Shown in pieces: positions 1 to 64,000 of a stretch of 64,000 nt of DNA (its first letter is position 1; each line of letters opens with the position of its first letter). The DNA lies in assembly GCA_963832165.1 (NCBI GenBank), contig CAWHTE010000007.1, forward strand, positions 256,001 to 320,000, written 5' to 3'. The notes below the pieces were generated by a model. That model had not been told where the DNA came from, searched no databases, and worked only from the letters and a program-made list of their open reading frames with translations. The position numbers were made by a program, and so were the translations under genes. The stretch is from an uncultured delta proteobacterium (lineage in GTDB: Bacteria; Myxococcota_A; UBA9160; SMWR01).

Positions 1-3000
1 TGGAGCCCGTGATGGCGTCCACGCCGACGAACGAGCCGTTGATGAACGCGGTCGCGTTCGGCGTGACACCGAAGTTGCCGAATGTTCCGCCGCCGAATGT
101 GATACCCGAGATATCGATCTCGTCGATCCCATCGGCCGGCGCGGGAGACAACGGATTGCCGCAGGCTCGGGTCGATGTAGAGCCGCGATCCAAAGCGGCC
201 GAGCTGCCCGGCGTCTCCGATCGTCGTGCCGCTGAAGGAGAGACCTTCGATATCGGTGTAGCCCTGGATCGAAGACGAGGGCATTCTCGTAGATCGCCGG
301 TCACGTGACGCCGTCGAAGCTACACGACGCAGCGCATCGGTGCTCGACGCCACGGGCATTCCGCCGCTGAGATAGCCGGCGATTCTGGATGCCGTGGTCG
401 GCGCTGAACGCGGGCACTGCCGATGTCGTCCCGGTCACCGTCACACCGGTGAATGCCGCGGCGTTCGCCGGTGTACTCGAACAGCAGGATGTCGCCCGCA
501 CCACCCGATCCCAGCTGGTTGTCGCCATTGCCGCTCGAGTTGGCGAGGTTCGAGATCTCGACGTTGAGCGCGTTACCGCCGCCGTTGATGAAGATGGCGT
601 TCAGGTCGTAACCGGAGGCCACGACGTTGTCGATCGCGATCGTGCCGAGCTGCGTCGCGGAATTGCTGAACGGTGCCGTTGAACCGGATGCCGCGATCCG
701 TGGCGGCCACGAGCGACGAGTCGAGCGTGAGGTTCGAGATCTCCACGCGATCGCTCGCGCCAGGCACGGTCGCACCGTCGATCGTGAACCCCGCGACGCT
801 CACGTCGCTGGCATCGCCCGATGCACCTGTGATGGTCACCGCCACGTCGACGAGGACGTTCTCGTTGTACGTGCCGTCCAAGACCAGGATCGTGTCGCCA
901 TCGCTCGCCGCATTCACCGCCGCCTGGATCGTCGTGAACGAGCCGAACGTGCCGGCTGGTCGACGATGAGAACGGTCGTGTCCGCAAACTCGAGCGACTC
1001 GACGCCGGTCAGCGTGTCGGTGCCGTCGTCGATCGGGTAGCGGCTGCGTTGTCGGCCACGGAGATCCGCGGCGGACCCGTAAGGAAGCTGACCGTGTAGT
1101 CGGCGAAGTCGCCCGAAACGGGCAAGTCGCTGTTAACGCCGTGTCGAGGCTATCGTCGCCCGTGTCGCCCGTGAGCGAATCGTTCGTCGTGCCGCCGGTC
1201 ACCGTGTCGACGCCCGCGCCGCCCGTCAGGGTATCGTTGCCCGATCCGCCATCGATGTGTCGTTCTCGGCTGCCACCTTCGAGCGTGTCGTTGCCACCGT
1301 TACCGTTGATCACCTGCTCCACGCCGGTGACGCCGGAGCCGTCGTACACGTCGTCGCCCGCGCCGCCCGTGAAGGTCACCGTGCTCGGGGTCACGCCCGC
1401 CAGCGACAAGTCGCCCGTCAGCGTCACGGTCGAGCCGTTCGGGTCCGCCGTGATGGCGATGTTCTCGACGCCGCTGACCGTGTCGACCCCGCTGCCGCTG
1501 CGCTCCACGTGAGCTCGAGCTGATTCAGGCCGTTGACGATCCCGGACAGATTCGAAGTCGTACCCACGCCATTGTTGAGCAGGACATTCAGCGTATCCGT
1601 GCCGAGCCCGCCCGTGATCGAGTCGCTGCCGTCACCCACGAACTCGACGAACGTGTCGTTCCCGCCGCCGCCGTTCAGCGTGTCGCTGCCGCCGTTGCCG
1701 ACGATGATCGCGTTCTCGTTGCCGCTCGTGATCACGTTGGCGCCGGCGTCGCCCTGCAGCGCCATCGGGTCCGGCGCGCCCGTCACGTCGATGCCCAGGG
1801 TCGAGAAGTCGATGTTCCCGCCGACCCCGTCGATGTTCACCGCGAGCTGGAAGCTCGTGCTGTCCGCCGTGATCACGACGTTCGACCCCGTGAGGCCGTT
1901 GATATTGTCGTAGTTGATGATCGCGATCGGCACCTTCTCGTAGCTGCCGCTGATCGTGATGTCCGTCAGCGACACGATGCCCAGCGCACCGGTGTCGGAG
2001 CGCATCTGGATCCCGTTCTCCGCGATCGCGACGTTCTGGCCGCCGTTGGAAAGCGTCAGATCCGAAAGGGTCGCGTTCCCGTTGTACTGGAACAGGATGA
2101 TGTCGCCATCGCCGCTCGACGACTGCACCGGATCGCCGGTGTTCTGACCGCCGTTGTCCGTGAACGTCGAATTGCTGATCGTCGATGTTGCCGAGGTTGG
2201 TCCCGTTGAGCACCTCGACGCCGTTGCGGTAGTTGCTCGTGAACGCGGAATCGTCGATCGCGAGCGTGCCCAGCGTCGCGCTGGACGTGAACTGGATGCC
2301 GCTCTGGGTCGCGTCCACGAAGGCGATCCCGCTGATCGAGAGCGTGTCGCCGGCGCCCAGGTCGCTGTCGATCAGGAAGCCGGACTGGTTGGCGCCCGGA
2401 GGCGTCACGATCGTGGCGCCGGGGCCGGAGCTGCCGGACCCGACGATCGTCAGATCCTTCGTGATCGTCACGCTCTCGTTGTACGTACCCGACGAGATCA
2501 GGATCGTGTCGCCGGCGTTCGCCGCATTCACCGCCGCCTGGATCGTCGTGAACGAGCCGAAGGTGCCGGTCTGGTCGACGATCAGAACCGTGGTGTCCGC
2601 GAACACGAGCGACTCTACGCTGGCCAGGGTATCGGTGCCGTCGTTGCCATCGATTCCCGGCTGGTCGTCGACCACCGTGATCTGCGGCGGACCCAGACTG
2701 AAGCCCACCGAGTAATCGGCGAAGTCGCCCGCAAACTGGGCGGTGTCGCTGTTGGCGCCGCCGTCGAGGCTGTCGTCGCCCGCGCCGCCCGTGAGCGAAT
2801 CGTTCCCCGTGCCGCCGGTCACCGTGTCGACGCCCGCGCCGCCCGACAGCGTGTCGTTGCCGATCCCGCCGTCGATCGTGTCGTTGCCGCCGCCGCCCGA
2901 GAGCGTGTCGTTGCCACCGTTGCCGTTGGCCACCTGGTTCACGCCGGTGACGCCGGAGCCGTCGTACACGTCGTCGCCCGCGCCACCCGTGAAGGTCACC

Positions 3001-5167
3001 GTGCTCGGGGAGACGCCCGCCAGCGACAAGTCGCCCGTCAGCGTCACGGTCGAGCCGTTCGGGTCCGCCGTGATGGCGATGTTCTCGACGCCGCTGACCG
3101 TGTCGACCCCGCTGCCCGCTGCGCTCCACGTGAGCTCGAGCTGATTCAGGCCGTTGACGATCCCGGACAGATTCGACGTCGTACCCACGCCATTGTTGAG
3201 CAGGACATTCAGCGTATCCGTGCCGAGCCCGCCCGTGATCGAGTCGCTCCCGTCACCCACGAACTCGACGAACGTGTCGTTCCCGCCGCCGCCGTTCAGC
3301 GTGTCGCTGCCGCCGTTGCCGACGATGATCGCGTTCTCGTTGCCGCTCGTGATCACGTTGGCGCCGGCGTCGCCCTGCAGCGACACCGGGTCCGGTGCGC
3401 CGGACACGTCGAAGTCGAACGCTCCGAAGTTGATGTTCCCGCCGACGCCGTCGAAGACCACCGACTCGTTGAACCGCGTGCTATCGGCCGTGACGTCCAC
3501 GTCCGTAACCGTGAGGTTGTTGACGTCGTCGTAGTTGTTGAACGTAATCGCCCGCTTCTCGTAGAGCCCGCTGACCGTGATGTCCGTTGAGCGTCACGGT
3601 GCCCAGGGAACCCGTATCGGCGCGGAACTGGATCCCGTTCTCCGCGTACTTCGTGTTGGGAGGGATGATCCCGACGGTGCCGTCCTGAGATCCGTTGGTG
3701 AGCGTCAGGTTCGACAGCGACGCATTGCCGCCGTACCCGAAGAACAGGATGTCTCCGTCTCCGCTCGAGCTGTGCACGGGGTCGCCCACGAACTGACCGC
3801 CGTTGTCCGTGAAATTGGAGCCGGTGATCGTCGTGTTGGTGACGGCACTCACCGAGTTCGCCTGGATCTCGATGCCGTTTTGGTAGTTGCTCGTGAAGTC
3901 GCAGTTCGTGATCGTGAGCTGATCGATCCCCGCCGCGCCCGACACCTGGATGCCGCTGCGACCCGCGTCGTCGAACGTGATCCCGCTGATGCGTCAGCGT
4001 GCCCACCGCACCGAGATTCGTGGTCACGACGAAGCCGGACTGGTTGGCACCCGGAGGCGTCACGATCGTGCTGCCCGCGCCGTCGCCGACGATCGTCAGA
4101 TACTTGTCGATCGTTACGTTCTCGTCCCAGGTCCCCGACGCGATCATGATCGTGTCACCGGCGGTCGCTGCATTCACCGCGGCCTGGATCGTTGTGAAGC
4201 CGCCGCCGCCCACCAGCGAGGAAGTCCGGACCGCTGGCGTCCTGAACGCGTCTCGATCTCGGTCAGCGTCTCGGTGCCGTCGGTGCCCGAAGCCACCTGC
4301 CACGCGCTGCCCGTGTACGTGATGTTCGAGGAGAGGAGCTCGTCGCTGTACACCGCGATGTCGCCGAGGCCTGCGCCCTCCGTGACCGCCGTCGATCGTG
4401 TCGGTGCCGCCATTGCCGCGCAGCGTGTCGTTCCCGGTGCCGCCCGAAAGCGCGTTCGCGTTGATGTCGCCCGTCAGCGTGTCGGCGCCGGATCCACCGA
4501 TCGCATTCTCGACGCTCGCCACGGAATCCGTGCCGATCTCCGTGCCGGTGGCCGAGCCGCCTAGCGTCACGCTCACGCCCAGTGTCGTCGCCGACGCGTC
4601 GTAGGTATCGGTGTCATCTCCGCCCGTGATCGTGTCGTTTCCAGCGCCCGCGATGATCGTGTCGTCGCCCGTGCCGCCGCTCTCGATATCGTTGCCCAAC
4701 CCGCCGAGGAGCGTGTCGCTGTTTGCACCACCCGAGAGCGAATCGTTGCCCGCGCCGCCGGTGAGCGTGTCGTCACCGCCGTTGCCGTTGAGCGTGAGCG
4801 GTGTGGTCGAAGTGATTCCCGAGCCGTCGAACGAATCGTCCGATCCACCGCCGGTGAACGTGATCGCGTCGATTGCCGCGAGCGACAGGTTGCCGGACAG
4901 CGTGACGTCGGAGCCGTCCGCGTCGGCGTTGATGATGACGCTCGAGAAGTCCTGGATTTCGAGATCATCATCGCCGACGGTGTTGGCATCGGTGTCGAAG
5001 TTCAGATCGACGACGTCGCTGCCCGTGAGCGGACCCGTGCCAGCCGCGACCGCACCGGTGACGTTCGACTTGGTGCCCAGCGTCTCGTTGTCGAGATTGA
5101 CTGTTAGGCTGTCGTCGTTTCCGTCGAGGTGGTTGACGCCAGACGGCGGGTCGTACGTGATGGGCAT
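1..5167 (-). CDS. Giant RTX-type Ca-binding / right-handed beta-helix repeat protein (probable T1SS-secreted adhesin); split over several frames by indels, 3' end outside window
   Basis: ATG at 5167 with AAGGA RBS. ORF pieces 3353-5248, 3481-3945, 1632-3500, 1424-2128, 573-1508 and 320-775 carry GGxGxDxLxG repeats, and the pectin-lyase-like FTTIQAAVNAAxxGDTI motif occurs three times. No Sec signal. Similar coding sequence (DEIDISGITFGGGTFGNFG) continues to position 1. Confidence 0.85.
1321..1760. repeat. Internal repeat copy A of adhesin gene (near-identical to 2941-3380; looser similarity over about 900-1790)
   Basis: Direct sequence identity at an offset of 1620-1621 bp. Confidence 0.95.
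2941..3380. repeat. Internal repeat copy B of adhesin gene
   Basis: Matches 1321-1760 with few substitutions and one C-run indel. Confidence 0.95.
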
Positions 5168-5222
5168 CGTGTGGTCCTTCGCGGTTGAGCGCGGCCGAGG
5201 CTGCGCGGCGAAATGCCCCGGC

Positions 5223-5265
5223 AACTTACCACCGCGCAGCGGCGACAAGGGGAATTATTTCCCCT
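5223..5265 (-). promoter_or_regulatory. Putative extended -10 (TGnTAAGTT) and adjacent operator-like palindrome AGGGGAA-TTAT-TTCCCCT upstream of adhesin
   Basis: TGGTAAGTT on minus strand 5231-5223; perfect 7-bp inverted repeat 5248-5265. Confidence 0.4.
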
Positions 5266-5537
5266 GTGCGCTGATTAGTCGCGATTTCTTCACCGACCGA
5301 TCGATCGTTCATCGAAAGCACGGGAGTGCTTAGTCGCGGTGAAACGACATTCGCTGCGCGAGCGATCGAAATAACAACAGGCCGGTGCCCTCGTGAGAGG
5401 ACGGTCGGGGACTACACAGGATCGGCGGTACCGATACCGACAGTGCTCGAAGTATCAGGCGAGCAAACCATCGGCTTGACGACCCGTCAGCAGCGACCGA
5501 AATAGCGGTTCAGCACCGCCCGCCGCCGTCGAGCTGA

Positions 5538-6875
5538 CTACTCCTCGTGCAGTGCGCGGAAGAAGCTGTCGGAGAGCGGTGCGATCGCGTAGCGGAAGAA
5601 GGTCCGCTCGCCCGTGACGATCAACACCTCGGCGGGCATGCCGGGCTGGAGCACGACGTCGCTGAACCGCGCGAGCTGATCGGGCGGGATCGAGACATGA
5701 GCCTCGTAGTACGAGACTCCCGTCTCCTTGTCGACGAGCGCGTCCGCCGAGACATGATCCACGCGTCCGACCAGGATCGGGACCACGCGCTGCCGGAACG
5801 CCGTCAGGCGCACGTTGGCCTCGAGGCCCACGCGCACCATCTCGATGTCGGTAGGGCGAATGCGAGCCTCCACGAGCAGGTCGCCACCCGTCGGGACGAT
5901 GTCGAGGATCGCGTCGCCGCGATTGATCACACCCCCGGGCGTGAAATAACGCAGCTTGACGACGGTTCCAGCAATCGGCGCGACGACGTCGCGCCGGGTC
6001 AGCACGTCCGTGGCCGCGCGCAGCGCCTCCTCGGTCTCCGAGAGGCGTTCGCGAACATCGTGCTGTTGAGAAACCACCTCATTGAGCAGATCGCTCTCGG
6101 TCTGGCTGATCTCGAGCCGGGCTTCGCCGATCTTCTGCCGGGCGCGCGCGGCCAGCGCCGCTGAGCTCTGGCGCATCCCCTCGAGCTCGGCGACCTGGCG
6201 GCGGAACTCGAGCAGCCGTGGCTTCGCCTCGAAGCCGCGCTCGACGAGCGTCTCGATGCTCGCCATCTGCTCCCGGACGCTGTCGAGCTGGCGTTCGGTC
6301 GATTCGACCCGAGCGGCGTAGCTCGCCGCCTCGGATTCGAGCTGCACGATCGTCTGCTCGAGGATCGACACGCGACCGAGATACGCCTCTCGGCGCTTGG
6401 CGAAGATGCGCTCCTGGCCGGTGATCAGCTCGTCGACACGAGGCTCGCTTCGCCGGTCCGTCAGCCCCGCTGGAAAGATCACCGCTTCGGCGGTCTCGCG
6501 CTCGGCGCTGAGCCGCGCGTACTCGGCGGAGAGTGCGTCGTGCCGTGCCTGGTACATCTCGCGCGATGCGCGCGACTGCGTCTCGTCGAGACGCAGCAGA
6601 ACGTCTCCCGCCTTCACAGAGTCGCCTTCACGCACCCGGATCTCGCGGATGATCCCCCCCTCGAGGTGCTGCACCGTCTTGCGCTGGTCGCGCACCGCGA
6701 CGTGGCCGGGTGCGACAGCGGCGCTCGAGAGCGGCGCAAGCAGGCTCCACAGCGCGAAGCCCCCGACGAAGAGAACGACGACGGCGGCACCCAGGTAGAG
6801 CTCGCGCTGGAATTGCGGGCCCTCGGCGAGCGCGCGAGCGCTGCGTGCCTCGAAGTCGGTCGCGCCCGTCGTCAT
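5538..6875 (-). CDS. HlyD/PrtE family type I secretion membrane fusion protein
   Basis: N-terminal TM, RKTVQHLEGGII, APIAGTV and LQPGMPAEVLI motifs; ATGA overlap with the ABC gene. Confidence 0.95.
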   Translation of the reverse strand: MTTGATDFEARSARALAEGPQFQRELYLGAAVVVLFVGGFALWSLLAPLSSAAVAPGHVAVRDQRKTVQHLEGGIIREIRVREGDSVKAGDVLLRLDETQSRASREMYQARHDALSAEYARLSAERETAEAVIFPAGLTDRRSEPRVDELITGQERIFAKRREAYLGRVSILEQTIVQLESEAASYAARVESTERQLDSVREQMASIETLVERGFEAKPRLLEFRRQVAELEGMRQSSAALAARARQKIGEARLEISQTESDLLNEVVSQQHDVRERLSETEEALRAATDVLTRRDVVAPIAGTVVKLRYFTPGGVINRGDAILDIVPTGGDLLVEARIRPTDIEMVRVGLEANVRLTAFRQRVVPILVGRVDHVSADALVDKETGVSYYEAHVSIPPDQLARFSDVVLQPGMPAEVLIVTGERTFFRYAIAPLSDSFFRALHEE

Positions 6876-8590
6876 TCACTCGACTCCACCGCGCGCGGGA
6901 AGACGGGGCGGGGAGCGGGTACCGCGGCGGGTTCGACCCTGGCGAGGTTCGCGAGCACCTCGTCGCGCGGGCCGTATTGCTCGATGGCGCCGTCTTTCAA
7001 CACGAGGATTCGATCCATCGCCTGCACGACGCTCATCCGGTGCGCGATCACGATCACGGTGGCGCCGCGCCGCTTCAGATAGGCGAGCGCCTGGATCAGG
7101 GCGTGCTCTCCGTCGGAATCGAGATTGGCGTTCGGCTCGTCGAGCACCACGAGCCGCGGCTCCCGGAAGAGAGCGCGCGCGAGGGCAATGCGCTGGCGCT
7201 GGCCGCCCGACAATCGCCTTCCCGCCGTACCGATCTGCGTGTCGTAGCCCTCGGAAAGGCGCAGGATCATCTCGTGACATCCCGCGAGCTGAGCTGCCTT
7301 CACGACCTCTTCGTCGGTCGCTTCCACCAGTCGCGCGATGTTCTCCCGCACCGAGCCCCCGAAGAGCTCGACGTCCTGCGGCAGGTAGCCGACGTGATGG
7401 CCGAAGTCTTCGCGCGGCCACGTGAAGACATCGGCTCCGTCGAGCCGGACCACGCCCGATACCGGCTTCAGCACGCCGACCAGAATTCGCGCGAGCGTGG
7501 TCTTGCCCGAGCCCGAGGCCCCGATCAATGCCAGCGAACCACCGGCCGGTAGCGAGAAGCCGATCCCCTTCAGCAGCGCCTGCTCGGCCTTCGGGAACGC
7601 ATACACGACTCGCTCGATGTCCAGGCGCCCCTTGGGCGTGGGCAGGGCAGTGCCGCGCTCGCGCAGGCGGGCGCGCCCGAAGAACTCGACGAGGCGGTCG
7701 TACGCCTGGCGCGCGCCGACCAGCTGCCGCCAGGTGAGGATCGCCTGCTCCACGGGCGAGAGGGCGCGCGCGAGGATGATCGAGGCGCCGATCATTCCGC
7801 CCGGCGTCATCTCGTTATCGAGCACGAGGAAGGCGCCCAGCCCGAGCATTCCCATCTGCAGCGCGAGCCGCAGGAAGCGGCTCGTGGAGGCGATCACGCC
7901 GCCGCGATCGCTCGCCACCTGCTGGTCGGTGATCACCTCTTCGCCCTGACGATCCCAGCGCGAGACGATCGGCCCGAACATTCCCATCGCATCGATCACT
8001 TCCGCGTTGCGCAGCGCGTCCTCGGCGCTCCTCGCGTTGGTGATCTGGTTCCAGTTCGCTGCCTTGAGCCGCTCCCGCGTCGTGATCTCATTGAGCACCG
8101 CGAGACCGAGCAGCACGAGAGAACCGACGAGCGCCATCGAGCCGAGCGCCGGGTGGATCAGGAAGATCACCAGCAGATAGATGGGTGTCCACGGGGCGTC
8201 GAAGAAGCAGAGCAACGTGGGGCCGGAGAGAAAGTTTCGCAGCTGCGCGAGGTCTTGCAGCGACTCGGCGCGGTAGGTGTAGCCCTGCAGCTGAGCTTCC
8301 AGAGAACGCGCGAACGTCTCGGGGGCGAGGCTCCGCTCCACCCAGTTGCCGACGCGCACCAGCATGCGGGCGCGCACCCAGTCGAGCGCGGCGAAGGCAA
8401 GCAGAGCCGCAACCGCGATCAGGGTCAGGAACAGAAGCGTATCGGTATTGCGGCTCCCGAGTACGCGATCGTAGACCTGCATCATGTACAGCGGGATGGT
8501 CAGTGCGAGCACGTTCAGCGCGAGGCTGAACGCCGCGGGGTACAGGAGCGCCCGGCGGCAGCGGCGGCGCGCCTCGTCGAGGGTGCTCAG
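6872..8590 (-). CDS. PrtD-like type I secretion ABC permease/ATPase
   Basis: PLYMMQVYDRVL, Walker A GASGSGKT, LSGGQRQR, LDEPNANLD. PrtD-like sequence extends upstream of GTG 8512 to a CTG at 8590 that overlaps the recombinase stop. Confidence 0.93.
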   Translation of the reverse strand: MSTLDEARRRCRRALLYPAAFSLALNVLALTIPLYMMQVYDRVLGSRNTDTLLFLTLIAVAALLAFAALDWVRARMLVRVGNWVERSLAPETFARSLEAQLQGYTYRAESLQDLAQLRNFLSGPTLLCFFDAPWTPIYLLVIFLIHPALGSMALVGSLVLLGLAVLNEITTRERLKAANWNQITNARSAEDALRNAEVIDAMGMFGPIVSRWDRQGEEVITDQQVASDRGGVIASTSRFLRLALQMGMLGLGAFLVLDNEMTPGGMIGASIILARALSPVEQAILTWRQLVGARQAYDRLVEFFGRARLRERGTALPTPKGRLDIERVVYAFPKAEQALLKGIGFSLPAGGSLALIGASGSGKTTLARILVGVLKPVSGVVRLDGADVFTWPREDFGHHVGYLPQDVELFGGSVRENIARLVEATDEEVVKAAQLAGCHEMILRLSEGYDTQIGTAGRRLSGGQRQRIALARALFREPRLVVLDEPNANLDSDGEHALIQALAYLKRRGATVIVIAHRMSVVQAMDRILVLKDGAIEQYGPRDEVLANLARVEPAAVPAPRPVFPRAVESSE

Positions 8591-9198
8591 GGCAGCCAGC
8601 TGTTGCGCCCGCGCATGACCTCGAAGAGGTCGCGGGGCGCGACGCGCGCGATGTAGCGCTCAGTCGTCGCAGAGCTCCGATGGCCGAGCTGGGCCTGGAT
8701 CAGCCCGATCGGTACTCCTTCGCGCGCCAGCTCGGCCACCAGCGTGCGGCGCAGTACCTCGGCCGATATGCGTTTCCCGATCCTCGCCTTCGCGCCGAGC
8801 CGCGTGAACAGCGCGCGTACGTACGAGGGGCTGAGTCGGTCCCCTCGGAGCGTGCAGAACAGCGGAGCTGTCGGCTGGATCTGGAGGGATTTCCTTCTCC
8901 GGATCCACATGTCCAGGACCTGATAGGAGGATGCATCGAGCGCGACCACCCGGCTCGGTCGGCTGACGTGAATCGTCCTGTCGAGACCATCGACGTGCAT
9001 CTCGGCGAGGGAGATCGATTCCGATACGCGGAGCCCACAGCGATACATCACCGTGATCATCGCGCGATTGCGCAGCCCGGTGGACGCTTGGCTCGAGCAC
9101 ACCTCCAACAACCGCCGCACTTCGTCTGGCGTGAGCAGCGCACCACCGTCGGAGCGCGATTCCGGGTCCGCAGTCGTCGAGTGCCCGGTCGTCAACAT
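8587..9198 (-). CDS. Short tyrosine-recombinase-family protein (catalytic domain only, FimB/FimE-sized) with degenerate active site
   Basis: LTPDEVRRLL, LRNRAM..MYRCGLRVSE and IQAQLGH.S..TTERY motifs. HxxR reads EVLR and the GKGxK loop is missing. Start at 9198 (ATG) or 9270 (TTG). Confidence 0.85.
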   Translation of the reverse strand: MLTTGHSTTADPESRSDGGALLTPDEVRRLLEVCSSQASTGLRNRAMITVMYRCGLRVSESISLAEMHVDGLDRTIHVSRPSRVVALDASSYQVLDMWIRRRKSLQIQPTAPLFCTLRGDRLSPSYVRALFTRLGAKARIGKRISAEVLRRTLVAELAREGVPIGLIQAQLGHRSSATTERYIARVAPRDLFEVMRGRNSWLP

Positions 9199-9315
9199 GG
9201 GGGTGCCCCGCGCGTTTGATGCGAGCGTGGACGGGTAACGGATGCTAGTCGAATCCGCTGAACGCACCAACGTATCATGCCCTGTGAACTCTTCGAGGAT
9301 GGAATGAATCGGTCA

Positions 9316-9428
9316 CCTACCAGTTATGACGACTCATGACTCGCCTACCAGTTAAGACTTCTCATTACTCGTTACCAGTGAAGGTTTTTGATTACTCACC
9401 TTCCGGTCGAGGCTTTTCATTGCTGCTT
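9316..9428. repeat. Tandem array of four degenerate 27-28 bp units with inverted arms (recombinase core-site-like)
   Basis: CCTACCAGTTATGACGACTCATGACTCG / CCTACCAGTTAAGACTTCTCATTACTCG / TTACCAGTGAAGGTTTTTGATTACTCA / CCTTCCGGTCGAGGCTTTTCATTGCTGC; units 1 and 2 are 24/28 identical, units 2 and 4 are 19/28. Confidence 0.85.
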
Positions 9429-9514
9429 GAGCAGCCCGTCCCCCAAAGGGGGTATACACGCCGCCGAATTCATGGGAGTGTCGTCGAGCGGCCAGACCGC
9501 GAAGATTCGAAGAC

Positions 9515-11236
9515 ATGAGCAGCCTTGAAGTAGCTGTAAGTAATCACGAAACGACACCGAATCCCGGATCAGCCGCCATCTACTACGAACGCGACGGATT
9601 CGACACGTCGCGTCGGAAGCTGATGGGGCGCCACGTGGCAGGTGCCAGTTTCCTGAGCGCCATGGCGCGTTACGCGGCGGCGTCGGAACTCGTCGCGGTG
9701 ACCCCGACCGCGGAGCACTTCGCGGACTTCCAGGCGCGAGTCACGGCTGCGAAGGCGAGCCGGGCGGTCCGCTGGATCCCGGCGAGTGAGCCGGAAACGC
9801 TCGCCGAGGTGGGCTGTCTCTTCTATCCCGGCGTTCCGCCGGCGGATTGGGCCTGGATCCGCCGGCGCGATGGGCAGCGCCGCTTCAGCCTGTGTGGGAT
9901 CACGCACACAACCGCAAGCGTCCGCGCGATGAAGGCTGTCGGAGAGCTCCTCGTGGCGCCGTTCCAGAGCTGGGACGCTCTCATCTGTACCTCGAAAGCC
10001 GTCTACGAGATGGTCGAGCAGCTGCTCGATGGGTATGAGGACTATTTGAGCGCGCGAATGGGAGGGCTCAAGCCAGACCGACCACAGCGGCCGATCATCC
10101 CCCTCGGAGTCGATTGCGAAGCGCTCGCGCCGGGAACGATGGCGGCCTCCCGTGGACGCGCGCTGCGCGCGCGCGCCGGGATACCCCTCGACGCTTTCGT
10201 CGTTCTGTTCGTCGGCCGTCTCTCCTTCCATGCCAAGGCCCACCCTCTCCCGCTCTATCTCGCGCTCGAATGCGCGGCCCAGCGCAGTCCCGGCCCTCTC
10301 TACCTGCTGCTCGCGGGATGGTTCGCGAACGACGGCACCCAGAAGCAGTTCGAAGACGCGGCGCGGCTCTTCTGCCCATCCGTGCAAGTCGTCACCGTCG
10401 ATGGGCGCAATCCCGAGATTCAGCACGACGTCTGGCACGCGGCCGACATATTCGCATCGCCGTCTGACAACATTCAGGAGACGTTCGGCCTGGCACCCGT
10501 CGAAGCGATGGCCGCGGGCCTTCCCACCGTGGTCTCGGATTGGGACGGCTACCGCGACGGTCCTCGACACGGCGTGGAGGGCTTCCTGATCCCGACCTGG
10601 CTCGCTCCTGCGGGATCCGGAGAGGATCTCGCGCGGCGTCATCAGCTCGAAATCGACGACTACGATCACTACATCGGGCACGCCGGACAGTTTGCGGCCG
10701 TCGAAGTGGCCGCGATGGCGCGCGCCTTCGAGACGCTGATGGTGCGCCCCGAGCTGCGGCAGGAGATGGGTGTGCGCGCGCGCCGCCGCGCCGTCGCCGC
10801 CTTCGACTGGCCCGTGATCATCGCGCAATACGAAGAGCTCTGGACGGAGCTCGCGGCGAGGCGTTCCGCCGAGGAGGAGAACGCGCCGGTTCGGCCGCAC
10901 GCATCACCGGCACCGCTCAACGCCGATCCATTCGCGCTGTTCGCCGGCTATCCCTCCGAGCGCCTGCACGCCGACACGCTCGTGAGTCTCCTTCCCGGAG
11001 CGGTTCCGCACGCGCTTCACGAGCGGACGAGCTTGTTCATGAACGCATTGGCACGCGCGTTGATCTGCCGGCCCGAGACCCTCGACGCGCTCTTCACCGA
11101 GCTCGACCGACATCGTGAATGCAGGAGCGCTGACCTGCTCGGGGCGCTCTCGCCCGCGGATCGCCGCGCCGTCCAGCGAACGCTGGTGTGGCTCGCCAAG
11201 CTCGACCTCGTGCGACTCCGCAACCCGGATTCGTAG
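9515..11236 (+). CDS. Glycosyltransferase family 4 (GT-B) protein
   Basis: LFVGRL and ETFGLAPVEAMAAGLPTVVSDWDG GT4 signature. Confidence 0.9.
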   Translation: MSSLEVAVSNHETTPNPGSAAIYYERDGFDTSRRKLMGRHVAGASFLSAMARYAAASELVAVTPTAEHFADFQARVTAAKASRAVRWIPASEPETLAEVGCLFYPGVPPADWAWIRRRDGQRRFSLCGITHTTASVRAMKAVGELLVAPFQSWDALICTSKAVYEMVEQLLDGYEDYLSARMGGLKPDRPQRPIIPLGVDCEALAPGTMAASRGRALRARAGIPLDAFVVLFVGRLSFHAKAHPLPLYLALECAAQRSPGPLYLLLAGWFANDGTQKQFEDAARLFCPSVQVVTVDGRNPEIQHDVWHAADIFASPSDNIQETFGLAPVEAMAAGLPTVVSDWDGYRDGPRHGVEGFLIPTWLAPAGSGEDLARRHQLEIDDYDHYIGHAGQFAAVEVAAMARAFETLMVRPELRQEMGVRARRRAVAAFDWPVIIAQYEELWTELAARRSAEEENAPVRPHASPAPLNADPFALFAGYPSERLHADTLVSLLPGAVPHALHERTSLFMNALARALICRPETLDALFTELDRHRECRSADLLGALSPADRRAVQRTLVWLAKLDLVRLRNPDS

Positions 11237-11243
11237 AACGGAG

Positions 11244-12092
11244 ATGACTTCAACGGAAGCGGCGTTCCGTGGACTGGACCTTCGGCTGAGCCGGCTCCGT
11301 CCGTGGCGCCACGGCCTGATGCTCTTTCTGGCCGCCGACAAGATCATCGGCCGAGCGCTCGAGCTCTACGGCGAGTTCGCCGAAACCGAGAATCGCGTGA
11401 TGGTGCGGCTCGTCGGGGCGGGCGACCTCGTGCTGGATGTCGGAGCCAACGTCGGCACCGTCACGCTCCCGCTCGCCGCGCACGTCGGGCCGAGTGGCCG
11501 GGTGATCGCATTCGAACCGCAACGGCTGGTCTTTCAGCATCTGTGCGCGAACATCGCGCTGAACGGCCTGACCAACGTCGACGCGCGATGGGCTGCGGTC
11601 GGCGCGACCGCGGGGAGCGCTCGCATCCCGGCGCTCGATCCCACGCTCGCCGAGAACTTCGGCGCGACACGGCTGGCCGCGGATGGTGAGGTGGTCGCGG
11701 TGACACCCATCGACAGCTTGCAGCTCGAGCGGTGCGACCTGATCAAGATCGACGTCGAAGGGATGGAAGACGACGTGCTGAGAGGCGCGGAGCACACCAT
11801 CGCGAAGCACCGTCCGGCATTGTATTTCGAAGCCAAAAAGAGTGATAACACACGATGGTGTCTATCGTGGCTGTTGCAGCGGGACTATCGCCTCTACTGG
11901 CACTTCGCGCCGTTCTTCAGCCGACCGAATCATCGCGGGCTGGACCACAATGTGTTCGGCGATTACGGAGACATCAACGCGCTGGCGCTTCCAGGGGAAA
12001 GCAACAGGCACCTGCACATGCCCCCGGTAACCGCTGCCGATGCCGATTGGCAGGTGGCCTACCACCGTTGGGGCGATGAACAGAAGCGCTAG
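11244..12092 (+). CDS. FkbM family SAM-dependent methyltransferase
   Basis: VLDVGANVG, VIAFEP, IKIDVEGME; GGAG RBS before ATG 11244. Confidence 0.92.
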   Translation: MTSTEAAFRGLDLRLSRLRPWRHGLMLFLAADKIIGRALELYGEFAETENRVMVRLVGAGDLVLDVGANVGTVTLPLAAHVGPSGRVIAFEPQRLVFQHLCANIALNGLTNVDARWAAVGATAGSARIPALDPTLAENFGATRLAADGEVVAVTPIDSLQLERCDLIKIDVEGMEDDVLRGAEHTIAKHRPALYFEAKKSDNTRWCLSWLLQRDYRLYWHFAPFFSRPNHRGLDHNVFGDYGDINALALPGESNRHLHMPPVTAADADWQVAYHRWGDEQKR

Positions 12093-12183
12093 CGCTACGC
12101 GACTGCCTGGCGTTCTCGTAGGCGGTCGTGTCGAGCTCGCTAGGGGATGCTCCCGGACCCGCGCGAGAACGCGATCCGGATCG

Positions 12184-13038
12184 TCAGCGCTGTGCGTTCG
12201 TCGTCGCTGCGGGGGCAGGGCTCGTCGCGCAGTCGAACGTCATTCCGATCCGGCCCCAACGCATCTCGCCGACCAGGAGCTTGATCCAGGTGAGCGGATT
12301 CAGCATCGCGAGCCACGAGTGGTTGTTGTTCCACGACCAGTAGTTGATCAGCACCGGGCCTTTCAGGTTGTCGTGGTGCACGGTTCCCCACGCGCGGCTG
12401 TCGTTCGAGTTGTCGCGGTTGTCGCCCATCAGGAAATAGTGATCGGGGGGGACCGTCATCGGCGCCTGGGTGAGGCCGCCGCTGCCCGGAATGTCGAGCA
12501 CGGCGTGGTAGCAGCCGCCGAGGTCCTCCTCGAGCACGCGCATCTTCACGCCGCGCTCGTCGACGAACTCCTGGGCGAGATCGCGCTGGGAAGCGACCTT
12601 CCCGTTCAGGATGAGCCTTCCATCCCGGTACGCCACGGTGTCGCCGGGAAGCCCGACGATCCGCTTGACGAAGCCCTCCTCGGCGTAGTCGGGGCATTGA
12701 TCGAGCGGGCAGATCACGCCGCTCGGCCCGCGCCCGAGAGCGAACACGGCGATCTCGCCGCGCTTCGGGTCGCGTACCGGACGCACCTGGATGCCCGTGA
12801 ACGGCACGTGCGCGCCATACATGAACTTCGACACGAAGACGTGATCGCCGATCAGCATGGTCGACAGCATCGAGCCCGAGGGCACGTAGTAGGACTCGAT
12901 GATCACGGCGCGGATCGCGAGCGCGATCAACACCGCGAGCGCGATCGGCCCGACCTGGTCCCAGACGCGGCGAATCAAACTCGAATCTTCGGTCTCCGGC
13001 TCGGGCGCCGGCTTCTTCTTGTTGGGGCTCGGGCTCAA
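12184..13038 (-). CDS. lepB: Signal peptidase I
   Basis: VPSGSM (catalytic Ser), FVKRIVGLPGD (Lys), MGDNRDNSNDSR; TTG start with GGAG RBS. Confidence 0.95.
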   Translation of the reverse strand: MSPSPNKKKPAPEPETEDSSLIRRVWDQVGPIALAVLIALAIRAVIIESYYVPSGSMLSTMLIGDHVFVSKFMYGAHVPFTGIQVRPVRDPKRGEIAVFALGRGPSGVICPLDQCPDYAEEGFVKRIVGLPGDTVAYRDGRLILNGKVASQRDLAQEFVDERGVKMRVLEEDLGGCYHAVLDIPGSGGLTQAPMTVPPDHYFLMGDNRDNSNDSRAWGTVHHDNLKGPVLINYWSWNNNHSWLAMLNPLTWIKLLVGEMRWGRIGMTFDCATSPAPAATTNAQR

Positions 13039-13071
13039 GGATTCTCCCGGTTTGGTGCGCCGAGGCGCGCA

Positions 13072-13081
13072 ATGGTAGGTT
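13072..13081. promoter_or_regulatory. Putative bidirectional promoter (overlapping -10 boxes TACCAT on minus, TAGGTT on plus)
   Basis: ATGGTAGGTT between the divergent lepB and GFA genes. Confidence 0.5.
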
Positions 13082-13124
13082 GCCCCTCGCACGCGCGCCC
13101 GCGCGCGGAGCGCGGAGTAGGCGA

Positions 13125-13547
13125 ATGGCAGAGCGAAGCGTGACCGGATCGTGCCTGTGCGGCGAGGTGCAGCTGCGAGTGAGGATGCCCACACTCGCGT
13201 GTGTGCACTGTCACTGCACGATGTGCCAGCGCAACCACGGCGCGGGCTACGTCACGTGGGTGGCGGTGGCGCGCGAGAACGTGGCGGTCACGTCGGGCGC
13301 TGAACAGCTCGTGGTGTATCGCTCGTCCGAACACGGCACGCGCTCGTTCTGCGGCCGCTGCGGCAGCTCGCTCCTGTGCGACATTGCACTCCACCCGACC
13401 CAGATCGACGTGGTGCTCACGTGCCTGCACGGTCCGATCGATCGCGAGCCGCAGATGCACATCCACTTCGACGACCGGGCGGCGTGGACCGCCGTGGGCG
13501 ACGATCTTCCGCGGCTCGGCGGCAGGACCGGCCTCGAACCGATCTAG
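13125..13547 (+). CDS. GFA (glutathione-dependent formaldehyde-activating / CENP-V) family Zn protein
   Basis: GSCLCG, CHCTMC, RSFCGRCGS. Confidence 0.92.
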   Translation: MAERSVTGSCLCGEVQLRVRMPTLACVHCHCTMCQRNHGAGYVTWVAVARENVAVTSGAEQLVVYRSSEHGTRSFCGRCGSSLLCDIALHPTQIDVVLTCLHGPIDREPQMHIHFDDRAAWTAVGDDLPRLGGRTGLEPI

Positions 13548-13936
13548 GCCTCGTCTTCGGGCGTCGCGGGGCGCATCGCGTCGAAGCTCCAGAACGCGCG
13601 CATCGACGCGATCTTGCCGTCGTCGCGGAACGCCATCACGCTGATGATGTCGAGAACCTGCCTGGGTCCGCCCTCGGGCCCGATCAGCACCTTGAGCGGC
13701 GTGGCGGCCTCGCGTCCGGCCACGTGCACGGGCCCGACGCGCTTCATCGTCACCGAGCCCGCGGCCGCCTGGTAGAACTTGCGGATCGCATCGGTCCCGC
13801 GGTGGGGCGGCGCTCCGATCGGGTCTTCGATCGTGGCGTCGTCGGCGTAGAGCGCGACGATCCCCTCCACGTCGCCCTTCGTCACCATCTCGGGGTAGCG
13901 CTCGTAGAGCTTGCGGATCTGGTTTGCGTCGATCAT
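13544..13936 (-). CDS. SnoaL/NTF2-like (ketosteroid isomerase-like) protein
   Basis: LYADDATIEDPIG and DGKIASMRAFW motifs. Confidence 0.85.
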   Translation of the reverse strand: MIDANQIRKLYERYPEMVTKGDVEGIVALYADDATIEDPIGAPPHRGTDAIRKFYQAAAGSVTMKRVGPVHVAGREAATPLKVLIGPEGGPRQVLDIISVMAFRDDGKIASMRAFWSFDAMRPATPEDEA

Positions 13937-13956
13937 GGGGGTCCTCCTGAATTCGC

Positions 13957-15488
13957 CTAACGCACAGCAGCGCTGGTGCTCGAGAGCAGTGCGCCGACCG
14001 AGTCGCGCGCCCAGTCGAGCACGTTCACCTCGCCGATGATCGGCAGCGCGCCGTTCGGGAACAGTCCGAGGTAGAGAACGCCTGCGGCACAAACGGCGAG
14101 CACGGCGATCTCGCCGCTGTCGAGCCCGACGCGCGGAGCCTCGTCGCCGGGATCGCGCATGTACATGAGCACCGGAATGCGCAGGTAGTAGTAGACCGAC
14201 ACGACGCTCATCATCACGCCCAGAATCGCGAGCGGAACCTGGCCTGCGTCGACCGCGGACTTGAAGATCAGGAATTTGCCCGTGAACCCGGCCGTGCCGG
14301 GGATCCCCGCGAGCGCGACCATGAACAGCGTCATGAGCGCGGCGAGCCCGGGCCGGCGCTGCGCGAGGCCCGCGAGCGAGCTCATGCGCTCACAGTCCTG
14401 ACCTCGATTCGCGAGCGCCACCACCACGCCGAATGCGCCCAGGTTCATGAACAGATAGGCGATCAGGTAGAACACGACCGCGGAGTAGCCCTCGGCGGTG
14501 CCGGGCACGAAGCCGATCAACAGGTAGCCCGCGTGCGCGATGCTCGAGTAGGCGAGCAGCCGTTTGACGTTCTCCTGGATCACGGCCATCACATTGCCGA
14601 CCACGAGCGTGGCCGCCGCGAGCACCCAGAGCAGGTTCCCGAGCAGATCGCCGAGCGGCTCGAACGAGAGCGCGAGCACGCGCAGGAACGCCGCGAATGC
14701 GGCGATCTTCACGGTCACGCTCATGAACGCAGTCACCGCGGAGGGCGCTCCCTCGTAGACGTCGGGCGTCCACTGGTGGAACGGCACCGACGAGATCTTG
14801 AACGCGAAGCCCACGACCACGAAGCCGAGCCCCGCGACCGCGAGCGGGTTCGCCGGATCGAATGCGGCCCGGATGCCCGCGAACGACGTCGTCCCGGCCA
14901 CGCCGTAGAGCAGCGCCACGCCGTAGAGCAGGATCGCGCTCGCGAACGAGCCGATCAGGAAGTACTTCATCGCCGATTCGTTGCTGCGAAGACGCCGGCG
15001 ATCGAAGCCTGCGAGCACATAGATCGGGATGCTCATGAGCTCGAGGCCCAGGAATACCGGCAGCATGTCGACCGCGGCCACCAGGAGCATCATCCCCGAG
15101 GTCGCGAACAGGATCAGCGCGTAGAACTCGCCGTGGTTGATGCGCAGCTCGTCGAGATAGTGCATCGACAGCGCGCACGAGAGCAGCGCTGCGAGCCCGA
15201 TCACGGCGGTCACGAGCGCCGAGAACGGATCGAGCTGGAACATCGGATGGCCGACTTCGAAGGCCAGCGCGGTGCCCAATCGCGCGACGTCGGCGGCCAT
15301 GTAGGTGGCCGCGCCGAGCGAGAGCATCGAGATCAGCGCGAGCACGCTGCCGATGTACGACTCGGTGAGGCGCCGGCCCAGCAGCGTCTTGCGGCGCGAG
15401 AGCAGCACCTCGCCCACGAGCACGAACATCGCACCCGCACCCACGGCCACCATGGGACCGAGTACGGAGAGGTTGAGCTGGGGCGGGG

Positions 15489-15492
<4 letters not shown>
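13957..15492 (-). CDS. nuoN: NADH-quinone oxidoreductase subunit N
   Basis: FKISSVPFHQWTPDVYEGAP, KRLLAYSSIAHAGY. Confidence 0.95.
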
Positions 15493-17105
<1,613 letters not shown>

Positions 17106-17107
17106 CA

Positions 17108-19126
17108 CTAACTCAGCAGGTACCAGAGGATCGCCGCGGTGCCCGCGAGCATCGACGCGACATATCCCTGGGCGAGGCCCGATTGCAGTCGGCGCAGACC
17201 CGCTGACGCGAACAGCTGCACCGCGCGCGCGCTCCCGTTCACGGCCACGGTGTCGATCAGGCCCGCGTCGACGGCGCGGTACAACACCGCGTCGGAGACG
17301 CGCACGAGCGGGCGCACGATCATTGCATCGTAGATCTCGTCGACGTAGTACTTGTTCGCGAGCAGCCTGTGGAGGCCCGCGAAGCGCGGCGCAGGCAGCT
17401 CGGGGCGCGCGGCGTACAGGCGGTAGGCGATCACCCACCCGAACACCGCGATTCCGATCGCCACGCCCATCATCGCGTACTCGGTCGCGTGCGAGATGTG
17501 GTGCGGCGCAGCGCTCGGCCAGATCGGCGACAACCAGTTCGCGAGGCTGTGCGGGTTCTCGACACCGAACCAGTCGCCGATGACCTGGGGAATGCCGAGC
17601 ACGCCGCCCACGGCCGACAGCGCCGCGAGTGCGATCAGCGGATTGGTGACCCAGTTCACGGGCTCGTGCGCGTGCTCGTAGACGTCCTTCGACGCGCGCG
17701 TCTCGCCGTGGAACACGAGGTAGTACAGCCGCCACATGTAGAACGCGGTGATCCCTGCCGTGAGCAGCCCGATGCCGTAGAGGATCTCTGCGCCCGGCAC
17801 GTGCGATGCGAACGCGCTCGCGAGGATCTCGTCCTTGGAGAAGAAGCCCGAGAACGGCGGGAAGCCCGAGATCGCATAGACACCGCAGAAGAACACGAGA
17901 TGGGTGAGCGGAATCCTGCGCCGCAGGCCGCCCATCTTCATGATGTCCTGCTCGTGGTGCATCGCGAGGATCACCGCGCCCGCGCCCAGGAAGAGCAGCG
18001 CCTTGAAGAACGCGTGGGTCACGAGGTGGAAGATCGCGCCCGTGTAACCGCCGCATCCCGCGGCGAGGAACATGTAGCCGAGCTGGCTCACCGTGGAGTA
18101 CGCGAGCACTTTCTTGATGTCGGTCTGCGCGATCGCGATCGTGGCCGCGAACAGCGCCGTGAGCGCGCCCGTCCACGCGATCACCGCGCTCGCGAACGGC
18201 GCCGCCGCGTACAGGAACGACAGGCGGCACACCATGTACACGCCCGCGGTGACCATCGTGGCCGCGTGGATCAGCGCCGACACGGGCGTCGGGCCCGCCA
18301 TCGCGTCGGGCAGCCACACATAGAGCGGGATCTGCGCCGACTTGCCGGCCGCGCCCACGAACAGGCACAGCCCGATCACGTCCACGAGGCGCCACTCCGA
18401 GCCCCACGGCGTCGCGATCGTCCGCTCGGCGATCGCGGCGAAGTGCTGCGAGATGTCGGCGAAGCCGACACCCGCGGGCACGCCCGCCTCCACGAACGAC
18501 GCGAACAGCAGGAAGATCCCGATCAGGAAGCCGAAGTCGCCCACGCGGTTGACGATGAAGGCCTTGCTGCCGCAGTAGGCGTTGTGGCGATCGCTGTACC
18601 AGAACCCGATCAACAGATAGGAGCAGAGGCCTACACCCTCCCAGCCCAGGAACATCAGCACGAGGTTGTCGGCCAGCACCAGCACGAGCATCGAGAACGT
18701 GAACAGGTTCATGTAACAGAAGAAGCGCTGGAATCCGCGGTCGTCGCGGTGGTCGTCGTCCATGTACCCGACCGAGTACACGTGGATCAGCAAGCCGACG
18801 CCCGTGACCACGAGCGCCATCACCGCCGAGAGCGGATCGACGCGCAGCGCGAGCTCGGCCGTGAAGCGCGTCGCGCCGATGCCCGCCCCGAACCAGGTGC
18901 TCAGGCGGTCGACGAGCACGCTGCCCTCGGGCATGCCGACGAGCTTCGAGAACGCGATGCACGAGATCAGGAACGAGAGCGCGACGCTGCCGCACGACAG
19001 AGCGATCACGACCGGCCGCGGCGTGCTGCGCCGCACGATGCCGATCGCCACGCCGTGGAACGCCGCGGCCAGGAGTGGCAGCAGCGGAATCCAGCGCAGC
19101 AGGTTCTCCGCGGTTTCGTTCACCAC
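17108..19126 (-). CDS. nuoL: NADH-quinone oxidoreductase subunit L
   Basis: GKSAQIPLYVWLPDAMAGPTPVSALIHAATMV. Confidence 0.96.
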   Translation of the reverse strand: MVNETAENLLRWIPLLPLLAAAFHGVAIGIVRRSTPRPVVIALSCGSVALSFLISCIAFSKLVGMPEGSVLVDRLSTWFGAGIGATRFTAELALRVDPLSAVMALVVTGVGLLIHVYSVGYMDDDHRDDRGFQRFFCYMNLFTFSMLVLVLADNLVLMFLGWEGVGLCSYLLIGFWYSDRHNAYCGSKAFIVNRVGDFGFLIGIFLLFASFVEAGVPAGVGFADISQHFAAIAERTIATPWGSEWRLVDVIGLCLFVGAAGKSAQIPLYVWLPDAMAGPTPVSALIHAATMVTAGVYMVCRLSFLYAAAPFASAVIAWTGALTALFAATIAIAQTDIKKVLAYSTVSQLGYMFLAAGCGGYTGAIFHLVTHAFFKALLFLGAGAVILAMHHEQDIMKMGGLRRRIPLTHLVFFCGVYAISGFPPFSGFFSKDEILASAFASHVPGAEILYGIGLLTAGITAFYMWRLYYLVFHGETRASKDVYEHAHEPVNWVTNPLIALAALSAVGGVLGIPQVIGDWFGVENPHSLANWLSPIWPSAAPHHISHATEYAMMGVAIGIAVFGWVIAYRLYAARPELPAPRFAGLHRLLANKYYVDEIYDAMIVRPLVRVSDAVLYRAVDAGLIDTVAVNGSARAVQLFASAGLRRLQSGLAQGYVASMLAGTAAILWYLLS

Positions 19127-19425
19127 TTGAGCAGACTCACGTCTTCGATGTTCACGGAATCCCGGTTGCGGAACATCGAGATCACGATGCCGAGCCCCAC
19201 CGCCACCTCGGCCGCCGCGACCGTGATCACCATCAGCACGAACACGTGGCCGTCGTAGTTCGCGGGCCAGAGCCGGTTGAAGCCCACGAACGCGAGGTTC
19301 ACGGCGTTGAGCATCAGCTCGATCGACATCAGGATCACGATCATGTTGCGGCGCGTGACGACACCCACGACGCCGATCGCGAACAGGATCCCCGAGAGTC
19401 CGATCACGTGGTCGAGCGGAATCAT
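19120..19425 (-). CDS. nuoK: NADH-quinone oxidoreductase subunit K
   Basis: SIELMLNAVNL, VAAAEVAVGLG. Confidence 0.96.
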   Translation of the reverse strand: MIPLDHVIGLSGILFAIGVVGVVTRRNMIVILMSIELMLNAVNLAFVGFNRLWPANYDGHVFVLMVITVAAAEVAVGLGIVISMFRNRDSVNIEDVSLLKW

Positions 19426-19432
19426 GGGCGCC

Positions 19433-19933
19433 TCAATCGATCTTCCGCTTCGCGAGGATCAGCGCACCCACGATCGCGGCCGTGAGCAGGAGCGACGCCA
19501 TCTCGACGAGCAGGATGTAGTCGGTGTAGAGGGCGATCCCGACGGACCGGTAGCCGCCGAAGCCCGCCGGCAGCGGTGGCGCCGCGGGCAGCGCACCGAC
19601 GCGGCGCATCACCTCGGCCACCCCGAACACGCCGAGCAGCGCGCCCGCGAGCTTGGTCAAGCGCGCGCGGCCGGGTGCGAAGTCGTCGCTGCGCAGATTG
19701 AGCAGCATCACGACGAACAGGAACAACACCACGATCGCACCCGCGTAGACCATGATCTGGATCGCCGCGACGAGATGCGCCTCGAGCAAGAGGTAGATGA
19801 TCGCGAGCGCCACCATCGTGACCACGAGAGAGAGCGCCGCGGCGACGGTGTTGCGCGTGTTCAGCACCATCCCGAGCGCTGCGAGCACCGAGAGCACGGC
19901 GAACAGGTAGAACAGGAATACCGGAACCGTCAC
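19433..19933 (-). CDS. nuoJ: NADH-quinone oxidoreductase subunit J
   Basis: QIMVYAGAIVVLFLFVVMLLN; GTGA overlap with the nuoH stop. Confidence 0.95.
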   Translation of the reverse strand: MTVPVFLFYLFAVLSVLAALGMVLNTRNTVAAALSLVVTMVALAIIYLLLEAHLVAAIQIMVYAGAIVVLFLFVVMLLNLRSDDFAPGRARLTKLAGALLGVFGVAEVMRRVGALPAAPPLPAGFGGYRSVGIALYTDYILLVEMASLLLTAAIVGALILAKRKID

Positions 19934-21081
19934 GGCGTCCCCTTCACGAGCAGGATCACGAAGCCGGTCACGAAGATGTTCGCGATCGAGAGCGGCAGGA
20001 TGATCTTCCAGCACAGGTCCATCACCTGGTCGTACCGGAAGCGCGGCAGCGTCCAGCGCAGGAGCATCTGGACCCAGATCATCACCACCACCTTGATCAT
20101 GAAGGTGAGGAAGTGGAGGAGGATGCAGATGCCGTTCGCGAAGCCCTCGTTGAACACGGGGCTGATCGCGCCGACGATCGTCTCCGTGGAGAGATAGGGA
20201 ATCGCCCAGCCGCCCAGGAACAGCGTGGCGATCAGGCCCGCGATCACCACGACCTCGATGAACTCGGACATGAAGAACAGGCCGAAGCGCATGCCCGAGT
20301 ACTCGATGAAGTAGCCCGCGATCAGCTCCGACTCGCCTTCGGGCAGGTCGAACGGCGGCCGCTTGTTCTCGGCCATGATCGTGGTCAGGAACATCAGGAA
20401 GCCGAGCGGCTGATAGAACAGGCCCCAGGCCGGCAGGCGCACCCAGTCGAGCCACTGCGGCACGGGTACGCCGAGCAGGTGCTCGAGGAAGCCGAGCACG
20501 CGGAACGTGGTGTCCTGCGCGATAACCATGTCCTGGAGCTGGAGCGTCTGGAACACCATGAAGATGCCGACGACCGACAGCCCCATCGTGACCTCGTACG
20601 AGATCATCTGGGCCGACGCGCGCAGGCCGCCGAGCAGCGACCAGTTGTTGTTGCTCGCCCAGCCCGCCATCACGGTGCCGTAGGTGGCGATCGAGCCGAT
20701 CGCGAAGATGTAGAGCAGGCCCCAGTCGGGGTTGGCGGCCACGAGCGAGATCGTGTGCGAGCCGAACGTGTAGACGCCGCCGAACGGAATCACCGCGTAG
20801 GCGATCACGGCGGGCACCGCGGCGATGACTGGCGCGATCAGGTGCATCACCCGGTTCGCGCCCGTCGGAACGACGTCTTCCTTCGAGAGCAGCTTGAACA
20901 CGTCGGCGAGCGGGTGGAGCAGGCCGAGCACCGTGATCCCGGCGATGTCGGCGCGGTTCGCGCCGATCCGGTCCTGCATCACGGCGCTCTGCTTGCGTTC
21001 GATCCACGTGATCACGGGCGCGAGCGCGGCCACCACCACGAGCAGGATGAACAGCGACTTGATCACTACCTCGACGATCAC
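19930..21081 (-). CDS. nuoH: NADH-quinone oxidoreductase subunit H
   Basis: ERK..A.MQDRIG, AQMISYEV, PFDLPEGESEL, PRFRYDQ. Confidence 0.95.
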   Translation of the reverse strand: MIVEVVIKSLFILLVVVAALAPVITWIERKQSAVMQDRIGANRADIAGITVLGLLHPLADVFKLLSKEDVVPTGANRVMHLIAPVIAAVPAVIAYAVIPFGGVYTFGSHTISLVAANPDWGLLYIFAIGSIATYGTVMAGWASNNNWSLLGGLRASAQMISYEVTMGLSVVGIFMVFQTLQLQDMVIAQDTTFRVLGFLEHLLGVPVPQWLDWVRLPAWGLFYQPLGFLMFLTTIMAENKRPPFDLPEGESELIAGYFIEYSGMRFGLFFMSEFIEVVVIAGLIATLFLGGWAIPYLSTETIVGAISPVFNEGFANGICILLHFLTFMIKVVVMIWVQMLLRWTLPRFRYDQVMDLCWKIILPLSIANIFVTGFVILLVKGTP

Positions 21082-22669
21082 GAGGCACGGCTCCCGGCCA
21101 GCGGAGCGCCGCCCGAGCCGATCGTGTCGAGCGAGGCGTCCGCGAACGCGGGCACGCTCTGCGCGAGCGCCTTCGAAGCCTCGTGCGCGTCGAAGCGGCC
21201 GTCGAAGCCCGGCAGACCGAGCGCGGCACCGAGCGCTGCGAGCACCTCGCCTTCGCCGCGCGCATCGAACGCGGGCTCGACCGCGGGCTCGACCCGCTGC
21301 ACGCGGCCGGCGTGGTTGGTGAGCGTGCCGTGCTTCTCGGCGGCCACGCGCGTCGGGAACAGCACGTGCGCCACGCGCTGGAGGTCGGACGCGTGGCTGT
21401 CGAGCGCCACGACCGTGTCGAGGCGCGCGAGCGCATCGACGCCGCCGAGGTAGTCGGCGCCGAGCACGTCGTGACCGAGCACGATCAGCCCATCCACGCC
21501 GCCCGAGCGGATCTGCTCGCACACCGCCGCCGCGTCGCCGAAGCCGAGCGCGCGCGCGCCGGCGCCGTTGGCGGCCTTCTCGGCCTGGATCAGCTTGCCG
21601 TCGGCGCGACCGCGCGCGATCGCGACGCCGGACACACCGGCGCCCAACGCGTCGAGCAGGCGCCGGAACACGAACAGCTCCTCGTTGGTCGCGTGCGCCG
21701 ATGCGAGACCCGCGATCGCACCCGCGCCCTTCGCGTCGCGCAGCCGCGCCAGGCGCTGCGCGGCCGCCTGGATCGCGTCGGGGAATTCGCAGGCCTCGGG
21801 CACGCCGAGCTCGCCGCGCACGAGCGCGCGCCGCATGCGATCGGGCGCGCCGATCTCCCGGTAGGACATCCGGCCCTGGTCGCAGATCCAGGTGTCGTTC
21901 ACCGCGTCGTTCCGGCGCGGCACATAGCGGTACACCTTGTTGTTTGCGACGCCGAGATGGATGTTGCAGCCGTTCGCGCAACCGGTGCAGATGCCCGGCA
22001 CGTCGTCGAGGAACCAGACCCGGATCTTGAAGCGGAAATCCTTGGTGGTGAGCGCGCCAACGGGACAGATGTCGGCCACGTTCATCGAATAATCGTTGTC
22101 GAGCGGCACTTCCGGGAAGGTCTCGATCACCGACTCGTCGCCGCGGTTCGTGACCACGAGCTCGCCCGTCCCGGGCACCTCGCGGCAGAAGCGCACGCAG
22201 CGCCGACACAGGATGCAGCGCTCCTGATCGAAGACGATCGTCGGCCCGAGCGAGACGTTCTTCTTGAGCGCGCGGCGCGGCTCGCGCGAGCGCGACGCGG
22301 AGACGCCGTACTCGTACGCGTAGTCCTGGAGCTTGCACTCACCCGCCTGGTCGCAGATCGGGCAATCGAGCGGGTGATTGACGAGCAGGAGCTCCATCAC
22401 GCCCTCGCGTGCCTGCTTCACGCGCGCGCTGTCGGTGCGCACGACCATGCCGTCCTGCACGACCGTGTTGCAGGCGATCTGGAGCTTCGGCAGGCCCTCC
22501 ACCTCGACCTGACACAGACGGCACGAGCCGTCGATCGAGAGCTTCGGGTGCCAGCAGTAGTGCGGGACGTCGACGCCGTTCATGAGCAGGCCGGCGTCGT
22601 CGAGCGCCTGCAACAGCGTGCGCCCCTCGGCGACCTCGATCGGATTTCCGTCGATCGTGATGCGCGGCA

Positions 22670-22670
<1 letters not shown>
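21078..22670 (-). CDS. nuoG: NADH-quinone oxidoreductase subunit G
   Basis: Fe-S motifs CWH..GSCRLC, HPLDCPICDQAGEC, CILCRRC, CTGCANGC. Confidence 0.93.
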
Positions 22671-23965
<1,295 letters not shown>

Positions 23966-23974
23966 GGGGGAGTG

Positions 23975-24442
23975 CTAGGCCAGTGCGTCCAACAGGGCCT
24001 TCGCCTTCTCGGCGTCGAGATCCTCGTGATAGGTGTCGTCGATCCGCAGCATCGGCGCATACGCGCACGCGCCGAGGCACTCCTCGTGGCCCAGGTGGAT
24101 CCGGCCGTCGGAGGTAGTGCCCGACTCGTCGACGCGCAGGTGCTCCTCGAGCTCCCGGTACAGCCCGCGCGCGCCGCGCAGCGAGCAGGGCAGGTTCGTG
24201 CACACGTAGACGTGGTGACGCGCCTGCGGCGCGTCGTAGAACATGTTGTAGAACGAGACCACTTCCATCACTTCGACGGCGCGGATCTCGAAAATCTCGG
24301 CGACCGCGCGCGCGGCATCGGCACTCACGAACCCGATCTCGCCCTGCACGATGTGCAGCGCAGGAAGCAGCGCGCCGCGTTTGCGCGGGTACTTCTGGAT
24401 CTCGGCGTCGATGCGCGTGCGCGCCTCCGCGGAGATCACCAT
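23975..24442 (-). CDS. nuoE: NADH-quinone oxidoreductase subunit E
   Basis: VCTNLPC and ECLGACAYAP 2Fe-2S motifs. Confidence 0.95.
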   Translation of the reverse strand: MVISAEARTRIDAEIQKYPRKRGALLPALHIVQGEIGFVSADAARAVAEIFEIRAVEVMEVVSFYNMFYDAPQARHHVYVCTNLPCSLRGARGLYRELEEHLRVDESGTTSDGRIHLGHEECLGACAYAPMLRIDDTYHEDLDAEKAKALLDALA

Positions 24443-24789
24443 TCGAGCCCGCCCTTCATGTACTCGTAGAGCAGGCCTACCGCGAGCGGAATCGTGAAGA
24501 CGAACATCGCGACGAAGCCGTACCAGCCGAGCTCCTGGAACACGGCGCCCCACGGGTAGAAGTAGATCGCCTCGACGTCGAACACGACGAACAGGATCGC
24601 GACCATGTAGAACTTGACCGCGTAGCGCTGGCGCGGCGCCTGGATCTGGTGCTCGCCGCACTCGAACGGCTCCTGCTTCTCCGCGAACTGACGACGCGGC
24701 CCGATCAGCAGGTGGATGCCGAGCAACAAGCACACGATCGCCACGCCGATCACGACCACGACGAGGACACCGGCGTACTCCGCGAGCAT
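24436..24789 (-). CDS. nuoA: NADH-quinone oxidoreductase subunit A
   Basis: PFECGE, FYMVAILFVVFDVE, KGGLEW. Confidence 0.96.
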   Translation of the reverse strand: MLAEYAGVLVVVVIGVAIVCLLLGIHLLIGPRRQFAEKQEPFECGEHQIQAPRQRYAVKFYMVAILFVVFDVEAIYFYPWGAVFQELGWYGFVAMFVFTIPLAVGLLYEYMKGGLEW

Positions 24790-24870
24790 GTTGCAGCTAC
24801 CCCTTCGCGGCTCGACACCAGCCGGTGTTTTCGAGCGAAAGTCCCCGTCCCGGCGACGAAAACCGCGCGG

Positions 24871-24899
24871 AAGGTAGTGGGGGGTCCAAAGCGCGTCAA
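24871..24899 (-). promoter_or_regulatory. sigma70-type promoter of the nuo operon
   Basis: TTGACG-17 bp-TACCTT on minus strand. Confidence 0.7.
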
Positions 24900-24991
24900 C
24901 GAATCTGGCGGGCCTTCGCGCGGCCGTACCCGCGGCGTCGGCCGAGTCGCGGGCGAGCTCACCCGGGCCGAGCTACGCTGGCGCGGCTTCT

Positions 24992-25006
24992 TGAAATCGG
25001 ATTTCA
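24992..25006. promoter_or_regulatory. Fur-like 7-1-7 operator upstream of feoA
   Basis: Perfect palindrome TGAAATC-G-GATTTCA, 13 bp before the feoA ATG and downstream of TACGCT (24974-24979). Confidence 0.7.
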
Positions 25007-25019
25007 TTTTCGATCAGCC

Positions 25020-25301
25020 ATGAACGTCTCCCTGCCCATCTCGGTACCTCTTTCGCGGCTCGGGCCCGGCCAGCGCGCGGAGATCAAGGCAGTGGACGGG
25101 TCGAGTCCGATCGGGCGGCGGCTGCTCGACCTCGGCTTCCGGCCCGGCACCCAGCTGCGCGTGATCCGGCGCGCTCCGCTCGGCGACCCGACCACTTACG
25201 AGCTGCGCGGCTCGCGCTTCTGCCTGCGCCGATCCGAAGCCGAGCGGATCTCGGTGGCGCCGCTCGAGGGCGCGGCGCGCGATCCGCTCATCGCTGGATG
25301 A
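25020..25301 (+). CDS. feoA: Ferrous iron transport protein A
   Basis: RRLLDLGFRPG, RRAPLGDP, LRRSEA. Confidence 0.93.
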   Translation: MNVSLPISVPLSRLGPGQRAEIKAVDGSSPIGRRLLDLGFRPGTQLRVIRRAPLGDPTTYELRGSRFCLRRSEAERISVAPLEGAARDPLIAG

Positions 25302-27184
25302 GCGCCCCGAGCGCTGCGATCCGGCTCGGATTGATCGGCGCCCCGAACTCGGGGAAGACCACGCTGTTCAACGCGCTGACCGGGCTGCGCGCGAAGGTGG
25401 CGAACTATCCCGGTGTCACCGTGGAGCGACGCGAGGCCCAGGTGCTGCTCGGCACGCGCGCCGCGGTCGTGATCGACCTGCCCGGCACCTACAGCCTCGA
25501 TCCACTGAGCCCCGACGAAGCCGTGGTCTTGCGCGTGCTCGACGGCGAGCTCGCCGCGGCACCCGATGCGCTGGTCGTCGTGGCGGACGCGTGCAGCCTC
25601 GAGCGCTCACTGCCGTTCGTGGCGCAGGTGATGCTGCGCGAGCGGCCGACCTGTCTCGTGCTCACGATGACCGACGAGCTCGCCGCGCGCGGCGGCACGC
25701 TCGATTTCGCACGGCTCGAGCGCGCGCTCGGGATTCCCGTGCTCGGCGTGGTCGGACACCGCGGCCGCGGGCTCGACGCGCTGGTGCGGTTGCTAGGCCG
25801 CCCCGAAGAGTGGAGCCGACCCGTGCTGCTCCCGCCGAGCGATCCGCTCGAGCGCTCGCAATGGGCCGATTCGGTGTTCGCGAGCGTGGTGGGCGTGCGG
25901 CCCGGCATCCACCGCATGACCGAAGCGATCGACCGGATCGTGCTGCACCCGGTCGCGGGATCGCTCTTGTTCGCGGCCGTGATGGTGACCTTCTTCCAGC
26001 TGATCTTCGCGTGGGCCACGCCCGCGATGGATGCGATCGACGCGGGCATCGTCGGGAGCGCGGCCTGGCTGCACGCGAGCCTGCCACCCGGCCTCTGGGT
26101 CGACTTCCTGGCCGACGGGCTCGTCGCGGGCGTCGGCGCCGTGATCGCATTCCTGCCCCAGATCGCGCTCTTGTTCGGGCTGCTCTACCTGCTCGAAGAC
26201 GTCGGCTACATGGCGCGCGCGGCGTTCGTGGTCGACCGCTTGATGGGTCGCGTGGGACTCGAGGGGCGCGCGTTCGTGGCACTGCTCTCCTCGTACGCGT
26301 GCGCGGTACCCGGGATCATGGCGACGCGCACGATCCCGTCGCCGCGCGACCGCCTGGTCACGATCCTCGTGGCGCCACTCATGACCTGTTCGGCGCGGCT
26401 GCCCGTCTACGCGCTCCTGATCGGCGCGTTCGTACCCGCGGTAACGGTCTGGGGTCCGCTCGGGCTCCAGGGACTCGTGCTGCTCGCGCTCTACCTGATC
26501 GGCGGTGTGTCGGCGCTCGTGGTGGCGGCGGTGTTCAAGCGCACGCTGCTGCCGAGCTCGGCGCTGCCGTTCTACCTCGAGCTGCCCTCGTATCGCGTGC
26601 CGACCGCGAAGCTCTGGCTCTCGCAGGTGTGGAAGAGCGCATGGGCGTTCATCCGGCGCGCCGGCACGATCATCTTCACCGTGAGCATCGTGCTCTGGGT
26701 GTTGCTGCACTTCCCGCAGAGCGAGGCGCCGCCCGGCGCGAGCCCGGCCGAGGCAGCGCGCCACACGCTCGAACACAGCTTCGCGGGCCGCGCCGGGACC
26801 GCGATCGAGCCGCTGATCGCGCCGCTCGGCTTCGATTGGAAGATCGGCGTCGGCCTGCTCGCGAGCCTCGCCGCGCGCGAGGTGATCGTCGCGACGCTCG
26901 CGCAGATCTACGCCTCGAGCGACGAGGGCACCTCGCTGCGCAGTGCAATCCGCGCCGACGTCGACCCGCGCACGGGGCGCCCGGTATTCGACCCACCCAC
27001 CGTCGCCGCGCTGCTCGTGTTCTTCGTGTTCGCGCTGCAATGCCTCTCGACGCTCGCGATCATGGCGCGCGAGACCAACAGCTGGCGCTGGCCCGCGTTC
27101 GCGTTCACGTATCTGCTCGCGCTCGCGTACACGGCGAGCTGGTTCACCCACCGCGCGGTTGCAGCGTGGACTGGAGCGAGCTGA
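25298..27184 (+). CDS. feoB: Ferrous iron transport protein B
   Basis: GAPNSGKTT, NYPGVTVE, DLPGTYSL, PLMTCSARLPVY. Confidence 0.96.
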   Translation: MSAPSAAIRLGLIGAPNSGKTTLFNALTGLRAKVANYPGVTVERREAQVLLGTRAAVVIDLPGTYSLDPLSPDEAVVLRVLDGELAAAPDALVVVADACSLERSLPFVAQVMLRERPTCLVLTMTDELAARGGTLDFARLERALGIPVLGVVGHRGRGLDALVRLLGRPEEWSRPVLLPPSDPLERSQWADSVFASVVGVRPGIHRMTEAIDRIVLHPVAGSLLFAAVMVTFFQLIFAWATPAMDAIDAGIVGSAAWLHASLPPGLWVDFLADGLVAGVGAVIAFLPQIALLFGLLYLLEDVGYMARAAFVVDRLMGRVGLEGRAFVALLSSYACAVPGIMATRTIPSPRDRLVTILVAPLMTCSARLPVYALLIGAFVPAVTVWGPLGLQGLVLLALYLIGGVSALVVAAVFKRTLLPSSALPFYLELPSYRVPTAKLWLSQVWKSAWAFIRRAGTIIFTVSIVLWVLLHFPQSEAPPGASPAEAARHTLEHSFAGRAGTAIEPLIAPLGFDWKIGVGLLASLAAREVIVATLAQIYASSDEGTSLRSAIRADVDPRTGRPVFDPPTVAALLVFFVFALQCLSTLAIMARETNSWRWPAFAFTYLLALAYTASWFTHRAVAAWTGAS

Positions 27185-27203
27185 GGCCGGTAGACTGCGC
27201 GCC

Positions 27204-28064
27204 ATGAATACCGCCGGACGCCGCCCGCTCCGCGTGCTCGGGCTCTGCGCTGCGCTCGTCGCCGCCTGCACCGCCGGCTGCATGACGCAGCCCGAGCCGA
27301 TCTTCGAGGAGCAGGGCATCCGGGTGTTCCTGCGCTCGGACGTTCGCTGGATGCGCACCGTCGACAAGGGCTATTCGCACCCGGTCACGATCGCGCCCGT
27401 GCGCCTCGCCCACATCCTCTCGCGAATCGACCTGAAGCCGCCGACCGGCTTCCTGGTGAGCTTCGAGGGCGACAAGGAGCGCGTGCCCGCGATCCAGAGC
27501 GACGCCGTCTACGCGGTCGGCGAGGCCGTCTCGAAGGCGCTCGCCTCGGCCGATCCGAACCAGGAAGTGGTCGTGATGGTGATCCGCGACACCAAGCGCT
27601 GGGGCGTCTTCGACCACGACTACCTGACCAGCTTCGTCGCCTACGCGCGCGACGAGCGGCTCTACGTGCACATGTCGCGGCACGACTGGGAGATTCCGAA
27701 GACGCGCGAAGAGCGCATCCCCGAGCCGCGCATCGGCGACAACCCGCAGCGGTTCCGACTCTATACCGGGACCGCGATGTCGCTGATGAACGATCAGAGC
27801 GTCGCGATCGACTGGCGCGATCCGGTCTTCGCAAAGCCCTCGCGCACGCGCGTGCTGCCGAGTGGAGAAGTCGAGCACCGCGAGATCCTCATGGAGAGTC
27901 CGGGGGAGGTGCAGGACCAGGGCGACCCGTCGATGCGCCTGCCCGAGAACCTGTCTCCCGAGCAGCTGCGCAGCCTCGCCGATCTCGAGGAGGCGCGCCG
28001 CGCGGGCAAGATCACCGAGACGGAGTACCGCACGCGCCGGCGCACCATTCTCGGCGCGGAGTAG
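27204..28064 (+). CDS. Putative lipoprotein with C-terminal SHOCT domain
   Basis: Hydrophobic signal ending in Cys; C-terminal LRSLADL...GKITETEY; TAGACT 7 nt before the ATG. Confidence 0.65.
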   Translation: MNTAGRRPLRVLGLCAALVAACTAGCMTQPEPIFEEQGIRVFLRSDVRWMRTVDKGYSHPVTIAPVRLAHILSRIDLKPPTGFLVSFEGDKERVPAIQSDAVYAVGEAVSKALASADPNQEVVVMVIRDTKRWGVFDHDYLTSFVAYARDERLYVHMSRHDWEIPKTREERIPEPRIGDNPQRFRLYTGTAMSLMNDQSVAIDWRDPVFAKPSRTRVLPSGEVEHREILMESPGEVQDQGDPSMRLPENLSPEQLRSLADLEEARRAGKITETEYRTRRRTILGAE

Positions 28065-28117
28065 GCAGCCACAGCCGCGGAAGGCGGGATCCGCTCGCTG
28101 CGCTCGCTTCTCCCGCC

Positions 28118-28594
28118 CTACTTGTCGATGTAGCCCAGCGACTCGAGCATCTTGAGCTCGTCGCTGCCGGGTGCGGGCGCGGCCTTCGCCTCTTCGATCT
28201 GGCCGCGCAGCGCCGCATCGTCCGGGAAGCGCTTGAGGCCCTGGTCGAGCGCCTGGATCGCCGCCGCTCCCTGACCCGCTGCGCGGAGCTCGTCGGCCGT
28301 CGCCGCGAACTGATCCGCGAGCATGTTGTCGGGCCACTCGGTCGTGAGCTTCTGGAGTTGGGCGAGCGTCTCGTCGCCGCGGCCCGATCGGGCGAGCGCC
28401 TGGAGCTTCACGAGTTCGAGACCCCAGCGGTTGATCTCCTCGGGCTCGCGCGCGAGGCCGGCATCTGCCGCCGCAACCGCCTCGGAATAACGAGTTTCGC
28501 CGAGCGCCTTGCGGGCCTCGTCGAGCGCGTCGCGCGCGGACTCCGCACAGGCGAGCAGGGTCAGGACGAGCGCGACGGCGCCGATTCTCCGCAC
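28118..28594 (-). CDS. TPR-like helical lipoprotein ending in LESLGYIDK
   Basis: Lipobox LLAC after GTG 28594; TPR-like helices (AIQALDQGLKRFPDD). Confidence 0.7.
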   Translation of the reverse strand: MRRIGAVALVLTLLACAESARDALDEARKALGETRYSEAVAAADAGLAREPEEINRWGLELVKLQALARSGRGDETLAQLQKLTTEWPDNMLADQFAATADELRAAGQGAAAIQALDQGLKRFPDDAALRGQIEEAKAAPAPGSDELKMLESLGYIDK

Positions 28595-28600
28595 GGCAGG

Positions 28601-28607
28601 TAGTCTA
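28601..28607. promoter_or_regulatory. Putative bidirectional promoter driving two leaderless transcripts
   Basis: TAGTCT (+) 6 nt before ATG 28613; TAGACT (-) 7 nt before GTG 28594. Confidence 0.65.
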
Positions 28608-28612
28608 TGGCG

Positions 28613-30829
28613 ATGCGCCCGCGTCACGCCACCGCCGCCCTGGCCGCCTGCCTGATCCCGGCCGCGGCGCATGCCTACATCGGGCCCGGCGCCGGGTTCG
28701 CGTTCGTGGGATCGCTGCTCGTGCTCGTCACCACGTTCGTGATCGCGTTCGCGATCATCCTGACCTGGCCGCTCCGCATGCTCTACCGCTTTATCGCGGT
28801 CGGCAATCCGTACAAGAACGCGCAGAGCAAGCGCGTGGTGATCCTAGGCCTCGACGGGCTCGATCCGGGCCTCGCCACCAAGTTCATCCTCGAAGGCCGG
28901 ATGCCGAACTTCGCGAAGCTCGCCGAGCGCGGCGTGTTCCGGCCGCTCGACACGAGCGTGCCGTCGATGTCGCCGGTCGCGTGGTCGACGTTCGCGACGG
29001 GCGTCGATGCGAGCCGGCACTGCATCTACGATTTCCTCACGCGCGATCCGTGCACCTACGCCCCGATGCTCTCCTCGACGGCGATCATCAACCCCAAGCG
29101 GTCGGTCAACGTGGGGCCGTATGCGATCCCGCTCGGCAAGCCGCGCATGAAGCTGCGCCAGAAGAGCCAGCACTTCTGGAAGCTGCTCGGCGAGAAGAAC
29201 ATCTTCTCGATCATCCAACGCGTGCCGATCACGTTCCCGCCCGTGCCGTTCAAGAATGGGCTTCTGTTGTCCGGCATGTGCGTACCCGATCTGCGCGGCA
29301 GCCAGGGCACGTTCTCGTTCTTCAGCACCGAGTCGCGCGACGGCCAGGCCGCGTTCGTGGGCGGGGAGCAGACCGTGCTGCGGCGCAAGGACGGCGTGAT
29401 CCGGTCGCGGATCGTGGGCCCCGACCACGCGCTCTTGCGCTCGGGCGGGCGCATGACGCTCCCGTTCACGCTCGTGCCGGCCGCGGACGGCCGCAGCGCC
29501 CGGCTCGAGATCGAGGGCGTCGAGGCGAAGACGCTCGCGGTCGGTGAATACAGTGATTGGGTCGAGCTCGGATTCGCGGCCGGGCTCCGCGTGACCGTGC
29601 GCGGGATCGCGAAGTTCTACCTGATCTCGGCGGCGCCCGAAGTGAATCTCTACATGACTCCGATCCACATCGATCCGGAGCACCCGGCGATGCCGATCTC
29701 GCATCCCGAGGTGTACGCGATCTACCTCGCGAAGAAGCAGGGCAAGTTCGCCACGCTCGGACTCGCCGAGGACACCTGGGCGCTCAACAACCGCGTCGTC
29801 GACGAGAAGGTGTTCTTCGAGCAGGCGATGTGCTTCCACGAGGAGCGCGAGCGGATGTTCCTCGACGCGATCGAGCAGTCGAAGCGGGGCCTCGTCACGA
29901 CCGTGTTCGACACCACCGATCGCGTGCAGCACATGTTCTACCGCTATCTCGACCCGACCCATCCCGCGAATGCGGACAAGGACACCGAGGTGTGGAAGGA
30001 CGCGATCGGGCAGGTCTACGAGCGCGTCGATGCACTGCTCGGCAAGGTCTGGCACCTCGTGGACGACCCCGACACCACGTTCATGGTGATCAGCGACCAC
30101 GGCTTCACCAACTTCCGCCGCTGCGTGAACCTGAACAGCTGGCTGCGCGACAACGGCTACCTGTTCCTCACCGACGAGAACGCGCGCACGAGCGGCGACT
30201 ACCTCGACGGCATCGACTGGAGCCGCACCAGGGCGTTCGCAATCGGCCTGACTGGGCTGTTCGTGAACCGCCGCGGGCGCGAGCGATCCGGCATCGTCGC
30301 CGAGGGCAGCGAGTACCGCCGGCTCGTGCAGGAGCTCGCCGACAAGCTCGGCCAGCTCGTCGACCCGCAGACGGGCGAACGGTGCGTGCGACGCGTCGCG
30401 GTGGCGCACCAGTTCTTCGGCGGTCCGTACCGCTTCGACGCGCCCGACCTGCTGATCGGATGGGAAGGCGGCTACCGCCACAGCTGGGAGTGCGCGACGG
30501 GCCAGGTGACGGAAGCGGTATTCACGGACAACACGCGCAGCTGGTCCGGCGATCACTGCGTCGATCCCTCGATCGTGCCGGGCGTCCTGTTCTGCAACCG
30601 CGCGATCCGCACCGACAGCCCGCGCCTCGTCGACATCCCCGCGAGCGTGATGCGCCTGTTCGGCCAGCCGATCCCTGGATACATGCAGGGCGAGATGATC
30701 TTCGCAGAGGGCGGCGCACCGGCGGAGGTGGCGGGCATGCTCGACCCGACCACCCTCGCGCAGAGCGGGGCCGCGCCGGGCGCGCGGATCTTCTCGGAGC
30801 CCGGGCGGCGCGCCAGCAGCGGATCATGA
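28613..30829 (+). CDS. Alkaline phosphatase superfamily (type I phosphodiesterase/nucleotide pyrophosphatase-like) protein with N-terminal AYIGPGAG motif and TM anchor
   Basis: LGLDGLD, SPVAWS (nucleophile region), DRVQH, ISDHGF, SGDH; alternative ATG at 28607. Confidence 0.88.
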   Translation: MRPRHATAALAACLIPAAAHAYIGPGAGFAFVGSLLVLVTTFVIAFAIILTWPLRMLYRFIAVGNPYKNAQSKRVVILGLDGLDPGLATKFILEGRMPNFAKLAERGVFRPLDTSVPSMSPVAWSTFATGVDASRHCIYDFLTRDPCTYAPMLSSTAIINPKRSVNVGPYAIPLGKPRMKLRQKSQHFWKLLGEKNIFSIIQRVPITFPPVPFKNGLLLSGMCVPDLRGSQGTFSFFSTESRDGQAAFVGGEQTVLRRKDGVIRSRIVGPDHALLRSGGRMTLPFTLVPAADGRSARLEIEGVEAKTLAVGEYSDWVELGFAAGLRVTVRGIAKFYLISAAPEVNLYMTPIHIDPEHPAMPISHPEVYAIYLAKKQGKFATLGLAEDTWALNNRVVDEKVFFEQAMCFHEERERMFLDAIEQSKRGLVTTVFDTTDRVQHMFYRYLDPTHPANADKDTEVWKDAIGQVYERVDALLGKVWHLVDDPDTTFMVISDHGFTNFRRCVNLNSWLRDNGYLFLTDENARTSGDYLDGIDWSRTRAFAIGLTGLFVNRRGRERSGIVAEGSEYRRLVQELADKLGQLVDPQTGERCVRRVAVAHQFFGGPYRFDAPDLLIGWEGGYRHSWECATGQVTEAVFTDNTRSWSGDHCVDPSIVPGVLFCNRAIRTDSPRLVDIPASVMRLFGQPIPGYMQGEMIFAEGGAPAEVAGMLDPTTLAQSGAAPGARIFSEPGRRASSGS

Positions 30830-32829
30830 GACTGCCGGCGCATTTCGCGCGGTCGTTCATCGCGCTCGCAGCGCTGCCGATCGCGCTCGCCGCGAACGCG
30901 GCCGAGGGCGTGTTCGTGATGGGCGTGGACGGCATGGATCCCGTGATCCTCGAGCGCCTGCTCGCCCGCGGCGAGATGCCGAACTTCGCGCGGCTGCGCG
31001 ACGAGGGAACGCTGCAACCGCTCGGCACTTCGACGCCGCCGCAGAGTCCCGTGGCGTGGTCGAACTTCGTCACGGGGATGAATCCGGGTGGCCATGGGAT
31101 CTTCGATTTCATCCACCGCGATCCCGCTACCTACAAGCCGATCTCGTCGGCGACACCGCCCGTCACCGATCCCGGCGGTGCGCTGCACGTATTCGGCTAC
31201 GTGATCCCCACCTCCGCGCCCGAGTCGCATAACAACCGCGGTGGAACGCCGTGGTGGGATGTGCTGGAGCAGCACGGCGTCGACGTCGAGGTCTATCGCA
31301 TCCCGGGCAACTTCCCGACGCCGCCCTCGAAGGCGCGCGTGCTCTCCGGCATGGGCACCGTCGACGTGCGCGGCGGCTACGGCACCTACACGCTCTACAC
31401 CGACCGCCCCGTACCCGACGATCCCAAGGGCGACATCCAGCTCGTGCGCGTGCAGGACCTCGATCTCGATCGCGTGCCCGACACCGTGAACGCGATCCTG
31501 CGCGGGCCACCGGATCAGTTCCACCTCGAGCCCGGCGCGGTGCCCGGCAACGACGACTATCTCGCGAAGGGCGTGACGATCCACCTCGCGGCCGACCGCG
31601 CGGCCGCGGTGGTCGAGATCGGGGGCCAGCGCGCGCTCTTGCGCGAAGGCGAGTGGTCGGACTGGATGGCGGTCGACTACGACGCGCTGCCGTTCGGGCT
31701 GCTCACCGTGGCAGGCGCGGTGCGCTTCTATGCCGTGGAGCTCGCGCCGGGCTTCCGCGTCTACGCGTCGCCCGTGAACATCTCGCCCGCGAGCCCCGCA
31801 GTGCCGCTCACGAGCCCCGACGCGTTCCTCGACGAGCTCTTCGAGAACCTCGGCTTCTTCTACACGAAGGGAATGCCCGAGGAGACCGATGCGCTCAAGG
31901 ATGGCGTGTTCACCGACGACGACTATCTCGCACAGGTGGCGCTCGTGCAGCAGGACACGCGGCGCATGGTGCAGCTCGCGCTCGACCGCTTCACGCCCGG
32001 CGACGCCACGTTCGTCTATCTCTCCGACATCGACCTGCAGTGTCACATGCTGTGGCGGCACGGCGACCCGAAGCAACCGGATGCACCGCCACATCCCGCG
32101 CGCGATCCCGCGGTCGCAGCGCGCCACGCGCACGACATCGAGCGCTTCTACCGCGACGTCGATCGCGAGCTCGGCGAGATCCGCAAGCGGCTGCCGCCCG
32201 AGACCTGGCTCGTGGTGATGAGCGATCACGGCTTCCAGCCCTACACGCGCAAGCTGCACCTGAACGCGTGGCTGCGCGACAACGGCTACCTCGCGCTGCG
32301 CGACGGCAAGCACACCGGTCAGATCGTCGCGGGGGACGTCGACTGGGCGCATACGCGCGCCTACGGGCTCGGATTCAACGGGCTCTACCTGAACCTGGCC
32401 GGGCGCGAAGGGCAGGGGATCGTGGCGCCGGCCGACGCGCCTGCGCTCGCGCGCGAGCTCGCCGAGTTGCTCACGGCGCTGCGCGACCCGAAGGGCGGGC
32501 AGCGCGTGGTGGTGCGCGTGGATCGCTCCGAGGACGTCTACAGCGCCGAGCGCCGAGCGGAGGGCCCGGACCTGATCGTGGGCTACGACCGCGGCTACGG
32601 CGCCTCGGACGAGTCGACGCTCGGCGAGATCACCGAGGCGGTGTTCGAGGACAACACCTCGCGCTGGTCCGGAAACCACCTCATGGCGCCCGAAGTGGTG
32701 CCGGGGATCCTGCTCACGAACCGCAAGCTGCGCGGCAGCGGCTACGACCTCACCGACCTCACCGTGGCGCTGCTCGCCCACTATGGGATCGGCCCGGCGC
32801 CGGGTATGGTCGGCGAGCCGATCCACTAG
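30826..32829 (+). CDS. Second, paralogous alkaline phosphatase superfamily protein (exported)
   Basis: Signal peptide; MGVDGMD, SPVAWS, MSDHGF, SGNH; ATGA-coupled to the previous gene. Confidence 0.88.
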   Translation: MRLPAHFARSFIALAALPIALAANAAEGVFVMGVDGMDPVILERLLARGEMPNFARLRDEGTLQPLGTSTPPQSPVAWSNFVTGMNPGGHGIFDFIHRDPATYKPISSATPPVTDPGGALHVFGYVIPTSAPESHNNRGGTPWWDVLEQHGVDVEVYRIPGNFPTPPSKARVLSGMGTVDVRGGYGTYTLYTDRPVPDDPKGDIQLVRVQDLDLDRVPDTVNAILRGPPDQFHLEPGAVPGNDDYLAKGVTIHLAADRAAAVVEIGGQRALLREGEWSDWMAVDYDALPFGLLTVAGAVRFYAVELAPGFRVYASPVNISPASPAVPLTSPDAFLDELFENLGFFYTKGMPEETDALKDGVFTDDDYLAQVALVQQDTRRMVQLALDRFTPGDATFVYLSDIDLQCHMLWRHGDPKQPDAPPHPARDPAVAARHAHDIERFYRDVDRELGEIRKRLPPETWLVVMSDHGFQPYTRKLHLNAWLRDNGYLALRDGKHTGQIVAGDVDWAHTRAYGLGFNGLYLNLAGREGQGIVAPADAPALARELAELLTALRDPKGGQRVVVRVDRSEDVYSAERRAEGPDLIVGYDRGYGASDESTLGEITEAVFEDNTSRWSGNHLMAPEVVPGILLTNRKLRGSGYDLTDLTVALLAHYGIGPAPGMVGEPIH

Positions 32830-32842
32830 AGGAGTGATCCCG

Positions 32843-33043
32843 ATGCTCGGAGGCAAGACCGTCAAGGTCAAGATCGATCGCGATCTCTACGACCGCGTGC
32901 GCAAGATCGCCGACGTCGCGGGCTATGCGACCACCGAGGAGTTCGTCACTCACGTGCTCGAGAAGGAGATGCTGCACTTCGAGGACGCGGGATCGGATGA
33001 GGACATCCGGAACCGCCTCAAGGGGCTCGGTTACATCTCCTGA
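32843..33043 (+). CDS. Small ribbon-helix-helix/CopG-like protein ending in RLKGLGYIS
   Basis: GAGGAG RBS; beta-strand VKVKID followed by two helices; 66 aa. Confidence 0.75.
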   Translation: MLGGKTVKVKIDRDLYDRVRKIADVAGYATTEEFVTHVLEKEMLHFEDAGSDEDIRNRLKGLGYIS

Positions 33044-33063
33044 TCGCCGGCTCGTTTCCCTCC

Positions 33064-34809
33064 TCAAGCCGCCAACAGGACGCCCGTGCCATCGCGTTCG
33101 GCGAGCGTCCAACGGCGCGGCATCAGCTCGATCGTCTGGGGCCGGAGCCCGGCCGCGATCACGCCCGTGCGCGGCAGGCGCGCGAGCAGCGTGTCGTACA
33201 CCTGGCGCTCGGTGGTCTCGTCGAGACCGGAAGTGGCCTCGTCGAGCAGCAGCCAATCCGGCTCGTGGAGCAGCGCGCGAGAGATCGCGAGCAGCTGTTG
33301 CTCGTGCGCCGAGAGCTGCTGGTCCCAGGGCTCCGTCGCGTCGAGCCGATCGCCGAGATGTCCGAGTCCGACCGAGGTCAGGGCCTCCCGGATCCGCGCG
33401 TCGTCGAAGCTGTGCTCCGCTTCGGGATAGGAGACCACCGCGCGCAGCGTTCCGAGCGGCAGATATGCGCGCTGCGGCACGAATAGCATCCGATCGCGAG
33501 CGGGCCGCTCGATCCGGCCCGCGCCGAACGGCCAGAGGCCGGCGAGCCCGCGGAACAGCGTCGTCTTGCCGCGGCCCGGCGGTCCCAGGACGGCGACCCG
33601 TTCGCCCGCTCCAGCGGTGACGCTCGCGCGATCGACCAGGACGCGCCCTGCCGGAGACTCGAGCCGGAGATCGACGATGCGGATCGCCTCGGACTCGCCC
33701 GTCGCCACCTGGATCTGTGCTCGCGCGAGGTCCGCGGCCGTGGCGTCCATCACGTCGGTGAACGCGGCGAGCCGCTCGATGTTGGCGCGCCAGCGCGCGA
33801 TCTCGCGATAGGCATTCACAAACCACGAGAGCGCACCCGACACCTGGTCGTAGGCCACGCGCGTCTGCACGATCAGGCCCAGCGTGATCAGACCTTCGAA
33901 ATAGGACGGCGCGGCCAGGAGGATCGGGACGAGGCTGCTCAGGCGACCCAGCGTTCCGGTCAGGATGCTGAGCTGGAGCTCCGCGCGAACCAGCTGGAGG
34001 AAGACGCCGACCACGCCGTGGAAGCGCTGGAGCGCCCCGAGACGCTCGACGGCCTCGCCGCGCGAGAGCGCCACCTCCTCTACGTGGTCGCGGAAACGGA
34101 CCAGGCCGTAGCGGAAGTCCGCCTCGTAGCGGAAGCGGTCGTAGTTGATCGGGACGAGGCGGCGACCGAGCAGGTGCGTGAGCCACATCGACAGGATCGA
34201 GAACGCGATCGCCACCCAGAGCAGGAGGCCCGGCACCTGCCGCTGCGCACCGTCTCCGGTGGGGATTAACCATCCGCTCGACAGCGTCCAGAGCAGATCG
34301 CCGAACGTGACCAGCGTCGCGACCGCGGCGAGCAGCGAGAGCGAGAGACCGAGCGCGCTCGCGACGAAGTCGCGGATGTCTTCGGCAATACGCTGATCGG
34401 GGTTGTCGATCGCGTCGCCGTGCAGCTGGGTCTGTCCGTAGGCGTGCCCTCCCATCCAGCGCTCGACGTAGTCGCCCGTGAGGCCGCGGCGCCAGCGGAT
34501 CTCGAGCAGCTGCCGCAGATAGACGCGCAGCGAGGAGACGACCACGAAGAACAGCGAGAGACCGACGAACCACCCGACCAGGAGCAGGAACGCGTTCAGG
34601 TCGCGTCCCTCGAGCGCCTCGACGGTGCTCCGCTGTGTGTCGGAGACGTACAGACTGGTCTGGACCGCGCCGAACTCCAGCGCCACCGCGCCGACGAGCA
34701 GCAGCAGGCCCCATTTCGCATCGGGCGAGGTCCAGTAGATGCGGACGATCCGCCACAGAGCGCGTGCGAGGTTCCGACCGCGCAGAGTCGGCTTGCGAGC
34801 GGTGGCCAT
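33064..34809 (-). CDS. SbmA/BacA/YddA-like fused ABC permease/ATPase
   Basis: DNPDQRIAED, EADFRYGLVR, GPPGRGKT, LLDEATS; AAGGAG RBS. Confidence 0.9.
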   Translation of the reverse strand: MATARKPTLRGRNLARALWRIVRIYWTSPDAKWGLLLLVGAVALEFGAVQTSLYVSDTQRSTVEALEGRDLNAFLLLVGWFVGLSLFFVVVSSLRVYLRQLLEIRWRRGLTGDYVERWMGGHAYGQTQLHGDAIDNPDQRIAEDIRDFVASALGLSLSLLAAVATLVTFGDLLWTLSSGWLIPTGDGAQRQVPGLLLWVAIAFSILSMWLTHLLGRRLVPINYDRFRYEADFRYGLVRFRDHVEEVALSRGEAVERLGALQRFHGVVGVFLQLVRAELQLSILTGTLGRLSSLVPILLAAPSYFEGLITLGLIVQTRVAYDQVSGALSWFVNAYREIARWRANIERLAAFTDVMDATAADLARAQIQVATGESEAIRIVDLRLESPAGRVLVDRASVTAGAGERVAVLGPPGRGKTTLFRGLAGLWPFGAGRIERPARDRMLFVPQRAYLPLGTLRAVVSYPEAEHSFDDARIREALTSVGLGHLGDRLDATEPWDQQLSAHEQQLLAISRALLHEPDWLLLDEATSGLDETTERQVYDTLLARLPRTGVIAAGLRPQTIELMPRRWTLAERDGTGVLLAA

Positions 34810-34872
34810 GCGGTGCTCCTTCGGGCTCGCAGCATCGCGCCCGGGGTGGAGGCGTGCCAGACTCACCCGGCG

Positions 34873-37800
34873 ATGAGCCCCTCCCCCACCGGCGCGATTC
34901 GTCTCGCGAGCTCGTCGGGGGTCACTGCGCAGCTGAACGCCAACGCATCGGTCCGGCGCATCGATCGCCAGGACGTGATCCTGAACGCGTTCCTGGGCAA
35001 CGAGCTCGAAGGGGGGCCTGCGAACCTCGTGCTGCGCCGCCGCGCAGATCGCATCACGTGGACTCCGCTGCTCGGCCCGCACAGCCCGGGCGCGGTCCAC
35101 ATCGACGAGAGCGGTCTCGACGTCCGCGGCGAGTGGGAAGGGATACGCTTCAACGTGTCACTCCGCCTGGCCGAGTCCGCACCAGCGTGGTTCTGGCACG
35201 TCCAGCTCGAGAACAGCACGCGCACTCCGCAGACCGTCGACCTGCTCCACGTCCAGGACGTGGCGCTCGCCGACTACGGCACCGTGCGCCTGAACGAGTA
35301 CTACGCGAGCCAGTACGTCGACTACACGCCGCTCGCGCACGCGTCGCGCGGCGTCGTGCTGGCGATCCGGCAGAATCTGTCGATCGGAGGCCGCCATCCG
35401 TGGGCCGTCATCGGCTCGCTCGGCCGCGCGACCCACTTCGCGAGCGACGCGCTCTCGTACTACGGCGTCGCCGCGCGCACGACCGGCACACCGTTCGCAC
35501 CGTCGGCGGACCACCTGTCGAGCGAGCGGTGCCAGCACGAGCACTCGCTGGCCGCGCTCCAGGACGAGCCCGTGTCGCTCGAGCCGGGCGCGCACGCCGC
35601 GCGCGGGTTCTTCGGCTGGATCGAGATCGATCACCCGGCGGCCAGCTCCGAGAGCGATCTCGCCACCGTGGAGCGCGCGCTGGCGCTGCCGGAGGCCAAG
35701 CCGCCTCCGTCGAGTGCAGCGCGCGACGCGAGCGCCCCCGCAGCGACGATGTTCTCGGCGAGGCCGCTGTTCGACGCGCGCGAGCTCGATCCCGCGCAGA
35801 TCGCGACCCTGTTCGGCGCGGACACGCGCGCGGTCGAGGAGGATGGCGGACGCGCGCTCTCGTTCTTCCACGGCGCAAACTCCCACGTCGTGCTCCCTGC
35901 GAAGGAGCGCGCGACGCTGCGCAGCCACGGCCAGATCCTGCGCACGGGTGAAGCGCTGGTCCCCGAGGAGGAATCGCTCACCTCGACGGTCTTCATGGGC
36001 GGCGTCTTCCATTCGATGGTCACGCAGGGCCACGTGAGCATCAACCGGCTGCTCTCGACCACGCACGGCTACCTCGGCCTGTTCCGCTCGCACGGCCAGC
36101 GCATCTTCGTGGAGCTCGAGGACGGTTATCACCTGCTCGACGCGCCGTCCGCGTTCGAGATGACGCCGAGCAGCGCGCGCTGGATCTACCGGGATGCGCG
36201 CGGCGGCGTGCTCCAGGTGCGAAGCTGGGCCGCGGTCGACCGCCACGAGCTCTGGGTCGAGATCGACGTGCTCGAGGGGCCGGCGCGCCGGATCCTGATC
36301 TCGAATCACCTGGCCGTGAACGGCGACGACGGCTCCGAAGCGGTTCCCGCGCGCGTGGCACGCGACGCACAGGGCGTCGCCGTGGGCGTGCTCCCCGACA
36401 CCGATCTCGGCCGGCGCTTTCCGGACGGCGGCTTCCGTTTCGATCCGGCGGCGGGCACGAGCTTCGAGCAGGTCGGCGGCGACGAGCTCCTGTTCCAGGA
36501 CGGCGCGTCGCGCGGACTGCCCTATCTCGTGTTCGTCGCGGCGCCGACGCGCTCGCTCGCGCTGCGCATCACGGGTCAGCTGCTCGGCTCGCCGCGAACG
36601 GCCGCGAGCGAAGCGCGCGCGCGCGACGACGCCGAGGCCGCGAACCGTTACTGGTCGCACATGACGGGCCCGCTCGATCTGCACCGGGAGCACGGCGAGC
36701 CCGCACAGACCGCGCTCGCGCCGTTCGCGGAGATCCTTCCGTGGTACGCACACGATGCGCTGATCCACTACCTCGCGCCGCGCGGGCTCGATCAGTACTC
36801 GGGCGGCGGCTGGGGCACGCGCGACGTGTGTCAGGGACCCGTGGAGCTCCTGCTCGCGATCGGCCGCACCGAACCCGTGCGCGATCTCCTGCTGCGCGTG
36901 TTCCGCAACCAGAATCCCGACGGCGACTGGCCGCAGTGGTTCATGTTCTTCGAACGGGAGCGCTCGATCCGACCCGGCGACTCGCACGGCGACATCGTGT
37001 TCTGGCCGCTTCTCGCGCTGGCCCAGTACCTGCTCGCCTCCGACGACGCGGGCGTGCTCGACGAGACGGTCCCGTTCTTCCATCCGGAGGGCGATGCGCG
37101 CGCCGAGCACGCGACGCTGCTCGCGCATGCGGAGCGCGCGCTCGGCCTGATCGCGCGCCGCGTGATTCCGGGCACGCGACTCGCCGCCTACGGTCACGGC
37201 GACTGGAACGACTCGTTCCAGCCCGCCGACCCCGCGCTCGCCGAGCGGCTGTGCAGCGCGTGGACCGTCACGCTGCACCACCAGACGCTCTGCACGCTCG
37301 CGGAGGCGCTCCGCCGCGCAGGTCGCGGTGGACTCGCCGACACGCTCGAGCGCGAGCTCCCGCTGATCCGCGACGACTTCCAGCGCGTGCTCATCGCGGA
37401 CGGAGTCTTGACTGGCCTCGCGCACTTCCCCGCTACCGGCGACGTGGAGCACTGGCTGCACCCGCGCGATCGTACGACCGGGATCTCCTACAGCGTGCTC
37501 GCGATGATCCACGCGATCCTCGCCGACCTGTTCACGCCCGAGCAGGCTCGGCACCACGTCGAGGTGATCCGCCGCCATCTGCTCGCGGCCGACGGCGCGC
37601 GCCTGTTCGACCGGCCGCTTCCGTATCGCGGAGGGATCCAGCGCCAGTTCCAGCGCGCGGAGACGGGCACGTTCTTCGGCCGCGAGATCGGCCTCATGTA
37701 TACGCACGCCCACCTCCGCTATGCGGAGGCGATGGCGCATCTCGGGGAGACCGACGCGTTCTTCCGGGCGCTGCGCCAGGCGAATCCAGTGGGTCTGCGC

Positions 37801-38277
37801 GCGGTGGTGCCGAATGCGCGGCTGCGCCAGATCAACTGCTACACCTCGAGCTCCGACGCGGCCTTCCCGGATCGCTATCAGGCCGCCGACCGCTACGGCG
37901 AAGTGAAGACGGGCGCGGTGCCCGTGGAGGGCGGTTGGCGCGTGTACTCGAGCGGAGCCGGAATCGCGGTACGGCTCGTGCGCGAGTGCCTGCTCGGACT
38001 GCGCCTGCGAAATGCGGAGCTCGGCATCGACCCCGTGCTGCCGCGCGAGCTCGACGGGCTGCGCGCGACCGCTCAGATCGCCGGTCGGCCCGTCGAGCTG
38101 CACTACCGGATCGGCGCACGCGGATTCGCGCCGCGCGCTCTGCGCCTGAACGGAGCCGAGCTCGCGTTCGAGCGCACGGACAATCCGTACCGCGAAGGCG
38201 GCGCCCGCGTCTCGATGGCGCTGCTGCGCGAGCGCCTGCGCGCGGACGTGAATACGCTGATCATCGAGCTCGGCTGA
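34873..38277 (+). CDS. GH94 glycoside phosphorylase, probably 1,2-beta-oligoglucan phosphorylase-like
   Basis: About 1134 aa; HYLAPRGLDQYSGGGWGTRDVCQGP, GDWNDS, REIGLMYTHAHLRY, GGWRVYSSG. Confidence 0.8.
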   Translation: MSPSPTGAIRLASSSGVTAQLNANASVRRIDRQDVILNAFLGNELEGGPANLVLRRRADRITWTPLLGPHSPGAVHIDESGLDVRGEWEGIRFNVSLRLAESAPAWFWHVQLENSTRTPQTVDLLHVQDVALADYGTVRLNEYYASQYVDYTPLAHASRGVVLAIRQNLSIGGRHPWAVIGSLGRATHFASDALSYYGVAARTTGTPFAPSADHLSSERCQHEHSLAALQDEPVSLEPGAHAARGFFGWIEIDHPAASSESDLATVERALALPEAKPPPSSAARDASAPAATMFSARPLFDARELDPAQIATLFGADTRAVEEDGGRALSFFHGANSHVVLPAKERATLRSHGQILRTGEALVPEEESLTSTVFMGGVFHSMVTQGHVSINRLLSTTHGYLGLFRSHGQRIFVELEDGYHLLDAPSAFEMTPSSARWIYRDARGGVLQVRSWAAVDRHELWVEIDVLEGPARRILISNHLAVNGDDGSEAVPARVARDAQGVAVGVLPDTDLGRRFPDGGFRFDPAAGTSFEQVGGDELLFQDGASRGLPYLVFVAAPTRSLALRITGQLLGSPRTAASEARARDDAEAANRYWSHMTGPLDLHREHGEPAQTALAPFAEILPWYAHDALIHYLAPRGLDQYSGGGWGTRDVCQGPVELLLAIGRTEPVRDLLLRVFRNQNPDGDWPQWFMFFERERSIRPGDSHGDIVFWPLLALAQYLLASDDAGVLDETVPFFHPEGDARAEHATLLAHAERALGLIARRVIPGTRLAAYGHGDWNDSFQPADPALAERLCSAWTVTLHHQTLCTLAEALRRAGRGGLADTLERELPLIRDDFQRVLIADGVLTGLAHFPATGDVEHWLHPRDRTTGISYSVLAMIHAILADLFTPEQARHHVEVIRRHLLAADGARLFDRPLPYRGGIQRQFQRAETGTFFGREIGLMYTHAHLRYAEAMAHLGETDAFFRALRQANPVGLRAVVPNARLRQINCYTSSSDAAFPDRYQAADRYGEVKTGAVPVEGGWRVYSSGAGIAVRLVRECLLGLRLRNAELGIDPVLPRELDGLRATAQIAGRPVELHYRIGARGFAPRALRLNGAELAFERTDNPYREGGARVSMALLRERLRADVNTLIIELG

Positions 38278-38284
38278 GGGAGAG

Positions 38285-41200
38285 ATGCAGAGCGAGCTGC
38301 TCGACGAGTTCCGCGGCGATTCGGATTGGAGCCCGATCGCATCGGGTCTCGCGGAGCTTCGCATCACGCAGGAGCCGAGCCCGCACGGTCGCGCGATGCG
38401 GCTCGACTTCGACTTCAAGGGCAGCGGCGGATTCGTCGTCGCGCGCCGCCTGCTCTCGCGCTCGATGCCCGAGAGCTGGGCGCTCGCGATGCGCATCCGC
38501 GGCGCGGCACCCGCGAACAAGCTCGAGCTCAAGCTCGTCGACCCGAGCAACCGCAACGTATGGTGGTGGCACCGGGACGCGTTCGAGCTTCCCGCCGACT
38601 GGCAGCCGCTTCGCATCCGCAGCAGCGAGGTGACGTTCGCGTGGGGCCCCGCCGGCGGTGGACCGCTGCGCGAGCTCGCTGCGATCGAGCTCGCGATCGC
38701 CGCGGGGCCGGGCGGGCAGGGCACCGTCTGGATCGAGGACCTGCGCTTCGAAGACCTCACGCTGCTTGAGCCGCCGCGCACGAGCGCGTCGAGCACCGCG
38801 GCGGGACATCCCGCCGAGCGCGCGATCGACGGCGATGCTGCGACCTGCTGGCGCAGCGAGCCCGGCGCGGCGCCCCAGTGGCTCGCGCTCGATTTCGGCA
38901 CCGAGCACGAGTATGGCGGCCTGTCGATCGACTGGGCGCCCGGCGGTGAGCCGCGCTCGTTCGGGGTGCAGGCCTCCGACGACGGCGAGAAGTGGAACAC
39001 GCTCTGGTCGGCGCGTCAGGCGGAGGGCTCGCGCCATTACGTCTACGTGGCGGGCGGCGGGCACTCGAGACACCTGCGGCTCTTCCTGCAAGAGGCCGCG
39101 AGTCCGACCGGATTCGCGATCGCGTCGCTGCGCGTCGAGCCCTTCGAGTTCTCGCGATCGCTCCACGACTTCTTCCACGCAGTCGCCGAGCGCGAGCGGC
39201 GCGGACTGCATCCGCGCTGGCTGCACCACTCGCAGACCTACTGGACACCCGTCGGTGTCGATGGCGGAACGACCGCGGCGATCATGAACGAGGAAGGAGT
39301 GGTCGAGCCGGACCGCGCGAGCTTCTCGCTCGAGCCGTTCTTGTTCGCCGACGGCGAGCTCGTCACGTGGGCGGACGCCGACGTCTCGCAGTCGCTCGCG
39401 GCGTCCTTCCTTCCGATTCCCTCGTCGGAGTGGCGCTGGCGCGATCTGGTTCTCTCCACGACCGCGTTCGCGAGCGCCGAGGGAGCGCCCGCGTGCGCGC
39501 GCGTGCGCTACCGCGTCGAGAATACGGGCCGCAGCGCGAAGCGCGTGCGTCTGTTCGCGGCGCTGCGCCCGTTCCAGGTGACGCCGCCGTGGCAGTCGTT
39601 CCAGGGCATGGGCGGCACGAGTGCGATCTCCGATCTCGCGTGGGAGGCGGGCGCCGTCGCCGTGAACGGCCGCAAGGTCGTGGTCCCGCTGGATCCGCCG
39701 AGTGGCTTCGGCGCCTCCGCATTCGAGCAGGGAGGCGTCATGCGACATCTCGTGCGCGGTGAGCTTCCGCCGCGCTCGCATGTGCGCGACGACTTCGCGC
39801 ACGCATCGGGTGCGCTGTGCTGGGACCTCGAGCTCGAGCCGGGCAAGACGCGCGACGTGGAGGTCGCGGTGCCGTTCGGCGAACAGGCACCCGGCTCCTG
39901 CGACGCCGAGGGGCTGTGCCGAGCCGCGCGCGCGGCCTCGCTCGAAGTCGTCACGCGCTCCTGGCAGGACCGCCTCGGTTCCGTCGCGATCCGGGTCGGC
40001 GCCGCATCGGACTGCGTGGATGCGCTGCGCACCGCGGCCGCGCACATCCTCGTCAACCGCGATCGAGCGGCGCTCCAGCCGGGCCCGAGGCGCTACACGC
40101 GCTCGTGGATTCGCGACGGCGCGACGATGTCGGCCGCGTTGCTGCGGATCGGGTGCTATGCGGAGGTGCGCGACTTCGCGCGCTGGTACGCGCAGTATCA
40201 GGCCGCCGACGGCAACGTGCCGTGCGCCGTGGATCACAACGGCGCCGATTGGCTGCCCGAGCACGACAGCCACGGTCAGCTCGCGTTCACGGTGGCCGAG
40301 TACTGGCGCATGACGGGCGACCTCGACTTCGCGGCCGAGCTGTGGCCCTCCGTGCTGGCCGCGACGCGCTATCTGGAGCAGCTGCGCTCCCAGCGCCTGG
40401 GCCCGGAGTTCCGCGTGCCCGAGAAGCGCGCGTGCCACGGCCTGTTGCCGGAGTCGGCGAGTCACGAGGGCTACCTGGCCCATCCCGTACACGCCTACTG
40501 GGACGATTTCTGGGCGGTGCGCGGCCTCGGCGATGCGGCCGACCTCGCGCGAGCGCTCGGCGAGCAGGTCGAAGCGAAGCGGCTGCGCGAGCTCTCCGAT
40601 GCGCTCGGCGAGAGCCTGTATGCCTCGATCGAGGCGACGATCGCGGAGCGCAAGATCCCGTATGTCCCGGGCTCGGTCGAGTGGGCCGACTTCGATCCCG
40701 CCGCGACCGCCACCGCGCTCGTGACCACGGATGCCGCGCGTCGCCTGCCGGCGGCGGCGCTCCGCTACAGCTACGACGAGTACCTCGCGGGCTTCCGGCG
40801 CCGCAAGAACAACGAGATCGATTGGAACAACTACACCGCCTACGAGATCCGCATCGTCGGCGCGCTCGTGCGCCTGGGCCGGCGCGAGGAAGCGCACGAG
40901 CTGCTCGACTTCTTCCTCTCCGATCGCCGCCCGCGTGTATGGAACCAATGGCCCGAGATCTCCTGGCGCGATCCGCGCAGCCCGGGACATCTCGGCGACG
41001 TTCCGCACTCGTGGATCGGCGCCGAGTACGTGCTCGCCGTGCTGTGGATGCTCGCGTACGAATCGCCCGGCGACGCATCACTCGTACTCGCAGCGGGCGT
41101 GTCCGAGGCGTGGCTCGACGGCGACGGCGTCGAGCTCGCGGAGCTGCCCACGTGGTGGGGTCGGCTCGGCTACCGGCTGTGGCGGGACGCCCCGAACGCG

Positions 41201-41368
41201 CTGCGCCTCGAGCTCGCGCCGGGACTGCGCGAGCCGCCCGGGGGCATCGTGGTGCGACCGCCGCTCGCGCGTCCGCTCACGGGCGCGGAAGGCGAGGGCG
41301 TCGTGAGCTTCGACGAGCACAGCGCGACGATGCGCAGCAGCGCGCGCAGCGTGCGCCTGACGTTCTGA
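38285..41368 (+). CDS. Discoidin (F5/8 type C) domain + six-hairpin glycosidase-like protein
   Basis: AIDGDAATCWRS..QWLALDFG discoidin motif; RSWIRDG and PESASHEGY (alpha/alpha)6 barrel motifs. Confidence 0.75.
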   Translation: MQSELLDEFRGDSDWSPIASGLAELRITQEPSPHGRAMRLDFDFKGSGGFVVARRLLSRSMPESWALAMRIRGAAPANKLELKLVDPSNRNVWWWHRDAFELPADWQPLRIRSSEVTFAWGPAGGGPLRELAAIELAIAAGPGGQGTVWIEDLRFEDLTLLEPPRTSASSTAAGHPAERAIDGDAATCWRSEPGAAPQWLALDFGTEHEYGGLSIDWAPGGEPRSFGVQASDDGEKWNTLWSARQAEGSRHYVYVAGGGHSRHLRLFLQEAASPTGFAIASLRVEPFEFSRSLHDFFHAVAERERRGLHPRWLHHSQTYWTPVGVDGGTTAAIMNEEGVVEPDRASFSLEPFLFADGELVTWADADVSQSLAASFLPIPSSEWRWRDLVLSTTAFASAEGAPACARVRYRVENTGRSAKRVRLFAALRPFQVTPPWQSFQGMGGTSAISDLAWEAGAVAVNGRKVVVPLDPPSGFGASAFEQGGVMRHLVRGELPPRSHVRDDFAHASGALCWDLELEPGKTRDVEVAVPFGEQAPGSCDAEGLCRAARAASLEVVTRSWQDRLGSVAIRVGAASDCVDALRTAAAHILVNRDRAALQPGPRRYTRSWIRDGATMSAALLRIGCYAEVRDFARWYAQYQAADGNVPCAVDHNGADWLPEHDSHGQLAFTVAEYWRMTGDLDFAAELWPSVLAATRYLEQLRSQRLGPEFRVPEKRACHGLLPESASHEGYLAHPVHAYWDDFWAVRGLGDAADLARALGEQVEAKRLRELSDALGESLYASIEATIAERKIPYVPGSVEWADFDPAATATALVTTDAARRLPAAALRYSYDEYLAGFRRRKNNEIDWNNYTAYEIRIVGALVRLGRREEAHELLDFFLSDRRPRVWNQWPEISWRDPRSPGHLGDVPHSWIGAEYVLAVLWMLAYESPGDASLVLAAGVSEAWLDGDGVELAELPTWWGRLGYRLWRDAPNALRLELAPGLREPPGGIVVRPPLARPLTGAEGEGVVSFDEHSATMRSSARSVRLTF

Positions 41369-41431
41369 AACCCCGCGAAGAACGACGAATCGCGGACCCA
41401 GGAGTTAGCCTGAGGGAAGGAGGCAAGATCC

Positions 41432-43870
41432 ATGGACCCTGCGACGGCGAAGCGCCACGAGAAGCATCCGGCCGCACTCTCGGAGATCGAGCTCGACAAG
41501 ATCGATGCGCTCTGGCGCGCCTCCAACTACCTCTCGCTCGGGCAGATCTACCTGCTCGACAACCCACTGCTGCGCAAGCCGCTCGCGCGCGAGCACATCA
41601 AGCCGCGGTTGCTCGGCCACTGGGGCACGTCGCCCGGCCTGAACTTCCTCTACGCGCACCTGAACCGCGTGATCAACCAGTACGACCTCGACATGATCTA
41701 CGTGATCGGGCCCGGACACGGCGGGCCTTCGCTGGTCGCGCACGCCTATCTCGAGGGAACCTACAGCGAGGTCTACCCGAACATCGAGCAGGACGAAGAC
41801 GGGATGAAGAAGCTGTTCAAGCAGTTCAGCTTCCCGGGCGGCATCCCGAGCCACGTGGCGCCGGAAACTCCCGGCTCGATCCACGAGGGCGGAGAGCTCG
41901 GCTACGCGCTCTCGCATGCCTACGGTGCGGCGTTCGACAACCCGGACCTGATCGTCGCGTGCGTCGTCGGCGACGGCGAGGCCGAGACGGGACCGCTCGC
42001 GACGGGCTGGCACGGCAACAAGTTCCTGAACCCCGCGCGCGACGGCTGCGTGCTGCCGATCCTGCACCTGAACGGATACAAGATTGCCAACCCGTGCTTC
42101 CTCGCGCGCATTCCGAAAGACGAGCTCACGCGGTTCTTCGAGGGCCACGGCTACCGCCCCCATTTCGTGGAGGGCCACGAGCCCGAGCGGATGCACGAGG
42201 AGATGGCGGCGACACTCGACCGCGTCGTCGGCGAGATCCGCGAGATCCAGGCGGACGCGCGCAAGGGCGGCGACCTGAAGCGCCCGACGTGGCCGATGAT
42301 CGTGCTGCGCTCGCCGAAGGGTTGGACTTGTCCGCGCGAGATCGACGGCAAGCTCTGCGAGGGATACTGGCGCAGCCACCAGGTCCCGATGGGAGAGATG
42401 GATTCGCCCGAGCACGTCGGCGTGCTCGAGCAGTGGCTGCGGAGCTATCGGCCCGAAGAGCTGTTCGACGAAAAGGGCAGGCTCGTGCCCGACCTCGCCG
42501 CGCTGGCGCCGAAGGGCGAGCGCCGCATGAGTGCGAACCCGCACGCGAACGGCGGCCTGCTGCTCAAGGACCTGCGACTCCCGGACTTCCGCGACTACAA
42601 GGTGGACGTGAGCGAGCCCGGCTCGGCGACGGCCGAATCGACGCGCGTTCAGGGCAAGTTTCTGCGCGACGTGATGCGGCTGAACCTCGACCGCGAGAAC
42701 TTCCGTCTGTTCAGCCCCGACGAGAACAACTCCAACCGCTGGCAGGACGTGCTCGAGGTGACGAATCGCTGCTGGATGGCCGAGATCCTGCCCGAGGACG
42801 ATCACCTCTCGCCGGACGGCCGCGTGATGGAGGTGCTGTCCGAGCACCAGTGCCAGGGATGGCTCGAGGGCTACCTGCTCACGGGTCGGCACGGCTTCTT
42901 CAGCTGCTACGAGGCCTTCATCCACATCATCGACTCGATGTTCAATCAGCACGCGAAGTGGCTCAAGGTCTGCAACGAGATCCCGTGGCGGCGGCCGATC
43001 GCCTCGCTGAACTACCTCTTGTCCTCTCACGTCTGGCGTCAGGACCACAACGGATTCAGCCACCAGGACCCGGGCTTCCTCGATCATGTCGTGAACAAGA
43101 AGGCCGAGGTGATCCGGATCTACCTGCCCCCCGACGCCAACACGCTCCTGCACGTCACCGATCAGTGTCTGCGCAGCCGCAACTGCGTGAACGTCGTGGT
43201 GGCCGGGAAGCAGCCGGCGCCGCAGTGGCTCTCGATGGACCAGGCGGTCAAGCACTGCATCGCGGGGATCGGAATCTGGGACTGGGCCAGCAACGACCAG
43301 GGCAGCGAGCCCGACGTCGTGATGGCCTGCTGCGGCGACGTGCCCACGCTCGAGACGCTCGCGGCGGTGCAGCTGCTGCGCCGCCACCTGCCCGAGCTCA
43401 AGATCCGCGTGATCAACGTCGTGGACCTGATGCGGCTGCAGCCGCCCGAGGAGCACCCGCAGGGTCTTTCCGATCGGGAGTTCGACGTCCTGTTCACGAC
43501 GGACAAGCCAGTCATCTTCGCGTTCCACGGCTATCCGTGGCTGATCCACCGCCTCACCTACCGCCGCACGAACCACGCCAACCTGCACGTGCGCGGATTC
43601 AAGGAGGAGGGCACCACGACCACGCCGTTCGACATGGTGGTGCTGAACGACCTCGACCGGTTCCACCTCGTCGAGGACGTGATCGACCGCGTGCCGACGC
43701 TCGGCGCGCGCGCCGCCTACTTCAAGCAGGCGATCCGCGACAAGCTGATCGAGCACAAGCAGTACATCGAAGAATACGGCGAGGACATGCCCGAGATCAC
43801 CGAGTGGCGCTGGGGCGACACCTCGCAGGTCCAGGCTCGGGGCAGCTCGACCGAAGCCGACAACGTCTAG
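41432..43870 (+). CDS. xfp: Xylulose-5-P/fructose-6-P phosphoketolase
   Basis: [39 protein letters not shown]. Confidence 0.96.
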
Positions 43871-43879
43871 GTCGAGGGG

Positions 43880-45526
43880 ATGGCGCTCTCACCGCTCGCG
43901 GGAAAGCCCGCCCCGAAGGACATGCTCGTCGACGTGTCCCGGCTCGAACGCGAATACTACTCGCGCGTTCCGGACCCCGAAGACTCCGCGCAGGCCGTCA
44001 GCTTCGGCACGAGCGGCCATCGCGGCTCGTCGCTGCGCGGATCGTTCACGGAAGCGCACATCCTCGCGATCACGCAGGCGATCTGCGACTACCGGCACAC
44101 GCAGGGCATCGATGGCCCGCTCTACCTGGGCAAGGACACGCACGCGCTGTCGGGTCCCGCCGAGCGCACCGCACTCGAAGTGCTCGCGGCGAATGGCGTG
44201 GAAACGGTCATCCAGCGCGATGATGGCTTCACGCCGACGCCGGTCATCTCGCGCGCGATCCTCGCCTACAACCGCGCGCGCGCGGATCACCTCGCGGACG
44301 GGATCGTCGTGACGCCGTCGCACAATCCTCCCGAGGACGGCGGCTTCAAGTACAACCCGCCGCACGGGGGGCCGGCCGACACCGACGCGACGCGCTGGGT
44401 GCAGGGGCGCGCGAATGATTTCCTGCGCGCCGCCAATGCCGGCGTGAAGCGCCTTCCGAGCGAAGACGCGCTGCGCGCGCCGACCACGCATCGCGAGGAC
44501 CTCGTTCTGCCGTACGTGAACGACCTGCGGAACGCGGTCGACATGGATGCGATCCGCTCGGCGGGGCTCGCGCTCGCGGTCGACCCGCTCGGCGGCGCGG
44601 CCGTCCACTACTGGGAGCCGATCAACACCGTGTACGGGCTCGACATCGAGGTCGTGAACGCGAAGGTCGACCCGACCTTCTCGTTCATGACGGTCGACCA
44701 CGACGGTGCGATCCGGATGGATTGTTCGAGTCCCTACGCGATGGCCCGGCTCGTCGGACTCAAGGATCGCTACCGCGTGGCCTTCGCGAACGATCCCGAT
44801 TCGGACCGGCACGGCATCGTCACGCCGTCCGCGGGGCTCCTGAACCCGAATCACTACCTCGCCGTCGCGATCCACTTCCTCGTGTCGCACCGCCCGCAGT
44901 GGCCGGCACAGGCGGTGATCGGCAAGACGCTCGTTTCGAGCAGCATGATCGATCGGGTCGCGAGCGACCTCGGGCGGCGCGTGCTCGAAGTCCCGGTGGG
45001 CTTCAAGTGGTTCGTGTCGGGCCTGTTCGACGGCTCGTGCTGCTTCGGCGGCGAGGAGAGCGCGGGCGCGAGCTTCCTGCGCCGCGACGGGACCGTCTGG
45101 ACCACCGACAAGGACGGTCTGATCCTGAACCTGCTCGCGGCGGAGATCACGGCGCGCACGGGCCGCGACCCGGGTGAGCACTACCAGGAGCTCGCGGCGA
45201 GATTCGGCGCGCCCCACTACACGCGCATCGACGCGCCCGCGACGCCCGACGAGAAGGCGAGGCTCGGGGCGCTGGCTCCCGACGACGTCGCAGCGTCCAC
45301 GCTCGCAGGCGAACCCATCACGGCCAAGCTCACGGCCGCGCCCGGCAATGGCGCGCCGATCGGCGGGCTCAAGGTGACGGCCCAGAACGGCTGGTTCGCA
45401 GCGCGCCCGTCCGGCACCGAGAACATCTACAAGATCTACGCCGAGAGCTTCCGCGACTCCGCCCACCTCGACGCGATCGTGAGCGAAGCGCGCGAGATCG
45501 TGAACGCGGCGCTCGCCCGGAAGTAG
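43880..45526 (+). CDS. pgm: Phosphoglucomutase (alpha-D-glucose-1,6-bisphosphate dependent)
   Basis: [35 protein letters not shown]. Confidence 0.96.
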
Positions 45527-45539
45527 TATTCTGCCCGGC

Positions 45540-46388
45540 GTGTCGGAACCGGCTTTCGTCGAAACCGTCTTCCACCCGACGGATTTTTCCGAGGCGAGCC
45601 ACGTCGCGTTCGCCCACGCGCTCGCCGTGGCGCTGCTGCGCCAGACCCGGCTGACGATCCTCCACTCGGGCCGGGATTTCCTCGCCGAGGACGAGTGGTC
45701 GAAGTTCCCGGCCGTCCGGAAAACCCTCGAATCCTGGGGGTGCCTGGAGCCGGGAAGCCCGCGCTCGGCGATCCGCGATCAGCTCGACGTCACGGTCCGG
45801 AAGGTCAACCTGCGGAGCCGCAGCCCCGCGACCGCGATCATCGACTTCCTCACCGAGCACGACACCGACCTGATCGTGCTCGCCACGGAGGGCCGCGAGG
45901 GTGTTCCGGGGTGGCTGCGGTCTTCCGTCGCCGAACGAGTCGCGCGCGAGACGCGCACGATGACGCTGTTCGTGCCGGCGCAGGGACACGGCTTCGTAGA
46001 CCCGAAGACCGGAGCGATCCATCTGTCGCGGGTGCTGTTGCCGGTGACGGGCGCGCCGTCGGCTCAACCCGCGCTCGACTACGCCGCGCGCGCGGCCCGG
46101 ATCGCCGGCGAGCCGGTCGAGTTCGTGCTGCTGCACGTCGGCGACGGGCCGATGCCCGGGCTGGCCAGACCCGAGGATCCCGCGTTCCGGTTCCGCGAAG
46201 AGCGGCGCAGCGGCGACGTGAGTGACGAGATCGTGCGCGCCGCGCAGGAGCTGGGCGCCGATCTGATCGCGATGACCACCGACGGGCGCGACGGATTCCT
46301 GGGCGCGCTCGGCCGCGGCAGCCACACCGAGCGGGTCGTGCGCAGCGCACCGTGTCCCGTGCTCGCCGTGCCGGTCGGGAGGGCCTAG
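45540..46388 (+). CDS. Tandem-domain universal stress protein
   Basis: [33 protein letters not shown]. Confidence 0.92.
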
Positions 46389-46402
46389 CGCCCGCGCCTC
46401 GG

Positions 46403-47221
46403 ATGCAGACCTTCAACCGGATCGCGAACACCGTCTTCGACCCGCTGCTCGCACCGTTCGGGCACGAGCACGCGGCATTCGACCTGTTCGTGTGGCCGAC
46501 GCTCATGGGCGTGCTCGCGATCGCGGTCTACAAGGTCGTCTCGAACCAGAAGGCGCTCGCGCGCGTCAAGAGCCAGATCAGCATGCGGCTGCTCGAGATC
46601 CGGCTGTTCAGCCATGACATCCTGCAGGTGCTGCGGTCGACCGGGATGATCGTGCTCAAGAACTTCGTCTACCTCGGCAACCACATGCTGCCGATGGTGA
46701 TCATGCTCGGGCCGTTCGTGGTAATCCTCGCGCAACTGGTCGCGAACTACGCCTACGCGCCGTCTCCGCGCGGATCGGTGGAGCTCCTGCACGTGCAGCT
46801 CGATCCGGACGCCGGTGTATCGGCGCGCGACGCGACGCTCGCGTTGCCCGACGGCGTCGCGCTCGACGCGCCGCCCGTCGCCACGGCCGACTACCAGGTG
46901 TTCTGGCGGCTGCGCGCCGACGAGCCGGGCGACCACGTGCTGCGCGTCGCGATCGGCGGCACCGTGTACGAGAAGGGCTGGGCGGTTGGCGGTGATGCGC
47001 GCAAGGTGCCGCTGCGGCGGCTGCGCGGTCTCGAGGCGATCCTCTACCCCGGCGAGCCCGCGCTGCCCTCGGACGGCCCCGTGCTCGCGATCGAGCTCGG
47101 CATACATCCTCGCACGCTCGGTCCGCTTCCGGCCGGGGAGCTCGGCATCGTGCTCTGGACGCTCGTGCTCTCGCTCGCCGCCGGATTCGCCGTGAAGGGC
47201 GTGTTCGGCGTGACGCTCTAG
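46403..47221 (+). CDS. Membrane protein with TM-coiled coil-TM architecture (DUF106/EMC3-like, tentative)
   Basis: TM, amphipathic [23 protein letters not shown], second TM, soluble beta domain, C-terminal TM. Confidence 0.6.
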
Positions 47222-47224
47222 ACC

Positions 47225-47860
47225 GTGCTCCACGCGCTGTGGCGCCGCCTCACGCGCAGATCGCGCGGCGAGCCGATCGTCGTGGTGAGCGGCCTGCCGC
47301 GCTCGGGCACCTCGATGATGATGCTCATGCTCGACGCGGGCGGCGTCGAGATTCTCGCCGACGAAGTGCGCGCAGCCGACGTCGACAACCCGAAGGGCTA
47401 TTTCGAGCTCGAGCGGATCAAGCACCTCGAGACGGAGACGGACAAGTCGTACCTGCGCGCGGCGCGCGGCAAGGCCGTGAAGGTGATCTCGTTCCTGATC
47501 AAGGACCTGCCGGACGAGAACGACTACCGCGTGCTGTTCATGCGCCGCGATCTCGACGAGGTGCTCACGAGCCAGCAGAAGATGCTCGACCGGCTCGCGA
47601 CCGCGAACCCGAACGCCGGCGATGCGCCCTCGGTCAAGGAGGCGTTCCGCAACGACATCGCGCGCGTGCGCGTGCTGGGCCGGACGCGTGCGAACTTCGC
47701 GCTCTGCGAGATCCACTACAAGGACGCGATCGCGGATCCGGCCGCCGTGTGCCGGACCGTGAATGCGTTCCTGGGCGGGCACCTCGACGAGGCCGCGATG
47801 CACGCCGCGATCGACGCATCGCTGTACCGGAACCGCGGTCGCAAGGAGGCCGACTCGTAG
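47225..47860 (+). CDS. Sulfotransferase family protein
   Basis: PAPS-binding loop [24 protein letters not shown]. Confidence 0.85.
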
Positions 47861-47870
47861 AGTCGGCCGA

Positions 47871-47899
47871 CGCGCAGCGAGCCGTAGGCGAGCGAAGGC
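47871..47899 (-). repeat. Dispersed REP-like intergenic repeat, copy 1
   Basis: Reverse complement matches 55784-55812 at 27/29. Confidence 0.75.
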
Positions 47900-47926
47900 G
47901 GGCCCCTGCAAGGGTGGGACCCCAAG

Positions 47927-47955
47927 TTGACGCCCCGCAGGCGGCCCCGTACGCT
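47927..47955 (+). promoter_or_regulatory. sigma70-type promoter of the methionine synthesis gene
   Basis: TTGACG-17 bp-TACGCT. Confidence 0.75.
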
Positions 47956-47976
47956 GGTGAGGTCCGGCTCGAAAAA

Positions 47977-48045
47977 CCGGGTGATTTCCGGTGCTTGCAG
48001 ACCCGCGACCCGGCCCTGGGGCCCGCACCCGCGCTGCTAAGCACC
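47977..48045 (+). ncRNA. SAM-II/SAM-V-like riboswitch (H-type pseudoknot)
   Basis: P1 CGGGU/ACCCG, UGAUUU, UUGCAG, and GCUAAGCACC pairing with GGUGCUU-GC; lies between the promoter and the metB-like gene. Confidence 0.7.
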
Positions 48046-48064
48046 ATAAGAAAGCGGGAACAGC

Positions 48065-49252
48065 ATGAGCAAGCGCCCCGATCCTCCGGGCGACTCGACG
48101 CGCGCCGTGCACGGCGGCGAGCGGGCCCACCAGGCCACCGATGCGGTGACCACGCCCATCTATCAGACGTCCACGTTCTGGTTTCCCGACTCGAAGACGC
48201 TCGCGGCGTACCAAGAAGGACGCGCGGTGCGCGACGAGTATGGCCGCTACGGAAACCCGACCTGGCGCGCGGTCGAGCGCAAGCTCTGCGAGCTCGAGGG
48301 CGCCGAAGCCGCGGTGCTGTCCGCGTCCGGCATGTGCGCGGCCACCACGCTCTTCCTCGCGCTGCTGCCGCGCGGCGGCCACCTGATCGTGACGAGCGAC
48401 TGCTACCGGCGCACGCGCCAGTTCATCGAGCAGTACCTCACCAAGCTCGACGTCGAGACGACCGTGATCGAGCCCAGCGACACCAAGCAGCTCGCCGACG
48501 CGATCCGGCCTACGACGCGCCTGTTCTTCACCGAGTCGCCCACCAACCCGTACCTGCGCGTGATCGACGTGGCGGAGGCCGCGCGCATAGCGCACGCACG
48601 CGGCGTCGAGGTGGTGATCGATTCCACGTTCGCCACACCCGTGAACCACCGCGCGCTCGCCGACGGCGCCGACTACGTGATCCACAGCGCGACGAAGTAT
48701 CTCGGCGGCCACAACGACCTGCTCGGCGGCGTCGTGCTCGGCAGCGCGGCGCAGGTCGCGCCCGTGCGCGACGCGATCGGCGTGCTCGGCGGCGTGATCG
48801 ACGCCCATGCGGCCTACCTGCTCCTGCGCGGGATCAAGACGCTCGCGGTGCGCATGGAGCGGCACAACGCGAACGGCTTGCGCGTGGCGACCTGGCTCGA
48901 GGCGCACCCACGCGTGCGCCAGGTCTGGTATCCGGGGCTTCCGAGCCATCCCGATCACGGCATTGCCGCACGCACGATGCGCGGCTTCGGCGGCGTGGTC
49001 ACGTTCGAGCTCGACACCTCGATCGAGGGCGCGTTCCGCTTCACGGACGCGTGCAAGATCCCGTACATCGCGCCGAGCCTCGGCGGCGTCGAGAGCCTGA
49101 TCGAGGTGCCCGCGCTGATGTCGTTCTGGGACCGCACGCCCGAGGAGCGCGCGGCGCTCGGAATCCGCGATTCGCTCGTGCGGCTGTCGCTGGGCATCGA
49201 GGACGCGGACGACCTGATCGCCGACCTCACCCAGGCGCTCGAGCAGATCTGA
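48065..49252 (+). CDS. metB: Cystathionine gamma-synthase family PLP enzyme (plant CGS-like)
   Basis: [34 protein letters not shown]. Confidence 0.85.
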
Positions 49253-49265
49253 GGAGCACGTCTCC

Positions 49266-50099
49266 ATGGCACTGCGCATCGCGCTGCTCGTGATCGCCGC
49301 CGCGCTCGCGCCGAGCTTCGCCCACGCGGAGACGAAGGCGCACGCCAAGTGGGCGAAGGCGATCTACCGCGCATCCGGGATCGATCCCGTCCTGCAGTCC
49401 GCGAGTGCCCAGGTCGTCCAGGGGATGGGGCCCCAGGTCACCCAGATGCCGCCCTTCGTGCGCAAGGCGATCGAGCGGGCCGCTCTGACCGAATACGACG
49501 GCAAGATCCTGAAGCGGGACGTGCTCGCGCGGATCGAGACGAAGATCGAGCCCGCGCGTGCCGAGCCGGTCATGGGCTGGCTCGAATCCAAGCGCGGCCG
49601 CGCCTTCACGAAGGCCGAGGAGGCGATGGCCGATCCCGAGCTGATGGCGCGCGTCCAGACCTGGTCCGAGTTGCCCGAGAACGCGAATCCCCCGGCCTCG
49701 CGGCTCGCGCTCGTGCGACGCATCGACACGGCGAGCGGCGCGACCGACTTCGCGGTGGATCTCTCGCTCGCGACCGCGCTGGCCGTGGCCGTCGCGGCCG
49801 ACGCGACGAGCGGCTCTCCGAAGCAGCTCGAGTCGCTGCGCCAGATGCTCGATGCAGAGCGCCCCCGCATGCGCTCGCAGATGCAGGGCATCACGCGCGT
49901 GACCTACCTCTATGTCTACCGCGGCTTCAGCGACGCGGAGCTCGAGCCCTACGTCGCGTTCCTCGAGTCGGAGAACGGGAAGTGGTACTCGCAGATCACC
50001 TCGCAGGCGGTGCTCGGCGCGTTCACGGCCTCGGCGTCGCGGATGGGTAGTGCGCTCAAGAAAGAGCTCGGCGCGCTGAGCACGTCCGAGGCGCTCTGA
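49266..50099 (+). CDS. Exported helical hypothetical protein (DUF2059-like)
   Basis: Signal peptide [23 protein letters not shown] motif; GAGGAG RBS. Confidence 0.6.
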
Positions 50100-50100
50100 A

Positions 50101-50685
50101 CTAGCGCAGGAAGTAGTAGGCAGCCGCTGCGAGCACCGCGGCGAACGCGATCCAGTTCGCGCCGAACGGCAGCGGGCCCTGCGGCTCCTGGATGTCGGGC
50201 GGCTCGGACAGCCGGAACTGGTCACCCGCGTCGAGGCTGAGCGGCCGATTCGCCGAAGAGCTGGGGCGCATCCGCGGGGTGCGCCGCAGAGGCGTGACGG
50301 CGCGCAGCGACTCGATCGGCCGCGGCGCGGGCGGCACGACGACGCCGAATTCGGCGCGCTGCACGCGCTCCGGGAGCTCTGTCGGCGCCTCGAGCGACTG
50401 CGCACCCAGCGTCGCGCGCGCCTGTTGCAGCGCCACGCGCAGGTCCGCCGTCTTGGGCTGACCCGGCCGGCCCATCCCGAGCACCTCGAGCTTCGCGATC
50501 GCCTTGGGATCGGCGCCTGCGCGGCGCAGCGCCGCCGCGGCGGACTCTGCGAACACCTGCTGGAGCCGCGTCGGATCCCTGAGCCGCTGGGTCACCTGCC
50601 CGACGCGGCGCGCGATCTTCACCACGATCACGATCGGGATCGCGACGAACGCGAGCGTCATCAGCGTCACGATGATCTCGAGCAC
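50101..50685 (-). CDS. Hypothetical membrane protein
   Basis: N- and C-terminal TM helices; fills the gap between neighbours. Confidence 0.6.
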   Translation of the reverse strand: MLEIIVTLMTLAFVAIPIVIVVKIARRVGQVTQRLRDPTRLQQVFAESAAAALRRAGADPKAIAKLEVLGMGRPGQPKTADLRVALQQARATLGAQSLEAPTELPERVQRAEFGVVVPPAPRPIESLRAVTPLRRTPRMRPSSSANRPLSLDAGDQFRLSEPPDIQEPQGPLPFGANWIAFAAVLAAAAYYFLR

Positions 50686-50916
50686 GACCCCTGATCGGTA
50701 GCGCCGCCCCGCGGCTGGAGCCAGTCGACTGCGGCGGCGCGCGTACGGCGCGCGGGTCGATGGTGTGAAGTGCGTCATACGCGTTGTCGAGCGCAATCGG
50801 AAATCCTCGGAGCGCCTCGTCACAGGCGGTGATCGAAAGGCAAAGCCCTTCCGGTACTTCGAGTGACCAATGATTGCTTCCCCCCAGGCCAATCCTTCTG
50901 GAGGTACGATGCGGCG

Positions 50917-52872
50917 ATGTCTTCCCGACCTATTCCTCGTCATGGCGCCATCGTGAGGTGGGCCGCCGTGATCGGCATGGGTCTCGGAGTAGGCGCCGCG
51001 GCGTGCCTAGCGCGAGCCGCGGGCTGGCTCGAGTGGGCAGATCTGCGCCTGTACGACGCTGCGGTTGCCGCGCGCGCGGGCGCGGCCCCTGCGGGAGTTC
51101 CGATCACGCTCGTGCGCATCCGGGAGGAAGAGATTGAACGCCACGGGCATCCGCTACCCGATGCGATCCTCGCGCGCGCGATCGAGCAGATCGCGAGTGC
51201 GCAGCCGAGCGCGATCGGCGTCGATCTCTACCGCGATGTCGCGGTGGGTGACGCGCGCGGGCGCGCCGAGCTCGCGGCGCTCGTGAAGCGCACGCCCGGG
51301 CTCGTGTTCGTCGAGAAGCTGCCGGAGCCCGGAGTGCCGGGAGTCGCGGCGCCGGAGTTCGCGAGCGCTGACTCGCTGGGCTTCAACGACGTCGTGGTCG
51401 ACCCCGACGGTGTGCTGCGGCGCGGCGTGCTGATGCTCTGGGACGCCGAAGGCAACCCGAGTCTCGGCCTCGCGCTCCAGCTCGCGCTGCATCATCTGTC
51501 TTCGCGCGGAATCTCGCTGGGCCCGGCTCCCGATCAGCCTGAGCATCTGAAGCTTGGGGCGACGGCCTTCCCGCCGCTCGAGTCGGACGACGGCGGCTAC
51601 GTCGGCCTCGATGCCGGGGGATACCAGGTGCTGCTCGACCTGCGCGCGGGGCGCGACGGGTTCGCCGAGTACGCGTTCGACGACGCGCTCGCGGCGCGGA
51701 TCCCCTCGGAGGCTCTGCGCGATCGCATCGTGATCCTCGGCACGACTGCCGAGAGCGTGAAGGATGAGTTCCAGACCGCGCTGCGCGGCGGCGCCATTCC
51801 CGGCATCGCCGTCCACGCCCATCTGGCCGACCAGCTCGTGCGCTGGGCGCTGGGCACGTCCTCGCCGCTGCGTTTCTGGAGCGGCGGCCAGGAGATCGCG
51901 TGGACACTGGCGTGGAGCGTGGGGATCGCGAGCATCGCCGCTGCGGTGAGCGGCCCCGCGACGCTGGCCGCGGGCGCGCTCGGCGCGATCGCGCTGTTGC
52001 TAGGTGCGAGCTGGCTCTTGTTCGGCGCGGGATTCTGGGTGCCCGCCGCGGGACCGCTCGCGGCTTCGCTCGCATCGGGCGGAATCGTGCTCGCCGACGT
52101 CGCGCGGCGTGCGCGCGCGGAGCGCGCTGCCGTGATGGACCTGTTCGGCCGCTATGTCTCGGGCCCGGTCGCGAACGAGCTCTGGCAGCGGCGCCGCGAG
52201 TTCATGGACGGCAACCGCCCGCGCTCGCAGCGCCTCGTGATCACCGCGCTGCTCACCGACCTCAAGGGCTACACGGGCGCGGCGGAGAAGATGGACCCGG
52301 TCGAGCTCATGCAGTGGATCAACGAGTACATGGACGTGATGACCCAGGTGATCGAGGCGCACGGCGGATTCGTCGACGACTACTCCGGTGACGGCATCAA
52401 AGCCAACTTCGGCGTGCCGATCCGACACCAGGAGGCGTCGCAGGTGGCCGACGACGCGCGCACTGCGGTGAGCTGCGCACTCGCGATGGGGCGCGCGCTC
52501 GAGCGGCTCGACGACGAGTGGGAGAGCCGCGGGCTGCCGACCGCGCGCATGCGGATCGGCCTGTTCACGGGCGAAGCCGTCATCGGGAGCCTCGGCAGCG
52601 CCGCGCGAATGAAGTACACGACGGTCGGCGACACCGTGAACACGGCCGCGCGCCTCGAGAGCTTCCAGAAAGAGGAGTTCGAGGCCGAGGCCGCGACCGG
52701 CCGGGGCTCGCGGTTCCGGATCCTGATCGGCGGCTCCACCCACCGCCTCCTCGGCGACGCATTCGAGACCGAATCGCTCGGAGAGCACGTGCTGCGCGGA
52801 CGCGGCGAACCGGTCGCGATCTACCGCGTGCGCGCCGAGCGCGGATCGACTGATAGGAGGGACTCTCGATGA
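50917..52872 (+). CDS. CHASE2-domain class III nucleotidyl (adenylate/guanylate) cyclase
   Basis: IGVDLYRD and DPDGVLRR CHASE2 motifs, 3 TMs, TDLKGYT, GDTVNTAARLES. Confidence 0.92.
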   Translation: MSSRPIPRHGAIVRWAAVIGMGLGVGAAACLARAAGWLEWADLRLYDAAVAARAGAAPAGVPITLVRIREEEIERHGHPLPDAILARAIEQIASAQPSAIGVDLYRDVAVGDARGRAELAALVKRTPGLVFVEKLPEPGVPGVAAPEFASADSLGFNDVVVDPDGVLRRGVLMLWDAEGNPSLGLALQLALHHLSSRGISLGPAPDQPEHLKLGATAFPPLESDDGGYVGLDAGGYQVLLDLRAGRDGFAEYAFDDALAARIPSEALRDRIVILGTTAESVKDEFQTALRGGAIPGIAVHAHLADQLVRWALGTSSPLRFWSGGQEIAWTLAWSVGIASIAAAVSGPATLAAGALGAIALLLGASWLLFGAGFWVPAAGPLAASLASGGIVLADVARRARAERAAVMDLFGRYVSGPVANELWQRRREFMDGNRPRSQRLVITALLTDLKGYTGAAEKMDPVELMQWINEYMDVMTQVIEAHGGFVDDYSGDGIKANFGVPIRHQEASQVADDARTAVSCALAMGRALERLDDEWESRGLPTARMRIGLFTGEAVIGSLGSAARMKYTTVGDTVNTAARLESFQKEEFEAEAATGRGSRFRILIGGSTHRLLGDAFETESLGEHVLRGRGEPVAIYRVRAERGSTDRRDSR

Positions 52873-53661
52873 GGTCCACGAAATCCACACTCGCGCTGGT
52901 ACTTGCTCGCCGTGATGATGGGCGCCGGGCCGGCTTCCCCAGAGGATAAGGAGCCGATTCGTCCCGCGAAGTCGGACAGCGGCGCTTCCGCGAAGGACAA
53001 GGCCCCCGCGAAGGCGAAGCCCGCCGCGGGCAAGGGCTCGTCGCTCACCGTCTACGTGCCGCCGCCGCGCGGCGCGGTCGGCGCGCGCACGGGGGGCGGC
53101 ACGCGCGGCGCTGCGAACGCGCCGCGGCTTGCAGTGCTCGCGCCCGACCATGTCGGCCTCACGACGCGCGCGCAGCCCACGCTCGCGTGGTACCTGTCCG
53201 CCGCCACCAGCCAGCCGATCGAGCTCACGGTGATCGCCGACGACGCCGTCGAGCCGCTCGTCGTGAAGCAGCTGACGGGCCCGATGCAGCCCGGCGTCCA
53301 CCTGGTCGATCTCGCGCAGGAAGGGGTTCAGCTGAAGGAGGGCACTACTTATGACTGGTACGTGGCGCTCGTGCTCGACCCGAAGGCGCGCGACGCCGAC
53401 GTGATTGCGGGCGGTGCGATCGAGCGCCGCGCGCCCCCGACCGGGCTCAGCGCCGAGCTCGCCAAGGGCGAGCCCTCGTATCGCGTGCTCGCACGCAACG
53501 GCATCTGGTACGACGCGATCGCCGATCTGTCGGCCGCGATCGCGGCTGCACCCGACGGCGCACCGGCGCTGCGCGCCGAGCGCTCTGCGCTGCTCGAACA
53601 GGTAGGCGTCGGCGCCGTGGCGCTCTACGAGCGCGAAGGGGGATCAGGCCAAAGGCCGTAA
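52869..53661 (+). CDS. DUF928-like exported protein; likely a 1-nt frameshift near 52900
   Basis: GGGTRG, GLTTRAQPTLAWY and GIWYDAI motifs; ATG 52869 has an AGGAGG RBS but is out of frame with ORF 52903-53661. Confidence 0.75.
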
Positions 53662-53678
53662 TCCGCCGTCGAGCACCG

Positions 53679-54221
53679 CTACAGCAGATCCCCCTGCCGC
53701 GGCAGCGCGTGCTCGAGCGCGAGCAGCCGCTTCTTGAGCGGGAGCCCGCCGCCGTATCCGCCGAGCTTGCCGTCGGCGTTCACGACGCGGTGGCACGGCA
53801 CGATGATCGCGATCGGGTTCGCGCCGTTCGCGGCGCCGACCGCGCGCGGCGCATTCGGGCGGCCGACGCGCCGCGCCTGCTCCGCGTACGAGATCGTCTC
53901 GCCGTACGGGATCGCACACAGCGCGCGCCACACCGCGAGCTGGAACTCGGTGCCGCGCAGATCGAGCGGGAGGTCGAAGTCACGGCGCTTGCCCGCGAGA
54001 TACTCGAGCAGCTGCTTCGCGGCGCGCTGGTTCGGCGCGAAGCCCTGCTCGACGCGCGCGCCGCGCGCCCAGCGGCGCAGCCAGCCCGCGAGACCGCTGC
54101 CGTTCGAGCGCGGCAGCTCGAGGAACGCGAGCCCTGCATCCGTCGACGCGAGCCGCAGCTCGCCGATCGGAGTGTCCACGCGCGCGACGTGGACGGTCTC
54201 GACGCTCTGGACGCTCGCCAT
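53679..54221 (-). CDS. ogt: Methylated-DNA--protein-cysteine methyltransferase
   Basis: GTEFQ, IPYGETISY, IIVPCHRV. Confidence 0.95.
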   Translation of the reverse strand: MASVQSVETVHVARVDTPIGELRLASTDAGLAFLELPRSNGSGLAGWLRRWARGARVEQGFAPNQRAAKQLLEYLAGKRRDFDLPLDLRGTEFQLAVWRALCAIPYGETISYAEQARRVGRPNAPRAVGAANGANPIAIIVPCHRVVNADGKLGGYGGGLPLKKRLLALEHALPRQGDLL

Positions 54222-54232
54222 GCCTCACCATA

Positions 54233-55729
<1,497 letters not shown>

Positions 55730-55783
55730 GGGCGGACACTAGCCCCACCCAACCGACCTTCGCTCGGCTGCGCGCTCCTGATG

Positions 55784-55812
55784 GCCTCCGCTCGCCTGCG
55801 GCTCGCTGCGCG
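55784..55812 (+). repeat. Dispersed REP-like intergenic repeat, copy 2
   Basis: GCCTCCGCTCGCCTGCGGCTCGCTGCGCG matches 47871-47899 inverted. Confidence 0.75.
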
Positions 55813-55854
55813 AAACTTGCGCTGCGCGGCCGCTTCGCGGCCTTGCAGAGGCGT

Positions 55855-55889
55855 GCCCCGGCGTGCGCGTAGCTACCGCACGCCGGGGC
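55855..55889. terminator. 13-bp-stem hairpin downstream of the basic protein gene
   Basis: GCCCCGGCGTGCG-9 nt-CGCACGCCGGGGC; no U-tract. Confidence 0.5.
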
Positions 55890-55901
55890 TTCGGCCTCTA
55901 G

Positions 55902-56255
55902 CTAGCGGCGAGCCCGCCGCGCGGTGCGGCGCTTCGCACGCGCGCGCCGCGGTGCGCGCTTCATCGCGCTCCGTCTGCCGCGCCGAGCCGCGGTGCGTCC
56001 GCGCGCCGCAGTCTTGCGCCGGCGCGCGCCGGTCCGCTTCATCTTCACCTTCGAAACGTTCCCCTTCTTGTCGATGAAGTAGAGGAAGCCCTCTTCGCGG
56101 CGGATGCCGCACTTCGCGACCTTTTGGGGCTTGCCCTTCGGCACTTTTCCGCCGCCGCGGGCCATGCGGGCGCGACTCACGTCACCTCGCTTGTCGACGT
56201 AATAGAGCCAGCCCTTCTCACGCTTGATCCCGGTCTTCTCGACTACCGTGGCCAT
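55902..56255 (-). CDS. Small, very basic protein with a duplicated ~35-aa module and Arg/Ala-rich tail (nucleoid-associated candidate)
   Basis: AAGGAG RBS; GIKREKGWLYYVDKRGDVS vs GIRREEGFLYFIDKKGNVS. Confidence 0.8.
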   Translation of the reverse strand: MATVVEKTGIKREKGWLYYVDKRGDVSRARMARGGGKVPKGKPQKVAKCGIRREEGFLYFIDKKGNVSKVKMKRTGARRRKTAARGRTAARRGRRSAMKRAPRRARAKRRTARRARR

Positions 56256-56517
56256 CGGCCATCTCCTTTTCGGGTTTTGTCCCGTCGGAGGGGGGATGGG
56301 CAGACGGAACTTTGGAGGATCTCGGAGGCGTGCGTCCGGGCACGGGCCCGACGGAGACCGAGGGGGGGAGTCCCCCGCACCGTCGGGACTGTTGCGCTCC
56401 ACCGACGGGCTGTCAACGGCTTTCCAGGTATTTACCGTCGGAGTTGCGAAACAGCCCAAACGCCGTTCTCAGGGGTCTCCGTCGGAGGCTCCGTCGAGGC
56501 CCCCGTCGAGCCTGCCG

Positions 56518-57495
56518 CTACGAAAGCGCCGCTTTGTGGGCCGCGACGCGGGCCTCGAGCGCGTCGAGGATCTCCCCCTCGAGCGAGCGGCCCTCGAGCG
56601 CGTTGATCTCCTGGACGCCCGTCGGGCTGGTCACGTTGACCTCGGTGAGCAGGCCCCCGATCACGTCGATGCCGACGAAGAACAGGCCGTCGCGCGCGAG
56701 CCACGGAGCGATCCGGTCGACGATCCGGCGATCCGCCTCGTCGAGCTGCGTCTTCGCGGGCTTGCCGCCCACGTGCAGGTTCGCGCGCGTCTCGCCGGCC
56801 GCGGGCACGCGCAGCACCGCGCCGATCGGCGCGCCGTCGACGAGCAGGATGCGCTTGTCGCCCGCGCGTACCGCGGGCACGTAGGCCTGGGCCATCGTGC
56901 GCACCGTGCCGAACCGCGTCGCCTGCTCGAGGATCGAGAACAGGTTGCGGTCGTCGTTGCGCACGTGGAACACGCCCTCGCCGCCGCGGCCGTCGAGCGG
57001 CTTCACGATCATCTCGCCGCCGAGCTTCGCGAGGAAGTCGATCAGCTCGCGGCTCGAGCTCGTCACGCGCGTGTCCGGCATCAGGTCGGCGAAGTGGAGC
57101 GCGTAGAGCTTCTCGTTCGCGGCGAGGATCCCGGCCGGGCGGTTCAGCACCAGCGCCCGACGGCACAGCGAGAGGATCTGCGTCGAGATCACGTATGCGG
57201 AGTCCACCGGGGGATCCTTGCGCTGCAGCACGACGTCGACGTCATCGTCGAGTGAAATCGAGAGCGCGTCCGCGAGATCCGCGTGGCGTCCCTGCTCGCG
57301 CCGCAATGTGACGGGGCGCACACGCGCGAGCACGCGCCCCGCGTCGACCGAGAGGTCGCCCGGGTCCACGTAGAGCACGCGATGCCCGCGCCGCTGCGCT
57401 TCCAGCATCAGCACAAATGTCGTGTCGGCGCGGATGTCGATCGAAGCGATCGGATCCATCACGAACGCGATCGACAGGTGCGGCGTCGCACTCAC
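56518..57495 (-). CDS. gshB: Glutathione synthetase
   Basis: FVMDPI, RKDPP, NEKL, KPLDGRGG, TEVNVTSPTG. Confidence 0.96.
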   Translation of the reverse strand: MSATPHLSIAFVMDPIASIDIRADTTFVLMLEAQRRGHRVLYVDPGDLSVDAGRVLARVRPVTLRREQGRHADLADALSISLDDDVDVVLQRKDPPVDSAYVISTQILSLCRRALVLNRPAGILAANEKLYALHFADLMPDTRVTSSSRELIDFLAKLGGEMIVKPLDGRGGEGVFHVRNDDRNLFSILEQATRFGTVRTMAQAYVPAVRAGDKRILLVDGAPIGAVLRVPAAGETRANLHVGGKPAKTQLDEADRRIVDRIAPWLARDGLFFVGIDVIGGLLTEVNVTSPTGVQEINALEGRSLEGEILDALEARVAAHKAALS

Positions 57496-57550
57496 TTGGG
57501 TAAACCCCTTGTTCGGCCGAAGCGGTAGCGCACGAAGAGCCGGCTTGGCT

Positions 57551-57560
57551 ACGGTAGGTT
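57551..57560. promoter_or_regulatory. Putative bidirectional promoter (TACCGT on minus, TAGGTT on plus)
   Basis: ACGGTAGGTT between the divergent gshB and PBP1A genes. Confidence 0.5.
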
Positions 57561-57575
57561 TCCTTCGGAGAGTCG

Positions 57576-60248
57576 ATGACTTCCCAGTCGTCCGGGCGCT
57601 CGCCGTGGACGCGTGTTCTGCTCGTGGTGGTCGGCCTCCTCGTCGGCGTGGGCCTCGGCGGCGGCGCGGCGTTCTACTGGCTGTTCCTGCGCGACCTCCC
57701 CGACCCTCACAGCGTCGCGGACTATCGCCCGCGCCTCGTCTCCACGGTCGTCGATCGCACCGGAGTCCCGATCGGCGAGTACTTCGAGGAGCGGCGGCGG
57801 CTCGTGCCGCTCGACGAGGTTCCGCGGCAGGTGATCGAGGCGTTCGTGTCCGCGGAGGACGCGCACTTCTTCGAGCACGAGGGGATCGACTTCACGGGCA
57901 TCGCGCGCGCGGTGTGGAAGAACCTGCTCGCGGGCGGGAAGGTCGAGGGCGCGAGCACGATCACGCAGCAGATGGTGAAGGGCCTCCTCCTCACACCCGA
58001 GCGCACCTACACGCGCAAGATCCGCGAGATGATCCTCGCGCGGCGCATCGAGCAGCGCTTCACCAAGCAGGAGATCCTGTTCCTCTATCTCAACCAGATC
58101 TACTTCGGACACGGCGCCTACGGGATCGGCGAGGCCGCGCGCAGCTACTTCGGCAAGTCGGTCGGTGAGCTCACGGTCTCGGAGGCCGCGCAGCTCGCGG
58201 GGCTGCCCAAGGCGCCCTCGAAGTACTCGCCGTTCTCGCATCCCGAGCGCGCGGAGCGACGGCGCCGCTACGTGCTGCGCCGCATGCTCGAGACGGGCGC
58301 GATCGACGAGTCGGCCCACGCGCGCGCGATCGCCGCAAAGCCGCAGTTCGTCGACGGATCGCTCGGCGACGAGTTCGAGGACGCCGCCTACTTCACCGAA
58401 GAGGTGCGGCGTCTGATGTTCCAGCTGCTCGGCGGCGAGCTCGTGCTCTCGGGGGGGCTGCGGATCGAGACGACGCTCGACGCGAAGCTGCAGCACGCCG
58501 CGGTGACCGCGGTCCACGATGGGCTCGAGGCGCTCGATCAGCGCAACGGCTACCGCGGTCCGCTGCGGCGCGTCGCCAAGGGCGCGCTCGAAGACGAGCT
58601 CGCGAAGGTCGCGCAGGAGAACGGCTTCGCTGCACCGGCTCCGGCCGATGCGAAGGGCGAGCCGCTCGAGCCGGCCGCGCCCGCCGCGGTCGCGGCCGCG
58701 GCGGCGGGCGAGCTCGTGGGCGAGAAATTCACGGGCGTCGTGACGCAGGTCGACGCGGGGCGGGCGCGCGTGGCGCTCGCTCCCGAGCTGCGCGGGGAGG
58801 TCGCATTCGCGGACTCGGAGTGGGCGAAGGCGCTCGCGGTCGGCGACGTCGCGCGCTTCGAGGTGCTCGCGGCCGCACCCGTGCCCGACAAGGAGAAGCC
58901 CGCGAAGGACGGGGGCGACGGCGGCGAGCGCCCGCTGCGCCTCGCGCTGTTCCAGGAGCCGCAGGTCGAGGGTGCGCTGCTCTCGATCGACGTGGGCAGC
59001 GGCGACATCGTCGCGCTCGTGGGCGGCTACGACTTCGCGCGCAGCCAGTTCGATCGCGCCACGCAGTCGCGGCGCCAGCCCGGCTCGGCGTTCAAGCCGC
59101 TCGTGTACGGCGCGGCGCTCTCGATGGCCGACGATGCCGGGCACCCGCGCTACACGCCGGCCTCGATCGTGCACGACCGCCCGAACGTCTTCACGGATCA
59201 GAGCTCCGGCTTCGTCTGGAAGCCCCAGAACTATGAGCGCGAGTTCTACGGCCCGATCACGCTGCGCAAGGCGCTCTCGAAGTCGGTGAACAACGCCACG
59301 ATCCAGCTCTGCAACGAGATCGGCATCGGCGCCGTGATCCGCTATGCGAGGCGGCTCGGCATCCGCTCACCGCTCGAGCCCTCGCTCGCGACCGCGCTCG
59401 GCACCAACGGCGTGTCGCTGCTCGAGCTCACGCGCGCGTATGCGGTGTTCCCGAACGGCGGCCGGAAGGTCGTGCCGCGCTTCGTGGCGCGCGTGCTCGA
59501 CCGCGATGGCAACGTGCTGCTCGAGAACGTGCCGTTCGGCGATCCGCTCGAAGACGCCCCGGTAGCCGGTGTCGCCAACGCGAAGGCGCTGCAGCCGGCT
59601 CCCACCGCGCTCACCGACGAGGCCGTCGACGCCGCGGTGGAGGCGATCGAGCGCGGCGAGCAGCCCGACGCTGCGGCGGCGGTCGTCGCGGGCGCAGCCG
59701 GCGAAGCACCCGCCGACCCGAATCAGGTCCTTCCGCCCGAGCAGGCGTATCTGGTCACGGACATGATGCGCGCGGTGGTGCTCGAGGGCACCGGACAGCG
59801 CGCGCGCAGCCTCGGTCGTCCCGTCGCCGGCAAGACCGGCACCACGAACGATCAGGCTGATGCGTGGTTCGTGGGCTTCTCGCCCGAGGTCGCGACGGGC
59901 GTCTGGGTGGGCTTCGACGAGACCCGATTCCTCGGCCACGGCGAGACCGGCGCTCACGCGGCGCTCCCGATCTGGGTCGACTACATGCGCGCGGCGCTCG
60001 ACGGACGCCCGATGCGCGACTTCGCAGTACCCGCGAACGACAAGATCGTCTGGGCGCGGATCGACCGCGAGACGGGCCTGCTCGCGTCGACCGAGAGCAG
60101 CTCGACGATCTTCCAGTCGTTCGTCGCGGGCAGCGAGCCGACCGAGACCGCCGCATCCGCGCAGGAGACCGACCGCGCTGCGCAGGACCTGCGCGAAGAG
60201 AGCTTCCCCGACGCCGACGCCGCGGCGCGCGCGCTCGATCCGTTCTAG
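57576..60248 (+). CDS. mrcA: Penicillin-binding protein 1A (class A PBP)
   Basis: EDAHFFEH, GASTITQQ, RKIRE, GSAFKP, SVN, KTGT. Confidence 0.93.
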   Translation: MTSQSSGRSPWTRVLLVVVGLLVGVGLGGGAAFYWLFLRDLPDPHSVADYRPRLVSTVVDRTGVPIGEYFEERRRLVPLDEVPRQVIEAFVSAEDAHFFEHEGIDFTGIARAVWKNLLAGGKVEGASTITQQMVKGLLLTPERTYTRKIREMILARRIEQRFTKQEILFLYLNQIYFGHGAYGIGEAARSYFGKSVGELTVSEAAQLAGLPKAPSKYSPFSHPERAERRRRYVLRRMLETGAIDESAHARAIAAKPQFVDGSLGDEFEDAAYFTEEVRRLMFQLLGGELVLSGGLRIETTLDAKLQHAAVTAVHDGLEALDQRNGYRGPLRRVAKGALEDELAKVAQENGFAAPAPADAKGEPLEPAAPAAVAAAAAGELVGEKFTGVVTQVDAGRARVALAPELRGEVAFADSEWAKALAVGDVARFEVLAAAPVPDKEKPAKDGGDGGERPLRLALFQEPQVEGALLSIDVGSGDIVALVGGYDFARSQFDRATQSRRQPGSAFKPLVYGAALSMADDAGHPRYTPASIVHDRPNVFTDQSSGFVWKPQNYEREFYGPITLRKALSKSVNNATIQLCNEIGIGAVIRYARRLGIRSPLEPSLATALGTNGVSLLELTRAYAVFPNGGRKVVPRFVARVLDRDGNVLLENVPFGDPLEDAPVAGVANAKALQPAPTALTDEAVDAAVEAIERGEQPDAAAAVVAGAAGEAPADPNQVLPPEQAYLVTDMMRAVVLEGTGQRARSLGRPVAGKTGTTNDQADAWFVGFSPEVATGVWVGFDETRFLGHGETGAHAALPIWVDYMRAALDGRPMRDFAVPANDKIVWARIDRETGLLASTESSSTIFQSFVAGSEPTETAASAQETDRAAQDLREESFPDADAAARALDPF

Positions 60249-60322
60249 AGCACATCGCATCGCACCCACGTGCGCCGACGGTGTACCATCCCGGTCGGCC
60301 GCGGGCGTGACGAGAGGGTCCG

Positions 60323-61480
60323 ATGCGCATCGCCATCCTGTCGAGAGGCCCTCGTCTCCACAGCACGCGGCGCCTCAAGGAAGCGGCGATCGCGCGCGGT
60401 CACGAGGCGCGCGTGCTCAACACGCTGTCGTTCTCGATCGAGATCGAGCAGGGCAGTCCGCGGCTGTTCTACAAGGGCCGCGCGCTCACCCACTACGACG
60501 CGGTCATCCCGCGCATCGGTGCCTCGGTGACGTTCTTCGGCACCGCGGTCGTGCGCCAGTTCGAGCAGATGGGCGTGTTCTGCGTGAATCCGTCGCACGC
60601 GATCAGTGTCTCGCGCGACAAGCTGCGCGCGCTCCAGGTGCTCTCGCGGCACCGCGTCGGCCTGCCCAAGACGCTCTTCGTGCGGCACGAGCGCGAGATC
60701 ATCCCGGGCATCGAGCGCATGGGCGGGCCGCCCGTGGTGGTGAAGCTGCTCGAGGGCGCGCAGGGGATCGGCGTGATCCTGGCCGAGTCGACGCAAGCGG
60801 CCGAGGCGATCGTCGCGACGCTCTCGGGCCCCGCGAGGATGAGCGTGTTGATCCAGCAGTTCGTGAAGGAGAGCCGCGGCCGCGACGTGCGCGCGTTCGT
60901 GGTCGGCAACCGCGTGGTCGCGGCGATGCGCCGGGTCGCCGCGGACGGCGAGTTCCGCAGCAACGTGCACCGCGGCGGGCGCTGCGAGGAGATCCGGCTC
61001 GAGCCGGAGTACGAGCGCGTGGCCGTGCACGCGGCCCAGGTGATGGGGCTGCGCGTCGCGGGCGTCGATCTGCTCGAGGGCCGCGACGGGCCCGTGCTCC
61101 TGGAGGTGAACTCGTCGCCGGGGCTCGAGGCGATCGAGGCCGCTACCAAGGTCGACGTCGCGGGTGAGATCGTGAAGCTGATCGAGGAGGAGGTGCTGTT
61201 CCCGGAGATCGACATCCGGCAGCGGCTCACGCTCCAGAGCGGCTACGGCGTGATCGAGGTGCCCGTCGACGATCGCTCCGAACTCTGCGGCAAGACGATC
61301 GAGGAGGCCGCGCTGCGCGAGCGCGACGTGATCGTGCTGACGATCCAGCGAGGCAGCGTCACGATCCCGAATCCGAAGCCCTCTCGCGAGATCCTCACGG
61401 GCGACGTGTTGCTGTGCTTCGGCAAGACGCTCACGCTGAAGGGCCTGGCACCGAGCCGGCGCCGCGCCGCGACCGACTAA
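60323..61480 (+). CDS. rimK: RimK-family ATP-grasp ligase with C-terminal TrkA-C (RCK_C) domain
   Basis: DAVIPRIGAS, FRSNVHRGG, EVNSSPG; C-terminal LCGKTI...VLTIQRG...IPNP. Confidence 0.88.
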   Translation: MRIAILSRGPRLHSTRRLKEAAIARGHEARVLNTLSFSIEIEQGSPRLFYKGRALTHYDAVIPRIGASVTFFGTAVVRQFEQMGVFCVNPSHAISVSRDKLRALQVLSRHRVGLPKTLFVRHEREIIPGIERMGGPPVVVKLLEGAQGIGVILAESTQAAEAIVATLSGPARMSVLIQQFVKESRGRDVRAFVVGNRVVAAMRRVAADGEFRSNVHRGGRCEEIRLEPEYERVAVHAAQVMGLRVAGVDLLEGRDGPVLLEVNSSPGLEAIEAATKVDVAGEIVKLIEEEVLFPEIDIRQRLTLQSGYGVIEVPVDDRSELCGKTIEEAALRERDVIVLTIQRGSVTIPNPKPSREILTGDVLLCFGKTLTLKGLAPSRRRAATD

Positions 61481-61499
61481 CGCGAAGCGCGACCCGCGC

Positions 61500-62129
61500 T
61501 CAAGCGTCGAGCCAGCCCGCGACCGCGCGCGAGATGTCGCCGATCCCGCACTGGAAGAAGTGATCGGCGTCGGGCACGACCGCGAGGCTGCGCCGCTCCC
61601 CCTCGAACAGCCGGTCGAGCTCGGCCGGCGGTGCGAAGGTGTCGCGATCCCCGGCGACGGCGAGTATGCGGCCGCGGAAGCGATCCAATACGCCGCCGTC
61701 GAGCAGCGCGGGCGGCGGCGCGACCAGGATCAGCCGCCGCACGCGCGGATGCACGATCGCGACGCGCACGGCCGCCGCGGCCCCGAACGAATAGCCCGCC
61801 GCGACGATCGGCCCCGGCACGGTTTCCTCGAGAAAGTCGAGAGCGGCCGCATAGTCGGCGTCGGCCAGCGCGAGATCGCCGGTCGGTGCGCCGCCGCTCG
61901 CGCCCACGCCGCGCCAGTTGAAGCGCACCGTGGCGTGGCCCACCTGCTGACATGCGAAGCTCAGCTCCGAGACGACGGGCGAGTCCATGCTCCCTCCGTA
62001 GAGCGGGTGGGGCGCCGCCACCACCGCGCCGCCGGAATCCGGCCCGTCGCCCGCGTTGAAGATCCCCTCGAGCGCCCAGTCTTCGCCCGGCATCGCGATC
62101 GCGATCATCTTCTCGGTTCGAATCGTCAT
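61500..62129 (-). CDS. Alpha/beta hydrolase
   Basis: PHPLYGGSMD, RFNWRGVG, GYSFG, ADHFF. Confidence 0.92.
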   Translation of the reverse strand: MTIRTEKMIAIAMPGEDWALEGIFNAGDGPDSGGAVVAAPHPLYGGSMDSPVVSELSFACQQVGHATVRFNWRGVGASGGAPTGDLALADADYAAALDFLEETVPGPIVAAGYSFGAAAAVRVAIVHPRVRRLILVAPPPALLDGGVLDRFRGRILAVAGDRDTFAPPAELDRLFEGERRSLAVVPDADHFFQCGIGDISRAVAGWLDA

Positions 62130-62151
62130 GCGAGGCCCCCGCGCGGCACCG

Positions 62152-62161
62152 ACGTTACCTT
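62152..62161. promoter_or_regulatory. Putative bidirectional promoter (TAACGT on minus, TACCTT on plus)
   Basis: ACGTTACCTT; TACCTT lies 7 nt before the NUDIX ATG. Confidence 0.55.
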
Positions 62162-62168
62162 GCCACGC

Positions 62169-62696
62169 ATGTCGAAGCCGATCGCGACCGTAAAGACGGG
62201 CTTCCGCGTCGTGGTGTCGCACGAGCGCGTGACGCTGCCGAACGGCCGCGAGCTCCTGCTCGACATCGTGCACCACCCGGGTGCCGCGGCGGTGGTTCCG
62301 TTCACGGGCGAGCGCGAAGTGGCGCTGATCCGCCAGTACCGCCACGCGGCCGGCGGCACGATCCTCGAGGTGCCCGCCGGCAAGCTCGACGCGGGCGAGG
62401 CGCCCGAGCGCTGCGCGGCGCGCGAGCTCGAAGAGGAGGCCGGCTATCGGGCGGGCCGGATCGCCGCGCTCGGCTCGATCTGGACCACGCCCGGCTTCAC
62501 GGACGAGGTGATCCACTTGTTCGCGGCGTTCGACCTCGAGCCCGTGCCGATGCAGCACGACGACGACGAGGTGATCGAAGTGATCCGCGTGCCGCTCGCG
62601 CACGCGCTCGACCTGGTGTGGCGCGGCGAGCTGCGCGACGCGAAGAGCGCGCTCGCGCTGATCCACGCTGCGCGCCACGTGGGCGTCTTGCAGTGA
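62169..62696 (+). CDS. NUDIX hydrolase (ADP-ribose pyrophosphatase-like)
   Basis: HPGAAAVVP, RQYR, EVPAGKLD..E....AARELEEEAG, DAKS. Confidence 0.93.
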   Translation: MSKPIATVKTGFRVVVSHERVTLPNGRELLLDIVHHPGAAAVVPFTGEREVALIRQYRHAAGGTILEVPAGKLDAGEAPERCAARELEEEAGYRAGRIAALGSIWTTPGFTDEVIHLFAAFDLEPVPMQHDDDEVIEVIRVPLAHALDLVWRGELRDAKSALALIHAARHVGVLQ

Positions 62697-63622
62697 AGTG
62701 GGGTGTGGCCCTGGGCTGGCACAGCCTCGCCTGGGAAGAGCTTGTGGCGCTGGTCTCGCGCGCCGAGGCGCTCGGATACGACACGGCGTACATCGACGGC
62801 GACGTCAGCCAGCTCGCGGTGCGGCGCGAGACCGACGTGCTCGACGGCTGGAGTGCGACGATCGCGCTGCTCGTGCGCACGCAGCGAATCCGGATCGCCT
62901 CGATCCGCCTCGTGCAGCACTGGAACGCCGCGCACCTCGCGCAGGTCGCGTCCACCGCGGAGCGGATCGCGCCGGGCCGCTTCCACTTCTTCGCATCGAT
63001 CGGCGACCGCCCCGAGGATCGCGCGTGGGGGCTGCCGCTCCTGCCCGCGCGCGAGCGCGTCGAGTGGCTCGACGAGACGCTCGACGCGGTGCGCGCGCTC
63101 TGGCGCGGCGAGACCGTGACGCGCTCGGGCCGCCACGTCTCGCTCGAGGGGGCGCGCGTGCGCCCGGTGCCGCCGGGCGGCCGGATCCCGATCGAGGTGG
63201 CCGCGAAGGGCAAGCGCCTGCTCGCCGTGGTCGCGCGTCACGCGGACATCTGGAACGTGAACTGGCCTGCGATCCCGGCGCGCGTCGATGCGTCGGCCGC
63301 GGAGCTCGAGCGGGAGTGCCGCGCGCTGGGGCGCCCGCCCGAGGCGATCCGCCGCCGGCTCTGGATCTTCACGCGCCCCCAGAGCCTGTCCGCGGTCGAG
63401 GCGCTCGCGGAATTCCGGCGCTGGAACCCGTGGTTCCGCACGCTGTCCGATGAGGAGGTCGCGCCCGCGCTCGCGGTCGGTACCCCGGCCGAGTGCCGCG
63501 ACCGGATCGCCTCGCTGGCCGCCCGACTGCACCTGGAGATGCCGGTACTCGACCTGTCGGGGCTGGACGCGGCGCGGGCTCGGGAAGCACTCGAGGCCCT
63601 TCCCGCGGGAAGTCTTCGTTGA
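62693..63622 (+). CDS. LLM class flavin-dependent oxidoreductase
   Basis: AEALGYD, T.RIRI, IAPGRF, VARHADIWN, VGTPAEC. Confidence 0.85.
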   Translation: MKWGVALGWHSLAWEELVALVSRAEALGYDTAYIDGDVSQLAVRRETDVLDGWSATIALLVRTQRIRIASIRLVQHWNAAHLAQVASTAERIAPGRFHFFASIGDRPEDRAWGLPLLPARERVEWLDETLDAVRALWRGETVTRSGRHVSLEGARVRPVPPGGRIPIEVAAKGKRLLAVVARHADIWNVNWPAIPARVDASAAELERECRALGRPPEAIRRRLWIFTRPQSLSAVEALAEFRRWNPWFRTLSDEEVAPALAVGTPAECRDRIASLAARLHLEMPVLDLSGLDAARAREALEALPAGSLR

Positions 63623-63648
63623 CGCGCGCCTTCACCGTGCCGTAATCT
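63619..63648 (+). promoter_or_regulatory. sigma70-type promoter of the rhomboid gene
   Basis: TTGACG-18 bp-TAATCT. Confidence 0.6.
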
Positions 63649-63763
63649 GATTTGGATTCGCGGGATACGCGCGCCCTTCCCGCCAATCGATGGATTCGAC
63701 ACGTTCTGCTGCCACGTCCGCGCGCCGGACGCAGCGCGAATCCGTAGCGGGGGACTGAAGCGA

Positions 63764-64000
63764 GTGTACGGTGGACGCGGGTATCGGCCGTCAGGCGGCA
63801 CAGGGACAGGCATGGGATTCGGGCCGCCATTCACGCCGCCGATCGTCAAGCAACTGTTGATCACGATCGCGTGCGTCTTCCTCGCGCAGAATCTCGCGCC
63901 CGGGGTCGGCTCGCTGCTCGCCGTGCGACCCGAGGATGTCTGGCAACGCGGCTACTTCTGGGAGCCGTTCACCTACATGTGGCTGCACAGCGGGCTCGGC
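63764..64000 (+). CDS. Rhomboid family intramembrane protease (N-terminal part, truncated by window; not in ORF track)
   Basis: Own translation MYGGRGY...TPPIVKQLLI...WEPFTYMWLH matches the rhomboid L1 loop motif. Confidence 0.8.
   Translation, partial: MYGGRGYRPSGGTGTGMGFGPPFTPPIVKQLLITIACVFLAQNLAPGVGSLLAVRPEDVWQRGYFWEPFTYMWLHSGLG

Follow-up and report, generated by a model that had tools for sequence, protein, structure and literature searches.

A degenerate clade of tyrosine recombinase homologues and its candidate half-sites near bacterial surface-protein genes

A gene in a 64,000-nucleotide stretch of DNA from an uncultured delta proteobacterium (the window) belongs to a clade of tyrosine recombinase (YR) homologues that, judging from their sequences, are domesticated proteins that presumably lost catalysis under purifying selection. 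We lean towards the view that they act as non-cutting, sequence-specific regulators of nearby surface-protein promoters, which they would contact through half-sites of the AGTGTCG type. A first-pass annotation had paired this gene with a tandem array of putative former crossover sites; the protein is the stronger finding of the two.

Thousands of genes annotated as "integrase" or "XerD" serve as markers of mobile elements, and this clade implies that some of them are likely to be regulators. It also offers a clean bacterial case of exaptation from enzyme to regulator: from sequence one can read the active ancestors with their 28-bp site, the changes that inactivated the enzyme and the half-site derived from the older one, which makes each step directly testable.

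Table 1. Features of the recombinase locus and its surroundings, in window coordinates
Feature	Position	Strand	Remarks
RTX-repeat adhesin-like gene, 5' part	573..5168	minus	several out-of-frame pieces; runs past left window edge
GGGGAA-N4-TTCCCC palindrome	5249..5264		putative enhancer-protein site; like enhancer-like element before PEP-CTERM genes
Further half-site-like AGTCGCGATTT	5277..5287	plus	upstream of RTX gene
Paired half-sites AGTCGCG ... CGACATT	5332..5351		20-bp span; upstream of RTX gene; right arm p 6e-6
HlyD-family T1SS adaptor	5538..6875	minus	TIGR01843
PrtD-type T1SS permease/ATPase	6872..8590	minus	TIGR01842 above cut-off
Catalytic-domain-only YR homologue, 203 aa	8587..9198	minus	predicted catalytically dead; SAEVLRR, Lys hairpin gone
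Tandem array, four 27-28-bp units	9318..9428		each a weak 20-bp (7-6-7) palindrome plus linker; seen in the window's lineage only
Half-site AGTGTCG	9477..9483	plus	upstream of GT4 gene; p 6e-5; also at orthologous locus L038
GT4 glycosyltransferase	9515..11236	plus	divergent from recombinase
Half-site GGTGTCGTTTC (9558-9548) and AGTAATC at 9539	9539..9558	minus	p 5e-5; aligns with L038 site
FkbM-family methyltransferase	11115..12092	plus	

The recombinase homologue and its clade

In a profile search, the 203-aa ORF (9198-8587) matches PF00589 with E 6e-31. Its predicted structure is a single YR catalytic domain (pLDDT 90) that Foldseek matches to XerA (E 1e-10, TM 0.75), and on this model the protein is assigned to the tyrosine recombinase superfamily with a lambda-Int-like catalytic fold. 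The first-pass description of a ~200-aa recombinase that keeps R, R, LGH and Y, has Glu for His, and lacks both the Lys hairpin and a core-binding (CB) domain proved accurate throughout. R57, R150, H173 and Y182 supply Arg-I, Arg-II, His/Trp-III and the Tyr nucleophile, and the His-II position (HxxR) is occupied by Glu147, neither His nor a tolerated substitute. The beta-hairpin is 4-5 residues shorter than in XerA/XerD and lacks the general-acid Lys; Arg80 sits in the shortened loop. The open frame is only 241 aa long and holds no CB domain. Sequence comparison indicates that this absence is not decay, because most of the catalytically intact relatives also measure ~200 aa.

Among 120 homologues listed, 30 (the window's protein included) have SxExLRR in place of HxxLRH. 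The loop is shortened in these 30 clade members and is of the GKG type in none; three carry a Lys elsewhere in it, at no fixed position, and in seven the Tyr is replaced by Phe. This "dead clade" is monophyletic (34 sequences, support 0.984) and nested inside an intact family, even after removal of the diagnostic columns. Reading frames are intact across the clade, and dN/dS is 0.12-0.63 among the 22 pairs listed and 0.22-0.46 in the 10 pairs that include the window's gene; the pseudogene-like decay named beforehand as grounds for abandoning the idea of a domesticated, non-catalytic recombinase was not seen. That idea was instead strengthened, since the His-to-Glu change and the loss of the Lys loop are shared by the entire clade under purifying selection, in agreement with Cre mutants. 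In the available text of the Cre study, Glu is among five inactive His289 substitutions in vivo, and no Lys201 substitution gave recombination in vitro (PMC2943603). Recognition-helix residues S125, Y126 and R128 and C-terminal R198 and W201 are invariant in all 29 aligned sequences.

The parent of the dead clade is an unnamed family of intact ~200-aa phage and island recombinases, whose members are 41-55% identical to the window's protein. The catalytic His is present in 21 of 21 viral matches. Directly before their own genes, intact members carry a 28-bp core running from AGT to ACT: a strict rule found 21 palindromes among 69 intact loci, 19 of which span exactly 28 bp, and a matrix search found the core at 32 intact loci. 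No such core occurs in 9181-9600 of the window. Paired half-sites at dead loci, where present, span 27 bp (L038, L058, L111, L147, L003).

The PrtD frame overlaps the recombinase stop (CTGA in the window, ATGA in L038), and the two genes are therefore likely to be co-transcribed. The type 1 secretion and modification neighbours originally described are indeed there: PrtD, HlyD, RTX-repeat ORFs, GT4 and the FkbM methyltransferase. The orthologous locus L038 has the same neighbours. Conservation of this context among homologues, however, was not borne out: only 2 of 13 dead loci have T1SS/glycosyltransferase neighbours. PEP-CTERM neighbours are found at only 4 of the 12 others, and further neighbours include beta-lactamase-family genes (L001/L036), GH65 and MMPL (L039/L042). 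Dead-clade genes occur in 5 of 225 genomes of the class, a patchy spread that is unusual for a domesticated regulator.

Half-sites and the tandem array

AGTGTCG flanks the gene at 11 of 13 dead loci, compared with 7 of 69 intact loci (Fisher p 1.5e-7; the 13 loci used for the count also served to discover the motif, and kin loci among these are not independent). By chance, 200 shuffles gave a mean of 1.6 loci and a maximum of 5, and the motif is present in 20 of 371 low-GC genome windows. It persists beside genes that share only ~50% identity and whose dS approaches or exceeds 1. The exact 7-mer is missing at two of the 13 dead loci, and spacing and orientation vary among loci; in the window, the half-site at 9477 has no 27-bp partner, and the pair at 9539-9558, which falls within the GT4 ORF when ATG 9515 is taken as its start, has a 20-bp 7-6-7 arrangement like that of the array units. 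An intact-clade matrix gave a borderline 46 matches in dead flanks (shuffle mean 27, maximum 46). AGTGTCGYTT showed no consistent genome-wide excess over a reversed control in four gene-bearing genomes (5 vs 1, 6 vs 2, 6 vs 8, 0 vs 2). Its eight sites in genome G001, where the recombinase gene was not found, are all inside ORFs; of the 13 unlinked sites examined in gene-bearing genomes, three or more clearly fall between genes, one of them preceding a PEP-CTERM gene.

When a matrix was trained on 19 sites of other genomes, three island sites took ranks 2 to 4 across the whole 5.5 Mb of the genome, two of the three coming from one tandem duplication. These sites precede the island's two PEP-CTERM genes. 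Within the island, the motif occurs 7-9 kb from the recombinase gene; RTX coding repeats also produce motif-like matches. Loci L002, L003, L147 and L148 each have half-sites flanked on one side by an enhancer-like GGAA-N6-TTCC palindrome and on the other by a sigma-54 motif, with a PEP-CTERM gene downstream. The palindrome-to-sigma-54 distance is 206-288 bp at these loci; four unlinked promoters that have no half-site show 110-138 bp. AGTGTC[GA] lies upstream of 4 of 49 PEP-CTERM genes, two of the four being in the window's island. The suggested regulatory link to surface genes is supported by such candidate half-sites. The 500 bp upstream of the window's recombinase yielded neither a sigma-54 motif nor a palindrome of the enhancer-like kind.

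The four contiguous units of the array are real: they start at 9318, 9346, 9373 and 9401 (spacing 28/27/28), and their tandem statistic of 0.59 exceeds all 1000 shuffles of the intergenic region (mean 0.42, maximum 0.52). As reported, the central 6 bp vary most, with 1-5 of 6 identical between units and all four spacers different. An 11-6-11 parse had been proposed, with arms as imperfect inverted repeats. The outer 4 bp of the arms, however, pair at 1, 2, 0 and 1 of 4 positions in units 1-4, and only the inner 7 bp pair (6, 5, 4 and 2 of 7), so that the inverted repeats stand for the inner 7 bp of units 1-3 and fail for the outer 4 bp and for unit 4, which is barely palindromic. At best, the unit appears to be a 20-bp 7-6-7 palindrome with an 8-bp linker. 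A crossover array of the XerC/XerD-dif type found no support, paired 11-bp arms being absent, and former Xer-type sites are disfavoured by the family core of 28 bp (AGT-ACT) against the 20 bp spanned by the unit. The label "AT-rich" fits the array (44% GC), the intergenic region as a whole being only mildly so (55% GC).

The array unit is unique in the genome. Beside the 12 other dead-clade loci, orthologue L038 included, no comparable array was found (statistic 0.39-0.55 vs 0.59), and 224 other genomes gave nothing like the array except short weak matches, all to DNA that lies outside it. This argues against a conserved operator, and the conserved cis element of the dead clade is the half-site AGTGTCG, which the first-pass annotation did not mention, not the array. 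With the combined family matrix, p lies between 3e-4 and 6e-3 for all six arms of units 1-3, and on the dead-clade matrix only one of the eight array arms reaches p<1e-3; the units duplicate one another, and AT-richness inflates the scores. As to array copy number, one contig of a close relative is 56 bp shorter, equal to two periods, with two units missing (a deletion known from one 151-nt contig at depth 3, its junction having 20 unmatched letters), and no strand-change joints were seen in four read runs with thin cover. The best flanking inverted pair is 22 nt at 73% (9378-9399 / 9536-9557); none is perfect.

Proposed role and alternatives

The tree and the motif show descent from the ~200-aa phage/island recombinases that have a 28-bp core before their own gene. 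Given the residue changes and Cre mutagenesis, cleavage has almost certainly been lost. Co-occurrence and the invariant recognition helix suggest that binding to the ancestral half-site has very probably been retained, as AGTGTCG. From the positions of the sites, the protein would probably control neighbouring transcription of the PEP-CTERM genes, the RTX gene, the GT4 operon and perhaps its own operon. The likeliest mechanism, although itself rather doubtful, is an IHF-like one in which the protein would bend or block the stretch that separates an enhancer-binding protein from the sigma-54 promoter, either helping or repressing. The array is tentatively viewed as units multiplied locally, in tandem, within the promoter region of the recombinase and GT4 genes, and possibly as an extra operator, not as a crossover array; a neutral origin of the array would also fit. 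An unlikely, bolder version holds that a phage resolvase, disarmed once, became a portable, locus-dedicated IHF substitute with its own half-sites, bending enhancer-sigma-54 DNA and gating PEP-CTERM/RTX adhesin genes, with the length-variable 28-bp array as a tunable operator here. Were the bending model true, PEP-CTERM surface proteins, which have been linked to floc and biofilm formation, would have a dedicated architectural factor as a further part of their sigma-54 control.

Binding of half-sites could serve a non-transcriptional end, the protein being a TnsF-like target selector or tether, or a competitor at the core sites of intact relatives. The available description of TnsF, an inactivated YR-derived target selector (PMC10293859), gives a precedent, and the patchy distribution, varied context, use of AGTGTCG by some intact relatives (L075, L165) and natural fusions of degenerate and intact domains in the family (P0121, P0123, P0124) are in keeping with it. 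We nonetheless consider this improbable: the half-sites are located in promoter regions, the neighbourhoods of the dead genes showed neither a transposase nor an intact family member, no second family match at E<=1e-40 was found in the five dead-gene genomes (14 candidates scored in each), the sole other recombinase matches found in genome G000 are separate XerC/XerD-like genes, and the fused degenerate domains form a clade apart. It is similarly improbable that AGTGTCG is an ancestral relic or another factor's site, the protein acting by non-specific DNA binding or protein contact. Variable spacing and orientation, the two loci lacking the exact 7-mer and the borderline matrix enrichment would suit such a relic; the persistence of the motif beside diverged genes, its presence 7-9 kb from the gene, and its absence from most PEP-CTERM promoters and from G001 intergenic DNA would not.

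The first-pass idea that the array serves as the protein's main operator, and as the switch that defines a T1SS/glycosylation system, is quite improbable. The array's place between divergent genes, the arm scores on the combined matrix and the recurrence of the 7-6-7 arrangement at 5332-5351 and 9539-9558 speak for this; the dead-clade matrix, the absence of such arrays from other loci and genomes, and the relative's loss of two units speak against it. Continued recombination, with excision or shuffling of array units, seems very improbable. The protein keeps R, R, H and Y, with Arg80 in the shortened loop, and the relative's contig is shorter by exactly two periods, but the four spacers differ, and in YR systems a spacer mismatch between sites blocks strand exchange. 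Moreover, the Tyr is gone in seven of 30 clade members, the 56-bp junction is unlike a clean crossover, and the His-to-Glu change and Lys loss each abolish recombination in Cre, in the text available (PMC2943603). The proposal that the array is edited thus finds little favour. Equally remote is a decaying pseudogene beside a neutral slippage product, despite the out-of-frame pieces of the island's RTX gene and the broken appearance of GT4 and PrtD at L038. Besides the intact frames and dN/dS values, 10 of the 18 recombinase codons changed in contigs of the close relative are silent, and none of the eight amino-acid changes is at an invariant residue; for the clade, sequence comparisons have already largely refuted this reading.

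Comparison with known systems

FimB and FimE are catalytically active, lie next to adhesin genes and invert a promoter segment between repeats. The window's recombinase resembles them in its ~200-aa size without a separate CB domain and in its adhesin neighbours, but no perfect flanking inverted repeat was found at its locus, and it scores well below the cut-offs of that family (NF007370/NF007371, 46 and 52 bits against 221 and 222). Its XerC/XerD scores are likewise far too low (99 and 92 bits against NCBIfam cut-offs of 330 and 335), and it has no CB domain. The XerC/XerD-dif system shares the catalytic fold, and the 28-bp core of the intact ancestors can be read as 11-6-11; the array unit, in contrast, is 7-6-7, and the genome has separate XerC/XerD-like genes. 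IHF, a global factor, bends DNA between enhancer and promoter at sigma-54 promoters. The window's protein has an unrelated fold and is locus-linked, and bending by it is a proposal. In the PrsR system, an upstream activator motif and a -24/-12 promoter precede PEP-CTERM genes; motif 1 ends TTTACA, about 63 nt from the promoter, and the available part of that account mentions no recombinase-like factor (PMC1569441). PEP-CTERM loci linked to the dead clade differ in having the GGAA-N6-TTCC palindrome and extra recombinase-type half-sites in a longer spacer.

Three known derivatives of YR domains come closer, each as portrayed in the available portions of its source. Like the dead clade, TnsF of Tn6022 derives from a YR, is inactivated and has an active ancestor that can be identified; it binds DNA sequence-specifically, as is predicted for the dead clade (PMC10293859). 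TnsF has zinc fingers, tandem CB domains and a partial catalytic (CAT) domain, and selects transposon targets with TniQ (PMC10293859), whereas the dead clade has the whole CAT fold, no CB domain and no transposase neighbour found. DUF3504 proteins, derived from Crypton YRs (KCTD1, ZMYM2-4, QRICH1), are in many cases transcription regulators and likewise keep the YR catalytic domain after loss of catalytic residues; unlike the dead clade, they are eukaryotic, are fused to other domains and have lost most catalytic residues, and that description mentions no inherited DNA site (PMC3212892). FliZ, a global repressor of E. coli, is a DNA-binding regulator made from a YR-family domain and does not recombine (PMC3367168). 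FliZ uses the CB domain, whereas the dead clade would use the catalytic domain alone, apparently acting locally at an inherited half-site.

A small recombinase family and its predicted non-catalytic clade

The first-pass annotation had described a recombinase with degenerate catalytic residues, and we confirmed a tyrosine recombinase (YR) catalytic domain in which the same residue changes are present. Its ORF overlaps the start of the PrtD-HlyD operon, and the GT4 and FkbM genes are divergent from it. The surrounding block also contains an RTX adhesin-like gene in fragments and, to the left of the window, two tandem PEP-CTERM genes. The adhesin-like gene exhibits an internal ~1.6-kb duplication signature, and either assembly error or decay could account for its condition. 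No sigma-70 promoter or terminator was detected in positions 9150-9600, and a tRNA was found near the insertion point at 1 of 10 loci, at a distance of 3.5 kb.

Features of the locus and related sites (window coordinates unless prefixed; G000 is the source genome, C1, C3, C4 and C7 are contigs of it, and the window corresponds to G000:C7:256001-320000)
Feature	Position	Strand	Description
YR catalytic-domain ORF	9198-8587	minus	Glu for catalytic His; Lys loop and core-binding domain lacking
Tandem array	9318-9428		Unit starts 9318, 9346, 9373, 9401; spacing 28, 27, 28
20-bp arrangement of array unit, recurring	5332-5351; 9539-9558
Out-of-sample half-site matrix matches	9477; 9548-9558		p about 5e-5
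TATACAC	9454
RTX/Ig-repeat adhesin-like gene	573-5168 and G000:C7:248460-256000		Many out-of-frame pieces
nuo operon (NADH:quinone oxidoreductase)	13957-24733	minus	Right boundary of island; ordinary housekeeping DNA
Whole block	G000:C7:245944-268100		~22 kb
GGAA-N6-TTCC palindrome pairs	G000: C1:307887, C1:751165, C3:737948, C4:275658, C7:996234		21-31 bp apart

A total of 445 homologues were identified, and the 120 listed were examined. Among these, SxExLRR replaces HxxLRH in 30 sequences (query included), His is kept in 80, and Gln or Ser is present in 10. The GKG loop is absent from all 30 dead-type sequences, such that the His-to-Glu change and the loss of the Lys loop occur together, as the first-pass annotation had proposed to check; the catalytic Tyr is replaced by Phe in 7 of the 30. 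A tree of 110 sequences, with intact hits partly subsampled and with the loop, motif and Tyr columns removed, places 34 dead-type sequences in a single clade (support 0.984) inside the intact family. Values of dN/dS are 0.12-0.63 for the 22 pairs reported, with dS near saturation in most. According to the part of a Cre mutagenesis study considered here (PMC2943603), Glu is among five substitutions of His289 that are inactive in vivo, and none of the Lys201 substitutions permits recombination in vitro. Because of the residue changes in the clade and these Cre data, we infer with high confidence that the dead-clade proteins are catalytically dead.

Of the 44 genomes in the taxonomic family, 4 carry the dead clade, as do 5 of the 225 in the class, with one copy per genome, and a phylum-wide search of 401 genomes yielded no additional members. 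One homologue with a name (P0012) derives from a Myxococcota MAG. The core-binding domain is absent throughout the whole small-recombinase family. Other members of this family are also altered. Three natural fusions of 430-490 amino acids (P0121, P0123 and P0124) join an N-terminal degenerate YR catalytic domain to a C-terminal intact domain from the same small family; the degenerate halves carry xxLRR, lack the Lys loop and group separately as a clade, which marks an inactivation independent of the first. A subclade with HA(Q/S/M)GLRY and no GKG loop (P0038, P0064, P0069, P0076 and six more; loci L023, L026 and L033), some of whose members have an altered Tyr region, could be a further one.

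Once known duplicates, XerC/D matches and 26 near-duplicate loci had been taken out, the set held 69 intact loci, 13 dead ones and 19 others; L111, whose sequence ends before the motif, was classed by its loop. Intact genes have a palindrome just upstream, with the half-site consensus AGT(T/C)ACGCTT, and of the 21 palindromes that satisfied a strict rule, 19 measure exactly 28 bp. This core represents the family's true 11-6-11-type site, and the window showed none at 9181-9600. Intact genes occur in phage and island contexts, and among 21 viral contig hits, all keep the His and none is dead-type. They are likely prophage or island resolvases. This large, unnamed family of intact YRs of ~200 amino acids without a core-binding domain includes L149, L155, L160-L165, L007, L009, L012 and others. 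In this family, the 28-bp core, often with a third half-site, directly precedes the gene. One genome (G081) carries six copies, two of which adjoin terminase-like ORFs. At L158, the two copies of a ~55-bp direct repeat enclose an intact gene of this family, one some 250 bp before it and the other immediately after it, an arrangement that resembles a minimal one-gene integrated cassette.

Half-sites and the tandem array

The most enriched 7-mer adjoining dead genes is AGTGTCG, a variant of the ancestral half-site that is also used by the intact loci L075 and L165. The counts of loci that have it are 11 of 13 for the dead class, 7 of 69 for the intact class and 3 of 19 for the others (dead versus intact, Fisher p 1.5e-7), and shuffled dead flanks contain it at 1.6 loci on average (maximum 5). 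Paired dead-clade sites span 27 bp at five loci. Counting against such enrichment, the intact-clade matrix produced 46 hits on dead flanks, a number reached by shuffles (mean 27, maximum 46). A matrix built from 19 sites of other genomes was then scanned over the source genome. Three sites upstream of the island's PEP-CTERM genes ranked 2nd to 4th genome-wide, with two of them sharing one duplication, and a site upstream of the RTX gene ranked 67th. A larger excess in the top 500 is an artefact of RTX coding repeats. Half-site pairs of 27 or 28 bp show no genome-wide excess in the source genome, and genome-wide counts of AGTGTCGYTT differ inconsistently from a reversed control. G001 (95% complete), in which the query used did not detect the gene, has eight AGTGTCGYTT matches, all within ORFs. 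Three gene-bearing genomes together hold 14 unlinked matches. Among the 13 examined, no fewer than three (L205, L209 and L214) are clearly intergenic according to a rough ORF caller.

The four tandem units of the array are real (tandem score 0.59, versus a maximum of 0.52 in 1000 shuffles), but the 11-6-11 parse proposed for them did not hold, as the inner 7 bp pair at 6, 5, 4 and 2 of 7 positions and the outer 4 bp are unpaired. Each unit is a 20-bp AGT..ACT palindrome with an 8-bp linker. On this geometry, we rejected Xer/dif or family core sites. At the orthologous locus L038 (68% identical; GT4 and PrtD neighbours as in the window), half-sites are kept and the array is absent. No array of equal strength was seen beside homologues: the tandem scores at the other 12 dead loci are 0.39-0.55, against 0.59 here, a modest margin. 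A dispersed regulon motif was rejected because the best other score of the unit matrix in the source genome is 17.8, versus 32-44 for the training units; neither that genome nor a further 224 from the class yielded another copy of the unit. A structured RNA was also rejected (z = -0.52; lone Rfam hit with E 0.51, under the gathering score).

In a close relative, a single 151-nt contig (depth 3) connects position 9363 to 9440 across 20 unmatched letters, for a net shortening by two periods. The copy-number variation that the first-pass annotation proposed to check finds weak evidence in this relative, and the junction is no clean crossover. In units 1-3, the arms are similar to the half-site of the broader family (p 3e-4 to 6e-3), but their agreement with the dead-clade matrix is poor. 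That the window's recombinase homologue binds the array is conceivable, if somewhat doubtful.

Surface-protein promoters and a proposed role

A PEP-CTERM gene adjoins four dead loci (L002, L003, L147 and L148; the one at L003 has a Pfam score slightly below the cut-off). Each of these genes has a sigma-54 motif with a GGAA-N6-TTCC palindrome upstream of it, and half-sites lie between palindrome and motif, over 206-288 bp. At four unlinked places in the source genome, palindrome pairs lie 110-138 bp from a sigma-54 motif with no AGTGTC site present; of the 49 PEP-CTERM genes in this genome, just 4 have such a site. These unlinked places and this count make it likely that a general enhancer-binding protein recognizes the palindrome and that the AGTGTCG half-site is specific to recombinase-linked loci; for the enhancer-binding protein, the PrsR system, as presented in part of PMC1569441, provides a comparison. 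The palindrome was rejected as the recombinase's own site, given pairs elsewhere that accompany sigma-54 motifs and lack AGTGTCG.

The source genome encodes at least 49 PEP-CTERM proteins. Of the five palindrome pairs in the table, four are followed at 110-138 bp by a sigma-54 motif, and several pairs precede PEP-CTERM genes; the pair is a candidate enhancer motif, unlike the published TTTACA-type motif. Upstream of the dead gene itself, L039, L040 and L042 share an element that includes TATATACACA and two paired palindromes separated by 33-34 bp; TATACAC is present at 9454 in the window as well.

The reading that we moderately favour, based on sequence and modelling, is that the dead-clade protein would bind AGTGTCG half-sites without cutting DNA and modulate surface-protein promoters. 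Of the first-pass interpretation, the domesticated recombinase with a regulatory role was retained, and its crossover sites were not. Half-sites would be bound through a conserved recognition helix, which aligns with the XerD helix and has invariant S125, Y126 and R128, and dimerization via the conserved C-terminus is probable from YR structures. Promoters would be modulated most likely through bending or blocking of the enhancer-promoter spacer. Not all of the clade fits this enhancer-loop picture, because other dead loci have unrelated neighbours and no sigma-54 motif was found in the window's own intergenic region. A bolder reading of the same sequences, in which a disarmed phage resolvase would serve as a portable, locus-dedicated substitute for IHF with the array as a tunable operator, seems to us unlikely.

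Comparison with known systems

Non-catalytic YR-derived proteins are already known, and a dead clade having only the catalytic domain (CAT) was not found described in the literature searched, mainly openly accessible papers. The portion of a YR classification considered here defines simple YRs as core-binding domain (CB) plus CAT and does not name a CAT-only dead group (PMC8138268). Similarly, the portion of a review of mobile-element exaptation considered treats HTH and RHH factors, and not a YR-derived factor of this type (PMC8987985). Within the parts of the reports considered, the known non-catalytic proteins derived from YRs include FliZ, which corresponds to the core-binding domain (PMC3367168), TnsF (PMC10293859) and the DUF3504 proteins (PMC3212892). 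The dead clade belongs to neither the Xer nor the FimB recombinases. Baculovirus VLF-1 is a further precedent. The dead clade is like FliZ and the DUF3504 proteins in origin and is a member of neither.
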